This document shows, one piece after another, positions 1 through 64,000 of a stretch of 64,000 bases of DNA (the first letter of the stretch is position 1; every line of letters begins with the position of its first letter). The stretch is taken from positions 71,861 to 135,860 of IMG/VR virus record IMGVR_UViG_3300042526_000402. The stretch is one strand, 5' to 3'. The position numbers and the translations under genes are program-made. This DNA is from a virus. Under the pieces are notes generated by a model that had not been told where the DNA came from, did no database searches, and saw nothing but the letters and a program-made list of their open reading frames with translations.

Positions 1-762
1 GTCTACATTAAGTTTATAAAGACCTTTTTTCTCAAGCATTTTACCAATATCTTCAGGTACAGATGCAACAAAATCAATATTAGAAATTAATGTACCTAAC
101 TCAACAAATAACTCTTTTATATTAGGAGAAGACATCAGTCTTCCTTTAAAGACATTATTTTTAGCATCCCATTCACCAAAGAAATATGTACTTCTTGATT
201 TAAAAACTTGTAAATTTTCAAACACCTGATTAAATTTTTCTCTAGTAATAGCTTTACCCTCTCTTTTTCTATCCATAAGATTAACATAGTTATTATAGAT
301 ATTATCTATTTCTTCTTCAGGTAGATTTAGGTAAGTACCATTAGATACAATTTTAAAAGAGTTAACATCTGGTAATTCAGATTTTTCTTCTCTCATAAAT
401 TGAGGACCCTCTTCATCAGTATTAGGTACAATTGACTGTTTAGCTATTTCATTTAAAGCATCATACTTACTTTTTAGTACTTGTAATTGTTCAAACAGAG
501 GTACATTAGGCTCTGCTCTTTCAACTTTAAATGTGGTATCTCTATAGTATGTTGAATTTCTTTCATCAAGAATTTTCTTACTTGTTGTATCAAACAGCAT
601 TTGACCATTTGTAACAAGACCATATCTATCAATTGCTAATTGTGTTAGATACTTGTTTGCTTTTTCAAACAATGAGTCATTGATGATTTTTCTTGTATCA
701 TCAATGACTTTTACTTTTCTCAGAGTATTAATTGCATTTACTGTAACTTCACAAACCATCAT
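1..762 (-). CDS. Large virion/ejection protein, N-terminal part only (runs off the window edge)
   Basis: Not in the ORF track. Manual translation from ATG at 762 (TAATG overlap with the RNAP stop) gives MMVCEVTVNAINTLRKVKVIDD...GLYKLNVD, open for 254 codons to position 1. Position after the vRNAP matches the last crAss-like cargo gene. Confidence 0.8.
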   Translation of the reverse strand, partial: MMVCEVTVNAINTLRKVKVIDDTRKIINDSLFEKANKYLTQLAIDRYGLVTNGQMLFDTTSKKILDERNSTYYRDTTFKVERAEPNVPLFEQLQVLKSKYDALNEIAKQSIVPNTDEEGPQFMREEKSELPDVNSFKIVSNGTYLNLPEEEIDNIYNNYVNLMDRKREGKAITREKFNQVFENLQVFKSRSTYFFGEWDAKNNVFKGRLMSSPNIKELFVELGTLISNIDFVASVPEDIGKMLEKKGLYKLNVD

Positions 763-3700
763 TAAGAACATTTAAAAGGATCAGACTCAAAACCATACTT
801 TTGTAAGATCTCATCATCTGACACACCTTGTTTATTATATACTATATCACTTACCTGTTTATTCAAAAGAGAACCTGGATTCAAATATCTTAATTTTTCA
901 TATAACTCTCTACTTAAATATACAAATAAATCTTGAGGCATGAGGTCTGGATTTCCAAATCCTGCTGTAGGAAGTGCTATATCAAACCCTTTTTCTTTAG
1001 CATTTTCAGCTGCACTCAAAATTTTACTCCAGTATTTTTTAATTTCTTCTTTATCATCTGCTGATAAGTTAGCAAAATTATCATCTTTACCATCAGATAT
1101 CAAAACTGGAACAGTCATATCTGGAGCATGTAATTGTAAAATAGATTGGTCAGTAAAGTTTTTGTTTCTACCATCTTGAAGTTCAGAATTAGTATAAGAA
1201 TGTAAGAAAATTACTTTAGAGTTTTTATTTGTAAGATTTTTATAATAAATACTATCTTTATCTACTGAATCATACAAGAATACATTTGGTTCATTAGTCT
1301 CAATTAAATCAGATTTAACATCTACTAATCCTAATGGAGTAGCAAGTGATTCAACACTAGTAGATAGTTGAGTATCATAATCAGTAATATCTTCAGATTT
1401 AATATCCTCAAGCATTTGTTTATATGATTCAGCATGTCTATCTATAGTTTCATCTGATACATTTGCTCTGTTTTCTCCTCTTACTAGTTGTGCTTTAATT
1501 CTTTGTTTGGCTAACTTAGCATTTAATGGCATAAGTTTATATTGAATATTAGCATTAGGTATTGCTTTTTTAATAGCTTCAACAAAAGGTCTTCTTTTAT
1601 CTTTAGTAAGATTGGTAGTATCAAACACTACTTGTTTACCTTGTTTAATAGCTTGTATAGCTCTATTAGCTGCTTCAATATAAATCTCTTTGTCTTTAGA
1701 TTTATTATTTATATCTCCTGTAAATTCAACTCTCATTGCATCAGGTTCTATGACTACTAAATTTTCTTGAGGTAAAGACTTTATAAATGTAGATTTACCA
1801 CTTCCGCTTGTTCCTATGGGAAGTATTACATCAGCTTGCTGTTGAGTTTTTGTCTTACTAACTTTAATTTTATTAATGTCAAAATTTGTTAAGTAACTTT
1901 TGAACTCTTTTTTAGTTGGGTTAGTCACCTTGTTATTAGCAAATTCAAATTTTTGTAAGTAATCACTAAGTAAATACTCTCTTCTTTCTGGATCATTTTC
2001 TAATACATTTAAAACTTCATTACCGGCATCTTGTATAATATCAATTACTTTAGTATAATCCACAAATGGAACTAGGTTATATGATGATTTGTTTATACCT
2101 GATTGCAAGTATGCAAAGATCGGAAGCATAGAAAACACCTCTGTTATTTTCTTTATGTCAGCATCATTAAGCTTTAAAGCTTTGGCATAATTTTTTAAAA
2201 CTACTGGATTAGCTAAGTCTTTTAAGTTACTAATATACATGTTAGCTTTAGTACTGTTAATATCTCTATCAGCAATACCTAAGTTAAATATAGTTTGGTC
2301 AAAATTTGATTCTGATTTTAATACTGCTAAAACATCAAACTTTCTAACTAAATCTGGATACTCATTTATGATTTTAGATACTCTATTACCATATGCTGTA
2401 TCTGCATTATTAAATAAGTGATAGAAATTAAAAGTATTATCTAATGCTTTTTCTGCTAAAAACTTTTCATACTCAGCTTTAGATTGAGAGTCTTCTTTAG
2501 GGAAAACACTTCTTAAATATTCTCTTTCTATAACAAACTTTTTGTACTGTTCAAAGTTTTGATCTTTTTCAAGTGCTGTAAAAGTCATAGGATCTACTTG
2601 GTGTAGACCTAATACAACATATGGGTTATCATCCTCAACATCATCTGTAGACCATGCGTTGTTTTCAAATTGTAATTTTAAAACTGAATCATTTACAAAT
2701 AAAGTTTTTGAACCATTGTTATTTGTTTTAACATATGCTCCAAAATATTTAGACTCAAAGTTTTTAACAGCCAGTTCTTCTTTTAAATCATAAGACATGT
2801 ATGTGTCTCCTAATTTGCTTTTAAGTAAAGCATTTTGGAATATATAACTTACAAAATCATTTCTAAATGCATTAATGAACTGCTTCTCATTATCTTCACC
2901 AAAAGTTTTTTTCAACACATCATCTAATTTACGTGTCTTCTTTAAGTCAATTATATAATTACTAAATGCTTTGTTATATCTCAATTTAAACAAAGGTTTA
3001 CTTAATGCTAGTGCTAGAGGTCCATTAAAGAAGGAACTGATAACAGAATCTTTCATTAAACTATTAATCAAAGGAGAAAGAACCTCATCTTCTAATAAAT
3101 CTTCTATTGTGCTCTCAGATAACTCAATATTTGATAACGTAGTATTAGTATTAGTATCAGGATTTGCATTCATCTTAATCTTAGTTATACCCTTGATTTG
3201 ATCTTCAATCTTCAAGTAATGTAAAAACAGTAACAAAGATTTGTTCTCTTTCTTTATATCTGGGTTAACAGAAGATTTTTCAATTAAATCCAACAAACTT
3301 TTTTCTGAAAAGAATTTATCTTCTCTACCTTTAAAAGCAGCTTCTAAAAGCTTATCTGCAGTATCTAATATAACAGCACCTTTTGCATTAGAAGGAAGTA
3401 TGTTTGTAGGAAAATTTTTAGCTATGACATTTTTCATAGCACTGAATTTAACCAATCCTCTAGAATCAACAGCTTTACCTAACATAGGTGCAAAAGTGGA
3501 ACCAATTAAACGTTGTTGTTCTACATAATCTCTAACTAATGGTTGTGACACAAAGTAAATAGCTTCTTTAACAGGTACTCCTGCTTTGATTAAAAACAAT
3601 AATACAGGTGCTACTTCATAGTTACCTTGAATAAAGAAAATCCAGGCATCTTTTTCAACATCCACCCAACCATTGATTGCTTGTGAGAATACATCTGATA

Positions 3701-6700
3701 TTTTATTTATATTATCAACATCATAGATATCTGAAAGAGAAATTCTTTTTTCTCCATCTACATCCATAGTTCTATGTCTTAGGGCAAGAGTAACATTTCT
3801 TGTTGTCTCTTTATCACCAGACTTACTCAAATAAGTGTTAGGAAGATTTGCTCCTATAGAATTAAACAAGATATTAAATGTATTTTCAATAGCTCCTAAA
3901 CCTAATGTAGCTTTACCAATCATGTTAGACTCATGCTTATATAAGTTATATCTTGTTTCAAGAATTCTTGTAGGGCTAAGTTGTTTATCCTTACCTTCTG
4001 TCATCTTAGTACCAAAAGGATTATAATCCATAACATATTTAGCTAATTCATCAGCTGTTTCTTTAAGTAAGAAAGTACCATTAGGTGTAATTAGAGATAC
4101 AAAGTTTTCAGGTAATTCTAATATTGCTTTGACATCTTTAATTAACTCATTTTCTAAACCTGCTTTTTGTTGTTTAAATAACTCATTTAAAGATTCACCT
4201 GCAGCATTTTTTTCTTTTACAGTTTTTTTAACAGCTTCAATATCAGCTAATGTTGGTTTAATTAATTCACCATTTAAACCAATATTAGTCATGAATATTG
4301 TAAGTTTATCAATATCAAAGTCACCCCCTGACTTAGCAACTATCTCAGCTGGAGGTATGATAATATTACCTGCTTGAGCTGGTAAGAATTGATAAACTTC
4401 CATAAACTCCATAGAGTTTAGACCCTGAACCGGAATCCTAACCCCTACAAGAGTTATTGCTTTTCTGTTAGCACCATCATTTGCATCTAACCATTCATCA
4501 TCTTTGATTGCTCGGTTTAATCTATCTATAGTCTCAACAGTTTCCCCTTTATATTCAAGATTCAACAAGTTAGCATAGTCCCCCTGTAATGCAATCATAA
4601 CCTTCATTGCTGCAGTTTTACCATCCGCCTTCTTATGATATGTAGGAAGTACATTGCTACCAACCCATTTTTTCTTTTCTTCATCTGTAGCATTTCTGAA
4701 ATTTTCTGTTTTAGTAACATTGTTTTCATACATTGCAGAAGACACTTGAACTAATGGTTCACCTTTAATTTTTTGCTTAATGATTCTTTTATTAATCATA
4801 GACAAAAGCACTTTCTCAATTTTAAGTACTTCAGGGTGATACGATAAGTCTATTGCAATCTCACCAGAATCTAATGCATCAATAAAGTCTATCAATTCAT
4901 TTCCATAAGCATCTTCTCTTTCTAGGTTAGCTCTAATAAGTTCTAACAATTTAGAAATACTGTCTTTATCTCTTGGTGCATATTCTCCTTCAGATACTTC
5001 ATCATAACCAATTTCTTCAAGTAATTCTAACTTAACTAACTCAGTATAATCACTTACATCTTTTAAGTATTTCTCAACAATTGGTTTAGCACTTGGAGAA
5101 ATAATATCACCATTTTTATATAAGTTGTCTAAAATCAACTTTCTCATCTGAGTAGAAAATATAGACTTGCCTTTAAATTCAGCATTTACTTCAGTTTGAT
5201 TCTTTAAGAATTCTGTAAAGATTGTATTAACAGTAAACTTACTGTCTTTAAGGAAGTTACCATCTTTATCAAAGATCTCATCACCATTTCCTACATGACC
5301 AATTTTAGAACCAGATTGATAAACAACATAGTCTACTTTATCTTGCATCATTTTTAAATGTAAATCATAAAGTGGTGTACCTTTTATTGCTACACCCGGT
5401 ATGATTGGATTAAGGGAAAACTTATGAAAAGATGTTACTGGTAATAATTCTGATTGCATATTTCCAGCATACTGTAATTTATAAGGAGGAAAAAATTTAA
5501 CTATATCTACTACAGAAACTTCTTCACCTTTAGCAATTTTTGTATAAAGTTCTTCTTGCTCTGGTAACCAGTTTCCTTCAAGATTTTTTAATTTTCTGTA
5601 ACCTTCAAAAGTAACATGACCTTGACCATCACCAATCTCCATACCTCTATAACCTTTAAGTGTTATTTCAGTAAGTTCTTTTGCTTTGGCTTTGTCTTTT
5701 AATCTTGAGTAGTAATCATCATATACAGCATCATAGTACTCATTATAATAAATTGACTCATCTACAACTCTTTCTTTTAAAATAGCAGTTTTCAAAGTAC
5801 CATCAAAATTTCTTGATGTTACACCATCATTAGCAAATGATTCTGCATAGATGTTTGGTAATGAATTTACATAAGTTAGTATTTTCATATCTGCAGAGAA
5901 GCTTCTACCACCCCCGCCAAAACCAGCATTTCTTTTATGGAATTCTTCTTTAGCGTGATTATACTGTGCAAAGTCTCCATATATTAAAACAGCAGTTTCA
6001 AATTTATGCATCCAAGAGTTGTAAGTATAGGCCTTCATCAAGGTCTCATTTACTTGCTCATTGGAAAGTTTTTCAAAACCAGGTACTCTTTCTTTTAATC
6101 CAGAGTCAATATATTTAGCTTTTTCTAATTCAGCTAGATTCTCTTCTGTAAGGGCTTGAAAGTATGCTGTAACATCTTTCTCTATTCTTGCTCTTAAATT
6201 AGGATTAGAGTTAATTACATCCATCATGTCAAAAGAAGTATCTTTAGTGTCTACTGCATTATCTATGATAGCATATAATTCTGTTTGTGTTTCTTCTGTA
6301 AGAACGTCATCAAATGCAGTAAATGCATTCCCAGCCATTGTCTCAGTTTTGTTCTTATCTTTTCTTTGTACCTTTCTGTTATAACCCTTGTAGTTTTTGA
6401 GAACATCTTTGTTTAAACCAAACTTAAATATTCTATTAGACTCAGCCATTATGTAGCCAGCAATGATATCAAAAGCTCTTGATTCACCAGGACCATATGG
6501 AGCAAAGTTTTTAATGTCTACATATAACTTACTGTCATCTTTAATAACACCTGTATCAATTTTACCAGTTACAGTCAAACCTTGAGCCATTTGTTTAGAT
6601 GCATGTCTCATAAATTCCTCAACTCCATTCATCAACATAGTGTGAATCTCTTGTAAGAATTTACTTGTTTTGTCCATAGAAGCTGTAGAAATACCTTCTT

Positions 6701-9700
6701 TCTTTTCCTTACCACCTTTTCTATCTTCTATTAACTGTGTACCAGCAACATTATTGATTAGTAAAGAGTTGTTTAATCTGCTTCCGTCAGGTTTTTTCTT
6801 ATCTCTCAAATTAAAAATAGAAGCTAATAATTGAGAATGTAAAGAATAAGGATTGATATCTTCAGATAACCAACGCATGTGTTGGAACTTGTTACTTGGA
6901 TCAGCTTGAACTCTTGTAAGTTCTTGCCATGATTTAGCGTGATTAATAGAAGTAATTACTCTTGTTGTTGTACTATCTAAGAAATGCTCCCATACTCTAT
7001 TTCCTTCAGGACTTAAAGCACTAAAATTTGAGTACTTATCAGAATTAGCAGCTTGTATTTTTGCTAATTCTTTTACTCTACTGTTTGAAACATTAGTTTT
7101 AGTATTAGTAATAGGGTCCTTAGTAACACCCTCCATTATATATTTGATAGGATTAGATGCAATAAATCTTGCTTCAACATTTGATGATGCTACAGCAGCT
7201 CTAATAGTTTTAAATATTTGGTCTACACCATATTTAATACCAAATTTTGGATCATCTACTATGTCTTTGATAGCTTTATTTGTATAATCTAATCTTATAC
7301 CTACAGCATCTAAGAAGTCTTTTGATAATTCTGATTTAAAGTTTCCTTGCTTATCTGTAAAAGTGCTAAAAACTTTTTTGATATCTAATACATACTTACT
7401 TTCTATTTCATCAAAAATTAAAAATTTGTTTGTAGATGGGATATCCATAACAAAACCGAAATTCCAATCTCTAATCACACTTGTTACAGGAAAGTCTGCT
7501 TTAGCCATTCTTGCATCATAAACAGCATCATTGTTTTTAGCAGGAGTTTTGTTTATGTTTAATTGCAAGTAAGAAATTCTTGGTTTCTTTAAATCTTGCC
7601 AAAAGTTCACATCTATACTAAACTCAGTATTGTCTTTGTATGTGGTAGAAGATGGGTTAGGTAGTAAACTTAAAAGTTGTTTTATCTCAGGTTCTGATTT
7701 AATTGCATTTTGTAACTTGGTATACATCTCAACTTTATCAAAAGATCCCGCAAGAATTTTAGCAAGCTTATTCCAAATAATATTAAAATCTACTAATATA
7801 GGTTCTCCAAACTCATTTAACTCATACTCAATATTAAACTTAGTCACACCATCTACAACCTCAGAAGTAAATTTACTTCTGTCAACTTTATAGATACTAC
7901 TTAAAATAGTTTTAGTAGCTTCACTAGCTTCATCTTTTGATGATATAGTATTTCCACTATCTAATTTAAATGTTTGAGATTGCTGCATGTTTGTAGGATC
8001 ATTATCAACTTCTACATAAGTATTTGCTAGAATTTTAAATCTTGAGTTTTCCAAGTGATATGTAACAACTCCAGACTTTTGACTTCCTTCTACAGATTCC
8101 CTTACATCTCCAAAATTGGTAATCATTTTTTCAATGAACACCAAATTACTTAAAAGATTATCTGGAACATCTTCACCATTTATTGCTAATTCTGCAGTCT
8201 GTCTTTTAAGATTTTCAAACATTGTTTTCAATCTCTTTTGAACAGTCTCATACATAGCAACACGGTTACTATTGTTGTAAAGAATTTTAATAGCACCTCC
8301 TGAATTATCCTTAGCTTTATTATAAGCCATGAATATTTTTGGTAGGATACTATCAATTAAACTTGCAGCCTTCAAAGACTCTGATTCTGTAAATTCAGTG
8401 TATTGACTTTTAAATTCTTTAAGGGGTCTGATTACTTTAGCTCTGTTAAGTTTAGTAAACATAAGGTTCTCTGTAGAAGGTTGCATATGTTGCAATAGCT
8501 CTGGTCTATTAGATGCCTCATATAACTTATCAAACAGTTCTTTAACTGCAGGAATATCTCTTGGTCTTAGTACAGCTTGTGTTCTAGACACTTTACCAAA
8601 GATGTTATTTAAGAACTGGTATATTCTTCTGAATATTTCACCCAAAAATCCTTTAGGTTCTTCTTTTTTACCTTTGCTTTTAGCATAATCTCTAAAATCT
8701 TCAGCAATATCTTCTTCAATTTCAAAGAAAGAGTTGTTGGCCCACTTTGGTTGGCCCTTTAATTCACTGTATAATTTAATTTTTTCTGCTTTTGTTAAGA
8801 ATAACTGCGAGAATCCGTGCCATGCTTCATGATATATATCTATTGGAGTACCTCCATCACCTTCATAAAGTGTAATACCAGTACCCATAAATGTTGCAAA
8901 AGCATCTGAGTTTACAACTTTTGATATTCTTTCTAAACCAATAAGACCTAAATGTTTATACTTTTTATTTTTTGCATGCTGACTATCTTTATTCAATGGA
9001 GAATTTTTCCACCAATCTTCAGCTGCTGCTTTGTCAGCTTCAGTAGTAAATAACTTATCTAAAAAAGTTTCCAGTCTTTTATTTCTTTCAAACATATCTG
9101 CATCAAAATCATCATCAAGATCCTCTGGCATGTCTGATAAATCTACTTTATCTATTGTATCATCAGTAATAAAATTTACTTCTTCTTCAAATGGTATTTC
9201 TTCTGAAACAGCTTCTGTTGCAATTCTACTCTCTTTATATTTTTCTTCATTAGTTTTAGGAGGAGCTGAGTTTACTTTTACATTTTCTGCTTCAATTGCA
9301 TATTCAGAATCTCCCATGTATTCAGCCGGAATCTCATATGTTAAATATGGATTATTACCATAAGCAAATTTTGCATATTCAACACTAAAATTAGCTTTAG
9401 CATAATTTTTAATAAAAGGAATATACATTACAGTATTAACAGTAATCTTATCACCATTCACCTCATAATCTGGAAAGTAACCAAGAGCCTTTACTTTCTC
9501 ATTAAACTGTACTGAAGCAGGATAACTGTTACCTTTTTTTGAAGTTTTATTAACTTTAAGATGACCTTTAATTATAGCTTTAGCTTTATCTGTGTATAAT
9601 TCATCTCCTTTTATTACAGTTTCTTTACCTTCAAAATCTTTAATACTAACTACTAGAGCACCATCTTTAATTTTAACAGTAATATTTTCTCTGTTGTATT

Positions 9701-11162
9701 TACCGTAAAAACCATTACCTGATTTTTCTAAACTATTATCAATAAATATTTCAAAATAAGCTTGTCTTTGCTCATTATCTAGTTCTTTACCTGTTGGAAG
9801 TTTAGCCTTTGTTGTTAAAACAGTTGCAACTTTTTCTGCAAGATTTTCATCAAAATCACCCCTTTGCATATCAATGATTTGCGGAATTTTTCCTACAGGA
9901 GTATCAACATGTACAGTAATAACAGGTCTACCTTTTTTAGTATTATTTTCATCTTTAATGATGTCATAAGTAGCTAAATCTTCTTCAGTAATACCAAGTT
10001 GTGATATTGGTTTAGCATATACTTCTGGAGCAATACCTAAACTACCACCAGTTATATTTAATTTAACAGGATTCTCAGATGACTCAACTTCTTTTCTTAG
10101 TTTATATAAACCATTCATCAAAGCAGTTTGCTCTTCAAATATTTCTTGAGCTCTTATATCAACCCAATCATTATCTATTTCACCACCTTGTGCAGCAAGT
10201 ATATCAGCTTCTCTATTTGCTATCTTTAATGCATCAACAAGAGTATTTTTGTATCTGTATAATTTTCTGTTTTCACCTTTACCAAGCGTTCTGCTGTATA
10301 ATAAAGTAAGTACACCATCAATCTTTTCAACTTTTCTTAAAAATGTATATACAACTGTTCCATTTTCAGCATCAGTTATGTTACCTTCTTTATCAAAGAA
10401 AAGGTAATTACCATCTGTATCAGTGATAACAGCATATATACCTACAGATTCACTATCTTCAGAACTTAGGTGCTCTGCTAATTTATATTCATTAGGAAAA
10501 GCTGATGACTTAGTTGCTGATAATATAATTGGAGTATCACCATATAAAACTTCAGTCTCATTAATAGAGCTGAAATTTATAGCAGCAATAATATTTTTTT
10601 GAACAATATTAAATACTGTTTTTTTAGGGTCATCAGGATTTCTATCATCTCCTTTTTTAAAACCTGCAGGATTTTTAGATGCTGATGTTTGTAAACTTGT
10701 TACATTAGGAAATTCAATTTTAGCAGAATTTCTACTTTCTAAATCTGATTGACTTAACTCACTATCATCAGAAATTACAACATCCTCTTTGGTTTTGTTT
10801 ATTTCTTTAAGCTTGTTTTCAACATCATCAAATGTTTCTTGTTCCTCTACAACATATTCACTAACTTTTTCAAGATCTTGAAATTGTCTACGCAAAGATC
10901 TTATAATATTAGTATCAAAGTCCATTTCATCTAAAAGGTCATTGATTTTACTATTGTTGCTAACTATATTAAAAATATCAGGAACTGCTTGTGCATATTG
11001 CAAAGCTTTTCCTGTATCTTCTGTAGCTTCAAGAACTCCATTATAAATCTTTTTTATTAACCCTTTTAAATCAAAACTTTCTGAAGGGTTAGCTCCAGAA
11101 AGTTTTTTATAGATTAATTTATATACATCACCAATTTGGTCTTCATTAAGTGAACAAGCCAT
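762..11162 (-). CDS. Virion-packaged DNA-dependent RNA polymerase polyprotein (crAss-like, phi14:2 gp66 type) with zincin and P-loop kinase domains
   Basis: 3466 aa. Catalytic DxDxD motif in SGGDFDIDK (4305-4322), preceded by RIPVQG and DGQG motifs typical of crAss-like vRNAPs. HEAWH...EEDIAEDF zincin motif (8817-8831). GTSGSGKST P-loop (1788-1814). Confidence 0.92.
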   Translation of the reverse strand: MACSLNEDQIGDVYKLIYKKLSGANPSESFDLKGLIKKIYNGVLEATEDTGKALQYAQAVPDIFNIVSNNSKINDLLDEMDFDTNIIRSLRRQFQDLEKVSEYVVEEQETFDDVENKLKEINKTKEDVVISDDSELSQSDLESRNSAKIEFPNVTSLQTSASKNPAGFKKGDDRNPDDPKKTVFNIVQKNIIAAINFSSINETEVLYGDTPIILSATKSSAFPNEYKLAEHLSSEDSESVGIYAVITDTDGNYLFFDKEGNITDAENGTVVYTFLRKVEKIDGVLTLLYSRTLGKGENRKLYRYKNTLVDALKIANREADILAAQGGEIDNDWVDIRAQEIFEEQTALMNGLYKLRKEVESSENPVKLNITGGSLGIAPEVYAKPISQLGITEEDLATYDIIKDENNTKKGRPVITVHVDTPVGKIPQIIDMQRGDFDENLAEKVATVLTTKAKLPTGKELDNEQRQAYFEIFIDNSLEKSGNGFYGKYNRENITVKIKDGALVVSIKDFEGKETVIKGDELYTDKAKAIIKGHLKVNKTSKKGNSYPASVQFNEKVKALGYFPDYEVNGDKITVNTVMYIPFIKNYAKANFSVEYAKFAYGNNPYLTYEIPAEYMGDSEYAIEAENVKVNSAPPKTNEEKYKESRIATEAVSEEIPFEEEVNFITDDTIDKVDLSDMPEDLDDDFDADMFERNKRLETFLDKLFTTEADKAAAEDWWKNSPLNKDSQHAKNKKYKHLGLIGLERISKVVNSDAFATFMGTGITLYEGDGGTPIDIYHEAWHGFSQLFLTKAEKIKLYSELKGQPKWANNSFFEIEEDIAEDFRDYAKSKGKKEEPKGFLGEIFRRIYQFLNNIFGKVSRTQAVLRPRDIPAVKELFDKLYEASNRPELLQHMQPSTENLMFTKLNRAKVIRPLKEFKSQYTEFTESESLKAASLIDSILPKIFMAYNKAKDNSGGAIKILYNNSNRVAMYETVQKRLKTMFENLKRQTAELAINGEDVPDNLLSNLVFIEKMITNFGDVRESVEGSQKSGVVTYHLENSRFKILANTYVEVDNDPTNMQQSQTFKLDSGNTISSKDEASEATKTILSSIYKVDRSKFTSEVVDGVTKFNIEYELNEFGEPILVDFNIIWNKLAKILAGSFDKVEMYTKLQNAIKSEPEIKQLLSLLPNPSSTTYKDNTEFSIDVNFWQDLKKPRISYLQLNINKTPAKNNDAVYDARMAKADFPVTSVIRDWNFGFVMDIPSTNKFLIFDEIESKYVLDIKKVFSTFTDKQGNFKSELSKDFLDAVGIRLDYTNKAIKDIVDDPKFGIKYGVDQIFKTIRAAVASSNVEARFIASNPIKYIMEGVTKDPITNTKTNVSNSRVKELAKIQAANSDKYSNFSALSPEGNRVWEHFLDSTTTRVITSINHAKSWQELTRVQADPSNKFQHMRWLSEDINPYSLHSQLLASIFNLRDKKKPDGSRLNNSLLINNVAGTQLIEDRKGGKEKKEGISTASMDKTSKFLQEIHTMLMNGVEEFMRHASKQMAQGLTVTGKIDTGVIKDDSKLYVDIKNFAPYGPGESRAFDIIAGYIMAESNRIFKFGLNKDVLKNYKGYNRKVQRKDKNKTETMAGNAFTAFDDVLTEETQTELYAIIDNAVDTKDTSFDMMDVINSNPNLRARIEKDVTAYFQALTEENLAELEKAKYIDSGLKERVPGFEKLSNEQVNETLMKAYTYNSWMHKFETAVLIYGDFAQYNHAKEEFHKRNAGFGGGGRSFSADMKILTYVNSLPNIYAESFANDGVTSRNFDGTLKTAILKERVVDESIYYNEYYDAVYDDYYSRLKDKAKAKELTEITLKGYRGMEIGDGQGHVTFEGYRKLKNLEGNWLPEQEELYTKIAKGEEVSVVDIVKFFPPYKLQYAGNMQSELLPVTSFHKFSLNPIIPGVAIKGTPLYDLHLKMMQDKVDYVVYQSGSKIGHVGNGDEIFDKDGNFLKDSKFTVNTIFTEFLKNQTEVNAEFKGKSIFSTQMRKLILDNLYKNGDIISPSAKPIVEKYLKDVSDYTELVKLELLEEIGYDEVSEGEYAPRDKDSISKLLELIRANLEREDAYGNELIDFIDALDSGEIAIDLSYHPEVLKIEKVLLSMINKRIIKQKIKGEPLVQVSSAMYENNVTKTENFRNATDEEKKKWVGSNVLPTYHKKADGKTAAMKVMIALQGDYANLLNLEYKGETVETIDRLNRAIKDDEWLDANDGANRKAITLVGVRIPVQGLNSMEFMEVYQFLPAQAGNIIIPPAEIVAKSGGDFDIDKLTIFMTNIGLNGELIKPTLADIEAVKKTVKEKNAAGESLNELFKQQKAGLENELIKDVKAILELPENFVSLITPNGTFLLKETADELAKYVMDYNPFGTKMTEGKDKQLSPTRILETRYNLYKHESNMIGKATLGLGAIENTFNILFNSIGANLPNTYLSKSGDKETTRNVTLALRHRTMDVDGEKRISLSDIYDVDNINKISDVFSQAINGWVDVEKDAWIFFIQGNYEVAPVLLFLIKAGVPVKEAIYFVSQPLVRDYVEQQRLIGSTFAPMLGKAVDSRGLVKFSAMKNVIAKNFPTNILPSNAKGAVILDTADKLLEAAFKGREDKFFSEKSLLDLIEKSSVNPDIKKENKSLLLFLHYLKIEDQIKGITKIKMNANPDTNTNTTLSNIELSESTIEDLLEDEVLSPLINSLMKDSVISSFFNGPLALALSKPLFKLRYNKAFSNYIIDLKKTRKLDDVLKKTFGEDNEKQFINAFRNDFVSYIFQNALLKSKLGDTYMSYDLKEELAVKNFESKYFGAYVKTNNNGSKTLFVNDSVLKLQFENNAWSTDDVEDDNPYVVLGLHQVDPMTFTALEKDQNFEQYKKFVIEREYLRSVFPKEDSQSKAEYEKFLAEKALDNTFNFYHLFNNADTAYGNRVSKIINEYPDLVRKFDVLAVLKSESNFDQTIFNLGIADRDINSTKANMYISNLKDLANPVVLKNYAKALKLNDADIKKITEVFSMLPIFAYLQSGINKSSYNLVPFVDYTKVIDIIQDAGNEVLNVLENDPERREYLLSDYLQKFEFANNKVTNPTKKEFKSYLTNFDINKIKVSKTKTQQQADVILPIGTSGSGKSTFIKSLPQENLVVIEPDAMRVEFTGDINNKSKDKEIYIEAANRAIQAIKQGKQVVFDTTNLTKDKRRPFVEAIKKAIPNANIQYKLMPLNAKLAKQRIKAQLVRGENRANVSDETIDRHAESYKQMLEDIKSEDITDYDTQLSTSVESLATPLGLVDVKSDLIETNEPNVFLYDSVDKDSIYYKNLTNKNSKVIFLHSYTNSELQDGRNKNFTDQSILQLHAPDMTVPVLISDGKDDNFANLSADDKEEIKKYWSKILSAAENAKEKGFDIALPTAGFGNPDLMPQDLFVYLSRELYEKLRYLNPGSLLNKQVSDIVYNKQGVSDDEILQKYGFESDPFKCS

Positions 11163-14100
11163 TATTTACAGTATTTAGAATTATCTTTTAATTTATTAAA
11201 TATATCATCATCATTTTCATCTTCAGCCTCACTTTCTAATTTAATGATTTTATCCTTAGCATTAGAGAATTTTTCAAGATTATCATGAGATTCTTTTGAT
11301 AATTCTTTATCTTGTTCTGTTACTGGGGCTTTACCAACTTTTTCTTTTTCCATTGCTTCTTTAGAATACATAGTGAAGTTATTTTTAATTTCTTGTTCAG
11401 TAAACACTTTCTTAGTGTCTGTACCATAAAGTTTAACAACAACTTGATTAGTGTCTTTATTTATCATGAACACTTCTACTACAGAATTTTCTGCTCCTTC
11501 AAAGATAGGTTTTTTTGAGATAAGTAATGTGCCTTTTTTAATTGTATCTGCGGATACATTTGGCAATTCTTGTTCTCTTTTTTTATAAGCTTCTTGTATT
11601 GTAGTATAAGAAATATCTCCTCTATTATTTATAGCATCTTCAAAAGCTTTATCAAGTTCATCTTTATCTTTAGCTTTATTAATAGCTTCAAAAAATGATG
11701 GGTTTTCTCCTAATTCTTTTTCTTTTTTAACTGCTGTAAGAGAAGGTTTAATACTGCGAGCACTGTTAACTATTTCTTTGAGTTCATCTGTTGAGACTGT
11801 TTCTCCTTTTCCAGATAATCCAGGAACTGTTTCTGCTTGTCTGTTGGAAGACTTTTCATTCTTAGGTACACCAGACCTTTTCTGTACTTTGCCGGCATTT
11901 GGTCCGAAGACTTTGTTTGCTGCTGCTTGTTGTTTACTGAACCTTGCTTTCTTGGTTTTTCCATCTTTTATAATTTTGATTAAATTTAAATCATTTTTTA
12001 ATTGTAACAAACTATTTATTTGGTTAGATATATCATCTACTAAGTCACCTCTATTAACAACTGACACACCTAAACTATATAATTCATCAACTTTTTGGTC
12101 AATCCATTTATAAATATAATCTAATTCACTAATAGCAATACCTTGAACACCTACTTCAAATAATATATCTAATGTTTCAGGATACTCTTCAGTGTCTAAT
12201 ATTTGTGTGATAGCTTTACTAACTGCTGCTGATAAACTTAATCTATCCATCTCTTTAAGATGTTTCTTTTCATCTTGAGGCTTGAATGATTTAGTTGCTT
12301 TCTGAAAGCTGTTAGGTAAAGAATTTAAAGCAAATATATAATCATTTGCATTACCACCTTTTTGAAACACTACATCATTAGTATTTAATAAGTCTTGTTT
12401 TTCTTTTTCAAGTCTAGTAACACGGTCTTTAAGTTGAGAAATTTCATTTAACAAATAGAATTGAGAAACCTTGCTTCTTTTGATATCTTTAGGCTTAACT
12501 AATTCAGATAATCTTTTGATTTCACCAAGAGCAAATACAATTTCTTCATCTATTTCAGAAATTATTTTATCATTTCTTTTATAGCTTAACCCAACAATTG
12601 ACCCTGACTTATCTCTTACTACATCATAATGTACACCATTGATAGTTGCTTTAGTTTCATCAGCATTATCAAACTTAGCTTTTATAACTTTGCCGTTAAC
12701 CTTATTTGTTTGGAAAGGGAAAGTAATACCAGTAATCACAGATATTCCTAAATCCATTGTATTTAATGAACCGTTTGTAGCAGGTTTAAAATTATGATAT
12801 ACTACTTCAATTTCCTTTTCAGGTTTATCTAATAAAGCCTTTGTATCAGCAATAGCTTTTTCAAGTTGTTCTCTTATATCAGATTCAGTTTCTGTATCTA
12901 AATCACTTTGAAATTGCCCTATCATTTGTTTAAGCAATGCTTCATCTTTAACAGTATTTTTCTCTACAGCAAATGAACCATCTTCTAACATGATTAACTT
13001 ACCAGCAGAACCATTAAACATTACTGTTTTGTTTACCAAATCATTTAGAGATATGTTTACTAAGTCCTCTGTTTCTTCTAGTACTTCTGGGGTAGATGTT
13101 AATTCATCAGTTCCCGTATCACCAGAATCATCATCAGCTTCTTCCTCAGTAAATTCTGGTTTAATCATCATTACACCATATTCTGAAACAGCATCTAAGA
13201 ATGGTAATTCATAGTAACCTGGAGCAAGAACTTTTTTACTAGTGCTACCATCTTTATTTACTACATCATTACCTTCAGCATCTTTAACAGTTACTTGAGC
13301 TTTATCAATATCATTTACATAACCCTCTGTATTTACATTTATACCTAATGGTAATATTTGTAACTTGCTAACTTTTATACCGGTCATGTTATAAAACAAT
13401 GTAGCATAAATTGATAACTGAGCTTGGTGTTTTATTCTGTTATAACTGTTTTCAGACTCATATCCATCCCAATTTTTTGAAGTTTTGATATCTATAATCA
13501 TTACTTCTCCTTTAGCATTAACAGCTAATAAATCTATCTCACCTGTTATACCTAAAGTTTTATCAAACACTAGTAAGTTTTCTGGAAACAATACAAACTC
13601 CCCGTCAATCATTTTACTTCTTATAGAAGAAACAATACCGCCTGGACCAAATAGTCTATTAAAAGCTTTCTCAGACATGAATTCTGAAACCTTATATTCT
13701 ACTCCATTTATATCTATGCTACCTGTGTAATTAACTTCAGCAAAACCTTCACCATTACCAGTATCAATAGTTAAGAATTTTCTGATTAATTCATCAACTT
13801 TTGTTCCCGCCTCTGAAGATTCAATAAATGCATATTTATCTATTGTTTCTCTAACACCTTCAACTGTAGGATTTTTTCTTAAATCTGCTTCTATTCTTTC
13901 AATTTTAGATTTAGAATTAAAAGCTTTAGATCTTTTAGCAAGTAGTTTAAACTTATCCATAAAGATATCTACAGCCTTTTGAGGATCAGTTTCATTTTCT
14001 AAAATTTCAGCAAAAGTATTTGCATAAAAATCTTTTCTGTTATATCCAGTCCAAGCTTTACCAGTTATGTCTTCAGTAATTTTAGCTGCAATTTCAGTAA

Positions 14101-17100
14101 CCCTTTTTAATTGTGTACTTGGTTCTGTAGTAGTTTTATCCAAAGCAGCTAATTCTTCAAAAATACTAGATACACCATTAAATACTTTTTCTATTTCTGA
14201 TTTAAGTGTGGGGTTAGTTTTTATTAATGATGAACTGGCTCCATCAAGATAATCTTGATAACCTGATACATCAATATTACCTAATTTACTTTGCCAATCT
14301 TTTAATATTATTGCAATTGCAGCATAATTCTTAAAATCATAAATACCATTATTATCTTCATAAGAAACATCTAGATTTAATCCACCAAGGGGAAGTAATG
14401 ATAATAATTGTTGATTATTACCTTCTACTTTTGCAATTGGTTTATCATATTTATAATTTTTATTTAAACTATCAAGTATTTGTTTAATAATAGGATTATT
14501 ATAACCATCTTTATAAGTATCAGCACCTGCTTTTACAAGCCAGTCTCCACCATTAAAAAAGAATGGATACCACTCACCTTTTGTTTTACTACTAGTTCCT
14601 TGTGAGCTTCTGTATACAGGTACTATTGCTCCATCAATATTAAATACTATTGCATCTCTGCCAGTAGATTGTTTAAAAAATGCACTATTATTAATTTTTT
14701 CTACATAACCTTGTTCTGCTAACTTATCTAAAATTTCTGGTAATGCTGCTCCTAGTTCAAATTGAGACGTGATAATATCAGCAACTCTACTTCTTTTCTC
14801 TATATCAGCTTTTTTAGCTTCTATATCAGTAGAAACAGTCTCTTCACCAGCAAACTTTCTAGTTTTTCTACCTTCCTCATCAAATACATCTTCTACTTCA
14901 TCTCTTCTGTTAATTACTCTTTCAATAATAGTATCTACTACTTTTTGAGCAACAGACTTAGGCTTGTATGTTTTAGCTATAGCATCAAGATAACCTTGAA
15001 GATTTTCCAAGTCTTCATTTAAGTCTGCTTTTTGCTGTTCTGTAAGGTTATTACCTTTAGCATCCTTACCTGTTTCAGATAGTTTTTTTAATTGTTTGTA
15101 TAACTGATTTAATGCAAAGATTGTATCTCCAGAAGTTACTTGCTTCTTGTTGTACTTTAGGAAAGGTGGTTCTTTTAACTTTTCCGCACGGGCTTTTGAT
15201 TCAGCAAATGCTTTTTCATTATAAACCTTAATTATTTCTCTAGCATCACTCTGAGGTGATTCAAGCCATCTCTCTCTTCTAGATTCATACTCTGCAAGGT
15301 TTACCTCCTTCAATGATGCTTTGTCACCTATTTCTTCTAAGAACTTATCAAAAGATATATCTAACTGAGCTTTTAATTCATCAGGCATTTGGTCATAAGG
15401 AGTATTTACAGTAATTTCATCTACAGTATCTTCAGTTATACCTTTTTGTGCAAAACTTTCTTTTACTTCTTTTTCAGATTCATCATAAGAAGCATTAATT
15501 TGCTCTACTTTTTCTGTGTAAACATTAAAAGCTTTAGTAGATTCTACATCAAATATTTCTGCAGGTTCTTGACTTAACACTTGTTTTTGTGCATTAATTG
15601 ATTGTGCCAAAAATTCTGGTAAAGACATTATAGAAAGACCAGCTTTAAGCACATCTTCTTTAGATAAACCAGGAGTATAAATTTTTGAAACAAGAGCTTG
15701 TAATTCTTGAATAACAGCTGGGTCACTATCATCTAATGTCAAAAGCTTGTCTAAATCTTCTTCAGAGATTATGTTTTCAGCAACTAATGCATCAACAGTT
15801 TTAATAATTTTTTTAACATCATTATCAGCTATAGCCTCTAAAGCATCTGTTAAAAGTTTTATATCTGCTTCAGCTTTCTTTTTATCTTCTTCAAGTTTAG
15901 TATTAGCATCAGTAATAACAGTATTTTCTTGTTCAACTTCAGAAAGAGTCCTACCTATTTCATCCGCAAATTGTTGCTCATATACTTCTCTAGCCTCTTT
16001 TATTTCAGCTTCTTTTGCAGTCTTTAATTCATTTAATTTATCATCAAGCTTTTGCTTGTCTGTCATTGGTTCTCCTGCAGGTTTTTTTGCTAAAGCATTT
16101 GAAGCTCTCATAAATATTTCAGCATACTCACCATACAAAACACTATTTTCATTAATGATCATATTGTTTGTAGTGTCAATAAATTCATCTGGAATATTTT
16201 TTGAATCTTCAACCCAATCAGCAAATTTATCTAAGTCAACATAAATACCTTTACTTGCAAGTTCATTAAGTACTTCATTCTTTTCTGCATTTGCAAACTC
16301 TTGATTTACAATGTCTTTAACATAATCTTTTCTGTTATCATACATGTTTTTCATCCACTGGAAATTTCTTTCCACATGCTCATTAAACTCTTTAGGATCA
16401 GCAAGAATATTTATGTAATCAGATAGTATGTTTTTATCTTTTACTAATAAATGAGTGTCATAAAGAGAATCAAATAGTTCTTCAAACCCACCATTCTCAT
16501 CAATTTCATTTTGTAACTTAATTCTGTTTTCATTGCTTCCTGCAATTGCATCAAGTACATTCTTAAAAGTATCAGCATATTCTTGACGCAATTCTGGAGA
16601 TATATCAGAACCAGTTTCTTGTACTTGTGCTTTTTCTTCAGGTGTACCAAAAGCACTAACAAACATATTAATACCAAGAATCTGTGATACTTCTTGCTGT
16701 GTCTGTTGAAATCTATAAAGAGAAGATAATAGTTTTCTTTTTTGTTCAATCTCTTGTTGTGTTTGAGGGTCTCCACTTTTAGTACCTAATTCAATATCTG
16801 ATTTAAGCATTTCAACTTCTCTGTTTAACTTATTTTCATTGTTAGTCAGTATAGAAAAATTTGAAAAAGAATTCCCTGATATAGAAGATAACTTAGATAA
16901 AGAACCATATAATTTATCTAATCTTTTTAATGTATCATCAAAGTTAGATTGTAAAAATACAAATGAGTTAATACCTTCTTGATGAGCCATTTGGTATATC
17001 ATAGCTTTTTTGTATTCTTCAGAATCTTTTTTTAGATTTTGTGTAGAAAGTTGAGGCTTGAATTTTCTATATGCATAATCATATCTATTCTTAATTGTTT

Positions 17101-19105
17101 TAGCACTTAATACAGCTTTGTCCAAGTTTTCTAAAGCTTTTGTTCCCTCACCTTTCTGTAATCCCCAAGCTTCTTCAATTTCTTGAGGTGATGCATTTTT
17201 ATATTTTTGCATTTGGTCAATGTACATATCAAATGTACCAGCTCTCAAAGAAGTAGTTACATCTGATATGAATGCAGCACTTGAAGCATCTTTTAATTTT
17301 TTAGTAGTTTGCTCATCCGGTTCATTTACATTTCTTGCAAGAGCAGATATTGTTGCATAGTTATTGATTCTTGGATCAAACATCTTTTCAGGATTTGAAA
17401 GAAGTCCATTAAATGCATTTACTATCTGATCTGCTTCAGCATCTTTTTGTTTAATATAAGTGTCATAAGAATCTTTTGATTTAAAGATCTTGTTACCTAA
17501 TCTTGAACCATGTTTTACTAATTTAGAAGGTCCTTGTAATAAAGAACCCATAGCAAAACCAGACAAGAATGTTTCAGAAAAAACACTTTGTTCAGATAAA
17601 CCATCTGCTAATGCTGACATAGCAAATCTATAACTCTTAACAGAAGGATCATAGAAAGCTTTTGTATAATAATCTTCTACAGCTGCAGATAGAGCTTCTT
17701 GACCAACTTCTTGGAAACCTTCAATTAAGTTAGCTTTAAAATAGTTGATTGCTCCCGCACCCATTTTACGCGGGTTTGTTACAGCTTTCAATGAGTTTTT
17801 AAAGTTAATAGGAACTTTCTCCATTGATGCTTTAGCAATATCATCAGCATTATTCATAACAAGCTGAAACTCTTTTCCTACTGTACCCACAACTTTACCA
17901 GCATTTAAACTTGGTAAGCCTTTTAAAAATTTAGCTTTTGTTATTGATGGAAAAGCTAGCTTATTAGAATAAAATACTAAAGCAGTATTTGCAATAGTAT
18001 TTGTAGTACCTGCAGCTTTAGCAGTCTTCATCATTCCTAGTGTTGTCTTTTCATCCGGAGCTTTGTTATACTTATCTACATAATTATTATAAAAGTTGTT
18101 AAACTTAGTTTCTTCAGACATACCACCTTCAAGCTTACCTTCAGATAAAGCTAAGTTCATAGCCATCATATCATGCCAGAAAGCACCAGCAGTTCTTGTT
18201 GACCTAGCAAGACCAGTTAAATTATCTACATTTTTCCATTCACCTAACTTAGTTATAGCCTCAACTGTATTCTCTAAAGGATTCAAACCTTTTCCTAAAG
18301 TAGTAGCAGCTGATTTAGCACCATTCCAAAATGTCTTTGCAGAGTTAACAGCAGTTAAACCATCTATAGCTTTACCTAATTTTGATATAGTCTTAGCTGT
18401 TTTATATAATGCTCCTGGAACTTTCCATAAGTTTTTTAAACCTCCACCAATACCTCCAAGTACTGCACCTGGTATAGCACCAACACCACCTTCAGCAAAA
18501 CCTACAACACCACCAATAACAGCTCCTTCTACAGCACCCTCAAGCATGATACCAGCAGAGTAAGAAAATGAATTTAATAAGTTTACACCAAATCCACCAA
18601 CACCTCCTCTACTAGAGTAACCTAACATGTTATAGTATTCATAATCTTTTGCAGATTCTGTATTAGCAGCAAATCCTTTACCAGTAGCAATGTCTTTATA
18701 AGACTTCAAAGGGTCCATAAAACCTAAACCAACCATTGGTAATGCAGCAGATGTCAACCATCTCTTCATCTCATCACCTGTAGTTGTACCTTTGTTATAA
18801 TTAAGTTCATTATTGATTAATGGATCAAATCCAATTCTATCATATGTTTTTTGACCAAAAGCTTTATATCTTTCTTTAAATGATCCAGTGGGTGAACTAT
18901 CAAAAGCAAAAGCTTTACCATACTCATTAGTATCATTTAAAGAAAGTATATTGTTTCTTGTACTTTGTACAAGTTGTTGACCAAATGCTTTAGCTGGTGA
19001 CACTTCAGGTTTAGGTTGTCCTTTAGGAGCAGGTGTTGCTGGAACTCTTGATTTTAATCCATAGTTTTGAGCAAACGCGTCAAGTGAACTTATGTTATCT
19101 GCCAT
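11162..19105 (-). CDS. Giant ejection/cargo protein with Gly-rich hydrophobic N-terminal segments and a PD-(D/E)XK nuclease domain
   Basis: 2647 aa. GAVIGGVVGFAEGGVGAIPGAVLGGIGGGL segment, long coiled-coil stretches, and GEIDLL...IIDIKTSK...QLSIY nuclease motifs (about 13400-13545). Lies immediately upstream of the vRNAP as in crAss-like phages. Confidence 0.75.
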   Translation of the reverse strand: MADNISSLDAFAQNYGLKSRVPATPAPKGQPKPEVSPAKAFGQQLVQSTRNNILSLNDTNEYGKAFAFDSSPTGSFKERYKAFGQKTYDRIGFDPLINNELNYNKGTTTGDEMKRWLTSAALPMVGLGFMDPLKSYKDIATGKGFAANTESAKDYEYYNMLGYSSRGGVGGFGVNLLNSFSYSAGIMLEGAVEGAVIGGVVGFAEGGVGAIPGAVLGGIGGGLKNLWKVPGALYKTAKTISKLGKAIDGLTAVNSAKTFWNGAKSAATTLGKGLNPLENTVEAITKLGEWKNVDNLTGLARSTRTAGAFWHDMMAMNLALSEGKLEGGMSEETKFNNFYNNYVDKYNKAPDEKTTLGMMKTAKAAGTTNTIANTALVFYSNKLAFPSITKAKFLKGLPSLNAGKVVGTVGKEFQLVMNNADDIAKASMEKVPINFKNSLKAVTNPRKMGAGAINYFKANLIEGFQEVGQEALSAAVEDYYTKAFYDPSVKSYRFAMSALADGLSEQSVFSETFLSGFAMGSLLQGPSKLVKHGSRLGNKIFKSKDSYDTYIKQKDAEADQIVNAFNGLLSNPEKMFDPRINNYATISALARNVNEPDEQTTKKLKDASSAAFISDVTTSLRAGTFDMYIDQMQKYKNASPQEIEEAWGLQKGEGTKALENLDKAVLSAKTIKNRYDYAYRKFKPQLSTQNLKKDSEEYKKAMIYQMAHQEGINSFVFLQSNFDDTLKRLDKLYGSLSKLSSISGNSFSNFSILTNNENKLNREVEMLKSDIELGTKSGDPQTQQEIEQKRKLLSSLYRFQQTQQEVSQILGINMFVSAFGTPEEKAQVQETGSDISPELRQEYADTFKNVLDAIAGSNENRIKLQNEIDENGGFEELFDSLYDTHLLVKDKNILSDYINILADPKEFNEHVERNFQWMKNMYDNRKDYVKDIVNQEFANAEKNEVLNELASKGIYVDLDKFADWVEDSKNIPDEFIDTTNNMIINENSVLYGEYAEIFMRASNALAKKPAGEPMTDKQKLDDKLNELKTAKEAEIKEAREVYEQQFADEIGRTLSEVEQENTVITDANTKLEEDKKKAEADIKLLTDALEAIADNDVKKIIKTVDALVAENIISEEDLDKLLTLDDSDPAVIQELQALVSKIYTPGLSKEDVLKAGLSIMSLPEFLAQSINAQKQVLSQEPAEIFDVESTKAFNVYTEKVEQINASYDESEKEVKESFAQKGITEDTVDEITVNTPYDQMPDELKAQLDISFDKFLEEIGDKASLKEVNLAEYESRRERWLESPQSDAREIIKVYNEKAFAESKARAEKLKEPPFLKYNKKQVTSGDTIFALNQLYKQLKKLSETGKDAKGNNLTEQQKADLNEDLENLQGYLDAIAKTYKPKSVAQKVVDTIIERVINRRDEVEDVFDEEGRKTRKFAGEETVSTDIEAKKADIEKRSRVADIITSQFELGAALPEILDKLAEQGYVEKINNSAFFKQSTGRDAIVFNIDGAIVPVYRSSQGTSSKTKGEWYPFFFNGGDWLVKAGADTYKDGYNNPIIKQILDSLNKNYKYDKPIAKVEGNNQQLLSLLPLGGLNLDVSYEDNNGIYDFKNYAAIAIILKDWQSKLGNIDVSGYQDYLDGASSSLIKTNPTLKSEIEKVFNGVSSIFEELAALDKTTTEPSTQLKRVTEIAAKITEDITGKAWTGYNRKDFYANTFAEILENETDPQKAVDIFMDKFKLLAKRSKAFNSKSKIERIEADLRKNPTVEGVRETIDKYAFIESSEAGTKVDELIRKFLTIDTGNGEGFAEVNYTGSIDINGVEYKVSEFMSEKAFNRLFGPGGIVSSIRSKMIDGEFVLFPENLLVFDKTLGITGEIDLLAVNAKGEVMIIDIKTSKNWDGYESENSYNRIKHQAQLSIYATLFYNMTGIKVSKLQILPLGINVNTEGYVNDIDKAQVTVKDAEGNDVVNKDGSTSKKVLAPGYYELPFLDAVSEYGVMMIKPEFTEEEADDDSGDTGTDELTSTPEVLEETEDLVNISLNDLVNKTVMFNGSAGKLIMLEDGSFAVEKNTVKDEALLKQMIGQFQSDLDTETESDIREQLEKAIADTKALLDKPEKEIEVVYHNFKPATNGSLNTMDLGISVITGITFPFQTNKVNGKVIKAKFDNADETKATINGVHYDVVRDKSGSIVGLSYKRNDKIISEIDEEIVFALGEIKRLSELVKPKDIKRSKVSQFYLLNEISQLKDRVTRLEKEKQDLLNTNDVVFQKGGNANDYIFALNSLPNSFQKATKSFKPQDEKKHLKEMDRLSLSAAVSKAITQILDTEEYPETLDILFEVGVQGIAISELDYIYKWIDQKVDELYSLGVSVVNRGDLVDDISNQINSLLQLKNDLNLIKIIKDGKTKKARFSKQQAAANKVFGPNAGKVQKRSGVPKNEKSSNRQAETVPGLSGKGETVSTDELKEIVNSARSIKPSLTAVKKEKELGENPSFFEAINKAKDKDELDKAFEDAINNRGDISYTTIQEAYKKREQELPNVSADTIKKGTLLISKKPIFEGAENSVVEVFMINKDTNQVVVKLYGTDTKKVFTEQEIKNNFTMYSKEAMEKEKVGKAPVTEQDKELSKESHDNLEKFSNAKDKIIKLESEAEDENDDDIFNKLKDNSKYCK

Positions 19106-19118
19106 GATTTAAATTATA

Positions 19119-22100
19119 TTAATATGAAAAACCAGCATCTTTAGGTGTGATGCCAAAGAATTTTGTCATGTTTGCTAATGCTTTTTGATTATTTTCTTTA
19201 TGGAATTTTTGAAACATTTGTATGTTATGCTGATTAGCTGATTCTATTTTTGAAATAATCTCTTGTTTTGCTTCTGAAATATTTTTACCAAGAGCTAATG
19301 ATTCAGTATCATTTAAATCAGGTACTAAATTACCATCCTCATCTGCAACATGGTATTTAACATTATATCTAATGTCTCCTGATTGAGGATCTTTTTCAAA
19401 TACAAAATTACCACCATTGTTTGGATCAACATATCTAATTTTACTTTTAAGATTAAGCATAGCCTCACTTGGATCAATTTCATTTGATTGAAACATTTGA
19501 TTTTTCCATGAAGATTTTGGAGCTACATAAGTAATACCATTGTTATAAATCTTTTCTAATTCTGTTGCACTAATTTTGTAATCTCCATCTTTGAGATGTT
19601 TTTCTAAAAACTCTCTTGGAAATTTAATAGTCATAGCACCAGCATTTTCATTTTCAAATGCAATCTGACTCTGAAGTAGTTTAAACAATACAGGTTTGTC
19701 TTTTTGTTTTTGACTTGCTAGATATAACAAATCATTTGCTAATCTCTTGTATTTATTAAACTTACCAGCATTTTCTTCATTAACTTCTATTTTACCACCT
19801 TTATTTGGACCATCAATACTTATACCATGTAATCCATCTTGGTTTGAAAATGAAATTTTATTTATATCCTCAACAGTTTGTGCAAAATACTGATACCCAT
19901 CAGAACCTTTCCAACCTAAATTAACATCAATACTTGTTGGAACTGCTGCTAAACTACCTTTACCTTTACCTTGCATTTTAGTTGGAGCTACTGTTCTCAT
20001 ACCAATTTTATTATTAGAATTAGTAACAGTAGCATTAAATGTTTTGTTAAGCATTTTTAAAATTGAAGCTCCATCTTCATTATGAGTATAAACATCACCT
20101 GCTTTTATTTGAGATGTTGAACTAATGTTTGTTGTTGGTGATACAGTTGTATAAGAACCACCTGGTGTTTTTTTATTATTTGCATGAACAAGTTTCTTTT
20201 TTCTTCTATTTGCTCCAATAATAGAATTTTCAACCAAATCTTCAAATCTATCTTCATCTATTTTACCTTGTAAATATTGTTCATTATAAAGTTTTAAAAT
20301 TTCTTTACTTACTTGGTCAGATAAATTTGCAGATGCTAAAGCTGTAGATAAATCTTTTTGAATAACCTTATAATTATCTTTTTTAGCCTCTTTATAAACT
20401 TTAAAGAATTGTCTAACTTCTTCAAAATTACCAGAATCTTTAGCTTTACTTAAATAATTTCTTGAAAGAGAAGTACCATCATTTGCATAAGCCCATCTAT
20501 CCATTTTATCTTTCATATTAAAAAGCTTTCCTTGGACAGTTAAATTTCTTACTGTTTGTGATTTATTATTTCTATAGTCTTCTTTAATTTTTCTAAACTC
20601 TTGTAAAGCTTTATCAGGAGTTGTTCCTAATATACCAGCTAATTCAACTCTATCAATTTCTGGATTAGAACCTTCAATACCACTGGAAATTAAATTAATT
20701 AAGTTATTTGCATAACCAGTTGCATTTTTATCAACTGTTTGAAATAAGTAATCTCTATTATGCTTCATCCAGTTTACAGTCACATTACCTGTATTACCAG
20801 CATTAATAGGTTCAAACTTCTGAGTATTTTTTGTTGCAACTATATTACCATTTTTATCAAGTTCAGCGGCACCAATAGATAACATGTGCTCTTTAACTAA
20901 ATTATCTTCTTCAAATTTAGCTTTAGCAATTGCCATTTTTTCATCATGTTTTTGCTGATCTTTAAATTTAGAGATTTCAAAGTCATACTTCATTTTATCT
21001 CTCTGCATATTAAATGCATTTTGACTAGCATCTCTTCTCATGTTATGAGAATGTCTCATATTTTCAAGACCAATAGGATTTACTTTTGTATCATAAATCA
21101 TACCTATTTTAGCATAATCATTAGCAGCACCTAGTATATCTTCTTGAGCTAATAAGTTAGCATATCCAGAATCTATTTTATCTCTACTTAATTCTAAGTT
21201 ATCAATATCCAGACCACCTGTTTTAGCACCTAAACCTTGAGTATTTACAGTGTTTGATTGACCATTTAATTGTTCATTAAGTTTAGAGTTATGATCTTTA
21301 ATAAAAGATTCAACTTCAAGAGACTGTTGAATTCTTTGTAAATAAGAACCTTGTTTAGGATGTACATCACCTTTTTCTATGTCATTCTCAACAGAACTTT
21401 TCTTATTGTTTTCAACTGTTACTTTTTCATCAGCTTGTGTACTTTTTTCTGAAACAAAATTACTCAAGTGTCTGTACTGTTCTTGTAAGTAATCTTTTTC
21501 AGCAGCTTTTTTATCTCCATTAAACTTAGAAGCTCTTGTATCAATCTCAGTTTTTCTTTTTACATATGCTTCTGTGGCATAAACTCTTTGTAATTCTGGA
21601 TCATTTACATAGGTATTTAAAAATAATTTCTGTAAACTTGGAATTACAAGTTCACCATTTTTTTGTCTTACCATGTACATTCCTGATTTATCAGGTTGTG
21701 TAATGTCAACAGAAATATTATATTCTTTTGCTAAATCAAAATATTTTTTTTGAGCATTAACATAAGGTGTGTAAGATATATTAGAAAAACTTAAAACTTC
21801 AGAAGCATCCGCATTTTTAAATTCTTCTAATCTCATTTGCATAGCCTTTACACCAACATCCCAGTACCTAGCTCTTTCTTTTTCATCCTTACTATTTAGT
21901 AATGAGGTAGCCATTCCTACCTCAGAATTATAATTTTTTGTAAGTGCTATATCTTTTATTAAATTTTTATTTTCATAAAAAGGCTTGAAAACTTGTGTAG
22001 CTTGCTGAACATTTTGTTCTAATGATAAATCTAATCCTGATACTCTTTTTAATTCAAAATCAATTTTTTTAAGATAGTCATCTTTCATCTTATTACTATC

Positions 22101-22274
22101 ATCTCTTGTGACAGCACTGTTGTATAATTGACCGTATAAGTTGTTTATATTATTAAAATTGGTATCATATTGATTTTGCTTTGTTTGCAAAACATTCAGA
22201 TAAAAATTATAATCTGGCTGAAACGGTTGTATTTCAGGAATATAATCTGTAACACCTTGTAAATAAGTAGCCAT
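19119..22274 (-). CDS. Putative ejection/cargo protein
   Basis: 1051 aa, Cys-free, helical and Gln/Asn-rich. N-terminus MATYLQGVTDYIPEIQPFQPDYNFY. Syntenic with crAss-like cargo genes. Confidence 0.6.
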   Translation of the reverse strand: MATYLQGVTDYIPEIQPFQPDYNFYLNVLQTKQNQYDTNFNNINNLYGQLYNSAVTRDDSNKMKDDYLKKIDFELKRVSGLDLSLEQNVQQATQVFKPFYENKNLIKDIALTKNYNSEVGMATSLLNSKDEKERARYWDVGVKAMQMRLEEFKNADASEVLSFSNISYTPYVNAQKKYFDLAKEYNISVDITQPDKSGMYMVRQKNGELVIPSLQKLFLNTYVNDPELQRVYATEAYVKRKTEIDTRASKFNGDKKAAEKDYLQEQYRHLSNFVSEKSTQADEKVTVENNKKSSVENDIEKGDVHPKQGSYLQRIQQSLEVESFIKDHNSKLNEQLNGQSNTVNTQGLGAKTGGLDIDNLELSRDKIDSGYANLLAQEDILGAANDYAKIGMIYDTKVNPIGLENMRHSHNMRRDASQNAFNMQRDKMKYDFEISKFKDQQKHDEKMAIAKAKFEEDNLVKEHMLSIGAAELDKNGNIVATKNTQKFEPINAGNTGNVTVNWMKHNRDYLFQTVDKNATGYANNLINLISSGIEGSNPEIDRVELAGILGTTPDKALQEFRKIKEDYRNNKSQTVRNLTVQGKLFNMKDKMDRWAYANDGTSLSRNYLSKAKDSGNFEEVRQFFKVYKEAKKDNYKVIQKDLSTALASANLSDQVSKEILKLYNEQYLQGKIDEDRFEDLVENSIIGANRRKKKLVHANNKKTPGGSYTTVSPTTNISSTSQIKAGDVYTHNEDGASILKMLNKTFNATVTNSNNKIGMRTVAPTKMQGKGKGSLAAVPTSIDVNLGWKGSDGYQYFAQTVEDINKISFSNQDGLHGISIDGPNKGGKIEVNEENAGKFNKYKRLANDLLYLASQKQKDKPVLFKLLQSQIAFENENAGAMTIKFPREFLEKHLKDGDYKISATELEKIYNNGITYVAPKSSWKNQMFQSNEIDPSEAMLNLKSKIRYVDPNNGGNFVFEKDPQSGDIRYNVKYHVADEDGNLVPDLNDTESLALGKNISEAKQEIISKIESANQHNIQMFQKFHKENNQKALANMTKFFGITPKDAGFSY

Positions 22275-22338
22275 AATTTTTTATTATTTAGTATTGTAAA
22301 ACTATTAAAATATTATAAGTTTAATAAACATATCAAGT

Positions 22339-25071
22339 TTAAAAAATAAAAGGAAAAGTTATATCACTATACATAAAACCACCCATTTTAAGTGGCGGTG
22401 TTTTGTCTGTTGCTGGATATTGAGCTAATATAGCGGCTTTAGCATCAGCATCTAAATCTGAACTTTCCGTAGTTTTACTTTGAGAATCTTTTAAACACTT
22501 AGCTAATGCCTCTCCAGATAAACCTAATTTTTTACAGTCCTCAGCATTACTAAAATAATCATTAGCTGTAGTTGGAGTATGTTGTTTAGCTTTTGTTGGA
22601 TCAAATGTAACTCTACCACCTGTTCTAGGATCTGTTTTGTATTGAGGATGCATAGTATTCATAGCTTGAGTCTTAGCAGCATTGGTAATTCCTGATACAG
22701 TTTGATTTATCACGTCATTAACTGATGCTCTCTTAAAATTATCAAACTGTTGATTAGCTACTGTATTTTGGTCATACATCTTAGCTTGATTAGCTTGATT
22801 CATTGAAGCCTCTTGATTGTTAATATTTGCAATATTACTTTCAAATTGGTTTGCAATGTTTACATTGGCATTATTGTACTTAGCCATTACATCCGCAGCA
22901 TTTTTAGATGCTTGTCCTTGTATAGAAGCAGATCTAGCTGATAATGCTTGTGGTCCTGCAAACTGAGCCATACCAGCAGTTTGAATATTTGCTTGTTCTG
23001 CATTAGCAGCAAGTTCTCTAGTAGGATCCATAAAAGTAGGTTTTGGTGTTTGCAAGTCTACTCTTGCAGCTCCCATAGGCATATACTTTTTAGCAGAAAA
23101 TAAATTCATAGCTGCACCTGCAGTCTTGATTTTATCTTGTAACCAGAATGGAGCATCTTCTTCTGTAGGCTGTTCTACAGTTTCATCTTTTTCCTCTGTG
23201 TTAATAACAGTACCATCTTCAGTTTTTACTTGTGGTTGTTCATCATCTACATATTCTCCTTGGTTATTTGCAATACCATAACTTTGAGCAGCTGTTGTGT
23301 TACCTTCATATCCATCAATAGGTGAAGTTTGAGCAAACAATTTACCACCAGCAGTTTCATCAGTATCACCTGTATGATATAAAAATTTACCACCTGAAGC
23401 ATCTTTAGGATCACCTAACATGTTTTCTAAAGCATAAGCTTCATTAGCGTCAGTATACTTACCAGATCTAAAATCATTGTTTAACTGAACATAACCTCTA
23501 CCAACAGATTGAGCTAATTTTACATCTAAAGAACCTTCTTTTGGTGCAACTGTAATACCTGCTTTTCTTTGAACAGCTTGTAAGCTGCTCCAATCTTGTT
23601 TTTCATATTTATCAATTTCAGCTTGTGCTTCTTTTACATCAGTAAACACACCTGCTTTTACAAGGTCATCAGCACTTTTTAATTTTTCACCACTGTTAGT
23701 AAACATAGCTGTATTTACACCAGTTTCTTTAAGTTTATTTGCTCTTCTAGTCTGATCAAGCATTATTTTTGCTACACTATCTTCAGTTAATGTTCCATTT
23801 TCAATAGCTTTTAGCATTGCTGGATCAACTTTACCATTTGAATAAGAAGACTTATCTTTTATCTGCATCAAAGTAGACTCATACAATTTCTTTTTTACAA
23901 TAGGATCTTTTAAAGTTTCTTCCAACAGTGCTTCTTGAGCTCTATTTATTTTAGCTAATTGTGTAAGATCCTTACCATCAAAAGTTTCACCTTTTGGAGC
24001 AATGTATTTTTGTTTCTTACCATCTTTTATGTAATCAACATCTTTACCTTTATTGTCATACCTCAGTCTTCTGATTTCTGCAGGAGTCTTACCTGTTATA
24101 TCAACTTTCTGTCTTTCTTTTACTTCACCTTGTGTTTGATATCTATTTAATGCACCGCCTCTAGCATACATAGGAGAATTATTTCTACCCATGTAATTTC
24201 TTGGATTAGCTCCCATTGCCATACCATATTCTGCTTGTGGTACTGAATCTGCAAAAGGCATATCATATCCACCCATAGCCATACCGTATTGAGCCATTGG
24301 TTGTTGCGGAGCTGCTTGAGGCATTGCTACTGGTTGACCTTGATTCATTCCTTGAGCTTCATCTTGCAATTCTGTATTAGAATTTGCAGTTTCATCTTCA
24401 GCAAGTTTACCTTCAATTTGTTTAGAAAATTGAGCAACACCAGGATCTAAGAAACTTTCTTCTGAATATTTGTTTTCTTTTACAGTTGGTTGAGATACTT
24501 TAGCAATACCTTGAGGGAAACCTTTCTTACCTTCTTGTACAATTGCTAACATACCAAGTTTATTTTGGTAGTTTTTAATCATCAACTCTGCAGTTTTTTT
24601 ATCAATACTATCAGAATTAGAATCTTGAAGTATCTTTCTATACTTCTCAATATCATATTGTTTTGCTAATTGAGCTGGAGTGTAACTTTTCTTACCTTTA
24701 GAATTTTTACCAAACATGGTTAATAATTCTGGTTCTTTTACACTCATACCTTTAAAATCACTGTAGATAAAAGTATCATCTGGTAAGTTTAATGGAACAC
24801 CACCATTAGAGTGTCTAGGACCTTTAATAGTTTTGTGTTCAGCCATTCCATCACCATTGATATCACCATATACAGTTTCACCTCCTTCAGCTTCTAAATT
24901 AGCATCTTCTCTAGGAACAGCTGTCATATACTTACTGGATTTCAGCTTTGGCTGTCCTATGTAAGTATTATAGTCTGCACCACCCATTGCTGGTACATCA
25001 TTTGCTAAAGAACCTTGTACTTGGTAACCTGTTCTAGCTTGCGGTAATTTTGTTATTCTAACCCTTATCAT
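22339..25071 (-). CDS. Putative cargo protein (crAss cargo protein 1-like)
   Basis: 910 aa. EAEGGET...GPRHSNGGVPLNLPDDTFIYSD motif recognisable from crAss-like cargo proteins, and an Ala/Gln/Asn-rich C-terminal region typical of ejection proteins. Confidence 0.6.
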   Translation of the reverse strand: MIRVRITKLPQARTGYQVQGSLANDVPAMGGADYNTYIGQPKLKSSKYMTAVPREDANLEAEGGETVYGDINGDGMAEHKTIKGPRHSNGGVPLNLPDDTFIYSDFKGMSVKEPELLTMFGKNSKGKKSYTPAQLAKQYDIEKYRKILQDSNSDSIDKKTAELMIKNYQNKLGMLAIVQEGKKGFPQGIAKVSQPTVKENKYSEESFLDPGVAQFSKQIEGKLAEDETANSNTELQDEAQGMNQGQPVAMPQAAPQQPMAQYGMAMGGYDMPFADSVPQAEYGMAMGANPRNYMGRNNSPMYARGGALNRYQTQGEVKERQKVDITGKTPAEIRRLRYDNKGKDVDYIKDGKKQKYIAPKGETFDGKDLTQLAKINRAQEALLEETLKDPIVKKKLYESTLMQIKDKSSYSNGKVDPAMLKAIENGTLTEDSVAKIMLDQTRRANKLKETGVNTAMFTNSGEKLKSADDLVKAGVFTDVKEAQAEIDKYEKQDWSSLQAVQRKAGITVAPKEGSLDVKLAQSVGRGYVQLNNDFRSGKYTDANEAYALENMLGDPKDASGGKFLYHTGDTDETAGGKLFAQTSPIDGYEGNTTAAQSYGIANNQGEYVDDEQPQVKTEDGTVINTEEKDETVEQPTEEDAPFWLQDKIKTAGAAMNLFSAKKYMPMGAARVDLQTPKPTFMDPTRELAANAEQANIQTAGMAQFAGPQALSARSASIQGQASKNAADVMAKYNNANVNIANQFESNIANINNQEASMNQANQAKMYDQNTVANQQFDNFKRASVNDVINQTVSGITNAAKTQAMNTMHPQYKTDPRTGGRVTFDPTKAKQHTPTTANDYFSNAEDCKKLGLSGEALAKCLKDSQSKTTESSDLDADAKAAILAQYPATDKTPPLKMGGFMYSDITFPFIF

Positions 25072-25080
25072 AATTCAAAG

Positions 25081-27918
25081 TTATATATATTCTACTTCTC
25101 CTCCATTAGCAAGGAACTCTTCTAATTCTTCTTCAGTCATTTCAACTTCATCATCTTCAGCATAACCACCTTCTTGCATGTAACCACCATAGTTATAAGA
25201 CTTTGCAGATGAACCATTTTTTAAATATCTTTTTGCAACTTCTTCATTTGTAGTTGTATGAATTACTTTTCCATTTGTATCACGTACTATATATGTTGGA
25301 GGATTAGTAAACCTATGCTCTATTGTTCTACCATCATTCTCTTTTTTCTTATAATTGTTAAGTCTTTCAAGATGTTCCTGTGAATTTTCATATGTACTAT
25401 TTTGTCCACCATCTTGCATGTATCCACCTTCTTGACCATATGCAAATCTACCACTTGTATCACTACCCATTTGATCATATCTAAACTGACCCAGTTGTTG
25501 ACCATAGTCTACATAATCACCTCTGTCTTTTGAGTTAGATGCTGCATACATGTTATCGGAAGTGAAATTGTTTTCATACATTTCCTTTTCCTGTTTAGCT
25601 GTATCAAGATTATTCATAAACCCTGTTACAGCAGTTGCCCCTACATTAAAAGCATTAACACCATCTTCACCAGTAAAGTTACTTGGAGCTCTTTGTTTAT
25701 CAATTGCAATTATATCATCATTTTTTGGTTGTTCTTCTTTTTTAGGATCACCCAAAAATTGTGTTGTCAATTGATCAGGCATTCCTTTTAAATTATTAGG
25801 ATTCATAGACATATTATCACCTAAACCATTATTCTTAGACATAATATTACCTAACTGAGTTGTAGTAACAGTCGGATCTGATTCTTTTTTTTCTGGAGGT
25901 CCTATTTGTGCTTTTGGTAAACCACCATATCTAAAAAATCCATTATCCATTCTATCTTCTACTTGCATTCTTGATTGCACTTCATCAGCTGTAATTTCTC
26001 TATCTGGTTCTTCAAATAAACCTTTATCATATTTAGCTTTTATCAGCTCCATATTTTTACTATTATCAGGTCTAAAATGTTTAAGATTATTAAACTGGTT
26101 AGCCAATCTTAACTTGCCTTTACTTAAAGTTTCTTCTTCATCTTCTACATCTTCGTCATCATAAAAGGTTTGTAATTTTGTTCTTGCATCATTTTCTTTT
26201 TCTTCAAAGGGTATCATTGACTCTCTTTCTGCATCCAAATCCATTTCTTCTTTTGCTAAAGCATCTTCTTTTGCAATTTGGTCTAATAATGTTTTTTCTT
26301 CTGAAGCTTCTTTAGCTGCTGCTTCATCAATTTGTTGTTGTTCATAATCAATCATATTTTTAGAATCATAATCTTCTTCTGTAAAGCCTGGATCTGGACC
26401 AGCTACAATAAAAGGTGAATCAAAGCGTTTACCTTTTTCATCACGTGTAAGATAAACATTACCTTTATATGGAAAGTTATCAGACTTATCTATATCAGAT
26501 ACAAAAGATTTATCTTTATCCCAAGCATCATCACTTCTTTTTTGATCTCTTGCTAAGTCTTCTTCACTATCATATCTATACTCAGCATGAACACCTTTGT
26601 TAAATTTAGCATCTTCTGCTAATGACTTAGCACCTCTTCTAGCCTCTCTACCTAATTGTCTATCTCCTCTTCTGATTTCTCTTTTTGCTTTACCAGATAA
26701 GTCATCCCAAAGTTCTTTTTCAACACCGTGTTTTAAGTTTTTATCTTTATCAGTAGGTACTATTGGTTTACCAGTTGATTTAGAATAATATTCAGTCCAT
26801 TGTTTAGGTCTTCCAAATAATCCTCTTTTGTGAACTGTTTTAGCATATGGATTTAATCCTTCAAAAGAATCTTTGTATTCTTCTTTTGTTTTTGCATTAT
26901 ATGCTTTACCTGATATGATACCTCTTCTTGCCTCCGGTAGAAAATCTGCTTCATAAAATGGTAAGTCAGTTCCCCCGTACATAAACATTTCCGGTTGTTC
27001 TTCTCCTACATAACCACCACTTTGAAAACCTTGTTCCATTGTATCATCTTCAGGAGCAGGACTGTCATCTGAAAATGTTTGAGCAATTTTCATTAGTTCA
27101 GGCTTGTTAGACTTTATCATTTTATTATACAAGTCTTCAATCTTTGCCTTATTAGCTTGCTCTTTAATAAGGTTCATGAAATTATTCTTTCTTTTTGATA
27201 CTTCATCATCCATTGTATCAAATTTATTCCCTTGACCAATTGATTCATCTTGACCTTCTCCTCCTTCTAGTAATTTTTTAAGAACATTATTTACAAAAGA
27301 TTTTTTACTTCCTCCTCTTTTGTATTCAGGCTCTTCATAAAAACTTAAAGGAACTGCAGATTCATAATAATTATTCAATCCTGGTACAACTGTATCTGGT
27401 TGTTCTAAGTAACTGTAATCAGGTTGATCTTGAGAATCTTCAGTAGATCCGCCATCTTGATATTCATCAGACTGAGCACCATCATCTTCAGAACCATATG
27501 AATTAAAATAGTCAGTTGCTTGATCTGGTTCTTCTTCTTGCTCTGACTCTTGTTGCTCTGCAGATTCTTTCTCAGCTTTTTCTTTCTCTAACTGAGCAGT
27601 TTCTTCTTCAGCTTGTTTTTCAGACACACTGTTATCAGGATTCAATTCACCAGCTGCAACCATTTGATCAACAACAATTGTCAATAATTTTTCAGCAATA
27701 GCTTCAGACATACCAGATGCAACTAACTCACCAAAGACATCATCTATCTCTTCCTCATTCTTTAACTTTTGATAAATACTTTGCATGTAAGTATTTATCA
27801 TTTGTTTCTGATCAACTTGTGTACCAGCTTGAGCTTTTTCTAAAAAAGCTTTTGTCTTATTTACATAAGAACCCTGTTGATTAGGGTCCTTATATATTCT
27901 TACCATTCTTTTATTCAT
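25081..27918 (-). CDS. Acidic modular virion/cargo protein
   Basis: 945 aa, low complexity and acidic, with many xQxGG-type motifs and a C-terminal EMTEEELEEFLANGGEVEYI repeat. Located in the cargo block. Confidence 0.55.
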   Translation of the reverse strand: MNKRMVRIYKDPNQQGSYVNKTKAFLEKAQAGTQVDQKQMINTYMQSIYQKLKNEEEIDDVFGELVASGMSEAIAEKLLTIVVDQMVAAGELNPDNSVSEKQAEEETAQLEKEKAEKESAEQQESEQEEEPDQATDYFNSYGSEDDGAQSDEYQDGGSTEDSQDQPDYSYLEQPDTVVPGLNNYYESAVPLSFYEEPEYKRGGSKKSFVNNVLKKLLEGGEGQDESIGQGNKFDTMDDEVSKRKNNFMNLIKEQANKAKIEDLYNKMIKSNKPELMKIAQTFSDDSPAPEDDTMEQGFQSGGYVGEEQPEMFMYGGTDLPFYEADFLPEARRGIISGKAYNAKTKEEYKDSFEGLNPYAKTVHKRGLFGRPKQWTEYYSKSTGKPIVPTDKDKNLKHGVEKELWDDLSGKAKREIRRGDRQLGREARRGAKSLAEDAKFNKGVHAEYRYDSEEDLARDQKRSDDAWDKDKSFVSDIDKSDNFPYKGNVYLTRDEKGKRFDSPFIVAGPDPGFTEEDYDSKNMIDYEQQQIDEAAAKEASEEKTLLDQIAKEDALAKEEMDLDAERESMIPFEEKENDARTKLQTFYDDEDVEDEEETLSKGKLRLANQFNNLKHFRPDNSKNMELIKAKYDKGLFEEPDREITADEVQSRMQVEDRMDNGFFRYGGLPKAQIGPPEKKESDPTVTTTQLGNIMSKNNGLGDNMSMNPNNLKGMPDQLTTQFLGDPKKEEQPKNDDIIAIDKQRAPSNFTGEDGVNAFNVGATAVTGFMNNLDTAKQEKEMYENNFTSDNMYAASNSKDRGDYVDYGQQLGQFRYDQMGSDTSGRFAYGQEGGYMQDGGQNSTYENSQEHLERLNNYKKKENDGRTIEHRFTNPPTYIVRDTNGKVIHTTTNEEVAKRYLKNGSSAKSYNYGGYMQEGGYAEDDEVEMTEEELEEFLANGGEVEYI
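25166..25428. repeat. Imperfect 23-bp direct repeat (GGYMQ[D/E]GG) with copies 240 bp apart, inside the 945-aa gene
   Basis: ccaccttcttgcatgtaaccacc at 25166-25188 versus ccaccatcttgcatgtatccacc at 25406-25428 (21/23 identical). Confidence 0.8.
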
Positions 27919-27930
27919 AATACTGCTGTA

Positions 27931-27942
27931 TAATATAATATA
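27931..27942 (-). promoter_or_regulatory. Candidate phage late-promoter element TATATTA (tandem copy)
   Basis: Minus strand TATATTATATTA 12 nt upstream of the 945-aa start. The same core occurs in four other intergenic gaps. Confidence 0.4.
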
Positions 27943-27976
27943 ATAAATTTAAACTTATAAATTAAACTTTTAATGT

Positions 27977-30900
27977 TTAATCAACTAAAGCCATACCTGC
28001 ACCTGTAAAACTATTTTTATTTGCATAACCATAATTCCAATCCTTTAATTTCTTATCAGTGATATTACCTTTTACAGAAGAAGAATAACTACCGGCATCA
28101 GCTACACCAAGAACTAACTTATTAGGTTGTAATTTGTATAGTTTTTTAATTTCTTCACCTTCTTTCTTAATTGCATTTGGTGAACCTGCATAGTGCACAT
28201 ATCTTGTTTTTCCTTTGTAAGGGAATATAAATACAACAGATTGACCAGATGAATAGTCATATACATTAGGATCTTTACCAGATGAAACTGGTATGGTAGC
28301 TTTTGTACTTCCTTTTTTAGTCCAATAAGTATGACCAGGAAAATTATCATCAGCAACTTTTTTATTAAAGTCAATGTTGTCAAATTTTTCTTGTCTAACT
28401 AAGAATGTATTTTTATGCAAATCTTTAGCTGGTATATCTTTCTTAGGAACATATTTTACAGCAAAGTTTCCATCTTTTTGTTTTTCTAATTTACCTACAA
28501 AACCATCAGGTTTAAGATTGTTATAGTAATCTTTTGTTAAAGGATGCATATAACCTGTTAAAGGACTCTGATCTAGGAAGTGCATTACTGCTCCTTTAGA
28601 TTTTATGTTTAAGTCAGGATTTCTTTCTGCTCTTGTTCCATACACTTGTACTTTCATTGGATCATCATTAGAAGCAGCTACTCTAAACTGCCATCTTGAA
28701 CCTTTTTCATTACCACCTAAATCATCAAATCTTTTTGTAGTTCTGAATTTTTCATTTTCTTTTTCTTCTTTTTCTTTATAAGTTTCAAGTTTAGGTAACT
28801 TATAACTTGTAGCTTCAACTTGATCAGACAAGTCATATTTTTGTGCAGGTTTTTTAATCCATGCTGGTGCTGATTCATCAATCCAAGAATCAAGTACTCC
28901 TGCATAATCTCTTTTTTTAGAGTTAATAGTAGTAACTAAATTATTTCTTTCTTTTAATTTATTATCAAAAGCAGCTTTAACTTGTTTTCTTTTCTCTGGA
29001 GAATGTTTAGGATTAGTGTAATCATAATACAAGTTTTGTAAAGATTGATCATAGCTACCCATTCTATTAGTTAAATTACTAATTACTTTGTATCCAGAAT
29101 CTTCTTTAACAACTTTCTCTTCTGTTTCTGGTTTTACTTCAGTAATCTTAGAACCTTTCTTAAAACTTATCTCAGGTTTTAAAGTATTTTGAAACTTAGT
29201 TATATCTTGAGGTGGTTTTGCTTTTACAACAGGTTTTTTAACTGGGAATTGTTTTCCATTTACTTCAGGTAAGTTAGGTGAAACAATATCAAATTTACCA
29301 GGTTCTCCTTGAAGATCTTGAAAATTTTTGATAGGTGCTATTTTTTCAGTATCAGATACAATAGGTTTTAAATTTAATCCTTGTTGAATTTTTAACATTC
29401 TAGCTTTAAACTCTTGAGTTGACTCTTGAGTTAATGGTTCTTTCACAGTTAATTTCTTTTTAGGAGCTGTTGGAAAAAATGAATTCTGTAACTGTTTCTG
29501 TTTTTTAATACTATCCGGAGTTAAACTGTCTCTTATAGCATTAACATAGTTTTTTAACTCAGCTTCTTTTAATTTAGTTTGATTAACTTGTTTACTTTTT
29601 TCAAATTGTTTAACCGTATTATTAACAGGTTTAGGTTTTAAGTTTGAATCTGATATTAAATTTAATTTCTTAACCGGGATGTTCTGATACTGTATAGTTT
29701 CAGATTTCATTCTTGAGTCAGGTGTTTTTAAATTTACTGGTGCTGCAGTTCTTTTTAATATTTCATCAACACTTCTTACAGGAATATTTGCTGTATTAAC
29801 TGCTTTAGATTTACTATTAGAAGCACTAAATAAATTAGGGTATCTTTTCATAAGACCCTCTTTTGTACCAATTTGTTGAGCAACTAAATCTTCTAAGGTA
29901 TTACCTTTCTGAACTAGTGTACTTACTATTTGATCATACTTATTGTAATCAAAAGTAGGCTTACTTTCAAGATTTTCTTTAACTACAGATGTAGCATCAG
30001 CTAATAGTTTTTGTGCTAAAGCTACATTTTGTTCATATGAACCATCAGTTAAACCTTGTCTTTTAGCTTCAGACCACGGTGTACCAGTTTTCTCTTCCCA
30101 TATTTTATATGGTAATTGACCACCAGATTGCATCTCAGGTTCATCTACTTCTTCAACTATATAACCTTGGTTTATATAGTCTTGAATCTCATCATCTGAT
30201 AATTCAGTAACAACACCTCCTTTTTTAAATCTTCTTGGTGCTTTCTCTTCTTCTTTATTTAAAGCACCAATACTAAATGCTGCTGGGACAACAGCAGGAA
30301 ATACTTTTAGTAATTTACGTTTTACTTCATTAGAAGTAGTATTTTTAAAATGGTTATTAACATCTTTTACAGTAATATAAAAATCATATAATTCATCTGA
30401 ACCTTCAGATTCTAAATTTTTAACTAAACTAGTAGCATCAGCAACAGATAAATTATACTCTTTCATATAATTTTTAACTGCTTTTAATCTAGCTATTTGT
30501 AAATCAGAATGTAACTCATTAACACCTGCCTGCCAACTTTCAGTACTGTAGCTATCACCTGGTTTTTCAAGTTTTGTAGGTTCAACCATAGCTTCTTCAA
30601 ATTCTTTAGCTAATTTACTATCACCTTTTTTAGTTACATAACCTGTAGTTGGATCCATGTCAGCTAAACCTCTAAGCCAATTTTTATATTTTTGATTGTC
30701 ATGACCTAACTCATGTATATTTACTTCTCCAATAAATGTTGGATCAATCATTTTTTGTTCAATATACTTGATTAATTCTTGATCATCTAAATCATTAGTA
30801 TTATTTTTTTTAAATGCATTTAACCAAGTTTTTGGTTCTAAAAGTTTAGCTTTTTTTTCTGGAAGTTTTTTGTAATATACAGGAGGATTAGGTTGAGAAG

Positions 30901-33900
30901 CTAATGTAATTGTATTATTCTTAGTATTAACACCTGCAATCTTATTAAGATTCTCCTTTATAAAATCTTTATCATAATCTGGTAAATCCATCATAGATTG
31001 TTCATCAACGTGTACAAGTTTTGGATCTCTCATATGAGGTAGTTCTACTTCACCACTATAGTCTAAAGAAGTAAGTCTTGAAGGATTGTTTGTTTCATGA
31101 AGTATATTATTTACTTTTGACTTAAATAATGGATCTATTAATTTGTCTTGTTCAGAAGCTATTTTTTTAATCTCCTCCTTAATTAAATCTTTTTGTTTTT
31201 CTATACTTTCTACTTTTGGTTGTAGTTCTTTAAATTTAGGATTTGATTCTAAATTTTTATTTACAAATTCTTCAAGTTCATCATCTATTTTTTTTATCTC
31301 TTCAACATCTTCTGCACTAGATGGATTATATTTTTTAGAAAAATATTGTTTTACTGACATAGCTTTATGTTTAAAAAAATCTTCATACAGAGGTGATTTT
31401 AATTTTTCAAGCTCACCTTTTTCTTCAAATTCTTTCATTGTATAACCAGCTTGAAGTTTTAATTTATCTTTTATATCTTCAAGCTCTTTAAATTTTTTAG
31501 GATCAGTATAAACCCATCTATCATTAACTTCTGTAGCTTCATTAAATGCTTTAGTTTGTGCTTCCCTTGTTCTTAATTCTTCTGGAACATATGCCCAATT
31601 GTCAACTTTTTCTGTTTTTAAATTTTCTGGTAGATTTTTTTCTAATAATTCAGTTTCCTCTTTACTGTATGTACGAACATTGTTTTGCCTGTAAGGATTA
31701 TCAGGATGCATTCCATATCTATATTCAGTGTTTGTTTTAGCTAATGCAGGAATAGTTTCATTACTTCTGCTAACATCTATCACATCATCTAATACTTTAT
31801 TAGATTTTACTTTATTTAGCTTTCCTAATTTTTTTAAGTATTTAGGAGCACTTAATGCTTTATTACCTAAACCTAAACCTAAAAAATCCAGCATGTTTAA
31901 ACCAGTTTCTGAAACTGCATTACCTACATTTCCTAAAGTAGGATCTTCAGCAACTTTAGAATAAGACTTTCGTACATCACTGTCTTTATCCAAAAATTCA
32001 GCTGTTCCATAAGCAGCACCGGCACCAGTAAGAAAATTATTTACTGATGCTCCTGGTAACCATGATGGGGCTGCATTATAAGCAGCTTTGGTTGCTTGTA
32101 AAAAAGAATTTTTACCAAGTTTATTTAATGTAGCATTTGCAACAGCATCACCTACACCTACAAGTCCTTCACCTAAAGCTGTTGCTCCAGATCTTATTAA
32201 TGGTGCAGCTCCTATTGCTGTAAGAGCAGCTGGTGCCCAAAACCAATCTGAATTACCAGCACCTTGTGCTTTAGAATATAGATTTTTTGTTTGCTCTGTT
32301 GCCCAAGAATCTTTCTTAGGATCAAATGTCTTATTAAAAACTTTACCGTCTTTACCTATAACTTTTGTATATACAGTACCATCTTCTTTTCTAACCTTAA
32401 TAGTTTTATTTCCTTTTTTATCTGTATGTTCTTTAGTAGATATTATTCCTTTCTGAGCTTGAGTTAAACCACCTGGTACATCAGTATTTGTATCATCTTT
32501 TTTTGAAATGTTATTTAACATCCAAATAATTTCATCATCTGTAAAAGTATTTTTTAAATGGTTCATTGGATCAAAACCTTCTTTATCACCTTTTTCAAAT
32601 TTAAAGTTTTTTAATTTTTTATAGTATGTATCAGGAGACACTCCTTCAGTAAAAGGATCATATAACTTATTATCTTTTGCTGCTTTTCTAATTGAATTAA
32701 GTCTAGCTCTAGTTTCTGTTGGGTATGCAACATAATCTCTATAATAGTCATTATAAAACTTTTCATTATCGTAATAAGAACCAGTATCCTTATATTCTTG
32801 ATTATCTTTTGTATTTTTTGGTTTATGTTTATTTATATAATCAATATCTTTTTGAGGAATAAGTCTTCTTTCTTTTCCCGGCAATGGTCTATCAGATGAA
32901 TGAGATAACTCATGCTCAGATGTATGTTCTGTCCCGATACCCTGTGGAAAAATTGTAATTTCACCTGTTTCAGATACTGATTGACCTCCTATAGATGGAT
33001 CATCTAATGGTTGTGGTAATAGTTTTAATGGGGGTGTATTTTGTAACTGTTTGTTTCGGGATTTTAAAAAATAGTTGTAAGTGTCATCATTTTTTGATGA
33101 TTTTTTAAGCATCTCTTTATATTTAGGAGAATTATAATATTCTTCCATATAATCATAAGATTCTCTAAACTTTTTATTTTCTTCTATTTCTTTTTCTTTT
33201 TGCTTTGGGTTAGACTTAAAATTTGAGTACTTATACATAGATTCAGGCACACATAATCCATTATCACCTGCGTTAGGGTCAAATATATAACCATCAGGAC
33301 ATATTTGAGAACCACCCTCTTTAGCTTGATTAAGTTCTGGTACAGATATATCTTCTACTATATAACCACCTCTTCTGTATTCTTCTATTTCATCATCTGT
33401 AAGTTCTGCTTCTACATATTCTTCATCATTTTTTGTTTGAGTGTCTCCACTTGGTAAATATGGAAATAGCTTAGTTGCTTTTGCTCCTTCAGTGAACTTA
33501 TTTAAAGCATTAATAAGTTTCATACTAGATTCCCATTTTTCAGGATTAAGTTTTGGAGAAAGTTTTGTCAAAGCTTTTGTTGTTAGACCTAATACTTTAT
33601 CAAGATTTTTTCCTCCAAGTTTTCTATATGCATTATAAGCATTTGCTATTTTATCATTGTATCCAAAATATTTAACAGCATCAAGAAAAAGTTTTTCCCC
33701 ACCAGCAAGTATTTTTCCAGATTTACCAATTTTACCTATAAGAGGAAGTGCACCTAATATTTCTAATCCTGTTTTAGGATCAAATAAACCATTTTCATCA
33801 TAGGCTCTTCTAACATCATCCCATGATGTAATTCCTGTTGGATCTATAAATTCAGCAATATCTTCAAGTGTATTATCTTCAGCTTCCCACCCCGATGGGA

Positions 33901-34702
33901 TAGTTGCGTCACCTTGCATAGGTACATAAGGTTTTCCAGTAAGGGGGCTAATATATTTATTATTTGGTATTATCTTTTCAGAGTATTTACCATCTTTAGT
34001 TTTTACTTGTACAACTTCATCTCCTGCTTCATTAATGAATCTATTAGTTACTGTGCCATCTTTAGACTTATGTGTTTTTTTAGCACCACCTTTTTGAGCT
34101 GAAAGTTGTCCTTCTCTCATTTGAAATTTTTGTTGATATGCAGGTGATGTTCTGTTTATATTAGTTGGATCTGTTTGATCATGCATATACTGTTCATAAT
34201 TTCTTCTAGCTTTTTGGTTAAGCATTTCAATAATATCATAATTATAAGATGGTTGATCCATATATTCTGAATCTCCCGGAGGATATATTATAGTATCTTT
34301 TTCACCACCATCTTGAAAGTATTCTGCATTTGGATCATATACTTTATTCTTGTAGTTTTTAAGCAAAGGATGTGTAAGCATTATTTTATTAGTACCAGAT
34401 AAACTTCTAGTCTTTTTCTTAGTACCACCTTTTCTCATCTGTGGATATTCATCTACATAATCTGCTCCAGGAAAAGTATATTCTGCTCCCGGAAGCATTA
34501 TCTTTCTTTGACCATTATTGGCTACACCTAATACAGGATAACCTACTCCTTTCATAGTAATATCATTACTAGGAATTCTAGTTGGTAAACCAGGATATTT
34601 CCACTGACCCATTGGATCATTAATTATATCTTTAGGTTTTTTAGGAGCTTTAGCTTTGTCCAACTCAGCTGAAGCTTTAGATAGAGCTTTTTTATTATAC
34701 AT
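27977..34702 (-). CDS. Polyvalent modular cargo protein with two zincin-like (HExxH) domains
   Basis: 2241 aa. HELSH (32900-32914) with downstream PTETRARL, and HELGH (30701-30715) with downstream NELHSD. Gly/Ala-rich hydrophobic segments and GG-delimited modules. First gene after the muzzle. Confidence 0.65.
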   Translation of the reverse strand: MYNKKALSKASAELDKAKAPKKPKDIINDPMGQWKYPGLPTRIPSNDITMKGVGYPVLGVANNGQRKIMLPGAEYTFPGADYVDEYPQMRKGGTKKKTRSLSGTNKIMLTHPLLKNYKNKVYDPNAEYFQDGGEKDTIIYPPGDSEYMDQPSYNYDIIEMLNQKARRNYEQYMHDQTDPTNINRTSPAYQQKFQMREGQLSAQKGGAKKTHKSKDGTVTNRFINEAGDEVVQVKTKDGKYSEKIIPNNKYISPLTGKPYVPMQGDATIPSGWEAEDNTLEDIAEFIDPTGITSWDDVRRAYDENGLFDPKTGLEILGALPLIGKIGKSGKILAGGEKLFLDAVKYFGYNDKIANAYNAYRKLGGKNLDKVLGLTTKALTKLSPKLNPEKWESSMKLINALNKFTEGAKATKLFPYLPSGDTQTKNDEEYVEAELTDDEIEEYRRGGYIVEDISVPELNQAKEGGSQICPDGYIFDPNAGDNGLCVPESMYKYSNFKSNPKQKEKEIEENKKFRESYDYMEEYYNSPKYKEMLKKSSKNDDTYNYFLKSRNKQLQNTPPLKLLPQPLDDPSIGGQSVSETGEITIFPQGIGTEHTSEHELSHSSDRPLPGKERRLIPQKDIDYINKHKPKNTKDNQEYKDTGSYYDNEKFYNDYYRDYVAYPTETRARLNSIRKAAKDNKLYDPFTEGVSPDTYYKKLKNFKFEKGDKEGFDPMNHLKNTFTDDEIIWMLNNISKKDDTNTDVPGGLTQAQKGIISTKEHTDKKGNKTIKVRKEDGTVYTKVIGKDGKVFNKTFDPKKDSWATEQTKNLYSKAQGAGNSDWFWAPAALTAIGAAPLIRSGATALGEGLVGVGDAVANATLNKLGKNSFLQATKAAYNAAPSWLPGASVNNFLTGAGAAYGTAEFLDKDSDVRKSYSKVAEDPTLGNVGNAVSETGLNMLDFLGLGLGNKALSAPKYLKKLGKLNKVKSNKVLDDVIDVSRSNETIPALAKTNTEYRYGMHPDNPYRQNNVRTYSKEETELLEKNLPENLKTEKVDNWAYVPEELRTREAQTKAFNEATEVNDRWVYTDPKKFKELEDIKDKLKLQAGYTMKEFEEKGELEKLKSPLYEDFFKHKAMSVKQYFSKKYNPSSAEDVEEIKKIDDELEEFVNKNLESNPKFKELQPKVESIEKQKDLIKEEIKKIASEQDKLIDPLFKSKVNNILHETNNPSRLTSLDYSGEVELPHMRDPKLVHVDEQSMMDLPDYDKDFIKENLNKIAGVNTKNNTITLASQPNPPVYYKKLPEKKAKLLEPKTWLNAFKKNNTNDLDDQELIKYIEQKMIDPTFIGEVNIHELGHDNQKYKNWLRGLADMDPTTGYVTKKGDSKLAKEFEEAMVEPTKLEKPGDSYSTESWQAGVNELHSDLQIARLKAVKNYMKEYNLSVADATSLVKNLESEGSDELYDFYITVKDVNNHFKNTTSNEVKRKLLKVFPAVVPAAFSIGALNKEEEKAPRRFKKGGVVTELSDDEIQDYINQGYIVEEVDEPEMQSGGQLPYKIWEEKTGTPWSEAKRQGLTDGSYEQNVALAQKLLADATSVVKENLESKPTFDYNKYDQIVSTLVQKGNTLEDLVAQQIGTKEGLMKRYPNLFSASNSKSKAVNTANIPVRSVDEILKRTAAPVNLKTPDSRMKSETIQYQNIPVKKLNLISDSNLKPKPVNNTVKQFEKSKQVNQTKLKEAELKNYVNAIRDSLTPDSIKKQKQLQNSFFPTAPKKKLTVKEPLTQESTQEFKARMLKIQQGLNLKPIVSDTEKIAPIKNFQDLQGEPGKFDIVSPNLPEVNGKQFPVKKPVVKAKPPQDITKFQNTLKPEISFKKGSKITEVKPETEEKVVKEDSGYKVISNLTNRMGSYDQSLQNLYYDYTNPKHSPEKRKQVKAAFDNKLKERNNLVTTINSKKRDYAGVLDSWIDESAPAWIKKPAQKYDLSDQVEATSYKLPKLETYKEKEEKENEKFRTTKRFDDLGGNEKGSRWQFRVAASNDDPMKVQVYGTRAERNPDLNIKSKGAVMHFLDQSPLTGYMHPLTKDYYNNLKPDGFVGKLEKQKDGNFAVKYVPKKDIPAKDLHKNTFLVRQEKFDNIDFNKKVADDNFPGHTYWTKKGSTKATIPVSSGKDPNVYDYSSGQSVVFIFPYKGKTRYVHYAGSPNAIKKEGEEIKKLYKLQPNKLVLGVADAGSYSSSVKGNITDKKLKDWNYGYANKNSFTGAGMALVD

Positions 34703-37700
34703 TATCTTAGAGAAGTTTCATTTTTACTATTACTGATTTTCAAAATAATATTAGTATTACCAGATTTATTTTTCTTTAAGTTAATAAAACTCATGTAATG
34801 TCTAAACTTTTTTCTTTGTAATTCTGGTTTGGAATAATCTAAATTATTAAAATTAAGTGTTCTTCTAAAACCATCTGGTTCAGTAATCCATGTAGTTTCA
34901 CCAGCATAGTTACCAATCAATACTGTTGTATCAGGTATAACTTGTCCTATTGGAGGATATGATCCACCTAATGGGAACTCACCTCTGTTTTTAGTAATAT
35001 CCCAAAACTGATTAAATCTATATTTATTCTCTTCTTTTGAAAATAGTATATCAAAAGAATTATTATTTAGATTTAATTTTGGATACTGTCTAGCTAATAT
35101 TAAATCATTTTTAGGATACAAATTTAAGTTTAAATATCCAGATACTTGTTCTGAGTTATACACTACAGCTGTATCAAAGTTAAAATCTAGCACATGATGT
35201 GAATCCACACAGTTATCAGATTTTCTATAAGCCTCCATTATGTACTCAATAGATCTTGTAGTAGTAATAGTTTGACCTGACACAATTGGAATATCTATTT
35301 CACATGCGTAGTCTACACCATAGTACTTACAATAAGAATCACATAACCAGTTATGTCTCCAACCACCTGCACCTTTTGTAGATATAAATACATCTTTAGT
35401 AGGTAATAATAAATCTGGATGCCAGTCATGAAAACTAATCCAGAATTGACTCTTAGGGTCATAACTAATTGTCCAGGAAGCATCTCTAAATATAGTAGTG
35501 TCACCTAATCTATATTGAACTGCCTTATTGTTATCTACTATAAAGTAATCTCCTGTACCATCAGATTTTAAGGGCACATAAGTTGTTCTTCTTTTGAATG
35601 AATCTATTAACTGATAATCCCTCTTACAGAAGTATAATATAGTGTTAGTATTATCAAATACAGATTGACATCCAATACCAGCTACTGGGTTATCTTGATA
35701 AGGATATAAAGGAAAGTCAACTGTTAGTTTGTACGGTAAGAAGAGTGTGAACCACCATTTCATCCCCTGTTGAGATAATTCTTGAAGTCCTTGACCATAT
35801 GAGAATATTTTACCAGCTGCTTGAGATATATAGAATATACCTACTGGTGTTGATATCACAGACAATCTATTTTGAGAAGCACCATATTCATATGCCTTAT
35901 CAGAATTTGCTACAGCTTGACCAGGTTGACTAAATAATCCTCCGTCCCCAATAGTAACCTTTGTTCCTAAATCAGTATTAAGTGTATCCACACCTTGGAA
36001 CATCATAGGACTATCATTCTTAAAAGTGATCATAATACCTGATTTGTTTATAGGTTTTACTCCACTAATTTGAGATTTAAATGTTCTATAGTTATTGACT
36101 AAATATACAAACCAGCTATCTTTAATTGCTTCATCTTGTTGTGGTAATGAATAGATGATTCTATTAGGATAGTATGTATAACATAACTCAGACACATTTG
36201 GATTGTAGTATCTGCTTTGCATTGATCCTAATGAGAAATACTGATTGTATAATTTAGAAACACTTAATGAATAGTCATATTGGTAAAAAGAATTCTTACC
36301 CATGATTTCTGGATTCATATCAAACATCTCTTGGTAGTTAGTATATCTGTAAGGATCATAAAACTTATTACCAATATTGTCTGCTTGCTTTCTAAAATCT
36401 ACTAATACTTCTGACTCAACAAAGAAATCTCTTATTGAAGAAGCTGCTAAGTAAAAGTAAGAATCTTTACAAATAAAGAAACCAGGATAGTCATCTGCTA
36501 TATCTTTTTCATAATCATAAGATTGTTTAATATCAACAAAGTAATCAAGATTATAAAATTGAGAAGGTTTATAACCATCACCTTTTGCTTTAGGGACATC
36601 TACTAAAAGAGTTGCAAAACTTGTAAATAAACTTGCTAAATCACTTGAATCATATAATGTACTATTTAACCAAAATCTTGGTCTAGGTATCATACTCTTT
36701 AAATAGTAATTATATTCAAAACCATCCGGTTGATTATACAACCAATCAAAAAAGAATAACATATTATTCTTTTCAGTGTATCTATTTACATAAGTATCAC
36801 CTCCAAAAAGTATTGGTGTTCTAGGAATTACAAATCTTTTTTTGCTAACAGAATTACAAGTTACAGGTGTTATTTCTTGAACATTAGAACCACTAAGTTT
36901 TTGTTCACAATTAGTAATTGTAATTTGTTTAATAGAATCTAACTGTCCATACTGATTTCTAACTCTACCTTTAAGAGCTCCATAGTGACTTGCAATAGGT
37001 AATCTAAAAGAAGTAGCTATGTTATTTACATCAAAATTTGGAACAAAATCATTGTTTATTAAATTTTCACGTATACCTTGCTTTAATGTACCTAATGTAA
37101 CTAATGATTTATCAATACCTAAATCTTTAGGACCCTTATTTTCATTAGCACCATTTTTAACTCTTAATGTAACTGTAGCTGGTCTTTTTAAATTATTAAT
37201 ACTATAAGATCTGTAAGTATTAGTATTATCAAGATACTTAGTCATCTGTTGAATGTTGTCTCTTAAATAAAAAGCATCATCAATAGTAAATCTTTTTGTA
37301 TCTGTATTTCCTACAGGTTGCATTTGTGAATAAAAACCATAAGCTTGCATTTGAAGTGCAAACTGTTTATAAGATGTTACAGCATATAATATTTTAAGAG
37401 CAATATCTACACCTTGAGAAAAGTATGTTGCAATATTTGCCCCATTTGCAAAACGTCTAAGAGTTTCTGGTAAATAATTTGTTTTAGAAATTTCTGTTTG
37501 TAAATCAGGTGCTGTATAAATAGCTCCAATTTCTGTAAGATTATCTTTTGCTGAGTTATTATATAGTTCTCCTAATTTATCTTTATCACTTATTAAATCA
37601 TTTAATGCACCTGCATTATTATAATCTTGAACGTCCTTAACTAAATCTTCAACATTGGTTTTAACTTTAGCTTTTGAATCTTTAGTATATTCTGTATCTA

Positions 37701-40116
37701 CAGTTGATATATCACCACCTTCAACGTCATCTATTTTTGTATCAATATTACCACCTGCTGCAGTTAATACATTTGAATAACTACCACCTCCACCACCTGA
37801 AACTTCTGTACCTGATATATTTGGACCCATCAAACTTTGAAATGCTAAACCTGGTTGAACAGTTGTTCTTTTACCAACATTTGCAATTAAAGCTTCAGCA
37901 ATACCAAATATAACCATGACAAGAATAGTTGCATCAGATAATAACTTAAACTTAGGATGGTCAGAGGGTGTATTAAATTGTTGATTTGATAAACCTTGTA
38001 AATGACCATAAAGTTTAAACTCAGGAGTAGATAAGAACGGAGTTCTAAACATAGTGTCTGGTGAGTGAAAACTTATTATATCTGATGGTACTGTACTTTC
38101 TATTCCTGCTTTAATATATGGATCAGATTGGTTTCGTACATTACCCCCTATTGATGAATTTACAGGAGTGATTGTATTAAACGGGTAATTAGCATAAAGA
38201 CCTGTGTACTGGTTATTACCGGCAATTTTGTAAGTTCTATAGTTATTAACCATCCCTTTAGCAACAATAGTTTTGTTACCCTCTCTAGATCCTCTAAGTA
38301 TCTCATAACCTGCAATTCCTGGTATATCATTACCATCATTATCTTTTGGTAGCTGTATGTTTGTAAAAAATACACCCATTAATCTTATGAAATAATCATT
38401 ACCTACATTAGTTTGTGGTGTAGGATTACTTCTAAATCTAATTACATCAGCTGTGTTGCTACCATTAATAAAATCTTCAGGAAATTTATGATGTCTAATA
38501 TACTTACCACACAAATCAAAAGAATTATCAGTTGCTCCTGTCCAACATAAACTACTTGGATTCCATATTTCCGGTCTATTATCAGGATAGCTTTCTGTTG
38601 ATTGCCAGTATCCCATGTCTCCTGTTGCTATAACAGTTCCCCCATCATCAGTAGTAGTACCAATATAAGAATTGTTATTATCAGCTGAAGCAGTGTTATA
38701 TATTTCAAATACTCTTTCATCTGTAGTTAAAGTATTTGTATCTCCGTTTAATGTAGATGTTTCTTTAAATATTACTCCTGTTGTAGGAAGAGTAAAGTCT
38801 CTAGGTGCTCTTCCAGGAATATGGTATGAAGAAGTTTTGTCTCCAGTATTGTAAACCCATCTAATAAAAAATGAATATACTTCATCTCTCATGTAATTAG
38901 TTTTGTTACCACCTTTCATATAATAGTTAGCAGGATATTCTACAGAAGCCCACTTAGTTGTAATCATATTAGCCAAAGGCTGGTAATTAAAATCAAATTT
39001 AGATTTAGGACCCACTCTTAGTAAGTAAGTATTTAACTCTGCAATCTGATCACTAGTTTCAAATACAGGAGTTTTTAAAGGTAATTGTTCTAATGGGATT
39101 GTAATATTAGAAGGATCAATTTGATCAAAAGATAATGCTGAAGTATTTGTTGAATAAACACCCATTCTTTTAGCAACAGTTTGTTGATTAGTACAACTTA
39201 CTATTACTAACTCAAACTCATCAAAGTTTAATCTATCAGCTTCAATTTCTAAATCTAAAGATCCTTCAAGATCATCAGGAGAATATACAAACTGATAATT
39301 ACTTTGTGAAAAATAATCTGTAACCTTCTGACCATTTATTAAATAAGCAATTACTACAAAGTAACTACCATTAGCCAGTGTACCACCTGTTTGTCCTAAC
39401 TTTAATCTAAGACAAGGTGTAGTCATCAGTCTAGCTAATCTTATTCTTTCACAGTCAAGAGTATTACTATTTTCACATATGTTACAGTCATTTATAATCT
39501 TACAAGTTTCTTTCCACTGTACACCCGGCCAAAGTGATTTTGTACTAGTTCCTAGTAGAGAATAGTAATTAGCCATGACTCCTGTTGCCCCATTAAATAT
39601 ATGATTATCTAATGATGGCCAAGTTTTAGAATTTCCAATATTTAAAAACCTATCAGGGTTTAATCCATCAGCCCAATATATTTGCCAAGTACAGTCTTCT
39701 CTTTCTCTAGAAGTACCTGATATTAAATATCTCTTGTCAAACTTTAAACAAGGATCAATCACAATTGGTCTGTAAACACAGTTCTCTTCTTCAAATAATC
39801 CTATTTCAGAATTAATTGGTTGACCTAGTGAATTATGACCTGCTGTAAGAATGACCCATTTATCAGAGTATAGATAGATTGCTCCAATCACATATTTTTC
39901 TTTAACCTGTGGTGGAAAAAATTTACCGGATTCAAAACAAATATAATTGGCAGACTCATTAGATAATGAACCTACTCTACCTGTCTTAGAATTGTTGACC
40001 ATGTTTATAGCATGCGTCCACATTCCTTCAGTTACATAAGAAGGATCAGAATCTTTGTTCAGACCCTTTATGAAACTGTCAGTAATATTCTGAGAAGTAT
40101 CTTGCATGTTTGACAT
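34702..40116 (-). CDS. Tail muzzle / stabilization protein (P22 gp10-like, crAss muzzle)
   Basis: 1804 aa. N-terminal FIKGLNKD, YWADGLNPDRFLNI, YMRDEVYSFFIRW, GGDTYVNRY and C-terminal WTISYD...WISFHDWHP motifs as in crAss-like stabilization proteins. Follows the ring proteins. Confidence 0.8.
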   Translation of the reverse strand: MSNMQDTSQNITDSFIKGLNKDSDPSYVTEGMWTHAINMVNNSKTGRVGSLSNESANYICFESGKFFPPQVKEKYVIGAIYLYSDKWVILTAGHNSLGQPINSEIGLFEEENCVYRPIVIDPCLKFDKRYLISGTSREREDCTWQIYWADGLNPDRFLNIGNSKTWPSLDNHIFNGATGVMANYYSLLGTSTKSLWPGVQWKETCKIINDCNICENSNTLDCERIRLARLMTTPCLRLKLGQTGGTLANGSYFVVIAYLINGQKVTDYFSQSNYQFVYSPDDLEGSLDLEIEADRLNFDEFELVIVSCTNQQTVAKRMGVYSTNTSALSFDQIDPSNITIPLEQLPLKTPVFETSDQIAELNTYLLRVGPKSKFDFNYQPLANMITTKWASVEYPANYYMKGGNKTNYMRDEVYSFFIRWVYNTGDKTSSYHIPGRAPRDFTLPTTGVIFKETSTLNGDTNTLTTDERVFEIYNTASADNNNSYIGTTTDDGGTVIATGDMGYWQSTESYPDNRPEIWNPSSLCWTGATDNSFDLCGKYIRHHKFPEDFINGSNTADVIRFRSNPTPQTNVGNDYFIRLMGVFFTNIQLPKDNDGNDIPGIAGYEILRGSREGNKTIVAKGMVNNYRTYKIAGNNQYTGLYANYPFNTITPVNSSIGGNVRNQSDPYIKAGIESTVPSDIISFHSPDTMFRTPFLSTPEFKLYGHLQGLSNQQFNTPSDHPKFKLLSDATILVMVIFGIAEALIANVGKRTTVQPGLAFQSLMGPNISGTEVSGGGGGSYSNVLTAAGGNIDTKIDDVEGGDISTVDTEYTKDSKAKVKTNVEDLVKDVQDYNNAGALNDLISDKDKLGELYNNSAKDNLTEIGAIYTAPDLQTEISKTNYLPETLRRFANGANIATYFSQGVDIALKILYAVTSYKQFALQMQAYGFYSQMQPVGNTDTKRFTIDDAFYLRDNIQQMTKYLDNTNTYRSYSINNLKRPATVTLRVKNGANENKGPKDLGIDKSLVTLGTLKQGIRENLINNDFVPNFDVNNIATSFRLPIASHYGALKGRVRNQYGQLDSIKQITITNCEQKLSGSNVQEITPVTCNSVSKKRFVIPRTPILFGGDTYVNRYTEKNNMLFFFDWLYNQPDGFEYNYYLKSMIPRPRFWLNSTLYDSSDLASLFTSFATLLVDVPKAKGDGYKPSQFYNLDYFVDIKQSYDYEKDIADDYPGFFICKDSYFYLAASSIRDFFVESEVLVDFRKQADNIGNKFYDPYRYTNYQEMFDMNPEIMGKNSFYQYDYSLSVSKLYNQYFSLGSMQSRYYNPNVSELCYTYYPNRIIYSLPQQDEAIKDSWFVYLVNNYRTFKSQISGVKPINKSGIMITFKNDSPMMFQGVDTLNTDLGTKVTIGDGGLFSQPGQAVANSDKAYEYGASQNRLSVISTPVGIFYISQAAGKIFSYGQGLQELSQQGMKWWFTLFLPYKLTVDFPLYPYQDNPVAGIGCQSVFDNTNTILYFCKRDYQLIDSFKRRTTYVPLKSDGTGDYFIVDNNKAVQYRLGDTTIFRDASWTISYDPKSQFWISFHDWHPDLLLPTKDVFISTKGAGGWRHNWLCDSYCKYYGVDYACEIDIPIVSGQTITTTRSIEYIMEAYRKSDNCVDSHHVLDFNFDTAVVYNSEQVSGYLNLNLYPKNDLILARQYPKLNLNNNSFDILFSKEENKYRFNQFWDITKNRGEFPLGGSYPPIGQVIPDTTVLIGNYAGETTWITEPDGFRRTLNFNNLDYSKPELQRKKFRHYMSFINLKKNKSGNTNIILKISNSKNETSLR

Positions 40117-40117
40117 A

Positions 40118-41170
40118 TTATATCACTTTAGTATTATAGTTTAATCTTGCATAGTTTCCTCTTGTAGGAGCTTTGAACATATCATAGTATTTAGAATACT
40201 GTGCTCTTCTATTAGTCCACCATAGTTGCTCCATCTCTTTGAAGTTTGGAGTATTTATAAAACTTAATGCATTTACTCTAGCATCTTTTAATTCAGGTAA
40301 AATGATTTGTAATCTTTGACCAATATTTTCACCATTAAGTGCCAAGTTTTCAAATATTCTTTTCTTAAATGCATACTCATAGTAATCATTAAGTCTTGGG
40401 TGATCAGGAACCATAATGTTTCCATTATCATCAATAAGTTCACCTTGATAGTTTACATATACATGACCATCTTGGAAAGTAGTAAATAAGAAACCATTTT
40501 TAAGCCATCCTTCATCCGGTCCATTGTAATACAAGTTAGGACATTCACATTCTATGTTTTGACTTGGCTTCATTCTTAATTGCACAAGCGTAGTGTACTT
40601 TCTTGTAAGTCCCGCATGAACAACTTGTATTAATTCATATGACTCACCTTTACAATTCATAAATACTCTTGGAGCTACACAAGTATTTCCATAAGGATTT
40701 TCAGGATCATATTCCGGAGTTGTGGTTGTAATAGGTGTATTAAGTTCACAACCTGCTGTATGATTACATGGATTAGAATTACATGTTCTACAGTTAACAG
40801 TTTGAACTGCACATGAATCTACACCACCAGGAAACTCTTGATACTTTACAGTTCCTAAAGGAACCTCTTGTATATTAGTGCCACCTACTCTACCATCATA
40901 GCCTACATGTTCTGTTCTTTCACGACAAGACATACCAAAATTCCATACATAGAAATCATCTGGTAATTTTACTCTACCATGACAAACATCTAATACAACT
41001 TCTTTAGTTTGATTAAGTCTCAAACCTAAGTCATAATTAATTTTTCTAGCTAGTTTAATTAACTGCTGAGGATCTATCATGTTCTCCAATGCAAAAGTTG
41101 GTAGATCAATTAAAACATCTTCCATCAACTGGTCAAATGTTCTGTATTTTATTGTGTAGTTAAAGTCCAT
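40118..41170 (-). CDS. Tail ring / tubular protein (P22 gp4-like) with Cys-rich insertion
   Basis: 350 aa. VKLPDDF and GHVYVNYQG...DDNGNIMVPD motifs. Directly upstream of the muzzle. Confidence 0.65.
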   Translation of the reverse strand: MDFNYTIKYRTFDQLMEDVLIDLPTFALENMIDPQQLIKLARKINYDLGLRLNQTKEVVLDVCHGRVKLPDDFYVWNFGMSCRERTEHVGYDGRVGGTNIQEVPLGTVKYQEFPGGVDSCAVQTVNCRTCNSNPCNHTAGCELNTPITTTTPEYDPENPYGNTCVAPRVFMNCKGESYELIQVVHAGLTRKYTTLVQLRMKPSQNIECECPNLYYNGPDEGWLKNGFLFTTFQDGHVYVNYQGELIDDNGNIMVPDHPRLNDYYEYAFKKRIFENLALNGENIGQRLQIILPELKDARVNALSFINTPNFKEMEQLWWTNRRAQYSKYYDMFKAPTRGNYARLNYNTKVI

Positions 41171-41841
41171 TATCTTAAAGTATTTTGACCATCATCTGGT
41201 CCATCAGTAGGAATTTGTAATGACATTGCTAACTCTTTCACAACCATTTGTTCAATTTCAGAAAATAAATATTCTGGAAATGGTAATGAAAGATCTTGTT
41301 TAAGCTTACACTGATCTTCAGGGTCACATAAAAAATCTCCTTTATCTCCTTGGAACATAGCCTCTACTCTTACAGCCTCCCAAATCAAATTAGGAAAATA
41401 TAAATAGCCATTTAAAAACCAAAAATATTTTCTTTTATTATACTTAAATGTAGTAGATTTAGTTATAGAAACCCAAGTACCAGGATTAGTTCTAAAGATA
41501 ATTTCTGAACCATCTATTGAAGATATGGTACGTATGATTGGTCCAAACATACCGGAAAGCATATCTGGAATTTTTTCTTTACTTCTTTTAAAGTAACAAC
41601 CTGAATATACACCAGTACATCCAGCTTCTATTTTATCAACATCTATTAATTCTACATAAGGTAATACAGAAAATATATTACTCAGCTGCATCAATCTATA
41701 TTGATTATCTTCTCTTTTAAGAAGAGTCTGTCCATACTTTATAATAGAGTAATAGATTACTCTATCAGTCAAGAAGGCATCTTCTTTAACGGCCTTTAGT
41801 GTATTCCTAACCCTTGATATTGCTTCTCCTACTGTAGTCAT
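41170..41841 (-). CDS. Tail ring protein
   Basis: 223 aa. LTDRVIY, YFWFLNGYLY and C-terminal P-x-D-x-x-DD pattern. Synteny with the crAss tail module. Confidence 0.6.
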   Translation of the reverse strand: MTTVGEAISRVRNTLKAVKEDAFLTDRVIYYSIIKYGQTLLKREDNQYRLMQLSNIFSVLPYVELIDVDKIEAGCTGVYSGCYFKRSKEKIPDMLSGMFGPIIRTISSIDGSEIIFRTNPGTWVSITKSTTFKYNKRKYFWFLNGYLYFPNLIWEAVRVEAMFQGDKGDFLCDPEDQCKLKQDLSLPFPEYLFSEIEQMVVKELAMSLQIPTDGPDDGQNTLR

Positions 41842-42419
41842 AAGTCAAATTCATTATAAGTCTCTAATTTTTTTAGAGTTTCTTTATTATTTATTCTTTC
41901 ATACTGCAATTTCTGATATACTTCTTTAATTGCTTTTGTATTTTCTACTACCAAATACATATTCCAATTTTCAGGATATGTTTTAGAAACTGCTCTTTTA
42001 AAATCTCTACATGCTGTAAAACTCCAAAACTCTCTATTTTTTATTTTATGCTTTGGTGCATAGTTTGTAAAAAATATCTTTGCTAACTTTCCATCTGTTG
42101 CAAAATTATTATTAGATACTTCTACACCATATTGATTTGATTTAGCAAAGTCAATGTTCTTCTTCTTACTATGTTGACATGTTCCTATAAAAAGCCATCC
42201 TATCTGTTCTGGTATTTGCACTCCATCTCTATTGTCAATTACCATTGTATATAATGCTTTATTAAATGCTTTAGCAATGTTTTTTAAAGCTTTATTATCA
42301 TAAGTACTATACTTAGGATATTTCTTTTTAAAGCTATCAAAAAACTCTTTATCCAAAAGTGTAAGTATTTCAGGTCTATATCTTGGTGCTGATAAGTCAG
42401 GTTTCTTAAACTCTCTCAT
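41838..42419 (-). CDS. IHF/HU-like DNA-binding protein (crAss tail-module type)
   Basis: 193 aa, basic. Helix pair followed by GVQIPEQIGWLFI and FTACRDFKRAV, resembling the HU/IHF arrangement. crAss-like phages carry an IHF-like gene at this position. Confidence 0.6.
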   Translation of the reverse strand: MREFKKPDLSAPRYRPEILTLLDKEFFDSFKKKYPKYSTYDNKALKNIAKAFNKALYTMVIDNRDGVQIPEQIGWLFIGTCQHSKKKNIDFAKSNQYGVEVSNNNFATDGKLAKIFFTNYAPKHKIKNREFWSFTACRDFKRAVSKTYPENWNMYLVVENTKAIKEVYQKLQYERINNKETLKKLETYNEFDL

Positions 42420-42448
42420 AATAATATAGTAAAAATTAGTTAGTTTAA

Positions 42449-42479
42449 CAAATATAGCTATAAAACAAAACCCCTACAA
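42449..42479 (-). promoter_or_regulatory. Bacteroidota-type sigma70 promoter (TTG-N20-TATATTTG)
   Basis: Minus strand TATATTTG at 42449-42456 matches the TAnnTTTG -7 box, with TTG at 42477-42479 20 nt upstream. Lies upstream of the IHF-like gene. Confidence 0.45.
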
Positions 42480-42489
42480 GTGCAGGGGT
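42461..42489 (-). terminator. Rho-independent terminator after the 185-aa gene
   Basis: Minus strand ACCCCTGC-ACTT-GTAGGGGT followed by TTTGTTTT. Confidence 0.7.
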
Positions 42490-42526
42490 ATGTCTAGTTG
42501 AAGATAAACCAACAAACTGCAACTAA

Positions 42527-43084
42527 TTAGACTGGTGGGGTAAATACTGTAAGAGGCATCTTCATACTCATGTAATGAAACTCCTTTATTTTCTGCATTG
42601 CTACCCCTAGTTTTGTTCTATATTCTGTGTACAATGCTTTTGATGGTACTTGAGCATTTGTATAGTCAACTGTTAAAGTATAGGGTACTTCTTGATTTAT
42701 TGGATAAACCAGTTTTCTTAGTAGAGTAGCAGTTATTATTCCAGATTTTTTATCAAAATGTCCTGCAGGAAATAATGAATTCCAGAATCTTCTATTAACA
42801 TCTTCAAAGGTGTCACTTAAATAAATTATAATACCATTAGAATGATTAATCAATTTTGATAAATCTAATGGATCAATACAATCTGTGCAAATATTACCTT
42901 GGTAATCCCAATACTTTCTTGATACAACTTGTGTTAAATAGTTTGTTAAAGCTATTTTGAAAGCATTTAAAGTAGCTCTTTTTGTTGTTTCTGAGTCTTC
43001 TGCAGAAAGGTTATTTACATCAGGTATATAACCCTCACATGTATTACCTATCATTTTATAAATTTTATAATCAAATGGATCCAT
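42527..43084 (-). CDS. Hypothetical protein
   Basis: 185-aa ORF, co-oriented, at the end of the fibre cluster. No motif recognised. Confidence 0.6.
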   Translation of the reverse strand: MDPFDYKIYKMIGNTCEGYIPDVNNLSAEDSETTKRATLNAFKIALTNYLTQVVSRKYWDYQGNICTDCIDPLDLSKLINHSNGIIIYLSDTFEDVNRRFWNSLFPAGHFDKKSGIITATLLRKLVYPINQEVPYTLTVDYTNAQVPSKALYTEYRTKLGVAMQKIKEFHYMSMKMPLTVFTPPV

Positions 43085-43089
43085 AATAA

Positions 43090-44565
43090 TTAAATTAATT
43101 CATATTTATATCTATGTAATGGTAAAGCATCAGCTGCTAATAAAAAAGTTTGTTGTGCTAAAATGAGTTCATTCCAATATAACTGTTGAGTATCTCTTCT
43201 TTGTCTTTTCAAACCTAACACATCTCCTATTGCACAATCACCTAGATCAGAACTAAACTGATTTATAGTTGGATCCCAAGCATAATACTTATTATCTTCA
43301 TTACACCAAAAATATTCACCTGGTATACCAACTGTTGGTATTTCAGAAATTAAGTCTACAGGTGGTAATAATACCATATGATCTTTAACTGTTGGTAGTC
43401 TATCAACTATTCTATCACCATTCAAACAAGCAAATTGATAATTATTCCATATCCAGTAAGTATATTCTGGACATCCAAAGTCTAATGTAGCTGAAGATAA
43501 TCTTCCTTTGTACACTATTGTCTGATCAGCCATACCATCAGGTTCCCAAAGAGAGTAGTCTAAAGGTAAAAATGCAGCACAATTTGTATCCGCATTTTTT
43601 TTATTTTGAGTACTAACAAGTATACAATATATACCCATTAAATAATCATTTCTTAGGTCTCTATAATCATTTACAAAATCTTCACTTGGACCAATACAAC
43701 CAAAACTTTTTAATTCAGAACAGCTTATTGTTGTATCATCTCTATCTAAAAAATTTACACCAGGCATTCCAAAATTTAAAAACTGTAGATTACCTCCAAC
43801 ATATTCTGAATATATACCTTCTTCATCTTGTTCTTGAACATAACAGTCACAAGAGAAATCATAATACACAGATTTTTTACAACCTATTGAATCTGTTACA
43901 TCTAACCTAACTAAAGTAGATTTAATTACATCTCTTTGATCACATACTAAAGATGTGTTTTCAGTTAAATCTTGTGGTTGTAAAGGAGTAATCCAAGTTT
44001 GTACACAAATAATTTCTGTACTTTCTCCTGCTAATAATGTAAATGATATTTGAATACTTTCACAATTTATATAAGTATAGTTCCTACTAGTACTTCTACT
44101 ATTTGTTAGTATTAAATAATTACAAGTAATTGGATAATTTGCTAGAATAGAATTAGCTCCTATAGTATCTAAATCAAGAGTACTAAGATTAGTATCACCT
44201 AATACATCATGTCCTACAAAAGGACCTTGTACTATTGTCCAGTTATATGTATAAGGTCCTGTTCCATTTGTTACTGATGCTGTAAGAGAAGGATAGCTAC
44301 CCTCAATCCCGCTTATTGATACTGACATAGCACAATTCTCACAAGCTGCAGTAAAAAGCTTCTGAAGAGCTACTTCTACATTATCATTTTGTAATATAAG
44401 ATCATACTCCTGACACAATAATAAATCTTGACCAGAGTATGCAATACAAGCTGCATCTATAATTTCAGAACATTTAGTATTCTGAATACACTCTTGTGTA
44501 ATACATGGTTGTGGTGCTGTAAATAAAGTTCCTCTACAACTTTTACATTTTTGAATGTTGCTCAT
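43090..44565 (-). CDS. Cys-rich fibre-like structural protein with SprB-like Ig domain
   Basis: 491 aa. N-terminal C..I.A.CI.Y.G.DL module, then GTGPYTYNW...VTDSIGC. Confidence 0.55.
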   Translation of the reverse strand: MSNIQKCKSCRGTLFTAPQPCITQECIQNTKCSEIIDAACIAYSGQDLLLCQEYDLILQNDNVEVALQKLFTAACENCAMSVSISGIEGSYPSLTASVTNGTGPYTYNWTIVQGPFVGHDVLGDTNLSTLDLDTIGANSILANYPITCNYLILTNSRSTSRNYTYINCESIQISFTLLAGESTEIICVQTWITPLQPQDLTENTSLVCDQRDVIKSTLVRLDVTDSIGCKKSVYYDFSCDCYVQEQDEEGIYSEYVGGNLQFLNFGMPGVNFLDRDDTTISCSELKSFGCIGPSEDFVNDYRDLRNDYLMGIYCILVSTQNKKNADTNCAAFLPLDYSLWEPDGMADQTIVYKGRLSSATLDFGCPEYTYWIWNNYQFACLNGDRIVDRLPTVKDHMVLLPPVDLISEIPTVGIPGEYFWCNEDNKYYAWDPTINQFSSDLGDCAIGDVLGLKRQRRDTQQLYWNELILAQQTFLLAADALPLHRYKYELI

Positions 44566-44571
44566 AATATT

Positions 44572-45114
44572 TTATGTTAATGATACAGAATTAGCAATTG
44601 TGTAATAAGCATCTGCTGTACATCCTTTTGCATCTGTAACTTTAAGTTTAATTAATGTTTTATATATAGCATTTCCAGAAATACCTTGAAAATAATTATT
44701 AGCATTGGTTGCTAAAGTTAATGTAGAAGTGTTAAGAGCACCAAGAGTATGACCAGCATATCCTGAATTTTGATTTGCTATCCATGCATAAGTATAAGGA
44801 CCTGTGCCTCCTATAATTACAGATTCTAATAAAAAATCATTTGTAGAAGACAAATTAATAGTTACACTTAAATTACATTTACATAAAAATTCTACTATGT
44901 TAGATAGTATTTGTGATAATGGATTGTTAGCAAATATAATACTCTTAGTACCACACTTAATATCAGCTGTAGTATATTCAAAGCAAAGAGCATTAAACAT
45001 TTCTGCATCATTACACTTATTTGGTGTAGGGCAAATTACTTCAAAAGGTCTAACTGTTTCACAGTTACACGTTTCAAAGTTACATACATTACATTTATTA
45101 CAATTACTTTCCAT
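44572..45114 (-). CDS. Cys-rich fibre-like protein with SprB-like Ig domain
   Basis: 180 aa. Same N-terminal module, then GGTGPYTYAW...VTDAKGC. Confidence 0.55.
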   Translation of the reverse strand: MESNCNKCNVCNFETCNCETVRPFEVICPTPNKCNDAEMFNALCFEYTTADIKCGTKSIIFANNPLSQILSNIVEFLCKCNLSVTINLSSTNDFLLESVIIGGTGPYTYAWIANQNSGYAGHTLGALNTSTLTLATNANNYFQGISGNAIYKTLIKLKVTDAKGCTADAYYTIANSVSLT

Positions 45115-45125
45115 TTTTATTATAA

Positions 45126-45737
45126 TTATTCTGGTTCATATTGACAATATTCTTGATCAATTACAGCATTGTAAAAGAAATCATGACTACAACCAAAAGT
45201 ATCTATTACTTCAATTCTTATAGTACCAGCATATTTTTTATTATCACCCGGTCCTATATAAAATTTATTAGGTAAACAATACACAATAACATAAAAACCA
45301 AATGTCCCACTAACCACAGGAGTAAAGCATAATGGATAATTTACTTGATCATAAGTTACACAATCAGAAAGTGTAATACCAGTAAAAGGTCCTTGTACTA
45401 TAGAAGCATTAATTGTATAAGGTTGTACACCACCAATAATATTAAAACCCAATGCTGAACCTACATATACACCACCTGTTTGAAAAGTAAACTCAATATC
45501 TATTTCACAATTTTTATTACAGATTGTATCTACAAGTGTTGTTAACACAGTAGGTAATGATTCTCCTGATTCCACAAGTACCTCACCATTACAAACTATT
45601 GGATCGCCTGTATAGTTAACACAATCAAGATCAAATATCTGTTCACAGTCTGGCGCAGGTGGACAGTTTCCACCATACTCACAAGGAGTAGGTGGAATTG
45701 GTGCAATATTTTTACAATCTTTTTTCATTATGGGCAA
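45126..45737 (-). CDS. Cys-rich fibre-like protein with SprB-like Ig domain
   Basis: 203 aa. CEQIFDLDCVNYTGDPIVC module, then GGVQPYT...VIDTFGC. Confidence 0.55.
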   Translation of the reverse strand: MPIMKKDCKNIAPIPPTPCEYGGNCPPAPDCEQIFDLDCVNYTGDPIVCNGEVLVESGESLPTVLTTLVDTICNKNCEIDIEFTFQTGGVYVGSALGFNIIGGVQPYTINASIVQGPFTGITLSDCVTYDQVNYPLCFTPVVSGTFGFYVIVYCLPNKFYIGPGDNKKYAGTIRIEVIDTFGCSHDFFYNAVIDQEYCQYEPE

Positions 45738-47800
45738 GGATTACCTTTAAGATCTGTGTTACATGGAGCTAAATATGCCATCATACCATCTAAACTCATC
45801 CAACCAAAACCACCTACTTGTGAAGGATTATTAGGATCACAACTAAAAGGATAAACTCCGATATCATTAACATCTTCATCATTGCTTGAATAAGAATATC
45901 TCATCAACATGTTTTGAATATCTATATTTGGTGAAGAACCTAATGTGATATCATCAGCAGGATCCGGGGCTCTTCTAAAATAGGGAATATTTTCATTAAC
46001 TTTAACAGGTGGAGCTAGTATATTTAGCATACTTGTAGCAAAACTAGATGAACCATTTGTACTTACACCAGATGAAGCATTTTCTTCTAAATCTCTAAGC
46101 ATTTGTAAACCAATTTTTTTATCAGTTGTAATATAAATTCTAGCAAGCATATGTATCATAGAAGAGTAAGGTTGTCTACTATTAGCTGGTGATGGAATTT
46201 TACTTCTAAAAAATCTTGAACCTATTACCCAACTAGTAAAAATTGAATGCTCAAAATTTTCACCATTTCCTACAACGGATAAAGGAACAACACGAGTGTT
46301 ATTATTAAACTGAAGTGCTCCTGAAAATAGTCCACTTGTTCCTGTTGATAAGTTAACACCTTCCGCACCTTGCCATGGAAGAATATCTGTTAATGAACCA
46401 TATGTATCAACATAAGGTGTATTACCTGAATAATTATAAGGAACTACAGCTGTATTAGGAGTATTAGCTAAAGGAATCATTAGACTACCTCTAAAATAAA
46501 CAACATTTCCAATTCTTCTACACTGAGGTTTAACTGAAGCAAATTGAAACCAACTAAAACCTTCTAAGTCTTGCCATCCAGTATCTACTATTCGAGCTTT
46601 GATATTCCAATCAGTACCTACAGTAGTGAGTGTTAGGTCTATTGAGTTACTATCTGTTACTGTTAGTCCTTTACCTGCAACAGTATAAGTTGTATCTCCT
46701 GCTGTTGGTCCAGTTTGTGTAACAGTAATGTTTGCTCCTTGTTGTACAATTGTTTCTTTACCATTAACAGTATAAGTTGTTACATTAGCAACAGTATTAG
46801 GAGTTACTGTAATATTATCTCCAGCAGCTACAATAGGTAAATTAGCAGATACAGTTACAGTATCTTTATTACCACATGCTGTATTAGCGGTAGTAGTTGT
46901 AATATTTACACTTGTGTCACCTGTTACATTTTTAACTTCATATGTTTTATGAGCTTTTCTAATATCAGAAACAGTAATCCATAAGTTTTTAAAACTATCA
47001 CTTAAATTTAAAGGTGTTGCCGTCCAAGAACTATATTCTGATTGCATTGCTGTACCGCAATTAAATAATGATGCTGAAGCTCCTGTGGTACCAATATAAT
47101 TACCAACAGTTATGCTTTGAAATAGATAGGCATTAGTAACATTTCCTGGTCTACCTAATGAAAACAATAATGCACAATAACCATTTGTATCATCATTTAC
47201 TAAAGCTTCAAGTATATCCCTTAAATTGTGTGAAGTATTTTCTGAAACAGTACTACTCAATGTACAGTCTACTGTGAAAGATGGTAATACATATGGTACT
47301 GGAGGTGGTGTGTTTTCTAATTCAGTTACTCTGTTATCAATATTAGTAATTGTAGTATTTATAGTACCTATCTGATCAACAAGACTACAAACTTTTTCAC
47401 CAATCATCTGTACATAATCAAGCAACAACATTGTTGTTTGTGTTGCTGATGTTTTAAAGCAATCTGCTATAGGAACAATACAGTTAGTAGGACACGGGTC
47501 AGTTATTGCAGCAGGTCCTGGTGTTCCAGTTCCAGCATTACATATTTTGTTAATTAATAACTGTATTAATTCACTAAATGTATCTGGAGGATTATTACCA
47601 ACCTGTAAACATGTAAGATCTAAATTACTTAAATCTAACTGATTCATGATTGTACATAATTCAGTAGCTAAATTATATATTACTGTGGATATACTATCTC
47701 CTGTACATAAACTGATACAGTCTATATTTGGTCCTTGCCAGATAACACAGTTACTAGATACTGGAGAACATGGAGAATTATCTAAATTTAATGGTTTCAT
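45728..47800 (-). CDS. Tail fibre / receptor-binding protein
   Basis: 690 aa. N-terminal Cys module, short coiled coil, two V..G.NITVT...TTYTV.G stalk repeats, and a C-terminal head starting DTGWQDL...CRRIGNVVYFRG as in phage RBP heads. Confidence 0.65.
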   Translation of the reverse strand: MKPLNLDNSPCSPVSSNCVIWQGPNIDCISLCTGDSISTVIYNLATELCTIMNQLDLSNLDLTCLQVGNNPPDTFSELIQLLINKICNAGTGTPGPAAITDPCPTNCIVPIADCFKTSATQTTMLLLDYVQMIGEKVCSLVDQIGTINTTITNIDNRVTELENTPPPVPYVLPSFTVDCTLSSTVSENTSHNLRDILEALVNDDTNGYCALLFSLGRPGNVTNAYLFQSITVGNYIGTTGASASLFNCGTAMQSEYSSWTATPLNLSDSFKNLWITVSDIRKAHKTYEVKNVTGDTSVNITTTTANTACGNKDTVTVSANLPIVAAGDNITVTPNTVANVTTYTVNGKETIVQQGANITVTQTGPTAGDTTYTVAGKGLTVTDSNSIDLTLTTVGTDWNIKARIVDTGWQDLEGFSWFQFASVKPQCRRIGNVVYFRGSLMIPLANTPNTAVVPYNYSGNTPYVDTYGSLTDILPWQGAEGVNLSTGTSGLFSGALQFNNNTRVVPLSVVGNGENFEHSIFTSWVIGSRFFRSKIPSPANSRQPYSSMIHMLARIYITTDKKIGLQMLRDLEENASSGVSTNGSSSFATSMLNILAPPVKVNENIPYFRRAPDPADDITLGSSPNIDIQNMLMRYSYSSNDEDVNDIGVYPFSCDPNNPSQVGGFGWMSLDGMMAYLAPCNTDLKGNPCP

Positions 47801-47813
47801 AATTAATACTAGT

Positions 47814-47825
47814 TAATATAATATA
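47814..47825 (-). promoter_or_regulatory. Candidate late-promoter element TATATTA (tandem copy)
   Basis: Minus strand TATATTATATTA 13 nt upstream of the 690-aa start. Confidence 0.4.
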
Positions 47826-47838
47826 CAAAATAATATTG

Positions 47839-49419
47839 TTAATTACAATATGGATTACTACAACAGTCTGTTGAAATAGTACATACTATAGACTTGTCTC
47901 TTAGTGATGCTAAGTCAATAAGTTCTTTTCTTATTAAAGATTGTTCATCTTCTTCCGGACAGCAATTTGAAATACCATATCTTTCAGTAAGAACTCTATG
48001 ATATAATATTTCTGCAGCTGTACAAGAAATAGATTCAAATTTATCTGGAGTACATGCAGGAACCGTATAACCTGGTTCTACTAATCTACCTGTTCTTTGT
48101 ACTGGACAAACCCAAGGATTATCATTAAATAAAGTTGGACCAGAATTAAGAGGCTGTTCATAAATATTGATACATGCTCCATATTGTATAACTATGTCTG
48201 TTGCAGGATCAATTGGAATAGCCCATCCAGCACTACAAAATTTATCACTTGTCTCATTTGGTTCAAGTGTAAACTGAGGTTCAAAAATTTCTCCAGTATT
48301 ATCATAAATATAATACTGGTATGTTTTTGCTACTGCAGAATCATTTGTTACTCTAATACATCCAACCTCTGCTTTTGGTTTACAATCAATACAAGTTTCA
48401 AATTCAGCAGCTATTTGTACCTCTACACTTTGTTGTCCTGTAAGTAAAGTGTGTTCTTCAACATTCCAACATATTGGTTTATTTACAAGATTAATTACTT
48501 TACCCACATAATCCGTCATGTTAGTATATGTGATAATTGGCGCAGCAGAACCTTCACAGTCTGTAAGAATCCAATATTCTCTTAAACATATTTCACAATT
48601 TTTAAAGTTTTCTTCAATAGTTATAACTGATGTTGTAGGAGGCTTAATGTTTATTTGCTCAATACTCCAGCATCCACCACATGTTGAATCTGTAATTGTT
48701 CTACCTACATAAGCAGATAAATCTTGTTCAGTAAATTTTACTTCACCTGTCTCACAGTTAGTAACTCTATAAGCAATTACAGGAAGACAATCAATACATG
48801 TAGCATATGACTTACTTACAACAACAGAAACTGCACAATCACAATCTTCTACTGATTCAGCTTTACTTATAGTCCAGCAACCATCTTCACCAACAAGACT
48901 TACAATTTTATTTTGAGCCCATAATGTTTCTAAAGCAGAAGACGTAGATTGAATAACAATTAAAGGATCCGCACAATTTGTTAACAAGTAACAAGTTGGT
49001 TGGCTAACACATGGTTCTCCTTCAACACATTCTCCATTAAAAACTATAGCAGGTGTACCACTAGTTGTAGAAACTTGTGGTATAATTTTAGTACATATGT
49101 TTGTGGGACCCGCAGCTGAAGATAATACATCATTTGTATTAACATAAGTAATAGCACCTGATGTTACATAATAACAATATGCAGCAACCGCTGTTGGTTC
49201 ACCTGTAATAACTACTGTTGAAGGACTAGGACAATTGCTTTGATCAGGATTTAATACCACATAATAAGTTCCACCATATACACCACTTATTGTAACATCA
49301 AAATTAAAAAATTTATTAGTGTCAACAACATCAATAGTAGACCAATATAAAATTTCTTGTAATTCTGCAGGATTATCTTTTACTGGATATAATATGTAAC
49401 ATTTAGGTCTTACTGCCAT
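47839..49419 (-). CDS. Cys-rich structural protein with three internal repeats
   Basis: 526 aa. Three roughly 70-aa repeats of the form Y.LT.C...Y.G....CW....C..C, and a C-terminal RYGISNCC motif. Confidence 0.55.
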   Translation of the reverse strand: MAVRPKCYILYPVKDNPAELQEILYWSTIDVVDTNKFFNFDVTISGVYGGTYYVVLNPDQSNCPSPSTVVITGEPTAVAAYCYYVTSGAITYVNTNDVLSSAAGPTNICTKIIPQVSTTSGTPAIVFNGECVEGEPCVSQPTCYLLTNCADPLIVIQSTSSALETLWAQNKIVSLVGEDGCWTISKAESVEDCDCAVSVVVSKSYATCIDCLPVIAYRVTNCETGEVKFTEQDLSAYVGRTITDSTCGGCWSIEQINIKPPTTSVITIEENFKNCEICLREYWILTDCEGSAAPIITYTNMTDYVGKVINLVNKPICWNVEEHTLLTGQQSVEVQIAAEFETCIDCKPKAEVGCIRVTNDSAVAKTYQYYIYDNTGEIFEPQFTLEPNETSDKFCSAGWAIPIDPATDIVIQYGACINIYEQPLNSGPTLFNDNPWVCPVQRTGRLVEPGYTVPACTPDKFESISCTAAEILYHRVLTERYGISNCCPEEDEQSLIRKELIDLASLRDKSIVCTISTDCCSNPYCN

Positions 49420-49425
49420 GATAGT

Positions 49426-49638
49426 TTATTTTTTAATTGTGTTCACATATCTGTTTGCACCCCATACATTTTTTTGTACAGTTAGTGTTGGTGAACCTGT
49501 TGTAGTAGTTGTTGTAGGTTTAGAAGTTAAACCTTTTTCATAAAATGATATGCAGTTTGAACAACAAGCTTTACCATCACTAGCAGTTTTTCTTTGGCAT
49601 CCGCAAGATAGTCTTGCACCACAATTTGAACATGTCAT
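49426..49638 (-). CDS. Small Cys-rich (putative Zn-binding) protein
   Basis: 70 aa. CSNC...CGC...CCSNC. Confidence 0.6.
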   Translation of the reverse strand: MTCSNCGARLSCGCQRKTASDGKACCSNCISFYEKGLTSKPTTTTTTGSPTLTVQKNVWGANRYVNTIKK

Positions 49639-49661
49639 AATAGTTAGTTTTTAAATTAGTA

Positions 49662-50231
49662 TTAACAGTTTTTACATTCAAATTTATTCAAAAGTTTTAA
49701 AGCATAGTTATATAATGTCATACCTTTTTGAGATTCATGACAAAATTCTACTTTAGACTTTGCTGCATCAAGATACATTTTAATCAATCTTAATCTTTCT
49801 AGCTTTTCTTTAACCTTAGCTGGTGGATCACATGCAGCAACTTCTAAGCTACATAAGATTTTTTCATATTTGTTTAATGCTTTTGAAATTCTTAAATGAT
49901 TGTACTGTACAAATACTTGATCATTAGGAGAAACACTGTAGGTAATGTTATATACACCATCCGGTATATCAGAATATGTACTTCCACAACCTTCTTTTTG
50001 TATAGCTAAATCACAAGCTGTAATATTTGTATGACCAAATTCTACAAAGTCTTGTGTCTTTGTTGCACTTAGTTCTACGGAATGAGCAAATCCTGGTACA
50101 CCAATTTGTAATTTAGGACACAGTATTGGAATACTTGGATTACTTGTCTGATATATACTTGTATCAAATATTTTTAATACACAAGTATTCATAACAGTTG
50201 GGACTTCTAAACTTAATACATGATTTGCCAT
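49662..50231 (-). CDS. Putative tail hub/structural protein
   Basis: 189 aa. IFDTSIY and IPDGVYNITYSV motifs. Follows the auxiliary-capsid-like gene as in crAss-like phages. Confidence 0.5.
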   Translation of the reverse strand: MANHVLSLEVPTVMNTCVLKIFDTSIYQTSNPSIPILCPKLQIGVPGFAHSVELSATKTQDFVEFGHTNITACDLAIQKEGCGSTYSDIPDGVYNITYSVSPNDQVFVQYNHLRISKALNKYEKILCSLEVAACDPPAKVKEKLERLRLIKMYLDAAKSKVEFCHESQKGMTLYNYALKLLNKFECKNC

Positions 50232-50243
50232 ATGCTATAAAAT

Positions 50244-50284
50244 AAAAAAAGGAGAGAAGAATTTGAAACTCTCACTCTCCTTTT
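50244..50284 (-). terminator. Rho-independent terminator after the 529-aa gene
   Basis: Minus strand AAAAGGAGAG...CTCTCCTTTT inverted repeat running into a T tract. Confidence 0.75.
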
Positions 50285-50301
50285 AAAGTTTATTATTTTT
50301 T

Positions 50302-51891
50302 TTATGTGATTGCTCCAGGAATGTTCACAACTGATACACAGTTTGTACCACAACTAAATGTTTCTAAACCATCACAGTTATTTCCACAAGCATTTAACCA
50401 AGCTTCAACAAATGTTTTTAAAGCTTGTCCTTGTCCACCATCAGTTGGAGTTACAGTAGATGCAACAATAATCTCTAATAAGTATTGATCATTATCAAAA
50501 GTACTAGATGCATTGTTGAAACGCGGAACATGGTGTTGAATATAAAATCTATTGTAAGATAAATCTCTATCAATAATATCCAACATTTGGTTTCCTTGAG
50601 TAATCTCACGGATACGGAAATCAGAATGGAAGAAGTTTTGTCTGTATCTTTCTGAAAGAATTACATCTCTCAATACAGTTTCACCTAAACCATTTGCTTG
50701 TCTTCCTTGACACTCAGTAATTACACACAATCCTTGGAATGTACATGGGTCACCGTTTAAGTCAGTTTCAGAAGCATACAATCTTACTGGTTCTTTTTCA
50801 TAGAAGTCAGAAACTTGGAATGTACAATCACCAAATTTAGTATCTACATAAGCACCAAATAATGTGATACCTGCATATTGACCAACAACGTGACCAGGAG
50901 ATACATAATTATCCCAAGTACCACCGATTGTATAACCTGCTGGAGGTGTAACACCTGTTAAATCAGAACCTGGTTTGTACCATAATGTATTATTCTCAGC
51001 AGTAACTACAGGATAGATGAAAGGAGCAATTAATGGAGAATCAACAATTTGTTGAGCCCATTTAATATATACCTCAGTAGCATCTACAGCAGTTGGAACA
51101 ATGTTTCCAGTTGGGCAACATCCTGTGTAAGCAGTTAATGTTAAATAAGCATTGTGATTTAAGAATCTTAATGCTGGAGAACCTTTAATATCTAAACGTA
51201 AGTTATATGTTTCACCACATAAGAAATCTTTTTTACAATTATCTTTAGCACCAGCAGTATCTACAGTTAAGCTAACTTCAGTAACAGCACCACCATCAGA
51301 TAATAATTGACCAGCAATTGAAGTTAATGTATCAGCAGCAACATATCCTGTACCACCATTAACAATTTCTACTACAGTAGCTTGACCACCTACAACAGTT
51401 ACTTTAGCAATGAATCCAGAACCTGAACCTCCAGAGAAAGCAATTTCATTATAAACACCATCAACAATGTTTGCACCAACATTACTGATTGTCAAACTTA
51501 ATACTTGGTCATCTGTAAATGGAGTATATCCTACATGGATAACATTTTGAGATGCTGGACAAGCTGGAGCAAAGTAAAATTTGCTTACATACTTAGGGTT
51601 GATTTCTTTAGACTTGTTAGACTCTAAATAACCACCGTGAAAAGGTCCAATTTTATCTTTTTTAAATAAAGAACCTGATGCCAAAATTAATGGACAACAT
51701 CCTGAACCACTGAAAGTAGTTGGTTGAATCAACCAAGTTTTTGGATTAACAAAAGCATACTGCCCAGCTGTTAAAATGTTTCCTGTTGTTCCTAAGACAC
51801 CACCTGCTTTAGCAGTGTAACCTTGTGTACCCGGAGATAAAGCATTTACCCCTACAAAGGATTTTTGAAATGCATGATTAAAATAACTCAT
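50302..51891 (-). CDS. Auxiliary capsid/structural protein with an inserted Gly-rich beta domain
   Basis: 529 aa. SKEINPKY and GETYNLRLDIKG motifs, own upstream TATATTA element and downstream terminator. Synteny with the crAss auxiliary capsid gene. Confidence 0.55.
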   Translation of the reverse strand: MSYFNHAFQKSFVGVNALSPGTQGYTAKAGGVLGTTGNILTAGQYAFVNPKTWLIQPTTFSGSGCCPLILASGSLFKKDKIGPFHGGYLESNKSKEINPKYVSKFYFAPACPASQNVIHVGYTPFTDDQVLSLTISNVGANIVDGVYNEIAFSGGSGSGFIAKVTVVGGQATVVEIVNGGTGYVAADTLTSIAGQLLSDGGAVTEVSLTVDTAGAKDNCKKDFLCGETYNLRLDIKGSPALRFLNHNAYLTLTAYTGCCPTGNIVPTAVDATEVYIKWAQQIVDSPLIAPFIYPVVTAENNTLWYKPGSDLTGVTPPAGYTIGGTWDNYVSPGHVVGQYAGITLFGAYVDTKFGDCTFQVSDFYEKEPVRLYASETDLNGDPCTFQGLCVITECQGRQANGLGETVLRDVILSERYRQNFFHSDFRIREITQGNQMLDIIDRDLSYNRFYIQHHVPRFNNASSTFDNDQYLLEIIVASTVTPTDGGQGQALKTFVEAWLNACGNNCDGLETFSCGTNCVSVVNIPGAIT

Positions 51892-51922
51892 TTTTGTTTT
51901 GTTTTAGTTAATAAATAAATAC

Positions 51923-51934
51923 TATATAATATAG
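51923..51934 (-). promoter_or_regulatory. Candidate late-promoter element TATATTA
   Basis: Minus strand CTATATTATATA about 30 nt upstream of the 529-aa start. Confidence 0.4.
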
Positions 51935-51957
51935 TGAAAGATTTTATAAAATCAAAA

Positions 51958-52410
51958 TTATTTCAAGAAAAGTAATTTATATTTTGCAGAATTCATTGTA
52001 GACTTGATTGTATCAAGATCATTTACTATTTCTGAGTATGGCATTTTGTCTTGTAACTTACATACCATATCACACATATCTTTTAAATAATCTATAGCAT
52101 CAGCAACTGTATCCAACTTTCTTGGAGCAACTTCTGCATAGGATAATAATTTTTCATGAGCACCTTGGAAACTTTCTGCTAAATCATCAGCATGTCCTGG
52201 TAATGCATCATACAATTCATTAAGAGCTTTGTGTGCAGCATAGGAACCAGTACCAGTTACTTTTAAATGTAACTTATGGAAACTAGTTGCAGCATTCATT
52301 AATTCACTTATACAAGCTGCTGTAAGAGATTCTACGTTACCATTAGCCGGAGCTGTAGCATACTCACTACTTGCTTTAGTTGCACTTGGCCTTTTTAACA
52401 TTCTTTGCAT
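51958..52410 (-). CDS. Dps/ferritin-like four-helix-bundle protein
   Basis: 150 aa. FHKLHLKVTG..SYAAHKALNELYD....HADDLAE resembles the Dps ferroxidase H...H..L.E.Y......D..AE pattern. Confidence 0.7.
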   Translation of the reverse strand: MQRMLKRPSATKASSEYATAPANGNVESLTAACISELMNAATSFHKLHLKVTGTGSYAAHKALNELYDALPGHADDLAESFQGAHEKLLSYAEVAPRKLDTVADAIDYLKDMCDMVCKLQDKMPYSEIVNDLDTIKSTMNSAKYKLLFLK

Positions 52411-52412
52411 TG

Positions 52413-53111
52413 TTAATTATTTTTTTCTGATGATTGAGAATTTCTACTGTATTGGTTTGTAGATTCAATATCTCCAGCTATTATTGCTGTAGCATCATCA
52501 ATTAGTAATTCAATTATATCATCTTTAAATTCACATGTTACATCAGCAGCTGCAATAGCATTTGTATAAGGATCTGAGCAGTCTAAAAATTCTACTCTTC
52601 TTGGTTGTCTATAATATATTAATGATAATGCTCCTATAGTAAAATCCCCATTAGTGTAAACATTAACATTATTATTGCTTAGAGTAGCAAAGGTTTCTCC
52701 CCACTCAAAGCTTGGTTGTTTTGCTTTATCTCTTAAAAGTTCAGATACATTAGATTCTTCTGTAAGATAGATCATCATCCTCCGGTTATCACAACAACCT
52801 TTTTCTCCAGTAAAATCTACACGCTTCCATGCTAAATAATTAGTAGGTAAAGCAGCAGAATAAAAAATTTGTTTATTAACAGGAGTCAATTGAGTTGTGG
52901 TGAGTAAAACCTGTAAGTCATCCTTTCTTCTATTAGTTTGCTCATCACCTTCTTTAACAAGATTCAATCCATGAAGTTGTCTTCTTACCCACTCTACCTG
53001 AGCTTTATTAAATGCCTCAACTATTTGCCAACATTGGATGTTGTCGTAATCTTGGCTATCTAATTTATTGAGACGCTGTTTTACTTTTATTTCAATAGTA
53101 CTGTTTAACAT
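52413..53111 (-). CDS. Putative head-tail ring/adaptor protein
   Basis: 232 aa. LNKLDSQDY, FNKAQ, LPTNYL and YYRQP motifs typical of crAss ring proteins. Confidence 0.55.
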   Translation of the reverse strand: MLNSTIEIKVKQRLNKLDSQDYDNIQCWQIVEAFNKAQVEWVRRQLHGLNLVKEGDEQTNRRKDDLQVLLTTTQLTPVNKQIFYSAALPTNYLAWKRVDFTGEKGCCDNRRMMIYLTEESNVSELLRDKAKQPSFEWGETFATLSNNNVNVYTNGDFTIGALSLIYYRQPRRVEFLDCSDPYTNAIAAADVTCEFKDDIIELLIDDATAIIAGDIESTNQYSRNSQSSEKNN

Positions 53112-53114
53112 TTT

Positions 53115-53261
53115 CTATTTGTTTTTAGCCATTGCTTTAAATGTTCTAGCCAAAGCTTTTCTCTTTGGTGTACAAGTAGGTTTGGACATTGGAGTGCAGT
53201 AACCCTTATGTTTAGGGTTAACTGCTTTCTGTATCCAATTCTTATCTTTCTTCTCAGCCAT
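53115..53261 (-). CDS. Small basic protein (48 aa)
   Basis: Not in the ORF track. MAEKKDKNWIQKAVNPKHKGYCTPMSKPTCTPKRKALARTFKAMAKNK, filling the gap between its neighbours exactly. Confidence 0.7.
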   Translation of the reverse strand: MAEKKDKNWIQKAVNPKHKGYCTPMSKPTCTPKRKALARTFKAMAKNK

Positions 53262-53263
53262 TA

Positions 53264-53656
53264 CTAGCACTTCTTTTTAGTAGCACCACCCATTTTTTTC
53301 TTGGTCATTTTAGCACCAGCTATTCTATCTGCTGCAGTAGCTTTAGGGTTTTTATCTACACCAGCTTTAACTGAAAGCATACCAAAAGTAGAACCACCTT
53401 TTTTAAAGCTTGGTCTTTCAGATACACATCCACCAGTAGCAGATCTAACTGTACCTGGAGGGCAAGAATGTTTAACAGCAGTTACTTTAGAACCACCTTT
53501 TTTCATAGACTCCATACCTTGCATATTAGGTCCTGTAGCACCTGCATTAGGGATTCCATATATTTGTCCTTTTGGTGTAGCAGAACCAACAGTAGTCTTC
53601 ATTGTAGAACCTCCTGTTTTATATTTCATACCACCACATTTCATACACTTTGCCAT
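53264..53656 (-). CDS. Small Lys/Gly-rich protein with repeated xKxGG motifs
   Basis: 130 aa. MKCGG, YKTGG, MKKGG, FKKGG, KKMGG. Confidence 0.7.
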   Translation of the reverse strand: MAKCMKCGGMKYKTGGSTMKTTVGSATPKGQIYGIPNAGATGPNMQGMESMKKGGSKVTAVKHSCPPGTVRSATGGCVSERPSFKKGGSTFGMLSVKAGVDKNPKATAADRIAGAKMTKKKMGGATKKKC

Positions 53657-53662
53657 GACTAT

Positions 53663-53809
53663 TTATTTTTTAGTTGCTTTAATTTTCTTTTCTTGCTTCA
53701 GCATTTGAACTGTAGGTTTCTTACCAGAACCTTTATTATCACGGATGTTGTCCCAGAGACCTCTCTGAGACATACTACCGTCTTTTCTTTTTATCATTTG
53801 CTTTGCCAT
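53663..53809 (-). CDS. Small basic protein (48 aa)
   Basis: Not in the ORF track. MAKQMIKRKDGSMSQRGLWDNIRDNKGSGKKPTVQMLKQEKKIKATKK, with a TAATG overlap with the upstream gene. Confidence 0.7.
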   Translation of the reverse strand: MAKQMIKRKDGSMSQRGLWDNIRDNKGSGKKPTVQMLKQEKKIKATKK

Positions 53810-54051
53810 TATTTTCTTTTCAAAGTTCTAACTGGTCTTGCTACAGTTTTTCCTGCAGGAGCTTTACCTGAAGTTACAAAACCACCTAATGCTTTAATTT
53901 GATCTTGTGCTAATTTTTGTACATGACCCATCATCTTAGGATCTTTTTTAATTTCTTCAGCCCTTTTTAAAGTACTTAAAGCAGATTCAATTTCCCATCT
54001 GTCCATTTCTTTTTTTACAGGAGCCGCAATTGTTTTAGTTACTTTTGCCAT
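53809..54051 (-). CDS. Small basic protein (80 aa)
   Basis: ORF track. WEIESALSTLKRAEEIKKDPKMM core. Confidence 0.7.
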   Translation of the reverse strand: MAKVTKTIAAPVKKEMDRWEIESALSTLKRAEEIKKDPKMMGHVQKLAQDQIKALGGFVTSGKAPAGKTVARPVRTLKRK

Positions 54052-54053
54052 GA

Positions 54054-54338
54054 CTATTTCTTTTTAAATAAATTTTTAAAAAATAATTTAATTTTAGTAG
54101 ACAATGATACTGACTCAACTACTATTTCTTTAACTTCATCCTCAATTGTTTCTTCAATTGTTTCTTTGTGTTCAGAAATGAGTTTGGTTGCTTCATATGT
54201 AGCATTTTCAAGTACTGGTAACACTTCTTCAAGAGTTGCTTCAACTTCTTTTACAATTTTTTTTAAAGCTTTTTTTCTTGGAGCTCTTGGAGTTTTTACT
54301 TTCTCAACAATAGCTGCTTCTACTTTTTTTCTTGCCAT
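54054..54338 (-). CDS. Small charged protein (94 aa)
   Basis: ORF track. Basic N-terminus, acidic middle, amphipathic basic C-terminal helix. Confidence 0.65.
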   Translation of the reverse strand: MARKKVEAAIVEKVKTPRAPRKKALKKIVKEVEATLEEVLPVLENATYEATKLISEHKETIEETIEDEVKEIVVESVSLSTKIKLFFKNLFKKK

Positions 54339-54342
54339 AATT

Positions 54343-54380
54343 AAAAATAAATAAGCACCTCCTTATTTACAAGGAGATGC
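54343..54380 (-). terminator. Hairpin/terminator overlapping the stop of the 56-aa gene
   Basis: Minus strand GCATCTCCTTG-TAAA-TAAGGAGGTGC followed by TTATTTATTTTT. Confidence 0.6.
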
Positions 54381-54533
54381 AGTTTTTGGTGCTTTAGAAA
54401 TTCCTCCAACTTTTCCTTTTGGAGATTTGATTGCTTGTACAGCTTTGTTTGTACCACCTACTTTACCTGTTGGAGTTTTTGTAGCCCCCATTAGTTTCTT
54501 AGATTTTGTACCAGTTACATTTGCAGATTTCAT
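54363..54533 (-). CDS. Small basic protein (56 aa) with internal P.GKVGG repeat
   Basis: Not in the ORF track. MKSANVTGTKSKKLMGATKTPTGKVGGTNKAVQAIKSPKGKVGGISKAPKTASPCK. Confidence 0.65.
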   Translation of the reverse strand: MKSANVTGTKSKKLMGATKTPTGKVGGTNKAVQAIKSPKGKVGGISKAPKTASPCK

Positions 54534-54545
54534 TTTTATTTAATT

Positions 54546-55562
54546 TTAAGAGTTCCAATACTTCTCACAAGCCGTGTTCAAGTCTTTTAAAATATCCTCA
54601 TTTAAAGGATTTTTTAAGTGCTCTAATACATCAGATACATTCCTACCTAACAACGCGTTAGTTTTAGTATGATAGATATAACCATCGGCCTTATTAACAA
54701 TATACTTAAAAAATACGGAATCTCTAACAATTGATTTAATTTTTAGTGTTTCCATATCCATATTAGCTGTTTCCATAAAGGTTTTAGCAGCTCTTTCTTT
54801 GTTTGATTCACCAGCTAAACCAGCAATGTAATTATCCATGTTTTCATAGATTACATCATTTGGTGTAGATTTTCTATATTGTGTACTATTGATATCTACA
54901 ACTTTTGCAATGTAGAATAACTTAGTACTATTTTTGTCAAATAATTTCTGCAATTCAGATAGAGCTTTGTTACGTAATTTTTTGTACTCAGTTCTAACCA
55001 TTACAGTTTCTTCTTCTTTATCTAAATAAAACTTAGGTGGAACAGCTTTTGCTCTTGCATCTTCTAAGCTTTTTGAAACTAATGAGAATCCACCAGCTTC
55101 AATTGCATAAAGTTTAATTCTATCATATGGGTCTTTAGGATCCAGGAACACTGGTTCATTACCACATGAAATAAAAATTCTATTCCAGAAGTCAGAATTG
55201 TTTGGTCTTAGTAAAGTTACTTTAGCCCAAAAGTCTTTATCATCAATATCAATAACATTTGCAGCAAGCTCTTGCTCTAACTCTGCAACCGCTAATCTTA
55301 TCTCTCTTACCCTAGCTTCTTTTTCTGCTATAGGAAGTAGTTTGATCTCGGGAGCAAATTCATTTAATCCAGTTACATATCTTACTACACCATTGTTGTC
55401 TAAACAAGCTAATTGCTCATTATGTGTTACTCCATCAAATAAACTCATTCCATAGTCTTCTAATCCCATGTTAGAAGCAGAGTTATCAAAGTAAGGTCTA
55501 ACAGCAATTGCTGTTTTTTTAATTGAGCCTTTTCCGGTCTCAACCATTGTGAAATTTTCCAT
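54546..55562 (-). CDS. Conserved capsid-module protein downstream of the MCP
   Basis: 338 aa. YVTGLNE, P.NSDFW and FLDPKDPYDRI motifs. Position directly after the MCP as in crAss-like phages. Confidence 0.65.
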   Translation of the reverse strand: MENFTMVETGKGSIKKTAIAVRPYFDNSASNMGLEDYGMSLFDGVTHNEQLACLDNNGVVRYVTGLNEFAPEIKLLPIAEKEARVREIRLAVAELEQELAANVIDIDDKDFWAKVTLLRPNNSDFWNRIFISCGNEPVFLDPKDPYDRIKLYAIEAGGFSLVSKSLEDARAKAVPPKFYLDKEEETVMVRTEYKKLRNKALSELQKLFDKNSTKLFYIAKVVDINSTQYRKSTPNDVIYENMDNYIAGLAGESNKERAAKTFMETANMDMETLKIKSIVRDSVFFKYIVNKADGYIYHTKTNALLGRNVSDVLEHLKNPLNEDILKDLNTACEKYWNS

Positions 55563-55595
55563 TATATTGTTGGTTTTGGTTTTTGTAAATTTAAT

Positions 55596-55632
55596 AAAAA
55601 AAATAGGTAGAGGAAACTAATCCCCTACCTAT
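55596..55632 (-). terminator. Rho-independent terminator after the MCP
   Basis: Minus strand ATAGGTAGGGGA-TTAGTT-TCCTCTACCTAT followed by a T run. Confidence 0.85.
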
Positions 55633-55644
55633 CATAGGTATTTT

Positions 55645-57264
55645 TTAGAATGATCCACCAGTGATTGGATTTCTCATAACAATTTTCAATACCTTAGTCG
55701 GATCTTTAACCCAAATAGCAGGCATTGTTTGAGACATCATTACACGGTAACCATTGAACTGACCTGAAGATTGGAACCCTTGAGTTCTTCCCATGTAGTC
55801 CATAGTACCATTTTGATACCACCATTTCAATTGATTATCCCAAGATAATTTCAACAAGTAAATGTTGTCATTAGTATTATCAGTGATATCAAAGATAATG
55901 AATGAGTAAGAAGATAATGGGAAACCATCAATGATTGGATTCTCAATATCATTAGTGTGAACATTGTCAAATGCTGGATTCAATACAAATTTCACGTTAG
56001 CCAAGAATGGGATAACATATGAAGTGTATGCAAATCCAAAGTTCAAGTCCATACCTTTACCAGTGATAGCACCTATATCAGCAGCTTGAATCAATAAACC
56101 AGAAGATACTGCTTCACGTTTGATAGCCTCATTTACCATTCTCATACCACCCATACCAGTTTGTACAACTAATGAGCGTTTTGGATCTGGACCTTGGAAT
56201 TCAACTTTACCATTAAAGAAGTTGTAGATCTCACCACGGAATAAATCCAATGTGAAGTTATTCTTGTTGTAGATTCTTTTGAAAGAGTTATCTAACTGTT
56301 TCCAAAGACCCACTGACAATCTTAAATCATCTGGACCATCTTGTTTGATTCTACCACCTTGTCCCCACATCAAGTATGTCTCAATATCTTGAGCAATCTT
56401 AGATAAGTGAGCAGATTCCATTGTAGTTAAGAAAGTTCTAGATAAATCACCATTGTCAAAAGCTTTTTTAACTTTGTCTTTACCTAATGTCTTAACCATA
56501 TCATCTAAGCTATTGATTGAAGGATCATTTAAGTTTGTATCAAATGTTCTCCAGATCTCAGTTACAGGAACTGTACCATCTGCATTCATACCACCTTTGA
56601 TCATCAAATCTGCTCTAGAAGAAATAGAGTAGTGAACGTGAGCTTCTGCACCTCCTACAAAGTTGTAGAATTCACGGAAACCAGCTCTAGTTTGGATGTC
56701 AGAGAATCTCTCTCCATACTCACCACGTGCGGAACCTTTACGGAATACTTTAGTACCATTAGCTAAGTACTTGTTATCCAAGAACTTGAAGTTATCATTG
56801 TTTACTAACTGTACGGTATAGATAAATCCATCACCTACAGGTAAGATATCTTCAGCTGTTACATAAAGTTCAACACCGTTGTATTTGTCATAGGTGAACA
56901 TATCACCATGTCCAAACTCACGTCTGTTTAATTTAATTCTGAATGTTGAACCCTCAATACCTTTGAATTCATTATCCGGTTCAATGTCCTCAATAATGTA
57001 AGGAAGATCAATAGATACAGGAGTCTGCCATCTATATTCACCTCTTGCATTGTCTACCATAATTACATTCTTTCCACCGAAAGAAGACATTTGGTACAAA
57101 GGCATTTCAACTTTTTGGGACATAGCCCATAAGTCAACCGGACCTAAATCCATTGGTTGAGCATCTTTCAACATGTTTACTAAGTGGTAGGAATCTACGT
57201 GTGAACTTGCATTGTATGCAGTATCACGCAGAAATATACCATTGTTTAAAACTGGAGTTGCCAT
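55645..57264 (-). CDS. Major capsid protein (crAss-like)
   Basis: 539 aa. Order portal-scaffold-MCP, strong terminator downstream, visibly biased codon use (TTC/AAC/ATC/CGT), and C-terminal IWVKDPTK motif typical of crAss MCPs. Confidence 0.85.
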   Translation of the reverse strand: MATPVLNNGIFLRDTAYNASSHVDSYHLVNMLKDAQPMDLGPVDLWAMSQKVEMPLYQMSSFGGKNVIMVDNARGEYRWQTPVSIDLPYIIEDIEPDNEFKGIEGSTFRIKLNRREFGHGDMFTYDKYNGVELYVTAEDILPVGDGFIYTVQLVNNDNFKFLDNKYLANGTKVFRKGSARGEYGERFSDIQTRAGFREFYNFVGGAEAHVHYSISSRADLMIKGGMNADGTVPVTEIWRTFDTNLNDPSINSLDDMVKTLGKDKVKKAFDNGDLSRTFLTTMESAHLSKIAQDIETYLMWGQGGRIKQDGPDDLRLSVGLWKQLDNSFKRIYNKNNFTLDLFRGEIYNFFNGKVEFQGPDPKRSLVVQTGMGGMRMVNEAIKREAVSSGLLIQAADIGAITGKGMDLNFGFAYTSYVIPFLANVKFVLNPAFDNVHTNDIENPIIDGFPLSSYSFIIFDITDNTNDNIYLLKLSWDNQLKWWYQNGTMDYMGRTQGFQSSGQFNGYRVMMSQTMPAIWVKDPTKVLKIVMRNPITGGSF

Positions 57265-57288
57265 TTATATTTATTTATTAGTTACTAA

Positions 57289-58563
57289 TTAAAAAGTACG
57301 TCTGAAAATATTAGTATTCTGACGCTGTATTGTTTTTTGTGGTTTATTTGAAGATGGTCTATCTTCTCCTATACCGGTGTTTGTTGAAGAACTAGATAAT
57401 TTTCTAGACTCTTCAGTTTTCAAGCTTCTTACTGTTTTTTCTACAGCAGCTTTAGAACCTTGTTCTTTTATTCTACTTCTGTATCCTTCTGGATCTTGAA
57501 GTAACCAAAGTGCTTCAGCAATTAAACCATGGTTAGGTTCTACAAACTGATACTTTTCTAACAAGTGTCCTAACAAGTTTGTATTCTTACCAGATATAGA
57601 AGGATAGTTTGGTTGTACTAATCCTGAATAAAGAACACTTTGTGTTTTCTTATCAAGTTTAACTCCCGCAATTTCTCCTGCCGCAAGTGTATTGTATACA
57701 CTATCTGTATAAGCTCTTGCTTGTTTTGTTTGTTGTTCTTTTTTGTGTTCTTGCTCAGCTAATTGTCTTGCAACAATTTCTTCTTGCATTCTATCTAACT
57801 TAGGCTTGAACTGATTTGCTTTTTGTTCTAACTTATTCATGTCAGCCCAATCTTGAATCTCTGATTCAATTTCTTCTGCATTTCCAAAGTTAGTAGCCCA
57901 AAGATATTGTCTAGCAATTTCTTCTTGGTCATGTTCATTAGTAGGATCTAAATCAATAATCTCTTCTACATGAGCAAGAGTTCTGAAAAGACCTTTTAAA
58001 TCTTGTCCACCATCAGCCACATACTTAGCAGCAATTTGAAGTTCTTCAGGAAGAGCATTAAAAAATTCTTTAGGAACTTTTGCTTTTACAGCATTTTCTC
58101 TTTCTTGGAAGTTTGCTTCAAACAATTCTCTGAAGTCTTTAGTACTATATTCTTCTAATGATTTCTCATCATCAAAAGGAATAAGTGTACCTTCTTCAAT
58201 CATCTTTTGAGCTAGATCATAAAGACCATCTTTATCTACTTTTGGTCTTCCGTTCTTAGTACTAGCCTCTTCATTCTGACTAATAAGATTATCTAACTCA
58301 GCAATAGTTTCTTCAACTTCTGCTTTGTCTTCTACTGCTTGAGCTTTTTCTTGAGCTGTAGCAGGTTTGTTGTCAAGGAACGAGGTGTCAATGTTTTCAG
58401 CACTGAACATAGTTTTTGGTTTTTCTTCTGCTTTACCATCTTCTGGTGTCATGATGTTTGCAGCTCCGGGATTACCAAATAGTTCATCAATGTTAACATC
58501 AACTTGTTCTACCGTTGTAGAGTCTTGAATCTGTTCTTCAAGATTAGTTGCTTCTTTATTCAT
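57289..58563 (-). CDS. Putative scaffolding protein
   Basis: 424 aa, acidic and helical with a basic C-terminal tail. Lies between portal and MCP. Confidence 0.6.
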   Translation of the reverse strand: MNKEATNLEEQIQDSTTVEQVDVNIDELFGNPGAANIMTPEDGKAEEKPKTMFSAENIDTSFLDNKPATAQEKAQAVEDKAEVEETIAELDNLISQNEEASTKNGRPKVDKDGLYDLAQKMIEEGTLIPFDDEKSLEEYSTKDFRELFEANFQERENAVKAKVPKEFFNALPEELQIAAKYVADGGQDLKGLFRTLAHVEEIIDLDPTNEHDQEEIARQYLWATNFGNAEEIESEIQDWADMNKLEQKANQFKPKLDRMQEEIVARQLAEQEHKKEQQTKQARAYTDSVYNTLAAGEIAGVKLDKKTQSVLYSGLVQPNYPSISGKNTNLLGHLLEKYQFVEPNHGLIAEALWLLQDPEGYRSRIKEQGSKAAVEKTVRSLKTEESRKLSSSSTNTGIGEDRPSSNKPQKTIQRQNTNIFRRTF

Positions 58564-58586
58564 CTTGTTGGTTTTAGTTTATAATT

Positions 58587-58593
58587 TAATATA
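58587..58593 (-). promoter_or_regulatory. Candidate late-promoter element TATATTA
   Basis: Minus strand CTTATATTAAATT, with the core 23 nt upstream of the scaffold start. Confidence 0.35.
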
Positions 58594-58653
58594 AGCAATA
58601 AACTTGAAAAATTTAAATACTTTTAAAAATTTTTGGGCACTATATAGCTAACC

Positions 58654-61383
58654 CTATTCTTTTTTATCATATTTGTTCTTATTTTCTCTTGCAATTGCTA
58701 GTTGTTTATCTGCTATTTCTTTTTGAGCTTGTATTTTTTCTCTTTCAATTTGAGTTTTTGTAGAATCATTATTCATTCTATTTACTTCTTTTTCTCTTTG
58801 TAGATTCATTTGATCTTGGAATTCTTCAGACTGTTTGATATCCTTCATTGCATCTATATAATCAGATTGCATATTTTTATCAATATCAGTCATTGCTCCC
58901 ATACCAGCAGCTCTAATTTCAGCAACAAGAATATCTCTTTGTCTATTCTTCTCATCTCTTAATTCATTTGCATCAAGTTCCATTTTCTTTTGTCTTTCTT
59001 GAGACTCCATTTGTTGTTGTTGCATTTGTTGTTGTTGTTGTTGCTCTTCTTGCTTTTGTTTATTTTGTTTTTCTTCTGCAGCTTTAAGAGTATTGTTTAC
59101 TTCAGATACTGTATCTGCTTGTACAAGTTTTCCTAAATCATATATTGTAGCACCAGTAGTGTTATTAGTCATAGCCATTTGTTTTAATTGCTCTAGGACA
59201 GCTCTATGATTTGCTGTGGTACTGCAGAAGATATTAAGATCTCTCATTAATAAATCTGTACCATTTATTTCAAAGTTTACTTTCTCATCATCAGAAGTCA
59301 TATAAGAAAGTCTTGCTGATGGTTTTGTTGAGTGATAGTACTGTGCAAGGTCTGTTCTCATGGTATGCACGCGAGGCATTAAGTAATCACAGTGTTGCAT
59401 AAAGAATATTTCTGTCTGAGCATATGATGCTGAAGCAGCTTGCTCAACTCCAGTAGCAGTCATTTGTGATAACTGTTGACCCATCCTTTGAGGATTAACA
59501 CCAATTACATCATAAGCTTGTTGCTTAAAGTGCTCAGCTAATTTAATTCTTGACATCAACCTTTCTGTTTGTGAAAGATCTAGTTTTTGAAAATGTTGGA
59601 AGTTGAGTGGATTTTCTGTATTACTTATTGAGGTATCCAATGGAAGCATCTGGAAATTCTTCATTGCCACATATGCTTTTGCTAAGTTATTCTTACCCCA
59701 GTCTTCACCCATTGAGTGTCTTGGTAATGAATTTTGATCAAGTAGAATTACTGTTCCTAATTCATCAACTAGTATATCAGCAATCTGATTGTTTACAATG
59801 TTGTATCCAATCTGGTATGGCTTCATTAAATCTAACAAAGCTGTTGACTTAGTATTTCTATCAGAGAACACAGCTCCTTCTACCGGAAGCTTGCATCCAT
59901 ATAAACTATTATCTCCTTTAAATTGGAATCTTAATGGTCCAATATGGTTTTTATCTATACCTATATAAACTGGAGAGAATCCACCAGGATTATTCATACC
60001 CCAGAATGAAGGAATATTTGGTCCAATTTTTACACCACCCCAAACTTCATTAATCCAGATCCAGTCAATATGTTCCCCATACACAAGATTCTCTTTATTT
60101 TTATTCTTAAATAATCTTGTATCATATATTGGATTATCAGTTATCTTATAATCTTCAGTAATGATTTCATTAATAACTTCACCATTATCTTTAATTTTAG
60201 TTAAGTGTCCTACTTTTCTTTGAGACTTCCAATAACCTGTAGTTACTCTTAACAAGTAAGCTGTACCTTGATCATAATAATCTTCCCCTTCAGAAAGGAT
60301 TTGATTAATAATATCTCCACCATCATATACAGATCCTGCCATCATTGTAGTATACTGTCTGTATGCTAATGAAGGCATGTTAGTATTCCACTCATGTGAC
60401 TTAGTAGCATCATAGAATGTACCATCATTTTGACCCCCTATTGCATAACCTGCAGATCTAATTGGATAAATAGCTTCTAATGCTTCATGTTGTTCTGCTG
60501 TAAGAACATATCCGTACTTATCAATTACATCAGCAACAGTTAACATGTCTACTTTTCCAACCCAGTTACCTTGAGAAATATATCTTGCATCTGGAGATTT
60601 GTGATAAAAAGTAACAGGAGGATTCCATAATTCTACATCATAATCATCTTCCATCATACGGAAATGCCAGAACTCTCTGTCTGTAATAAGCATATCACGG
60701 AAACCTCTTTCTTCTAACTCATCCATATGGAATCTTTCTACGTCCACTTTATGTTGGTGAGAAGCCCATTGTTCTACAAGTGATTTGTAATCTTTCTTAA
60801 AGAACTGCTCAATCTGTGGTAATGTTTTTAAATTCTCAGGAGATAATTGTTGTTGTGCTTCAGGGGATTCTGGATTCATACCTTGCTCCATTAAAGCAGC
60901 TTGTATTTGAGTACTTGCTTCAGCCATTAATGTATCCTCTACCATCTTTCTTTTTTGCTCCATCATCTCATTGTATGAGAATTCATCAATAGCTCTGTAA
61001 GTAAGTTTGGTAGATCTTTTAGCAAATTCAGCTACAAGAACATTAATAACATTTGGAATGATTGGGTAAAATTTTAATTCTAAAGCAGACCAGTCTTCTC
61101 TAGTTAATACATCAACAATATCTTTCATTTCATTGTTTTCTTCAACTATATAATCTGACTTATCTATAATACCTTTAGCAAGCTTATAGTTTTTCATTAG
61201 TCTGCGCGCATTTCTGCGGATTTGTTTTAACCCATTCCATTCTAACCAATCAAGATTCCAAGCAGCCCACTCATCATCTTTTTCTTTTTTAGGAATAAAT
61301 TGCAACGGTTGAGTAATACTACCCATCCTATTATGAGAAGCCTTAGCTCCTTTTTTGAGCTGCATAGCGTTGAAAACCTGCAT
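58654..61383 (-). CDS. Portal protein
   Basis: 909 aa. FYPIIPNVINVLVAEFAKR, WIWINEVWGGVKIG, DLMKPYQIGYNIVNNQI and IGVNPQRMG motifs of crAss-like portals, with a Gln-rich C-terminal coiled coil. Confidence 0.9.
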   Translation of the reverse strand: MQVFNAMQLKKGAKASHNRMGSITQPLQFIPKKEKDDEWAAWNLDWLEWNGLKQIRRNARRLMKNYKLAKGIIDKSDYIVEENNEMKDIVDVLTREDWSALELKFYPIIPNVINVLVAEFAKRSTKLTYRAIDEFSYNEMMEQKRKMVEDTLMAEASTQIQAALMEQGMNPESPEAQQQLSPENLKTLPQIEQFFKKDYKSLVEQWASHQHKVDVERFHMDELEERGFRDMLITDREFWHFRMMEDDYDVELWNPPVTFYHKSPDARYISQGNWVGKVDMLTVADVIDKYGYVLTAEQHEALEAIYPIRSAGYAIGGQNDGTFYDATKSHEWNTNMPSLAYRQYTTMMAGSVYDGGDIINQILSEGEDYYDQGTAYLLRVTTGYWKSQRKVGHLTKIKDNGEVINEIITEDYKITDNPIYDTRLFKNKNKENLVYGEHIDWIWINEVWGGVKIGPNIPSFWGMNNPGGFSPVYIGIDKNHIGPLRFQFKGDNSLYGCKLPVEGAVFSDRNTKSTALLDLMKPYQIGYNIVNNQIADILVDELGTVILLDQNSLPRHSMGEDWGKNNLAKAYVAMKNFQMLPLDTSISNTENPLNFQHFQKLDLSQTERLMSRIKLAEHFKQQAYDVIGVNPQRMGQQLSQMTATGVEQAASASYAQTEIFFMQHCDYLMPRVHTMRTDLAQYYHSTKPSARLSYMTSDDEKVNFEINGTDLLMRDLNIFCSTTANHRAVLEQLKQMAMTNNTTGATIYDLGKLVQADTVSEVNNTLKAAEEKQNKQKQEEQQQQQQMQQQQMESQERQKKMELDANELRDEKNRQRDILVAEIRAAGMGAMTDIDKNMQSDYIDAMKDIKQSEEFQDQMNLQREKEVNRMNNDSTKTQIEREKIQAQKEIADKQLAIARENKNKYDKKE

Positions 61384-61384
61384 A

Positions 61385-62029
61385 TTATAAAAATTTTAAA
61401 TTAAATTTATTTACTTTAATAAGTCTTGTCATATGACTTGGGGATTTTCCAAAAACTTTTGCAACATCTTGTATAGAGTCATATATCACATTAGTTGCTA
61501 AATCTATAACTTTTTTCCTTGTTTTTGAATAAATTTTTTCCTTTTCTTCTTCTGACTTAACCCGTCCTTTTTGACTTTTACTGATTATATTTTTTTGTGT
61601 ATCTGATAATATTTTAGCATAATTAGGATTATTAAAACCTTTCATGCGCTGTGACATTTGCTCTCTTTTTTCTTTAGACCAAGTTTTTCCATACATAGGA
61701 TTTTTTACACCTTTTTTTGAATCAGATATTTTCTTTATTATTTGTTCAGCAGGTTGAAATAAACCCTCTCCTCCCATTGTTAAATTTGCAAGTTTTATAT
61801 TACATTTTCTATAAAAACTAATAAATTCTATTTCTTTTTGACAAGCTTCTCCCCATGTTAAATCATCCAACATTATGTCAATTGTGTAACTTGTTTTTTT
61901 AATTACATGTTTCCAATGTTGATTTCTGTTATGTTTTGAGTTAGCTCTTTTATAACTGTTATCAGAACCTATACCAATATAAAATGGTAAATTAGTATCC
62001 AACCTAATATGTCTATATAAATAAGGCAT
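61385..62029 (-). CDS. Free-standing GIY-YIG-type homing endonuclease with NUMOD3/NUMOD1 DNA-binding repeats
   Basis: 214 aa. YLYRH...FYIGIG...R, E-x-E-x-I, NLTMGGEG, NPMYGKTWS-type repeats, and a C-terminal IYDSIQDVAK helix-turn-helix. Confidence 0.8.
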   Translation of the reverse strand: MPYLYRHIRLDTNLPFYIGIGSDNSYKRANSKHNRNQHWKHVIKKTSYTIDIMLDDLTWGEACQKEIEFISFYRKCNIKLANLTMGGEGLFQPAEQIIKKISDSKKGVKNPMYGKTWSKEKREQMSQRMKGFNNPNYAKILSDTQKNIISKSQKGRVKSEEEKEKIYSKTRKKVIDLATNVIYDSIQDVAKVFGKSPSHMTRLIKVNKFNLKFL

Positions 62030-62031
62030 AA

Positions 62032-63999
62032 CTATCTTATATTTTTAAATGGAGATCTTTTTACATTTTGTCCTCCTGATGAACTACCTGCACTCCTACC
62101 CATGTGACGGAAAGGACTACTACTTAATTTATACAAATTTTCTGACTTTTGCAAGTTTTTAGCTGTATCATCCATGATAACTCTTTTACTATAACCTCTA
62201 TTAGCTTGCTGAATTCTCATGAAAGCAACCATTGCACAAAAAGCAACAAGTCTATCCACATTGACTCCATCTGAATATGCAGCCATTTCTTTTAACAACA
62301 TAATATCAGGTATTCTTTCAATACCGTATTTAGTTCTTACAATAGTACCATCAGATTTAGTTTCAACATCAAGTTCTTCTTTTGTGTACTCAATAGCATA
62401 ACTCAATAAGTGAGCTTTAAATAATGTTCCTGTATTCTTCCAACCATACTCCTGATACACTGAATTATTAGATCCCAGGTCTTTTAAGAACATTATTTGA
62501 CTTTTTGGTACTAAGTACTTCTGCTTCTTTCTAGAGATCATATACTGGATAAATAATGATATGTTATTCTCAATTACTGTCCAGGCATTATACCATTCAA
62601 TAATTGTCTCCAGTCTCTGATGTGTTTTGTTAATATCATCAAACCTTCCACACCAAGCAGCTACAATTTTATCTGGTTCTATGTATGTTTCAGTTTCTAT
62701 ACCCGTAACCTTTGTTACTTCTACAGGAGCTTTCATAATATAGATAGAACACAAAGATTCAGATGTTGTAGTTTTTCCCTCCGCAACCGGGTCAATACTA
62801 GCATAATACATACCAAAGCTAGGGTTCTCAACTGGTCTTTCCCATACTACAAGAACTCCTGTTTTATCTTCAGTATTTTTTGTAATTGGAAATTCTGTAA
62901 TTGGTCTTCTGTTACTATGTTCAGGAAGTATTTTTCCATTAGCATCTCTGCCTAATTCTAAGAATTCATATGCATATTCTTTATCTTCAATTCTTCTCTG
63001 CTGTGCTGTTACAAGATGCATTGGGAATTTAGATATAGTTCTGTTAGCAAAGGCTTCTTCAATATTTCTTGGGTGCTGAGAAATCCTTAACTGATATGTC
63101 TCTGGAGCAAGTTCTTTTTTCCATTTTTCAAACTGATCATCCAATGCTTCTAATGCTTCTTGTACTTTAGAATTCCCAAAGTTGTCAATATATGGAGGCA
63201 TAGACCATTGTTCAGGTATGAATAACCCGGATCTTCCTACAGAACCTTTATTATCTAGTAAGTCTGTTTCTACAGAATAGATATCATTTTCAGTTGGATA
63301 AAGAATCATTTTTCTCAATGGTTCACACTGAGATAAATCCCCTACAGATCCTGCAGCAATAAATACACCAGTAGTTGTTAAACCAGATCTCATGGCTGGA
63401 CGCATATACTCATAAGTATTATCCATCCTTGGAGCAATCCCGGCTTCCTCATGAAAGAAGTATTTTACCGGACCCCCTACACCATTTGTTGGATCTTTCT
63501 CAAATGACATACCTTGAATTGTACCTTTAAGACCTACTTCTGTTTTTCTATCCCCTCTTCTTACCTCAATCTTTTGTTGCCACATCATTACCTTGTCTGG
63601 AGACATTGGTCTATACCATGCTGTATGTTCATTAAGAAAAGCCGCGTACTCTTGTAAAAATTTCCAAGATCCTTTCTCATTAATGTAGTCTTTAAGACTA
63701 GCACCAATCTTTAGAGTAACCCCTTCTTCAAACCATTGTTGGTTAAGAAGCTTAGCCATGTGATAATAAGAAGAAGCTATCTGTCTTTTTTTAAGAATAG
63801 CAATATGATTATAGTTTAGTTCTGCTAGTATCTCATATAAAGCCATATGATACTGAGCATCCCGGATATCAGCAAAACCAAACTTTTGAATCTCTTTGTT
63901 AAAGATAGGTAGGAAGTTCAACCACATATAGTAGTCTCTGGTCATATACCAGACTTTACCTTTTTCTTTAATAAGAACACCTCTTCTGCATTTTGCTTT
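62032..63999 (-). CDS. terL: Terminase large subunit (5' end outside the window)
   Basis: Frame is open to the window edge (KAKCRRGVLIKEKGKVWYMTRDYY...). LKKRQIASSY Walker A-like, FFHEEAG Walker B, and YASIDPV and NVDRLVAF nuclease motifs. Confidence 0.92.
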   Translation of the reverse strand, partial: KAKCRRGVLIKEKGKVWYMTRDYYMWLNFLPIFNKEIQKFGFADIRDAQYHMALYEILAELNYNHIAILKKRQIASSYYHMAKLLNQQWFEEGVTLKIGASLKDYINEKGSWKFLQEYAAFLNEHTAWYRPMSPDKVMMWQQKIEVRRGDRKTEVGLKGTIQGMSFEKDPTNGVGGPVKYFFHEEAGIAPRMDNTYEYMRPAMRSGLTTTGVFIAAGSVGDLSQCEPLRKMILYPTENDIYSVETDLLDNKGSVGRSGLFIPEQWSMPPYIDNFGNSKVQEALEALDDQFEKWKKELAPETYQLRISQHPRNIEEAFANRTISKFPMHLVTAQQRRIEDKEYAYEFLELGRDANGKILPEHSNRRPITEFPITKNTEDKTGVLVVWERPVENPSFGMYYASIDPVAEGKTTTSESLCSIYIMKAPVEVTKVTGIETETYIEPDKIVAAWCGRFDDINKTHQRLETIIEWYNAWTVIENNISLFIQYMISRKKQKYLVPKSQIMFLKDLGSNNSVYQEYGWKNTGTLFKAHLLSYAIEYTKEELDVETKSDGTIVRTKYGIERIPDIMLLKEMAAYSDGVNVDRLVAFCAMVAFMRIQQANRGYSKRVIMDDTAKNLQKSENLYKLSSSPFRHMGRSAGSSSGGQNVKRSPFKNIR

Positions 64000-64000
64000 T

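Follow-up and report, generated by a model that had tools for sequence, protein, structure and literature searches.

Among viruses of the human gut, the crAss-like phages are the most abundant. Packaging of the RNA polymerase in the virion, and its activity on entry, are known for phi14:2 and crAss001 only, as far as the available portions of the two reports go (Bayfield et al., 2023; Drobysheva preprint). In phi14:2 the products of g067, g066 and g065 are all present in the virion (Drobysheva preprint, section 8), and the polymerase motif has been named DFDxD, or 1361-DFDID-1365 (Drobysheva preprint). In crAss001 virions inter-subunit disulfides have been described in the tail and portal vertex, according to the available part of the structural study (PMC10172136); the same limit applies to the statement that the maps did not resolve the cargo proteins (Bayfield et al., 2023). 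The words "cysteine", "Cys" and "disulfide" are absent from the Drobysheva preprint. In the available text of the crAss001 Nature paper "cysteine" is also absent, and the seven mentions of "disulfide" occur with reference to the tail and the portal vertex protein and in the title of a table. Cryo-EM of cyanophage A4 has revealed a disulfide between Cys1715 of gp27 and Cys5 of gp26 (PNAS 2025, PMC12002296), and in the available part of that paper a chain reaction during ejection is suggested. In the Schitoviridae, the giant virion RNA polymerase and its ejection partners (N4 gp50, DEV gp71-gp73) are almost without cysteine, which the available part of that paper explains by passage through an oxidising periplasm (PMC11445570).

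In this study, the cargo block was analysed in the window, meaning the whole stretch of 64,000 nucleotides, and in the genome of 135,860 bases to which it belongs. The genes lie on one strand in the order terminase, portal, major head protein, tail genes and then A, B and C. The features are listed below; negative cysteine positions are counted from the C-terminus.

22339..34702, minus strand: three more Cys-poor virion-block proteins of 910, 945 and 2241 aa
19119..22274, minus strand: cargo-block protein upstream of A, 1051 aa, without Cys
11162..19105, minus strand: gene A, cargo protein of 2647 aa (ORF and BLAST), orthologue of phi14:2 g067 and crAss001 gp47
11168..11170, minus strand: sole Cys codon of A (residue 2646, -2, KYCK), adjoining the TAATG junction with B
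762..11162, minus strand: gene B, virion RNA polymerase of 3466 aa, with Cys 3 and Cys 3465 only
11154..11156, minus strand: Cys3 codon of B (MAC)
4308..4322, minus strand: DFDID catalytic motif of B, residues 2281-2285, within GGDFDIDK
1419..1829, minus strand: AAA_33 / polynucleotide-kinase-like domain, B residues 3112-3248, in the variable C-terminal region (Pfam PF13671, E 3e-15; PHROG 505, E 8e-13)
765..995, minus strand: conserved module at the C-terminus of B, covering roughly its final 77 residues and ending in DPFKCS (consensus and invariant columns of alignment A1)
768..770, minus strand: Cys3465 codon of B (FKCS, -2)
1..762, minus strand: 5' part of gene C, LysM/zincin cargo protein of 2631 aa, orthologue of phi14:2 g065, running past the window to genome position 64736
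751..753, minus strand: N-terminal Cys codon of C (MMVC or MVC)

Translation of the ORFs bore out every coordinate that the earlier note had given for the cysteines of A, B and C and for the TAATG overlaps at both the A/B and B/C junctions. Its description of A and B as nearly free of cysteine except at their facing ends was equally accurate, A having a single cysteine (-2) and B only Cys 3 and the one at -2. C, the third giant (2631 aa, genome positions 64736..72631), contributes 257 residues to the window, and codon 751-753 is its only Cys codon there; over its full length it has a second cysteine at residue 913 and none at the C-terminus. An alternative in-frame ATG of C lies upstream at 771 (MFLMMVC); the start is likely 762 (MMVC) or 759 (MVC), because most relatives begin with M-x-C. 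At its N-terminus C has a conserved domain roughly 95 aa long, and HEFxH lies near residue 854. At the junction between the 1051-aa protein and A there is cysteine on neither side; this junction would therefore mark the start of the chain proposed below, and it serves as an internal control. The cysteines of the 910-, 945- and 2241-aa proteins consist of two close pairs only (846/859 and 468/484), and no PHROG matches were found for these three proteins.

B was identified as the polymerase by the DFDxD motif and by BLASTP (phi14:2 g066, E 1e-14; Kehishuvirus gp50-like protein, E 7e-17). The motif is also present in phi14:2 g066 (1361), the Kehishuvirus gp50-like protein (1483) and cr118_1 gp14 (3209), and tblastn with B matched 40 records, from Crassvirales and relatives, at 22-30% identity. 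With phi14:2 gp66, B shares the motif, sequence similarity and a position at the end of the structural operon, between gp67-like and gp65-like genes. A was assigned by BLAST (phi14:2 g067, E 2e-10; Kehishuvirus gp47-like protein, E 2e-7), and residues 2-99 of C are 36% identical to the N-terminal 97 residues of g065 (E 1e-12). Sequence searches of Pfam, PHROGs and PDB detected neither the polymerase of B nor the identity of A. Relatives carry other domains in place of the AAA_33 / polynucleotide-kinase-like domain.

The depletion of cysteine in A, B and C and the terminal placement of what remains are far beyond chance. Over the whole genome, the seven cargo ORFs contain 9 cysteines in 13,891 residues (0.065%), compared with 397 in 27,809 residues (1.43%) for the 111 other ORFs. 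A, B and C together have 5 cysteines where about 125 would be expected at the background rate (binomial P = 7e-47), and four of the five lie no more than 4 residues from a neighbour-facing terminus (no more than 7 if C starts at the ATG at 771).

The earlier note had proposed that, if the giants are linked, the terminal cysteines should be conserved, a C-terminal cysteine should co-occur with an N-terminal one in the next protein, and the pair should vanish where genes are fused; all three patterns were found. Homologue searches covered candidates near the length of A, B or C, with three-way fusions left out. A cysteine was present in the last 10 residues of 74 of 77 A homologues, in both the first 8 and the last 10 residues of 116 of 120 B homologues, and in the first 8 residues of 110 of 120 C homologues. 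The outer ends differ: an N-terminal cysteine was found in just 2/77 A homologues, both of them B-type proteins, and a C-terminal one in 1/120 C homologues. The four misses for B and ten for C are attributed to truncated gene calls, because the alignment starts well inside the nearest relative (for one B, it stops short). Internal cysteines are absent from 102 of the 120 B homologues, across which the last 8 residues are conserved; M1, C3, P3462 and C3465 of B are invariant in alignment A1. Of 131 cluster representatives (50% identity) with a length of at least 3000 aa, 118 also have both terminal cysteines.

The pattern extends to phi14:2, crAss001, IAS virus, the Suoliviridae, one member of the Intestiviridae and one cyanophage relative. 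The phi14:2 proteins have one cysteine at -1 (g067), two at 3 and -2 (g066) and one at 3 (g065). The gp47 gene of crAss001 and that of a relative within its genus, Kehishuvirus, lie on the opposite strand, and their products retain a single cysteine at -3 or -2; gp50 has cysteines at 5 and -9, and gp49 has one at 5 only. Purging of cysteine is not universal, as shown by IAS virus gp056 (10) and gp057 (7), cr110_1 gp40 (7) and cr125_1 gp020 (8). In a Leptolyngbya phage an A-like protein is followed directly by a C-like one, with facing cysteines on both, and a DFDxD protein is absent from the seven ORFs of the 50-kb stretch. The only cysteine of the Leptolyngbya phage protein XAI97385 is at residue 5, and this protein is without a Cys-tipped neighbour.

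Among 157 distinct tight junctions at 78 related loci, cysteine was present on both sides at 107, on neither at 50 and on one side only at none. In 47 relatives the junction without cysteine was that between the upstream protein and A, which accounts for 47 of the 50. Gene spacing at the junctions ranges from -14 to +30 nt, TGT and TGC are both used, and the cysteine lies at -1 to -10 on the C-terminal side and at 3 to 7 on the N-terminal side. Where A and B are fused into one protein of about 4,500 aa (P0190 and P0192-P0195), each of the five fusions has a single cysteine near the C-terminus (at -17 in P0190), and the 4047 aa of the truncated fusion P0197 contain none; P0142 is a fragment. 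The four Suoliviridae giants have no N-terminal cysteine, and each has one at -2 to -4 that faces Cys 3 or 6 of the following protein. In cr118_1 gp14, the one of the four in which the fusion point was mapped, the inferred point is without cysteine and the first cysteine is residue 2041. New ends acquire cysteines: B is split at locus L076, where the new junction reads ...NCNI / MAC..., and extra proteins of 252, 261 and 396 aa inserted between B and C have exactly two cysteines each, at 3 and at -1 or -2. A 197-aa ORF with three cysteines at L063 is an unexplained exception. At L028, A is in two ORFs and the break has no cysteine; it stems from an out-of-frame loss of 205 nt compared with L021, which is identical elsewhere. 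The genes at L059 and L067 are frameshifted, and their first pieces retain MVNC and MAC. A role of the terminal cysteines as a protease or cleavage site is ruled out by the five single-Cys A+B fusions and by cr118_1 gp14, with no cysteine at its fusion point. Split-intein or ligation chemistry was set aside, since the cysteines lie 1-10 residues from the ends, where intein halves would not fit, and the N-terminal cysteine is not residue 1.

The cysteines at the facing ends suggest that the three giants are tied end to end by disulfides. We consider it probable, on balance, that A, B and C are co-packaged cargo joined by single disulfides, one between the C-terminus of A and the N-terminus of B and one between the C-terminus of B and the N-terminus of C, in one unbranched thread of about 8,700 residues. 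Every neighbour-facing end of A-B-C carries a cysteine and the outer two ends do not, and the rule holds across the Crassvirales whether the genes are split, fused, interrupted by insertions or on the other strand. The thread would amount to a polyprotein held by S-S in place of peptide bonds. Its bonds would form after packaging or lysis, given that the cytoplasm is reducing and that searches of the phage's own genome for thioredoxin and glutaredoxin homologues found none, so that a phage catalyst cannot be named. Cysteines a few residues from the chain ends may keep the joint thin enough for the portal and tail channel. The link might set the stoichiometry and order of ejection, and reduction in the host cytoplasm would then free the polymerase. 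The other cysteines may have been purged because a stray disulfide would loop or branch the chain and so prevent its threading. Disulfides in structures may form late, since many hosts are strictly anaerobic and virions are exposed to air when purified for cryo-EM. A complex prediction for the C-terminal 97 residues of B and the N-terminal 120 of C gave no answer (score 0.01 against a mark of 0.32), in a run without controls and with an uncertain fold of the partner, and is given no weight either way. Ejection in the unfolded state had been taken as established in the earlier note; in the available part of the paper it is a proposal, and one of partial unfolding (Bayfield et al., 2023). The note's belief that such a link had not been described stands for crAss phages, for which no paper describing the terminal-Cys pattern was found in the literature searched, but gp27-gp26 of A4, in the part of that paper available, is a one-link precedent (PMC12002296).

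The facing cysteines could instead share a metal ion or an iron-sulfur cluster. Such a site could form in a reducing cytoplasm or in the anaerobic gut, where disulfides are unfavoured, and the three-protein form offers exactly four conserved thiols at four termini. Two-protein forms, however, offer just two, no second conserved ligand stands beside the cysteine and the residues around it are highly variable. If four termini met in one hub, B would also be looped and hard to thread, and the only solved case, A4, is a disulfide in the available part of the report (PMC12002296); we regard metal sharing as unlikely. A somewhat smaller probability goes to a scheme in which each terminal cysteine anchors its own protein to another part of the virion (the portal, the inner capsid, another cargo protein or the DNA) rather than to its neighbour. 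S-S anchoring of virion parts does occur. Independent anchors, on the other hand, would not predict that cysteines are lost at fusions and gained in pairs at splits; the outer ends are without them (2/77 for the N-terminus of A, both B-type, and 1/120 for the C-terminus of C), 0/157 junctions are discordant, and the remaining cargo proteins have no cysteine or close internal pairs only.

Cysteine counts of 1-2-1 would fit equally well if B were closed from N-terminus to C-terminus and A were bonded to C, and counts alone permit this pairing. The Leptolyngbya phage, in which the A-like protein precedes the C-like one with facing cysteines and no DFDxD protein turned up among the seven ORFs read over 50 kb, also agrees with it. 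Yet an A+B fusion would remove one partner of both bonds and force re-pairing, whereas in the linear arrangement it replaces one link and leaves the other intact, as is seen. The A4 bond runs from a C-terminus to the N-terminus of the next gene product, in the available part of the paper (PMC12002296), and a closed ring of 3,466 residues must go through the channel doubled, so we hold ring closure of B to be very improbable. Hardly any weight is left for the idea that a nucleotide signal at coupled junctions, either translational coupling or an RNA element, produces the Cys codons as a side effect, even though both window junctions are TAATG with TGT codons a few bases off. Gene A of crAss001 and its relative lies on the other strand, away from B, and keeps its cysteine, and the opposite-strand gp47 of crAss001 therefore rules out a DNA junction motif. 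Variable spacing (-14 to +30 nt), variable offsets (-1 to -10 and 3 to 7) and the use of TGC also speak against a signal, as do the equally tight junctions before A in 47 relatives, with cysteine on neither side. The purging of cysteine from whole proteins is, moreover, a protein-level signature.

A broader version of the disulfide-chain reading can be offered only tentatively, and we think it on the whole doubtful. Throughout the Crassvirales the polymerase cargo would be a redox-cleavable pseudo-polyprotein (about 1 MDa here) leaving the virion in single file and fixed order. Because a terminal disulfide can stand in for a peptide bond, fission and fusion would be tolerated freely; small Cys-capped passengers could be spliced in, and reduction in the cytoplasm would separate the parts and activate a self-inhibited polymerase. 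If true, the end-to-end rule would provide a molecular handle on how a megadalton of protein, including an RNA polymerase, passes a narrow tail in the right order. It can be read from sequence and is testable in two cultured phages with the pattern, phi14:2 and crAss001. It would explain why the number of genes in the block varies between lineages (one, two, three or more), and would let annotators recognise members of the ejected chain and amend start codons, with that of cr110_1 gp40 (MSC) as an example. It would also suggest that disulfide-tied ejection proteins, so far represented by one cyanophage structure, are widespread.

Suppression of interior cysteine in A, B and C (5 against about 125 expected) is as strong as that of the Schitoviridae type. 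The Schitoviridae proteins, in the part of the report available, have essentially no cysteine and no terminal pairs, whereas the crAss proteins keep exactly the terminal ones. Passenger domains of autotransporters cross a narrow pore, are poor in cysteine and tolerate only closely spaced Cys pairs; we know of no end-to-end disulfide links among them. These pairs resemble those of the other cargo proteins described here, but the process is bacterial secretion and not phage ejection.

The closest systems are phi14:2 gp67-gp66-gp65 and crAss001 gp47-gp50-gp49, which are orthologous to A-B-C, occupy the same place after the structural genes and have an identical pattern of terminal cysteines; the window proteins are larger and carry other accessory domains. 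Published work places both sets in virions, and the three phi14:2 proteins of 1797, 2180 and 1421 residues add up to about 600 kDa. In A4 (Anabaena phage A-4L) the sole cysteine of a giant ejection protein is near the C-terminus and that of the next gene product is at residue 5, as at the crAss junctions. In the A-4L genome, Cys 1715 is the only cysteine of a 1717-aa protein and Cys 5 the only one of a 1114-aa protein, and the other ejection proteins have none or one close pair. A phmmer search with A4 gp26, gp27 and gp28 against 461 crAss proteins and six phi14:2/Kehishuvirus proteins gave no match at E <= 1, and the A4 precedent is therefore a functional analogy and not a sign of family membership. 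A4 has a single link between two proteins and no RNA polymerase, whereas the proposed crAss chain would have three or more proteins. The bond is not put forward as a rule across phages in the available part of the A4 paper (PMC12002296). Fused polyprotein forms (Drobysheva preprint; Suoliviridae giants) hold the same domains linked by peptide bonds, which the authors expect to be cleaved. With the same domains in one polypeptide, covalent continuity of A, B and C thus occurs naturally; in the window the genes are separate, and the proposed link, read from the sequence, would be a reversible disulfide.

The window has a G+C content of 31%, is free of N, and carries a long operon on its minus strand. 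Three giant cargo proteins (A, B, and C, in gene order) are encoded there:

11162..19105, minus strand: gene A, 2647 aa, one Cys, residue 2646
762..11162, minus strand: gene B, 3466 aa, Cys 3 and Cys 3465 only
leaving the window at base 1, minus strand: gene C, Cys codon at 751-753

Both the A/B and the B/C junction read TAATG. An earlier note had pointed out these cysteines and junctions and proposed that the facing termini are linked by disulfides; on re-reading, all of its coordinates were correct. The window covers bases 71861-135860 of a virus record of 135,860 bases (CheckV completeness 100%). In the full record C proves to be another giant, 2631 aa long, with an extra Cys at 913 and a Cys-free C-terminus, and is the final gene of the operon. 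Terminase, portal, and major head protein are encoded upstream of A-B-C on the same strand, in a gene order typical for crAss-like phages. Judging by GGDFDIDK at residue 2281 and likeness to g066 of phage phi14:2, B is the virion RNA polymerase; an AAA_33/polynucleotide-kinase-like domain lies close to its C-terminus.

Genome-wide, 9 Cys occur among the 13,891 residues of the seven cargo-block ORFs, and 397 among the 27,809 residues (1.43%) of the other 111 ORFs. At this background about 125 Cys are expected in A, B, and C together; five were observed (P = 7e-47). The depletion is specific to the cargo block, since the neighboring tail-fibre-like genes are Cys-rich (1.0-6.7%). Seven tail-fibre-like ORFs stand in a row directly upstream of the block (40118-50231, minus strand), five of them very Cys-rich (2.8-6.7%). 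Other cargo or ejection proteins have few Cys in their interior, and these form close pairs: 468/484 and 846/859 in this phage (27977-34702 and 22339-25071 of the window, minus strand), 390/398 in crAss001 gp45, 1036/1039 in cyanophage A4 gp28, and -52/-43 in phi14:2 g069 (negative positions count from the C-terminus, -1 being the last residue). Such spacing would agree with a constraint against large disulfide loops.

Homologues of A, B, and C were drawn from a large protein collection, and the terminal Cys were kept in them, as the earlier note had anticipated.

Cysteines in homologues of the three cargo proteins
B (n = 120, identity 41-100%): in the first 8 residues, 117; in the last 10, 119; at both ends, 116; without internal Cys, 102
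A (n = 77, identity 24-92%): in the first 8, 2 (both B-type); in the last 10, 74; without internal Cys, 62
C (n = 120, identity 37-100%): in the first 8, 110; in the last 10, 1; without internal Cys, 113

Four B and ten C homologues without the expected terminal Cys are regarded as truncated gene calls, because each begins or ends well inside its nearest relative (the alignment opens somewhere from position 14 to position 1014, or ends at 2801 of 3401). The catalytic region was also searched against 1.84 billion cluster representatives, giving 2464 matches (E ≤ 0.001). Among the best 150 of these 2464, 131 representatives were at least 3000 aa long; 118 had both terminal Cys, 12 the C-terminal Cys only, and one the N-terminal Cys only, and 100 of the 131 had no internal Cys. 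In the alignment of B homologues, M1, C3, P3462, and C3465 are invariant, and the last ~80 residues form a conserved module downstream of a variable region. The N-terminal domain of C (about 95 residues) is conserved and begins M-x-C.

The variable "payload" region of B, between the conserved core and the terminal module, holds an AAA_33/Zeta-toxin-like kinase domain (1419-1829, minus strand). In the B homologues this slot is occupied by PF13532, PF25176, PF12694, PF08719, or nothing, with the terminal module unchanged. A ~240-residue segment of A (residues about 1428-1667; 14105-14824, minus strand) shares 69-88% identity with stretches of proteins whose remaining length is only distantly related or unrelated to A, among them the B-type proteins P0178, P0181, and P0183, which carry it near the N-terminus; it looks like a domain cassette moving among cargo proteins.

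Tight junctions between plus-strand ORFs were compared in 78 related loci (30-74% identity). The gap was -30 to +60 nt, with a minimum length of 200 aa for both ORFs and of 1500 aa for one of them; ORFs cut at contig ends were excluded and identical junctions were counted once. The proposed co-occurrence of a C-terminal Cys with an N-terminal Cys of the next gene held throughout: 107 of the 157 junctions had Cys on both sides, 50 on neither, and none was discordant. The junction in front of A makes up 47 of the 50 Cys-free cases, which provides an internal control for genes that are tightly coupled. Gene A of locus L028 is split by a 205-nt out-of-frame deletion (7424-7632). Where L028 and L021 were compared, over 300 nt at the break, they are otherwise identical; the deletion reflects an error of assembly or else a defective variant.

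The Cys pair was also expected to be gone in fused genes. It is gone from five A+B fusions (P0190 and P0192-P0195; 4351-4521 aa), which have an A-like N-terminal part, DFDID near residue 3300-3600, and one Cys each, close to the C-terminus. The Suoliviridae giants cr118_1 gp14, cr56_1 gp39, cr4_1 gp26, and cr125_1 gp021 all lack the N-terminal Cys (4/4) and have Cys at -2 to -4, with Cys 3 or 6 in the next protein; in cr118_1 gp14 the inferred fusion point is Cys-free and the first Cys is residue 2041. Under table 11 the annotated giant genes of cr56_1, cr4_1, and cr125_1 are interrupted in frame by 38-78 stops; therefore these Suoliviridae members translate a stop codon into an amino acid in their late genes.

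In locus L076 B is split: a 655-aa extra protein terminates in the module found at the C-terminus of B in L049 and L061, and the new junction has a new Cys pair, the 655-aa protein having exactly two Cys (3 and -1). Extra proteins of 252 or 261 aa (L054 and L059) and 396 aa (L063) likewise have two Cys and no more, one at residue 3 and the other at -1 or -2. A 197-aa ORF with Cys 10, 22, and -8 between the Cys-capped 396-aa link protein and C in L063 (21952-22545) is at odds with this two-Cys cap rule.

The following patterns were found in named phages:

phi14:2: g067 (A-type), one Cys at -1; g066 (B-type), Cys 3 and -2; g065 (C-type), Cys 3
crAss001: gp47 (A-type), one Cys at -3; gp50 (B-type), Cys 5, 1334, and -9; gp49 (C-type), Cys 5
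Kehishuvirus 'tikkala': as in crAss001

IAS virus keeps the facing Cys and has more numerous internal Cys. In cr108_1, A and B are one reading unit, broken inside the DFDID motif, that ends with Cys -2; the next protein has Cys 5. The break (about 290 nt, 21104-21395; ORF end ...AKAGSD, next ORF start LYDIDK) may be an intron-like insert in the polymerase gene. In cr110_1, a member of the Intestiviridae, the C-terminus of gp39 reads ...MYCE, and the annotated start of gp40 (12050-12100) is probably 14 codons too early, because the second Met gives MSC..., matching the conserved C-type N-terminus. Judged by its portal (32.5% similarity), the closest cultured phage is a cyanophage, Leptolyngbya phage Lbo-JY46. 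It encodes an A-like protein whose one Cys is at -1 and, next to it, a C-like protein whose one Cys is at 4 (14354-27260); in the 50 kb covered, with seven ORFs, no DFDxD protein was found. The only Cys of its 674-aa protein XAI97385 (31333-33357) is residue 5, and no neighbor of this protein has a Cys tip.

Gene A of crAss001 and 'tikkala' is encoded on the strand opposite to genes B and C; therefore a nucleotide signal at the gene junction cannot be the cause of the Cys, and this source was ruled out. Judged from the sequences, the Cys pattern is the one predicted by a linear chain, and one that independent anchoring does not predict: thiols stand only at the internal joints and are missing from the two outer ends, Cys are lost at fusions and gained in pairs at fissions, and inserted passengers bear two-Cys caps. 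Pairing in gene order is preferred over a closed B with an A-C link because of the fusions. On the sequence pattern and the analogy with phage A4 we consider end-to-end disulfides between neighboring cargo proteins somewhat probable; the full "train" of the earlier note, with proteins threaded in gene order and released by the reducing host cytoplasm, is about half as probable and stays tentative.

Bayfield et al. 2023 (PMC10172136) list gp45, gp46, gp47, gp49, and gp50 as crAss001 cargo, propose partial unfolding at ejection, and have extrusion order probably set by packing and mutual interactions; "cysteine" and a cargo disulfide are absent from the text consulted. Inter-subunit disulfides are described there for gp57, the protein of the portal vertex, and among proteins of the tail hub and rings, and crAss001 virions show that thiols in crAss virions do become oxidised. 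The Drobysheva preprint places gp65, gp66, and gp67 in the virion, all three fused in some phages, and has protein handled in DTT or TCEP; "cysteine", "Cys", and "disulfide" do not occur in the text consulted. Our literature search found no paper describing terminal cysteines or cargo disulfides of crAss-like phages.

In the N4-type ejection operon Cys is almost wholly absent, for which the DEV paper cites a periplasm explanation (PMC11445570). In cyanophage A4, a disulfide joins Cys1715, in gp27's long helix at the C-terminus, to Cys5 of gp26, and a possible chain reaction at ejection is mentioned (PMC12002296). In the A-4L genome these are the sole Cys of gp27 (1717 residues) and gp26 (1114 residues); gp29 is Cys-free, and the Cys of gp28 form a close pair. 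The A4 pair shows that a sequence signature like this can stand for an actual S-S bond that joins successive ejection proteins. A disulfide that ties an ejection protein, at its C-terminal end, to the N-terminus of the next is of a kind known from one structure; new relative to print would be a multi-link chain including the virion RNA polymerase, and the conservation of the pattern across Crassvirales together with its fission/fusion rule.
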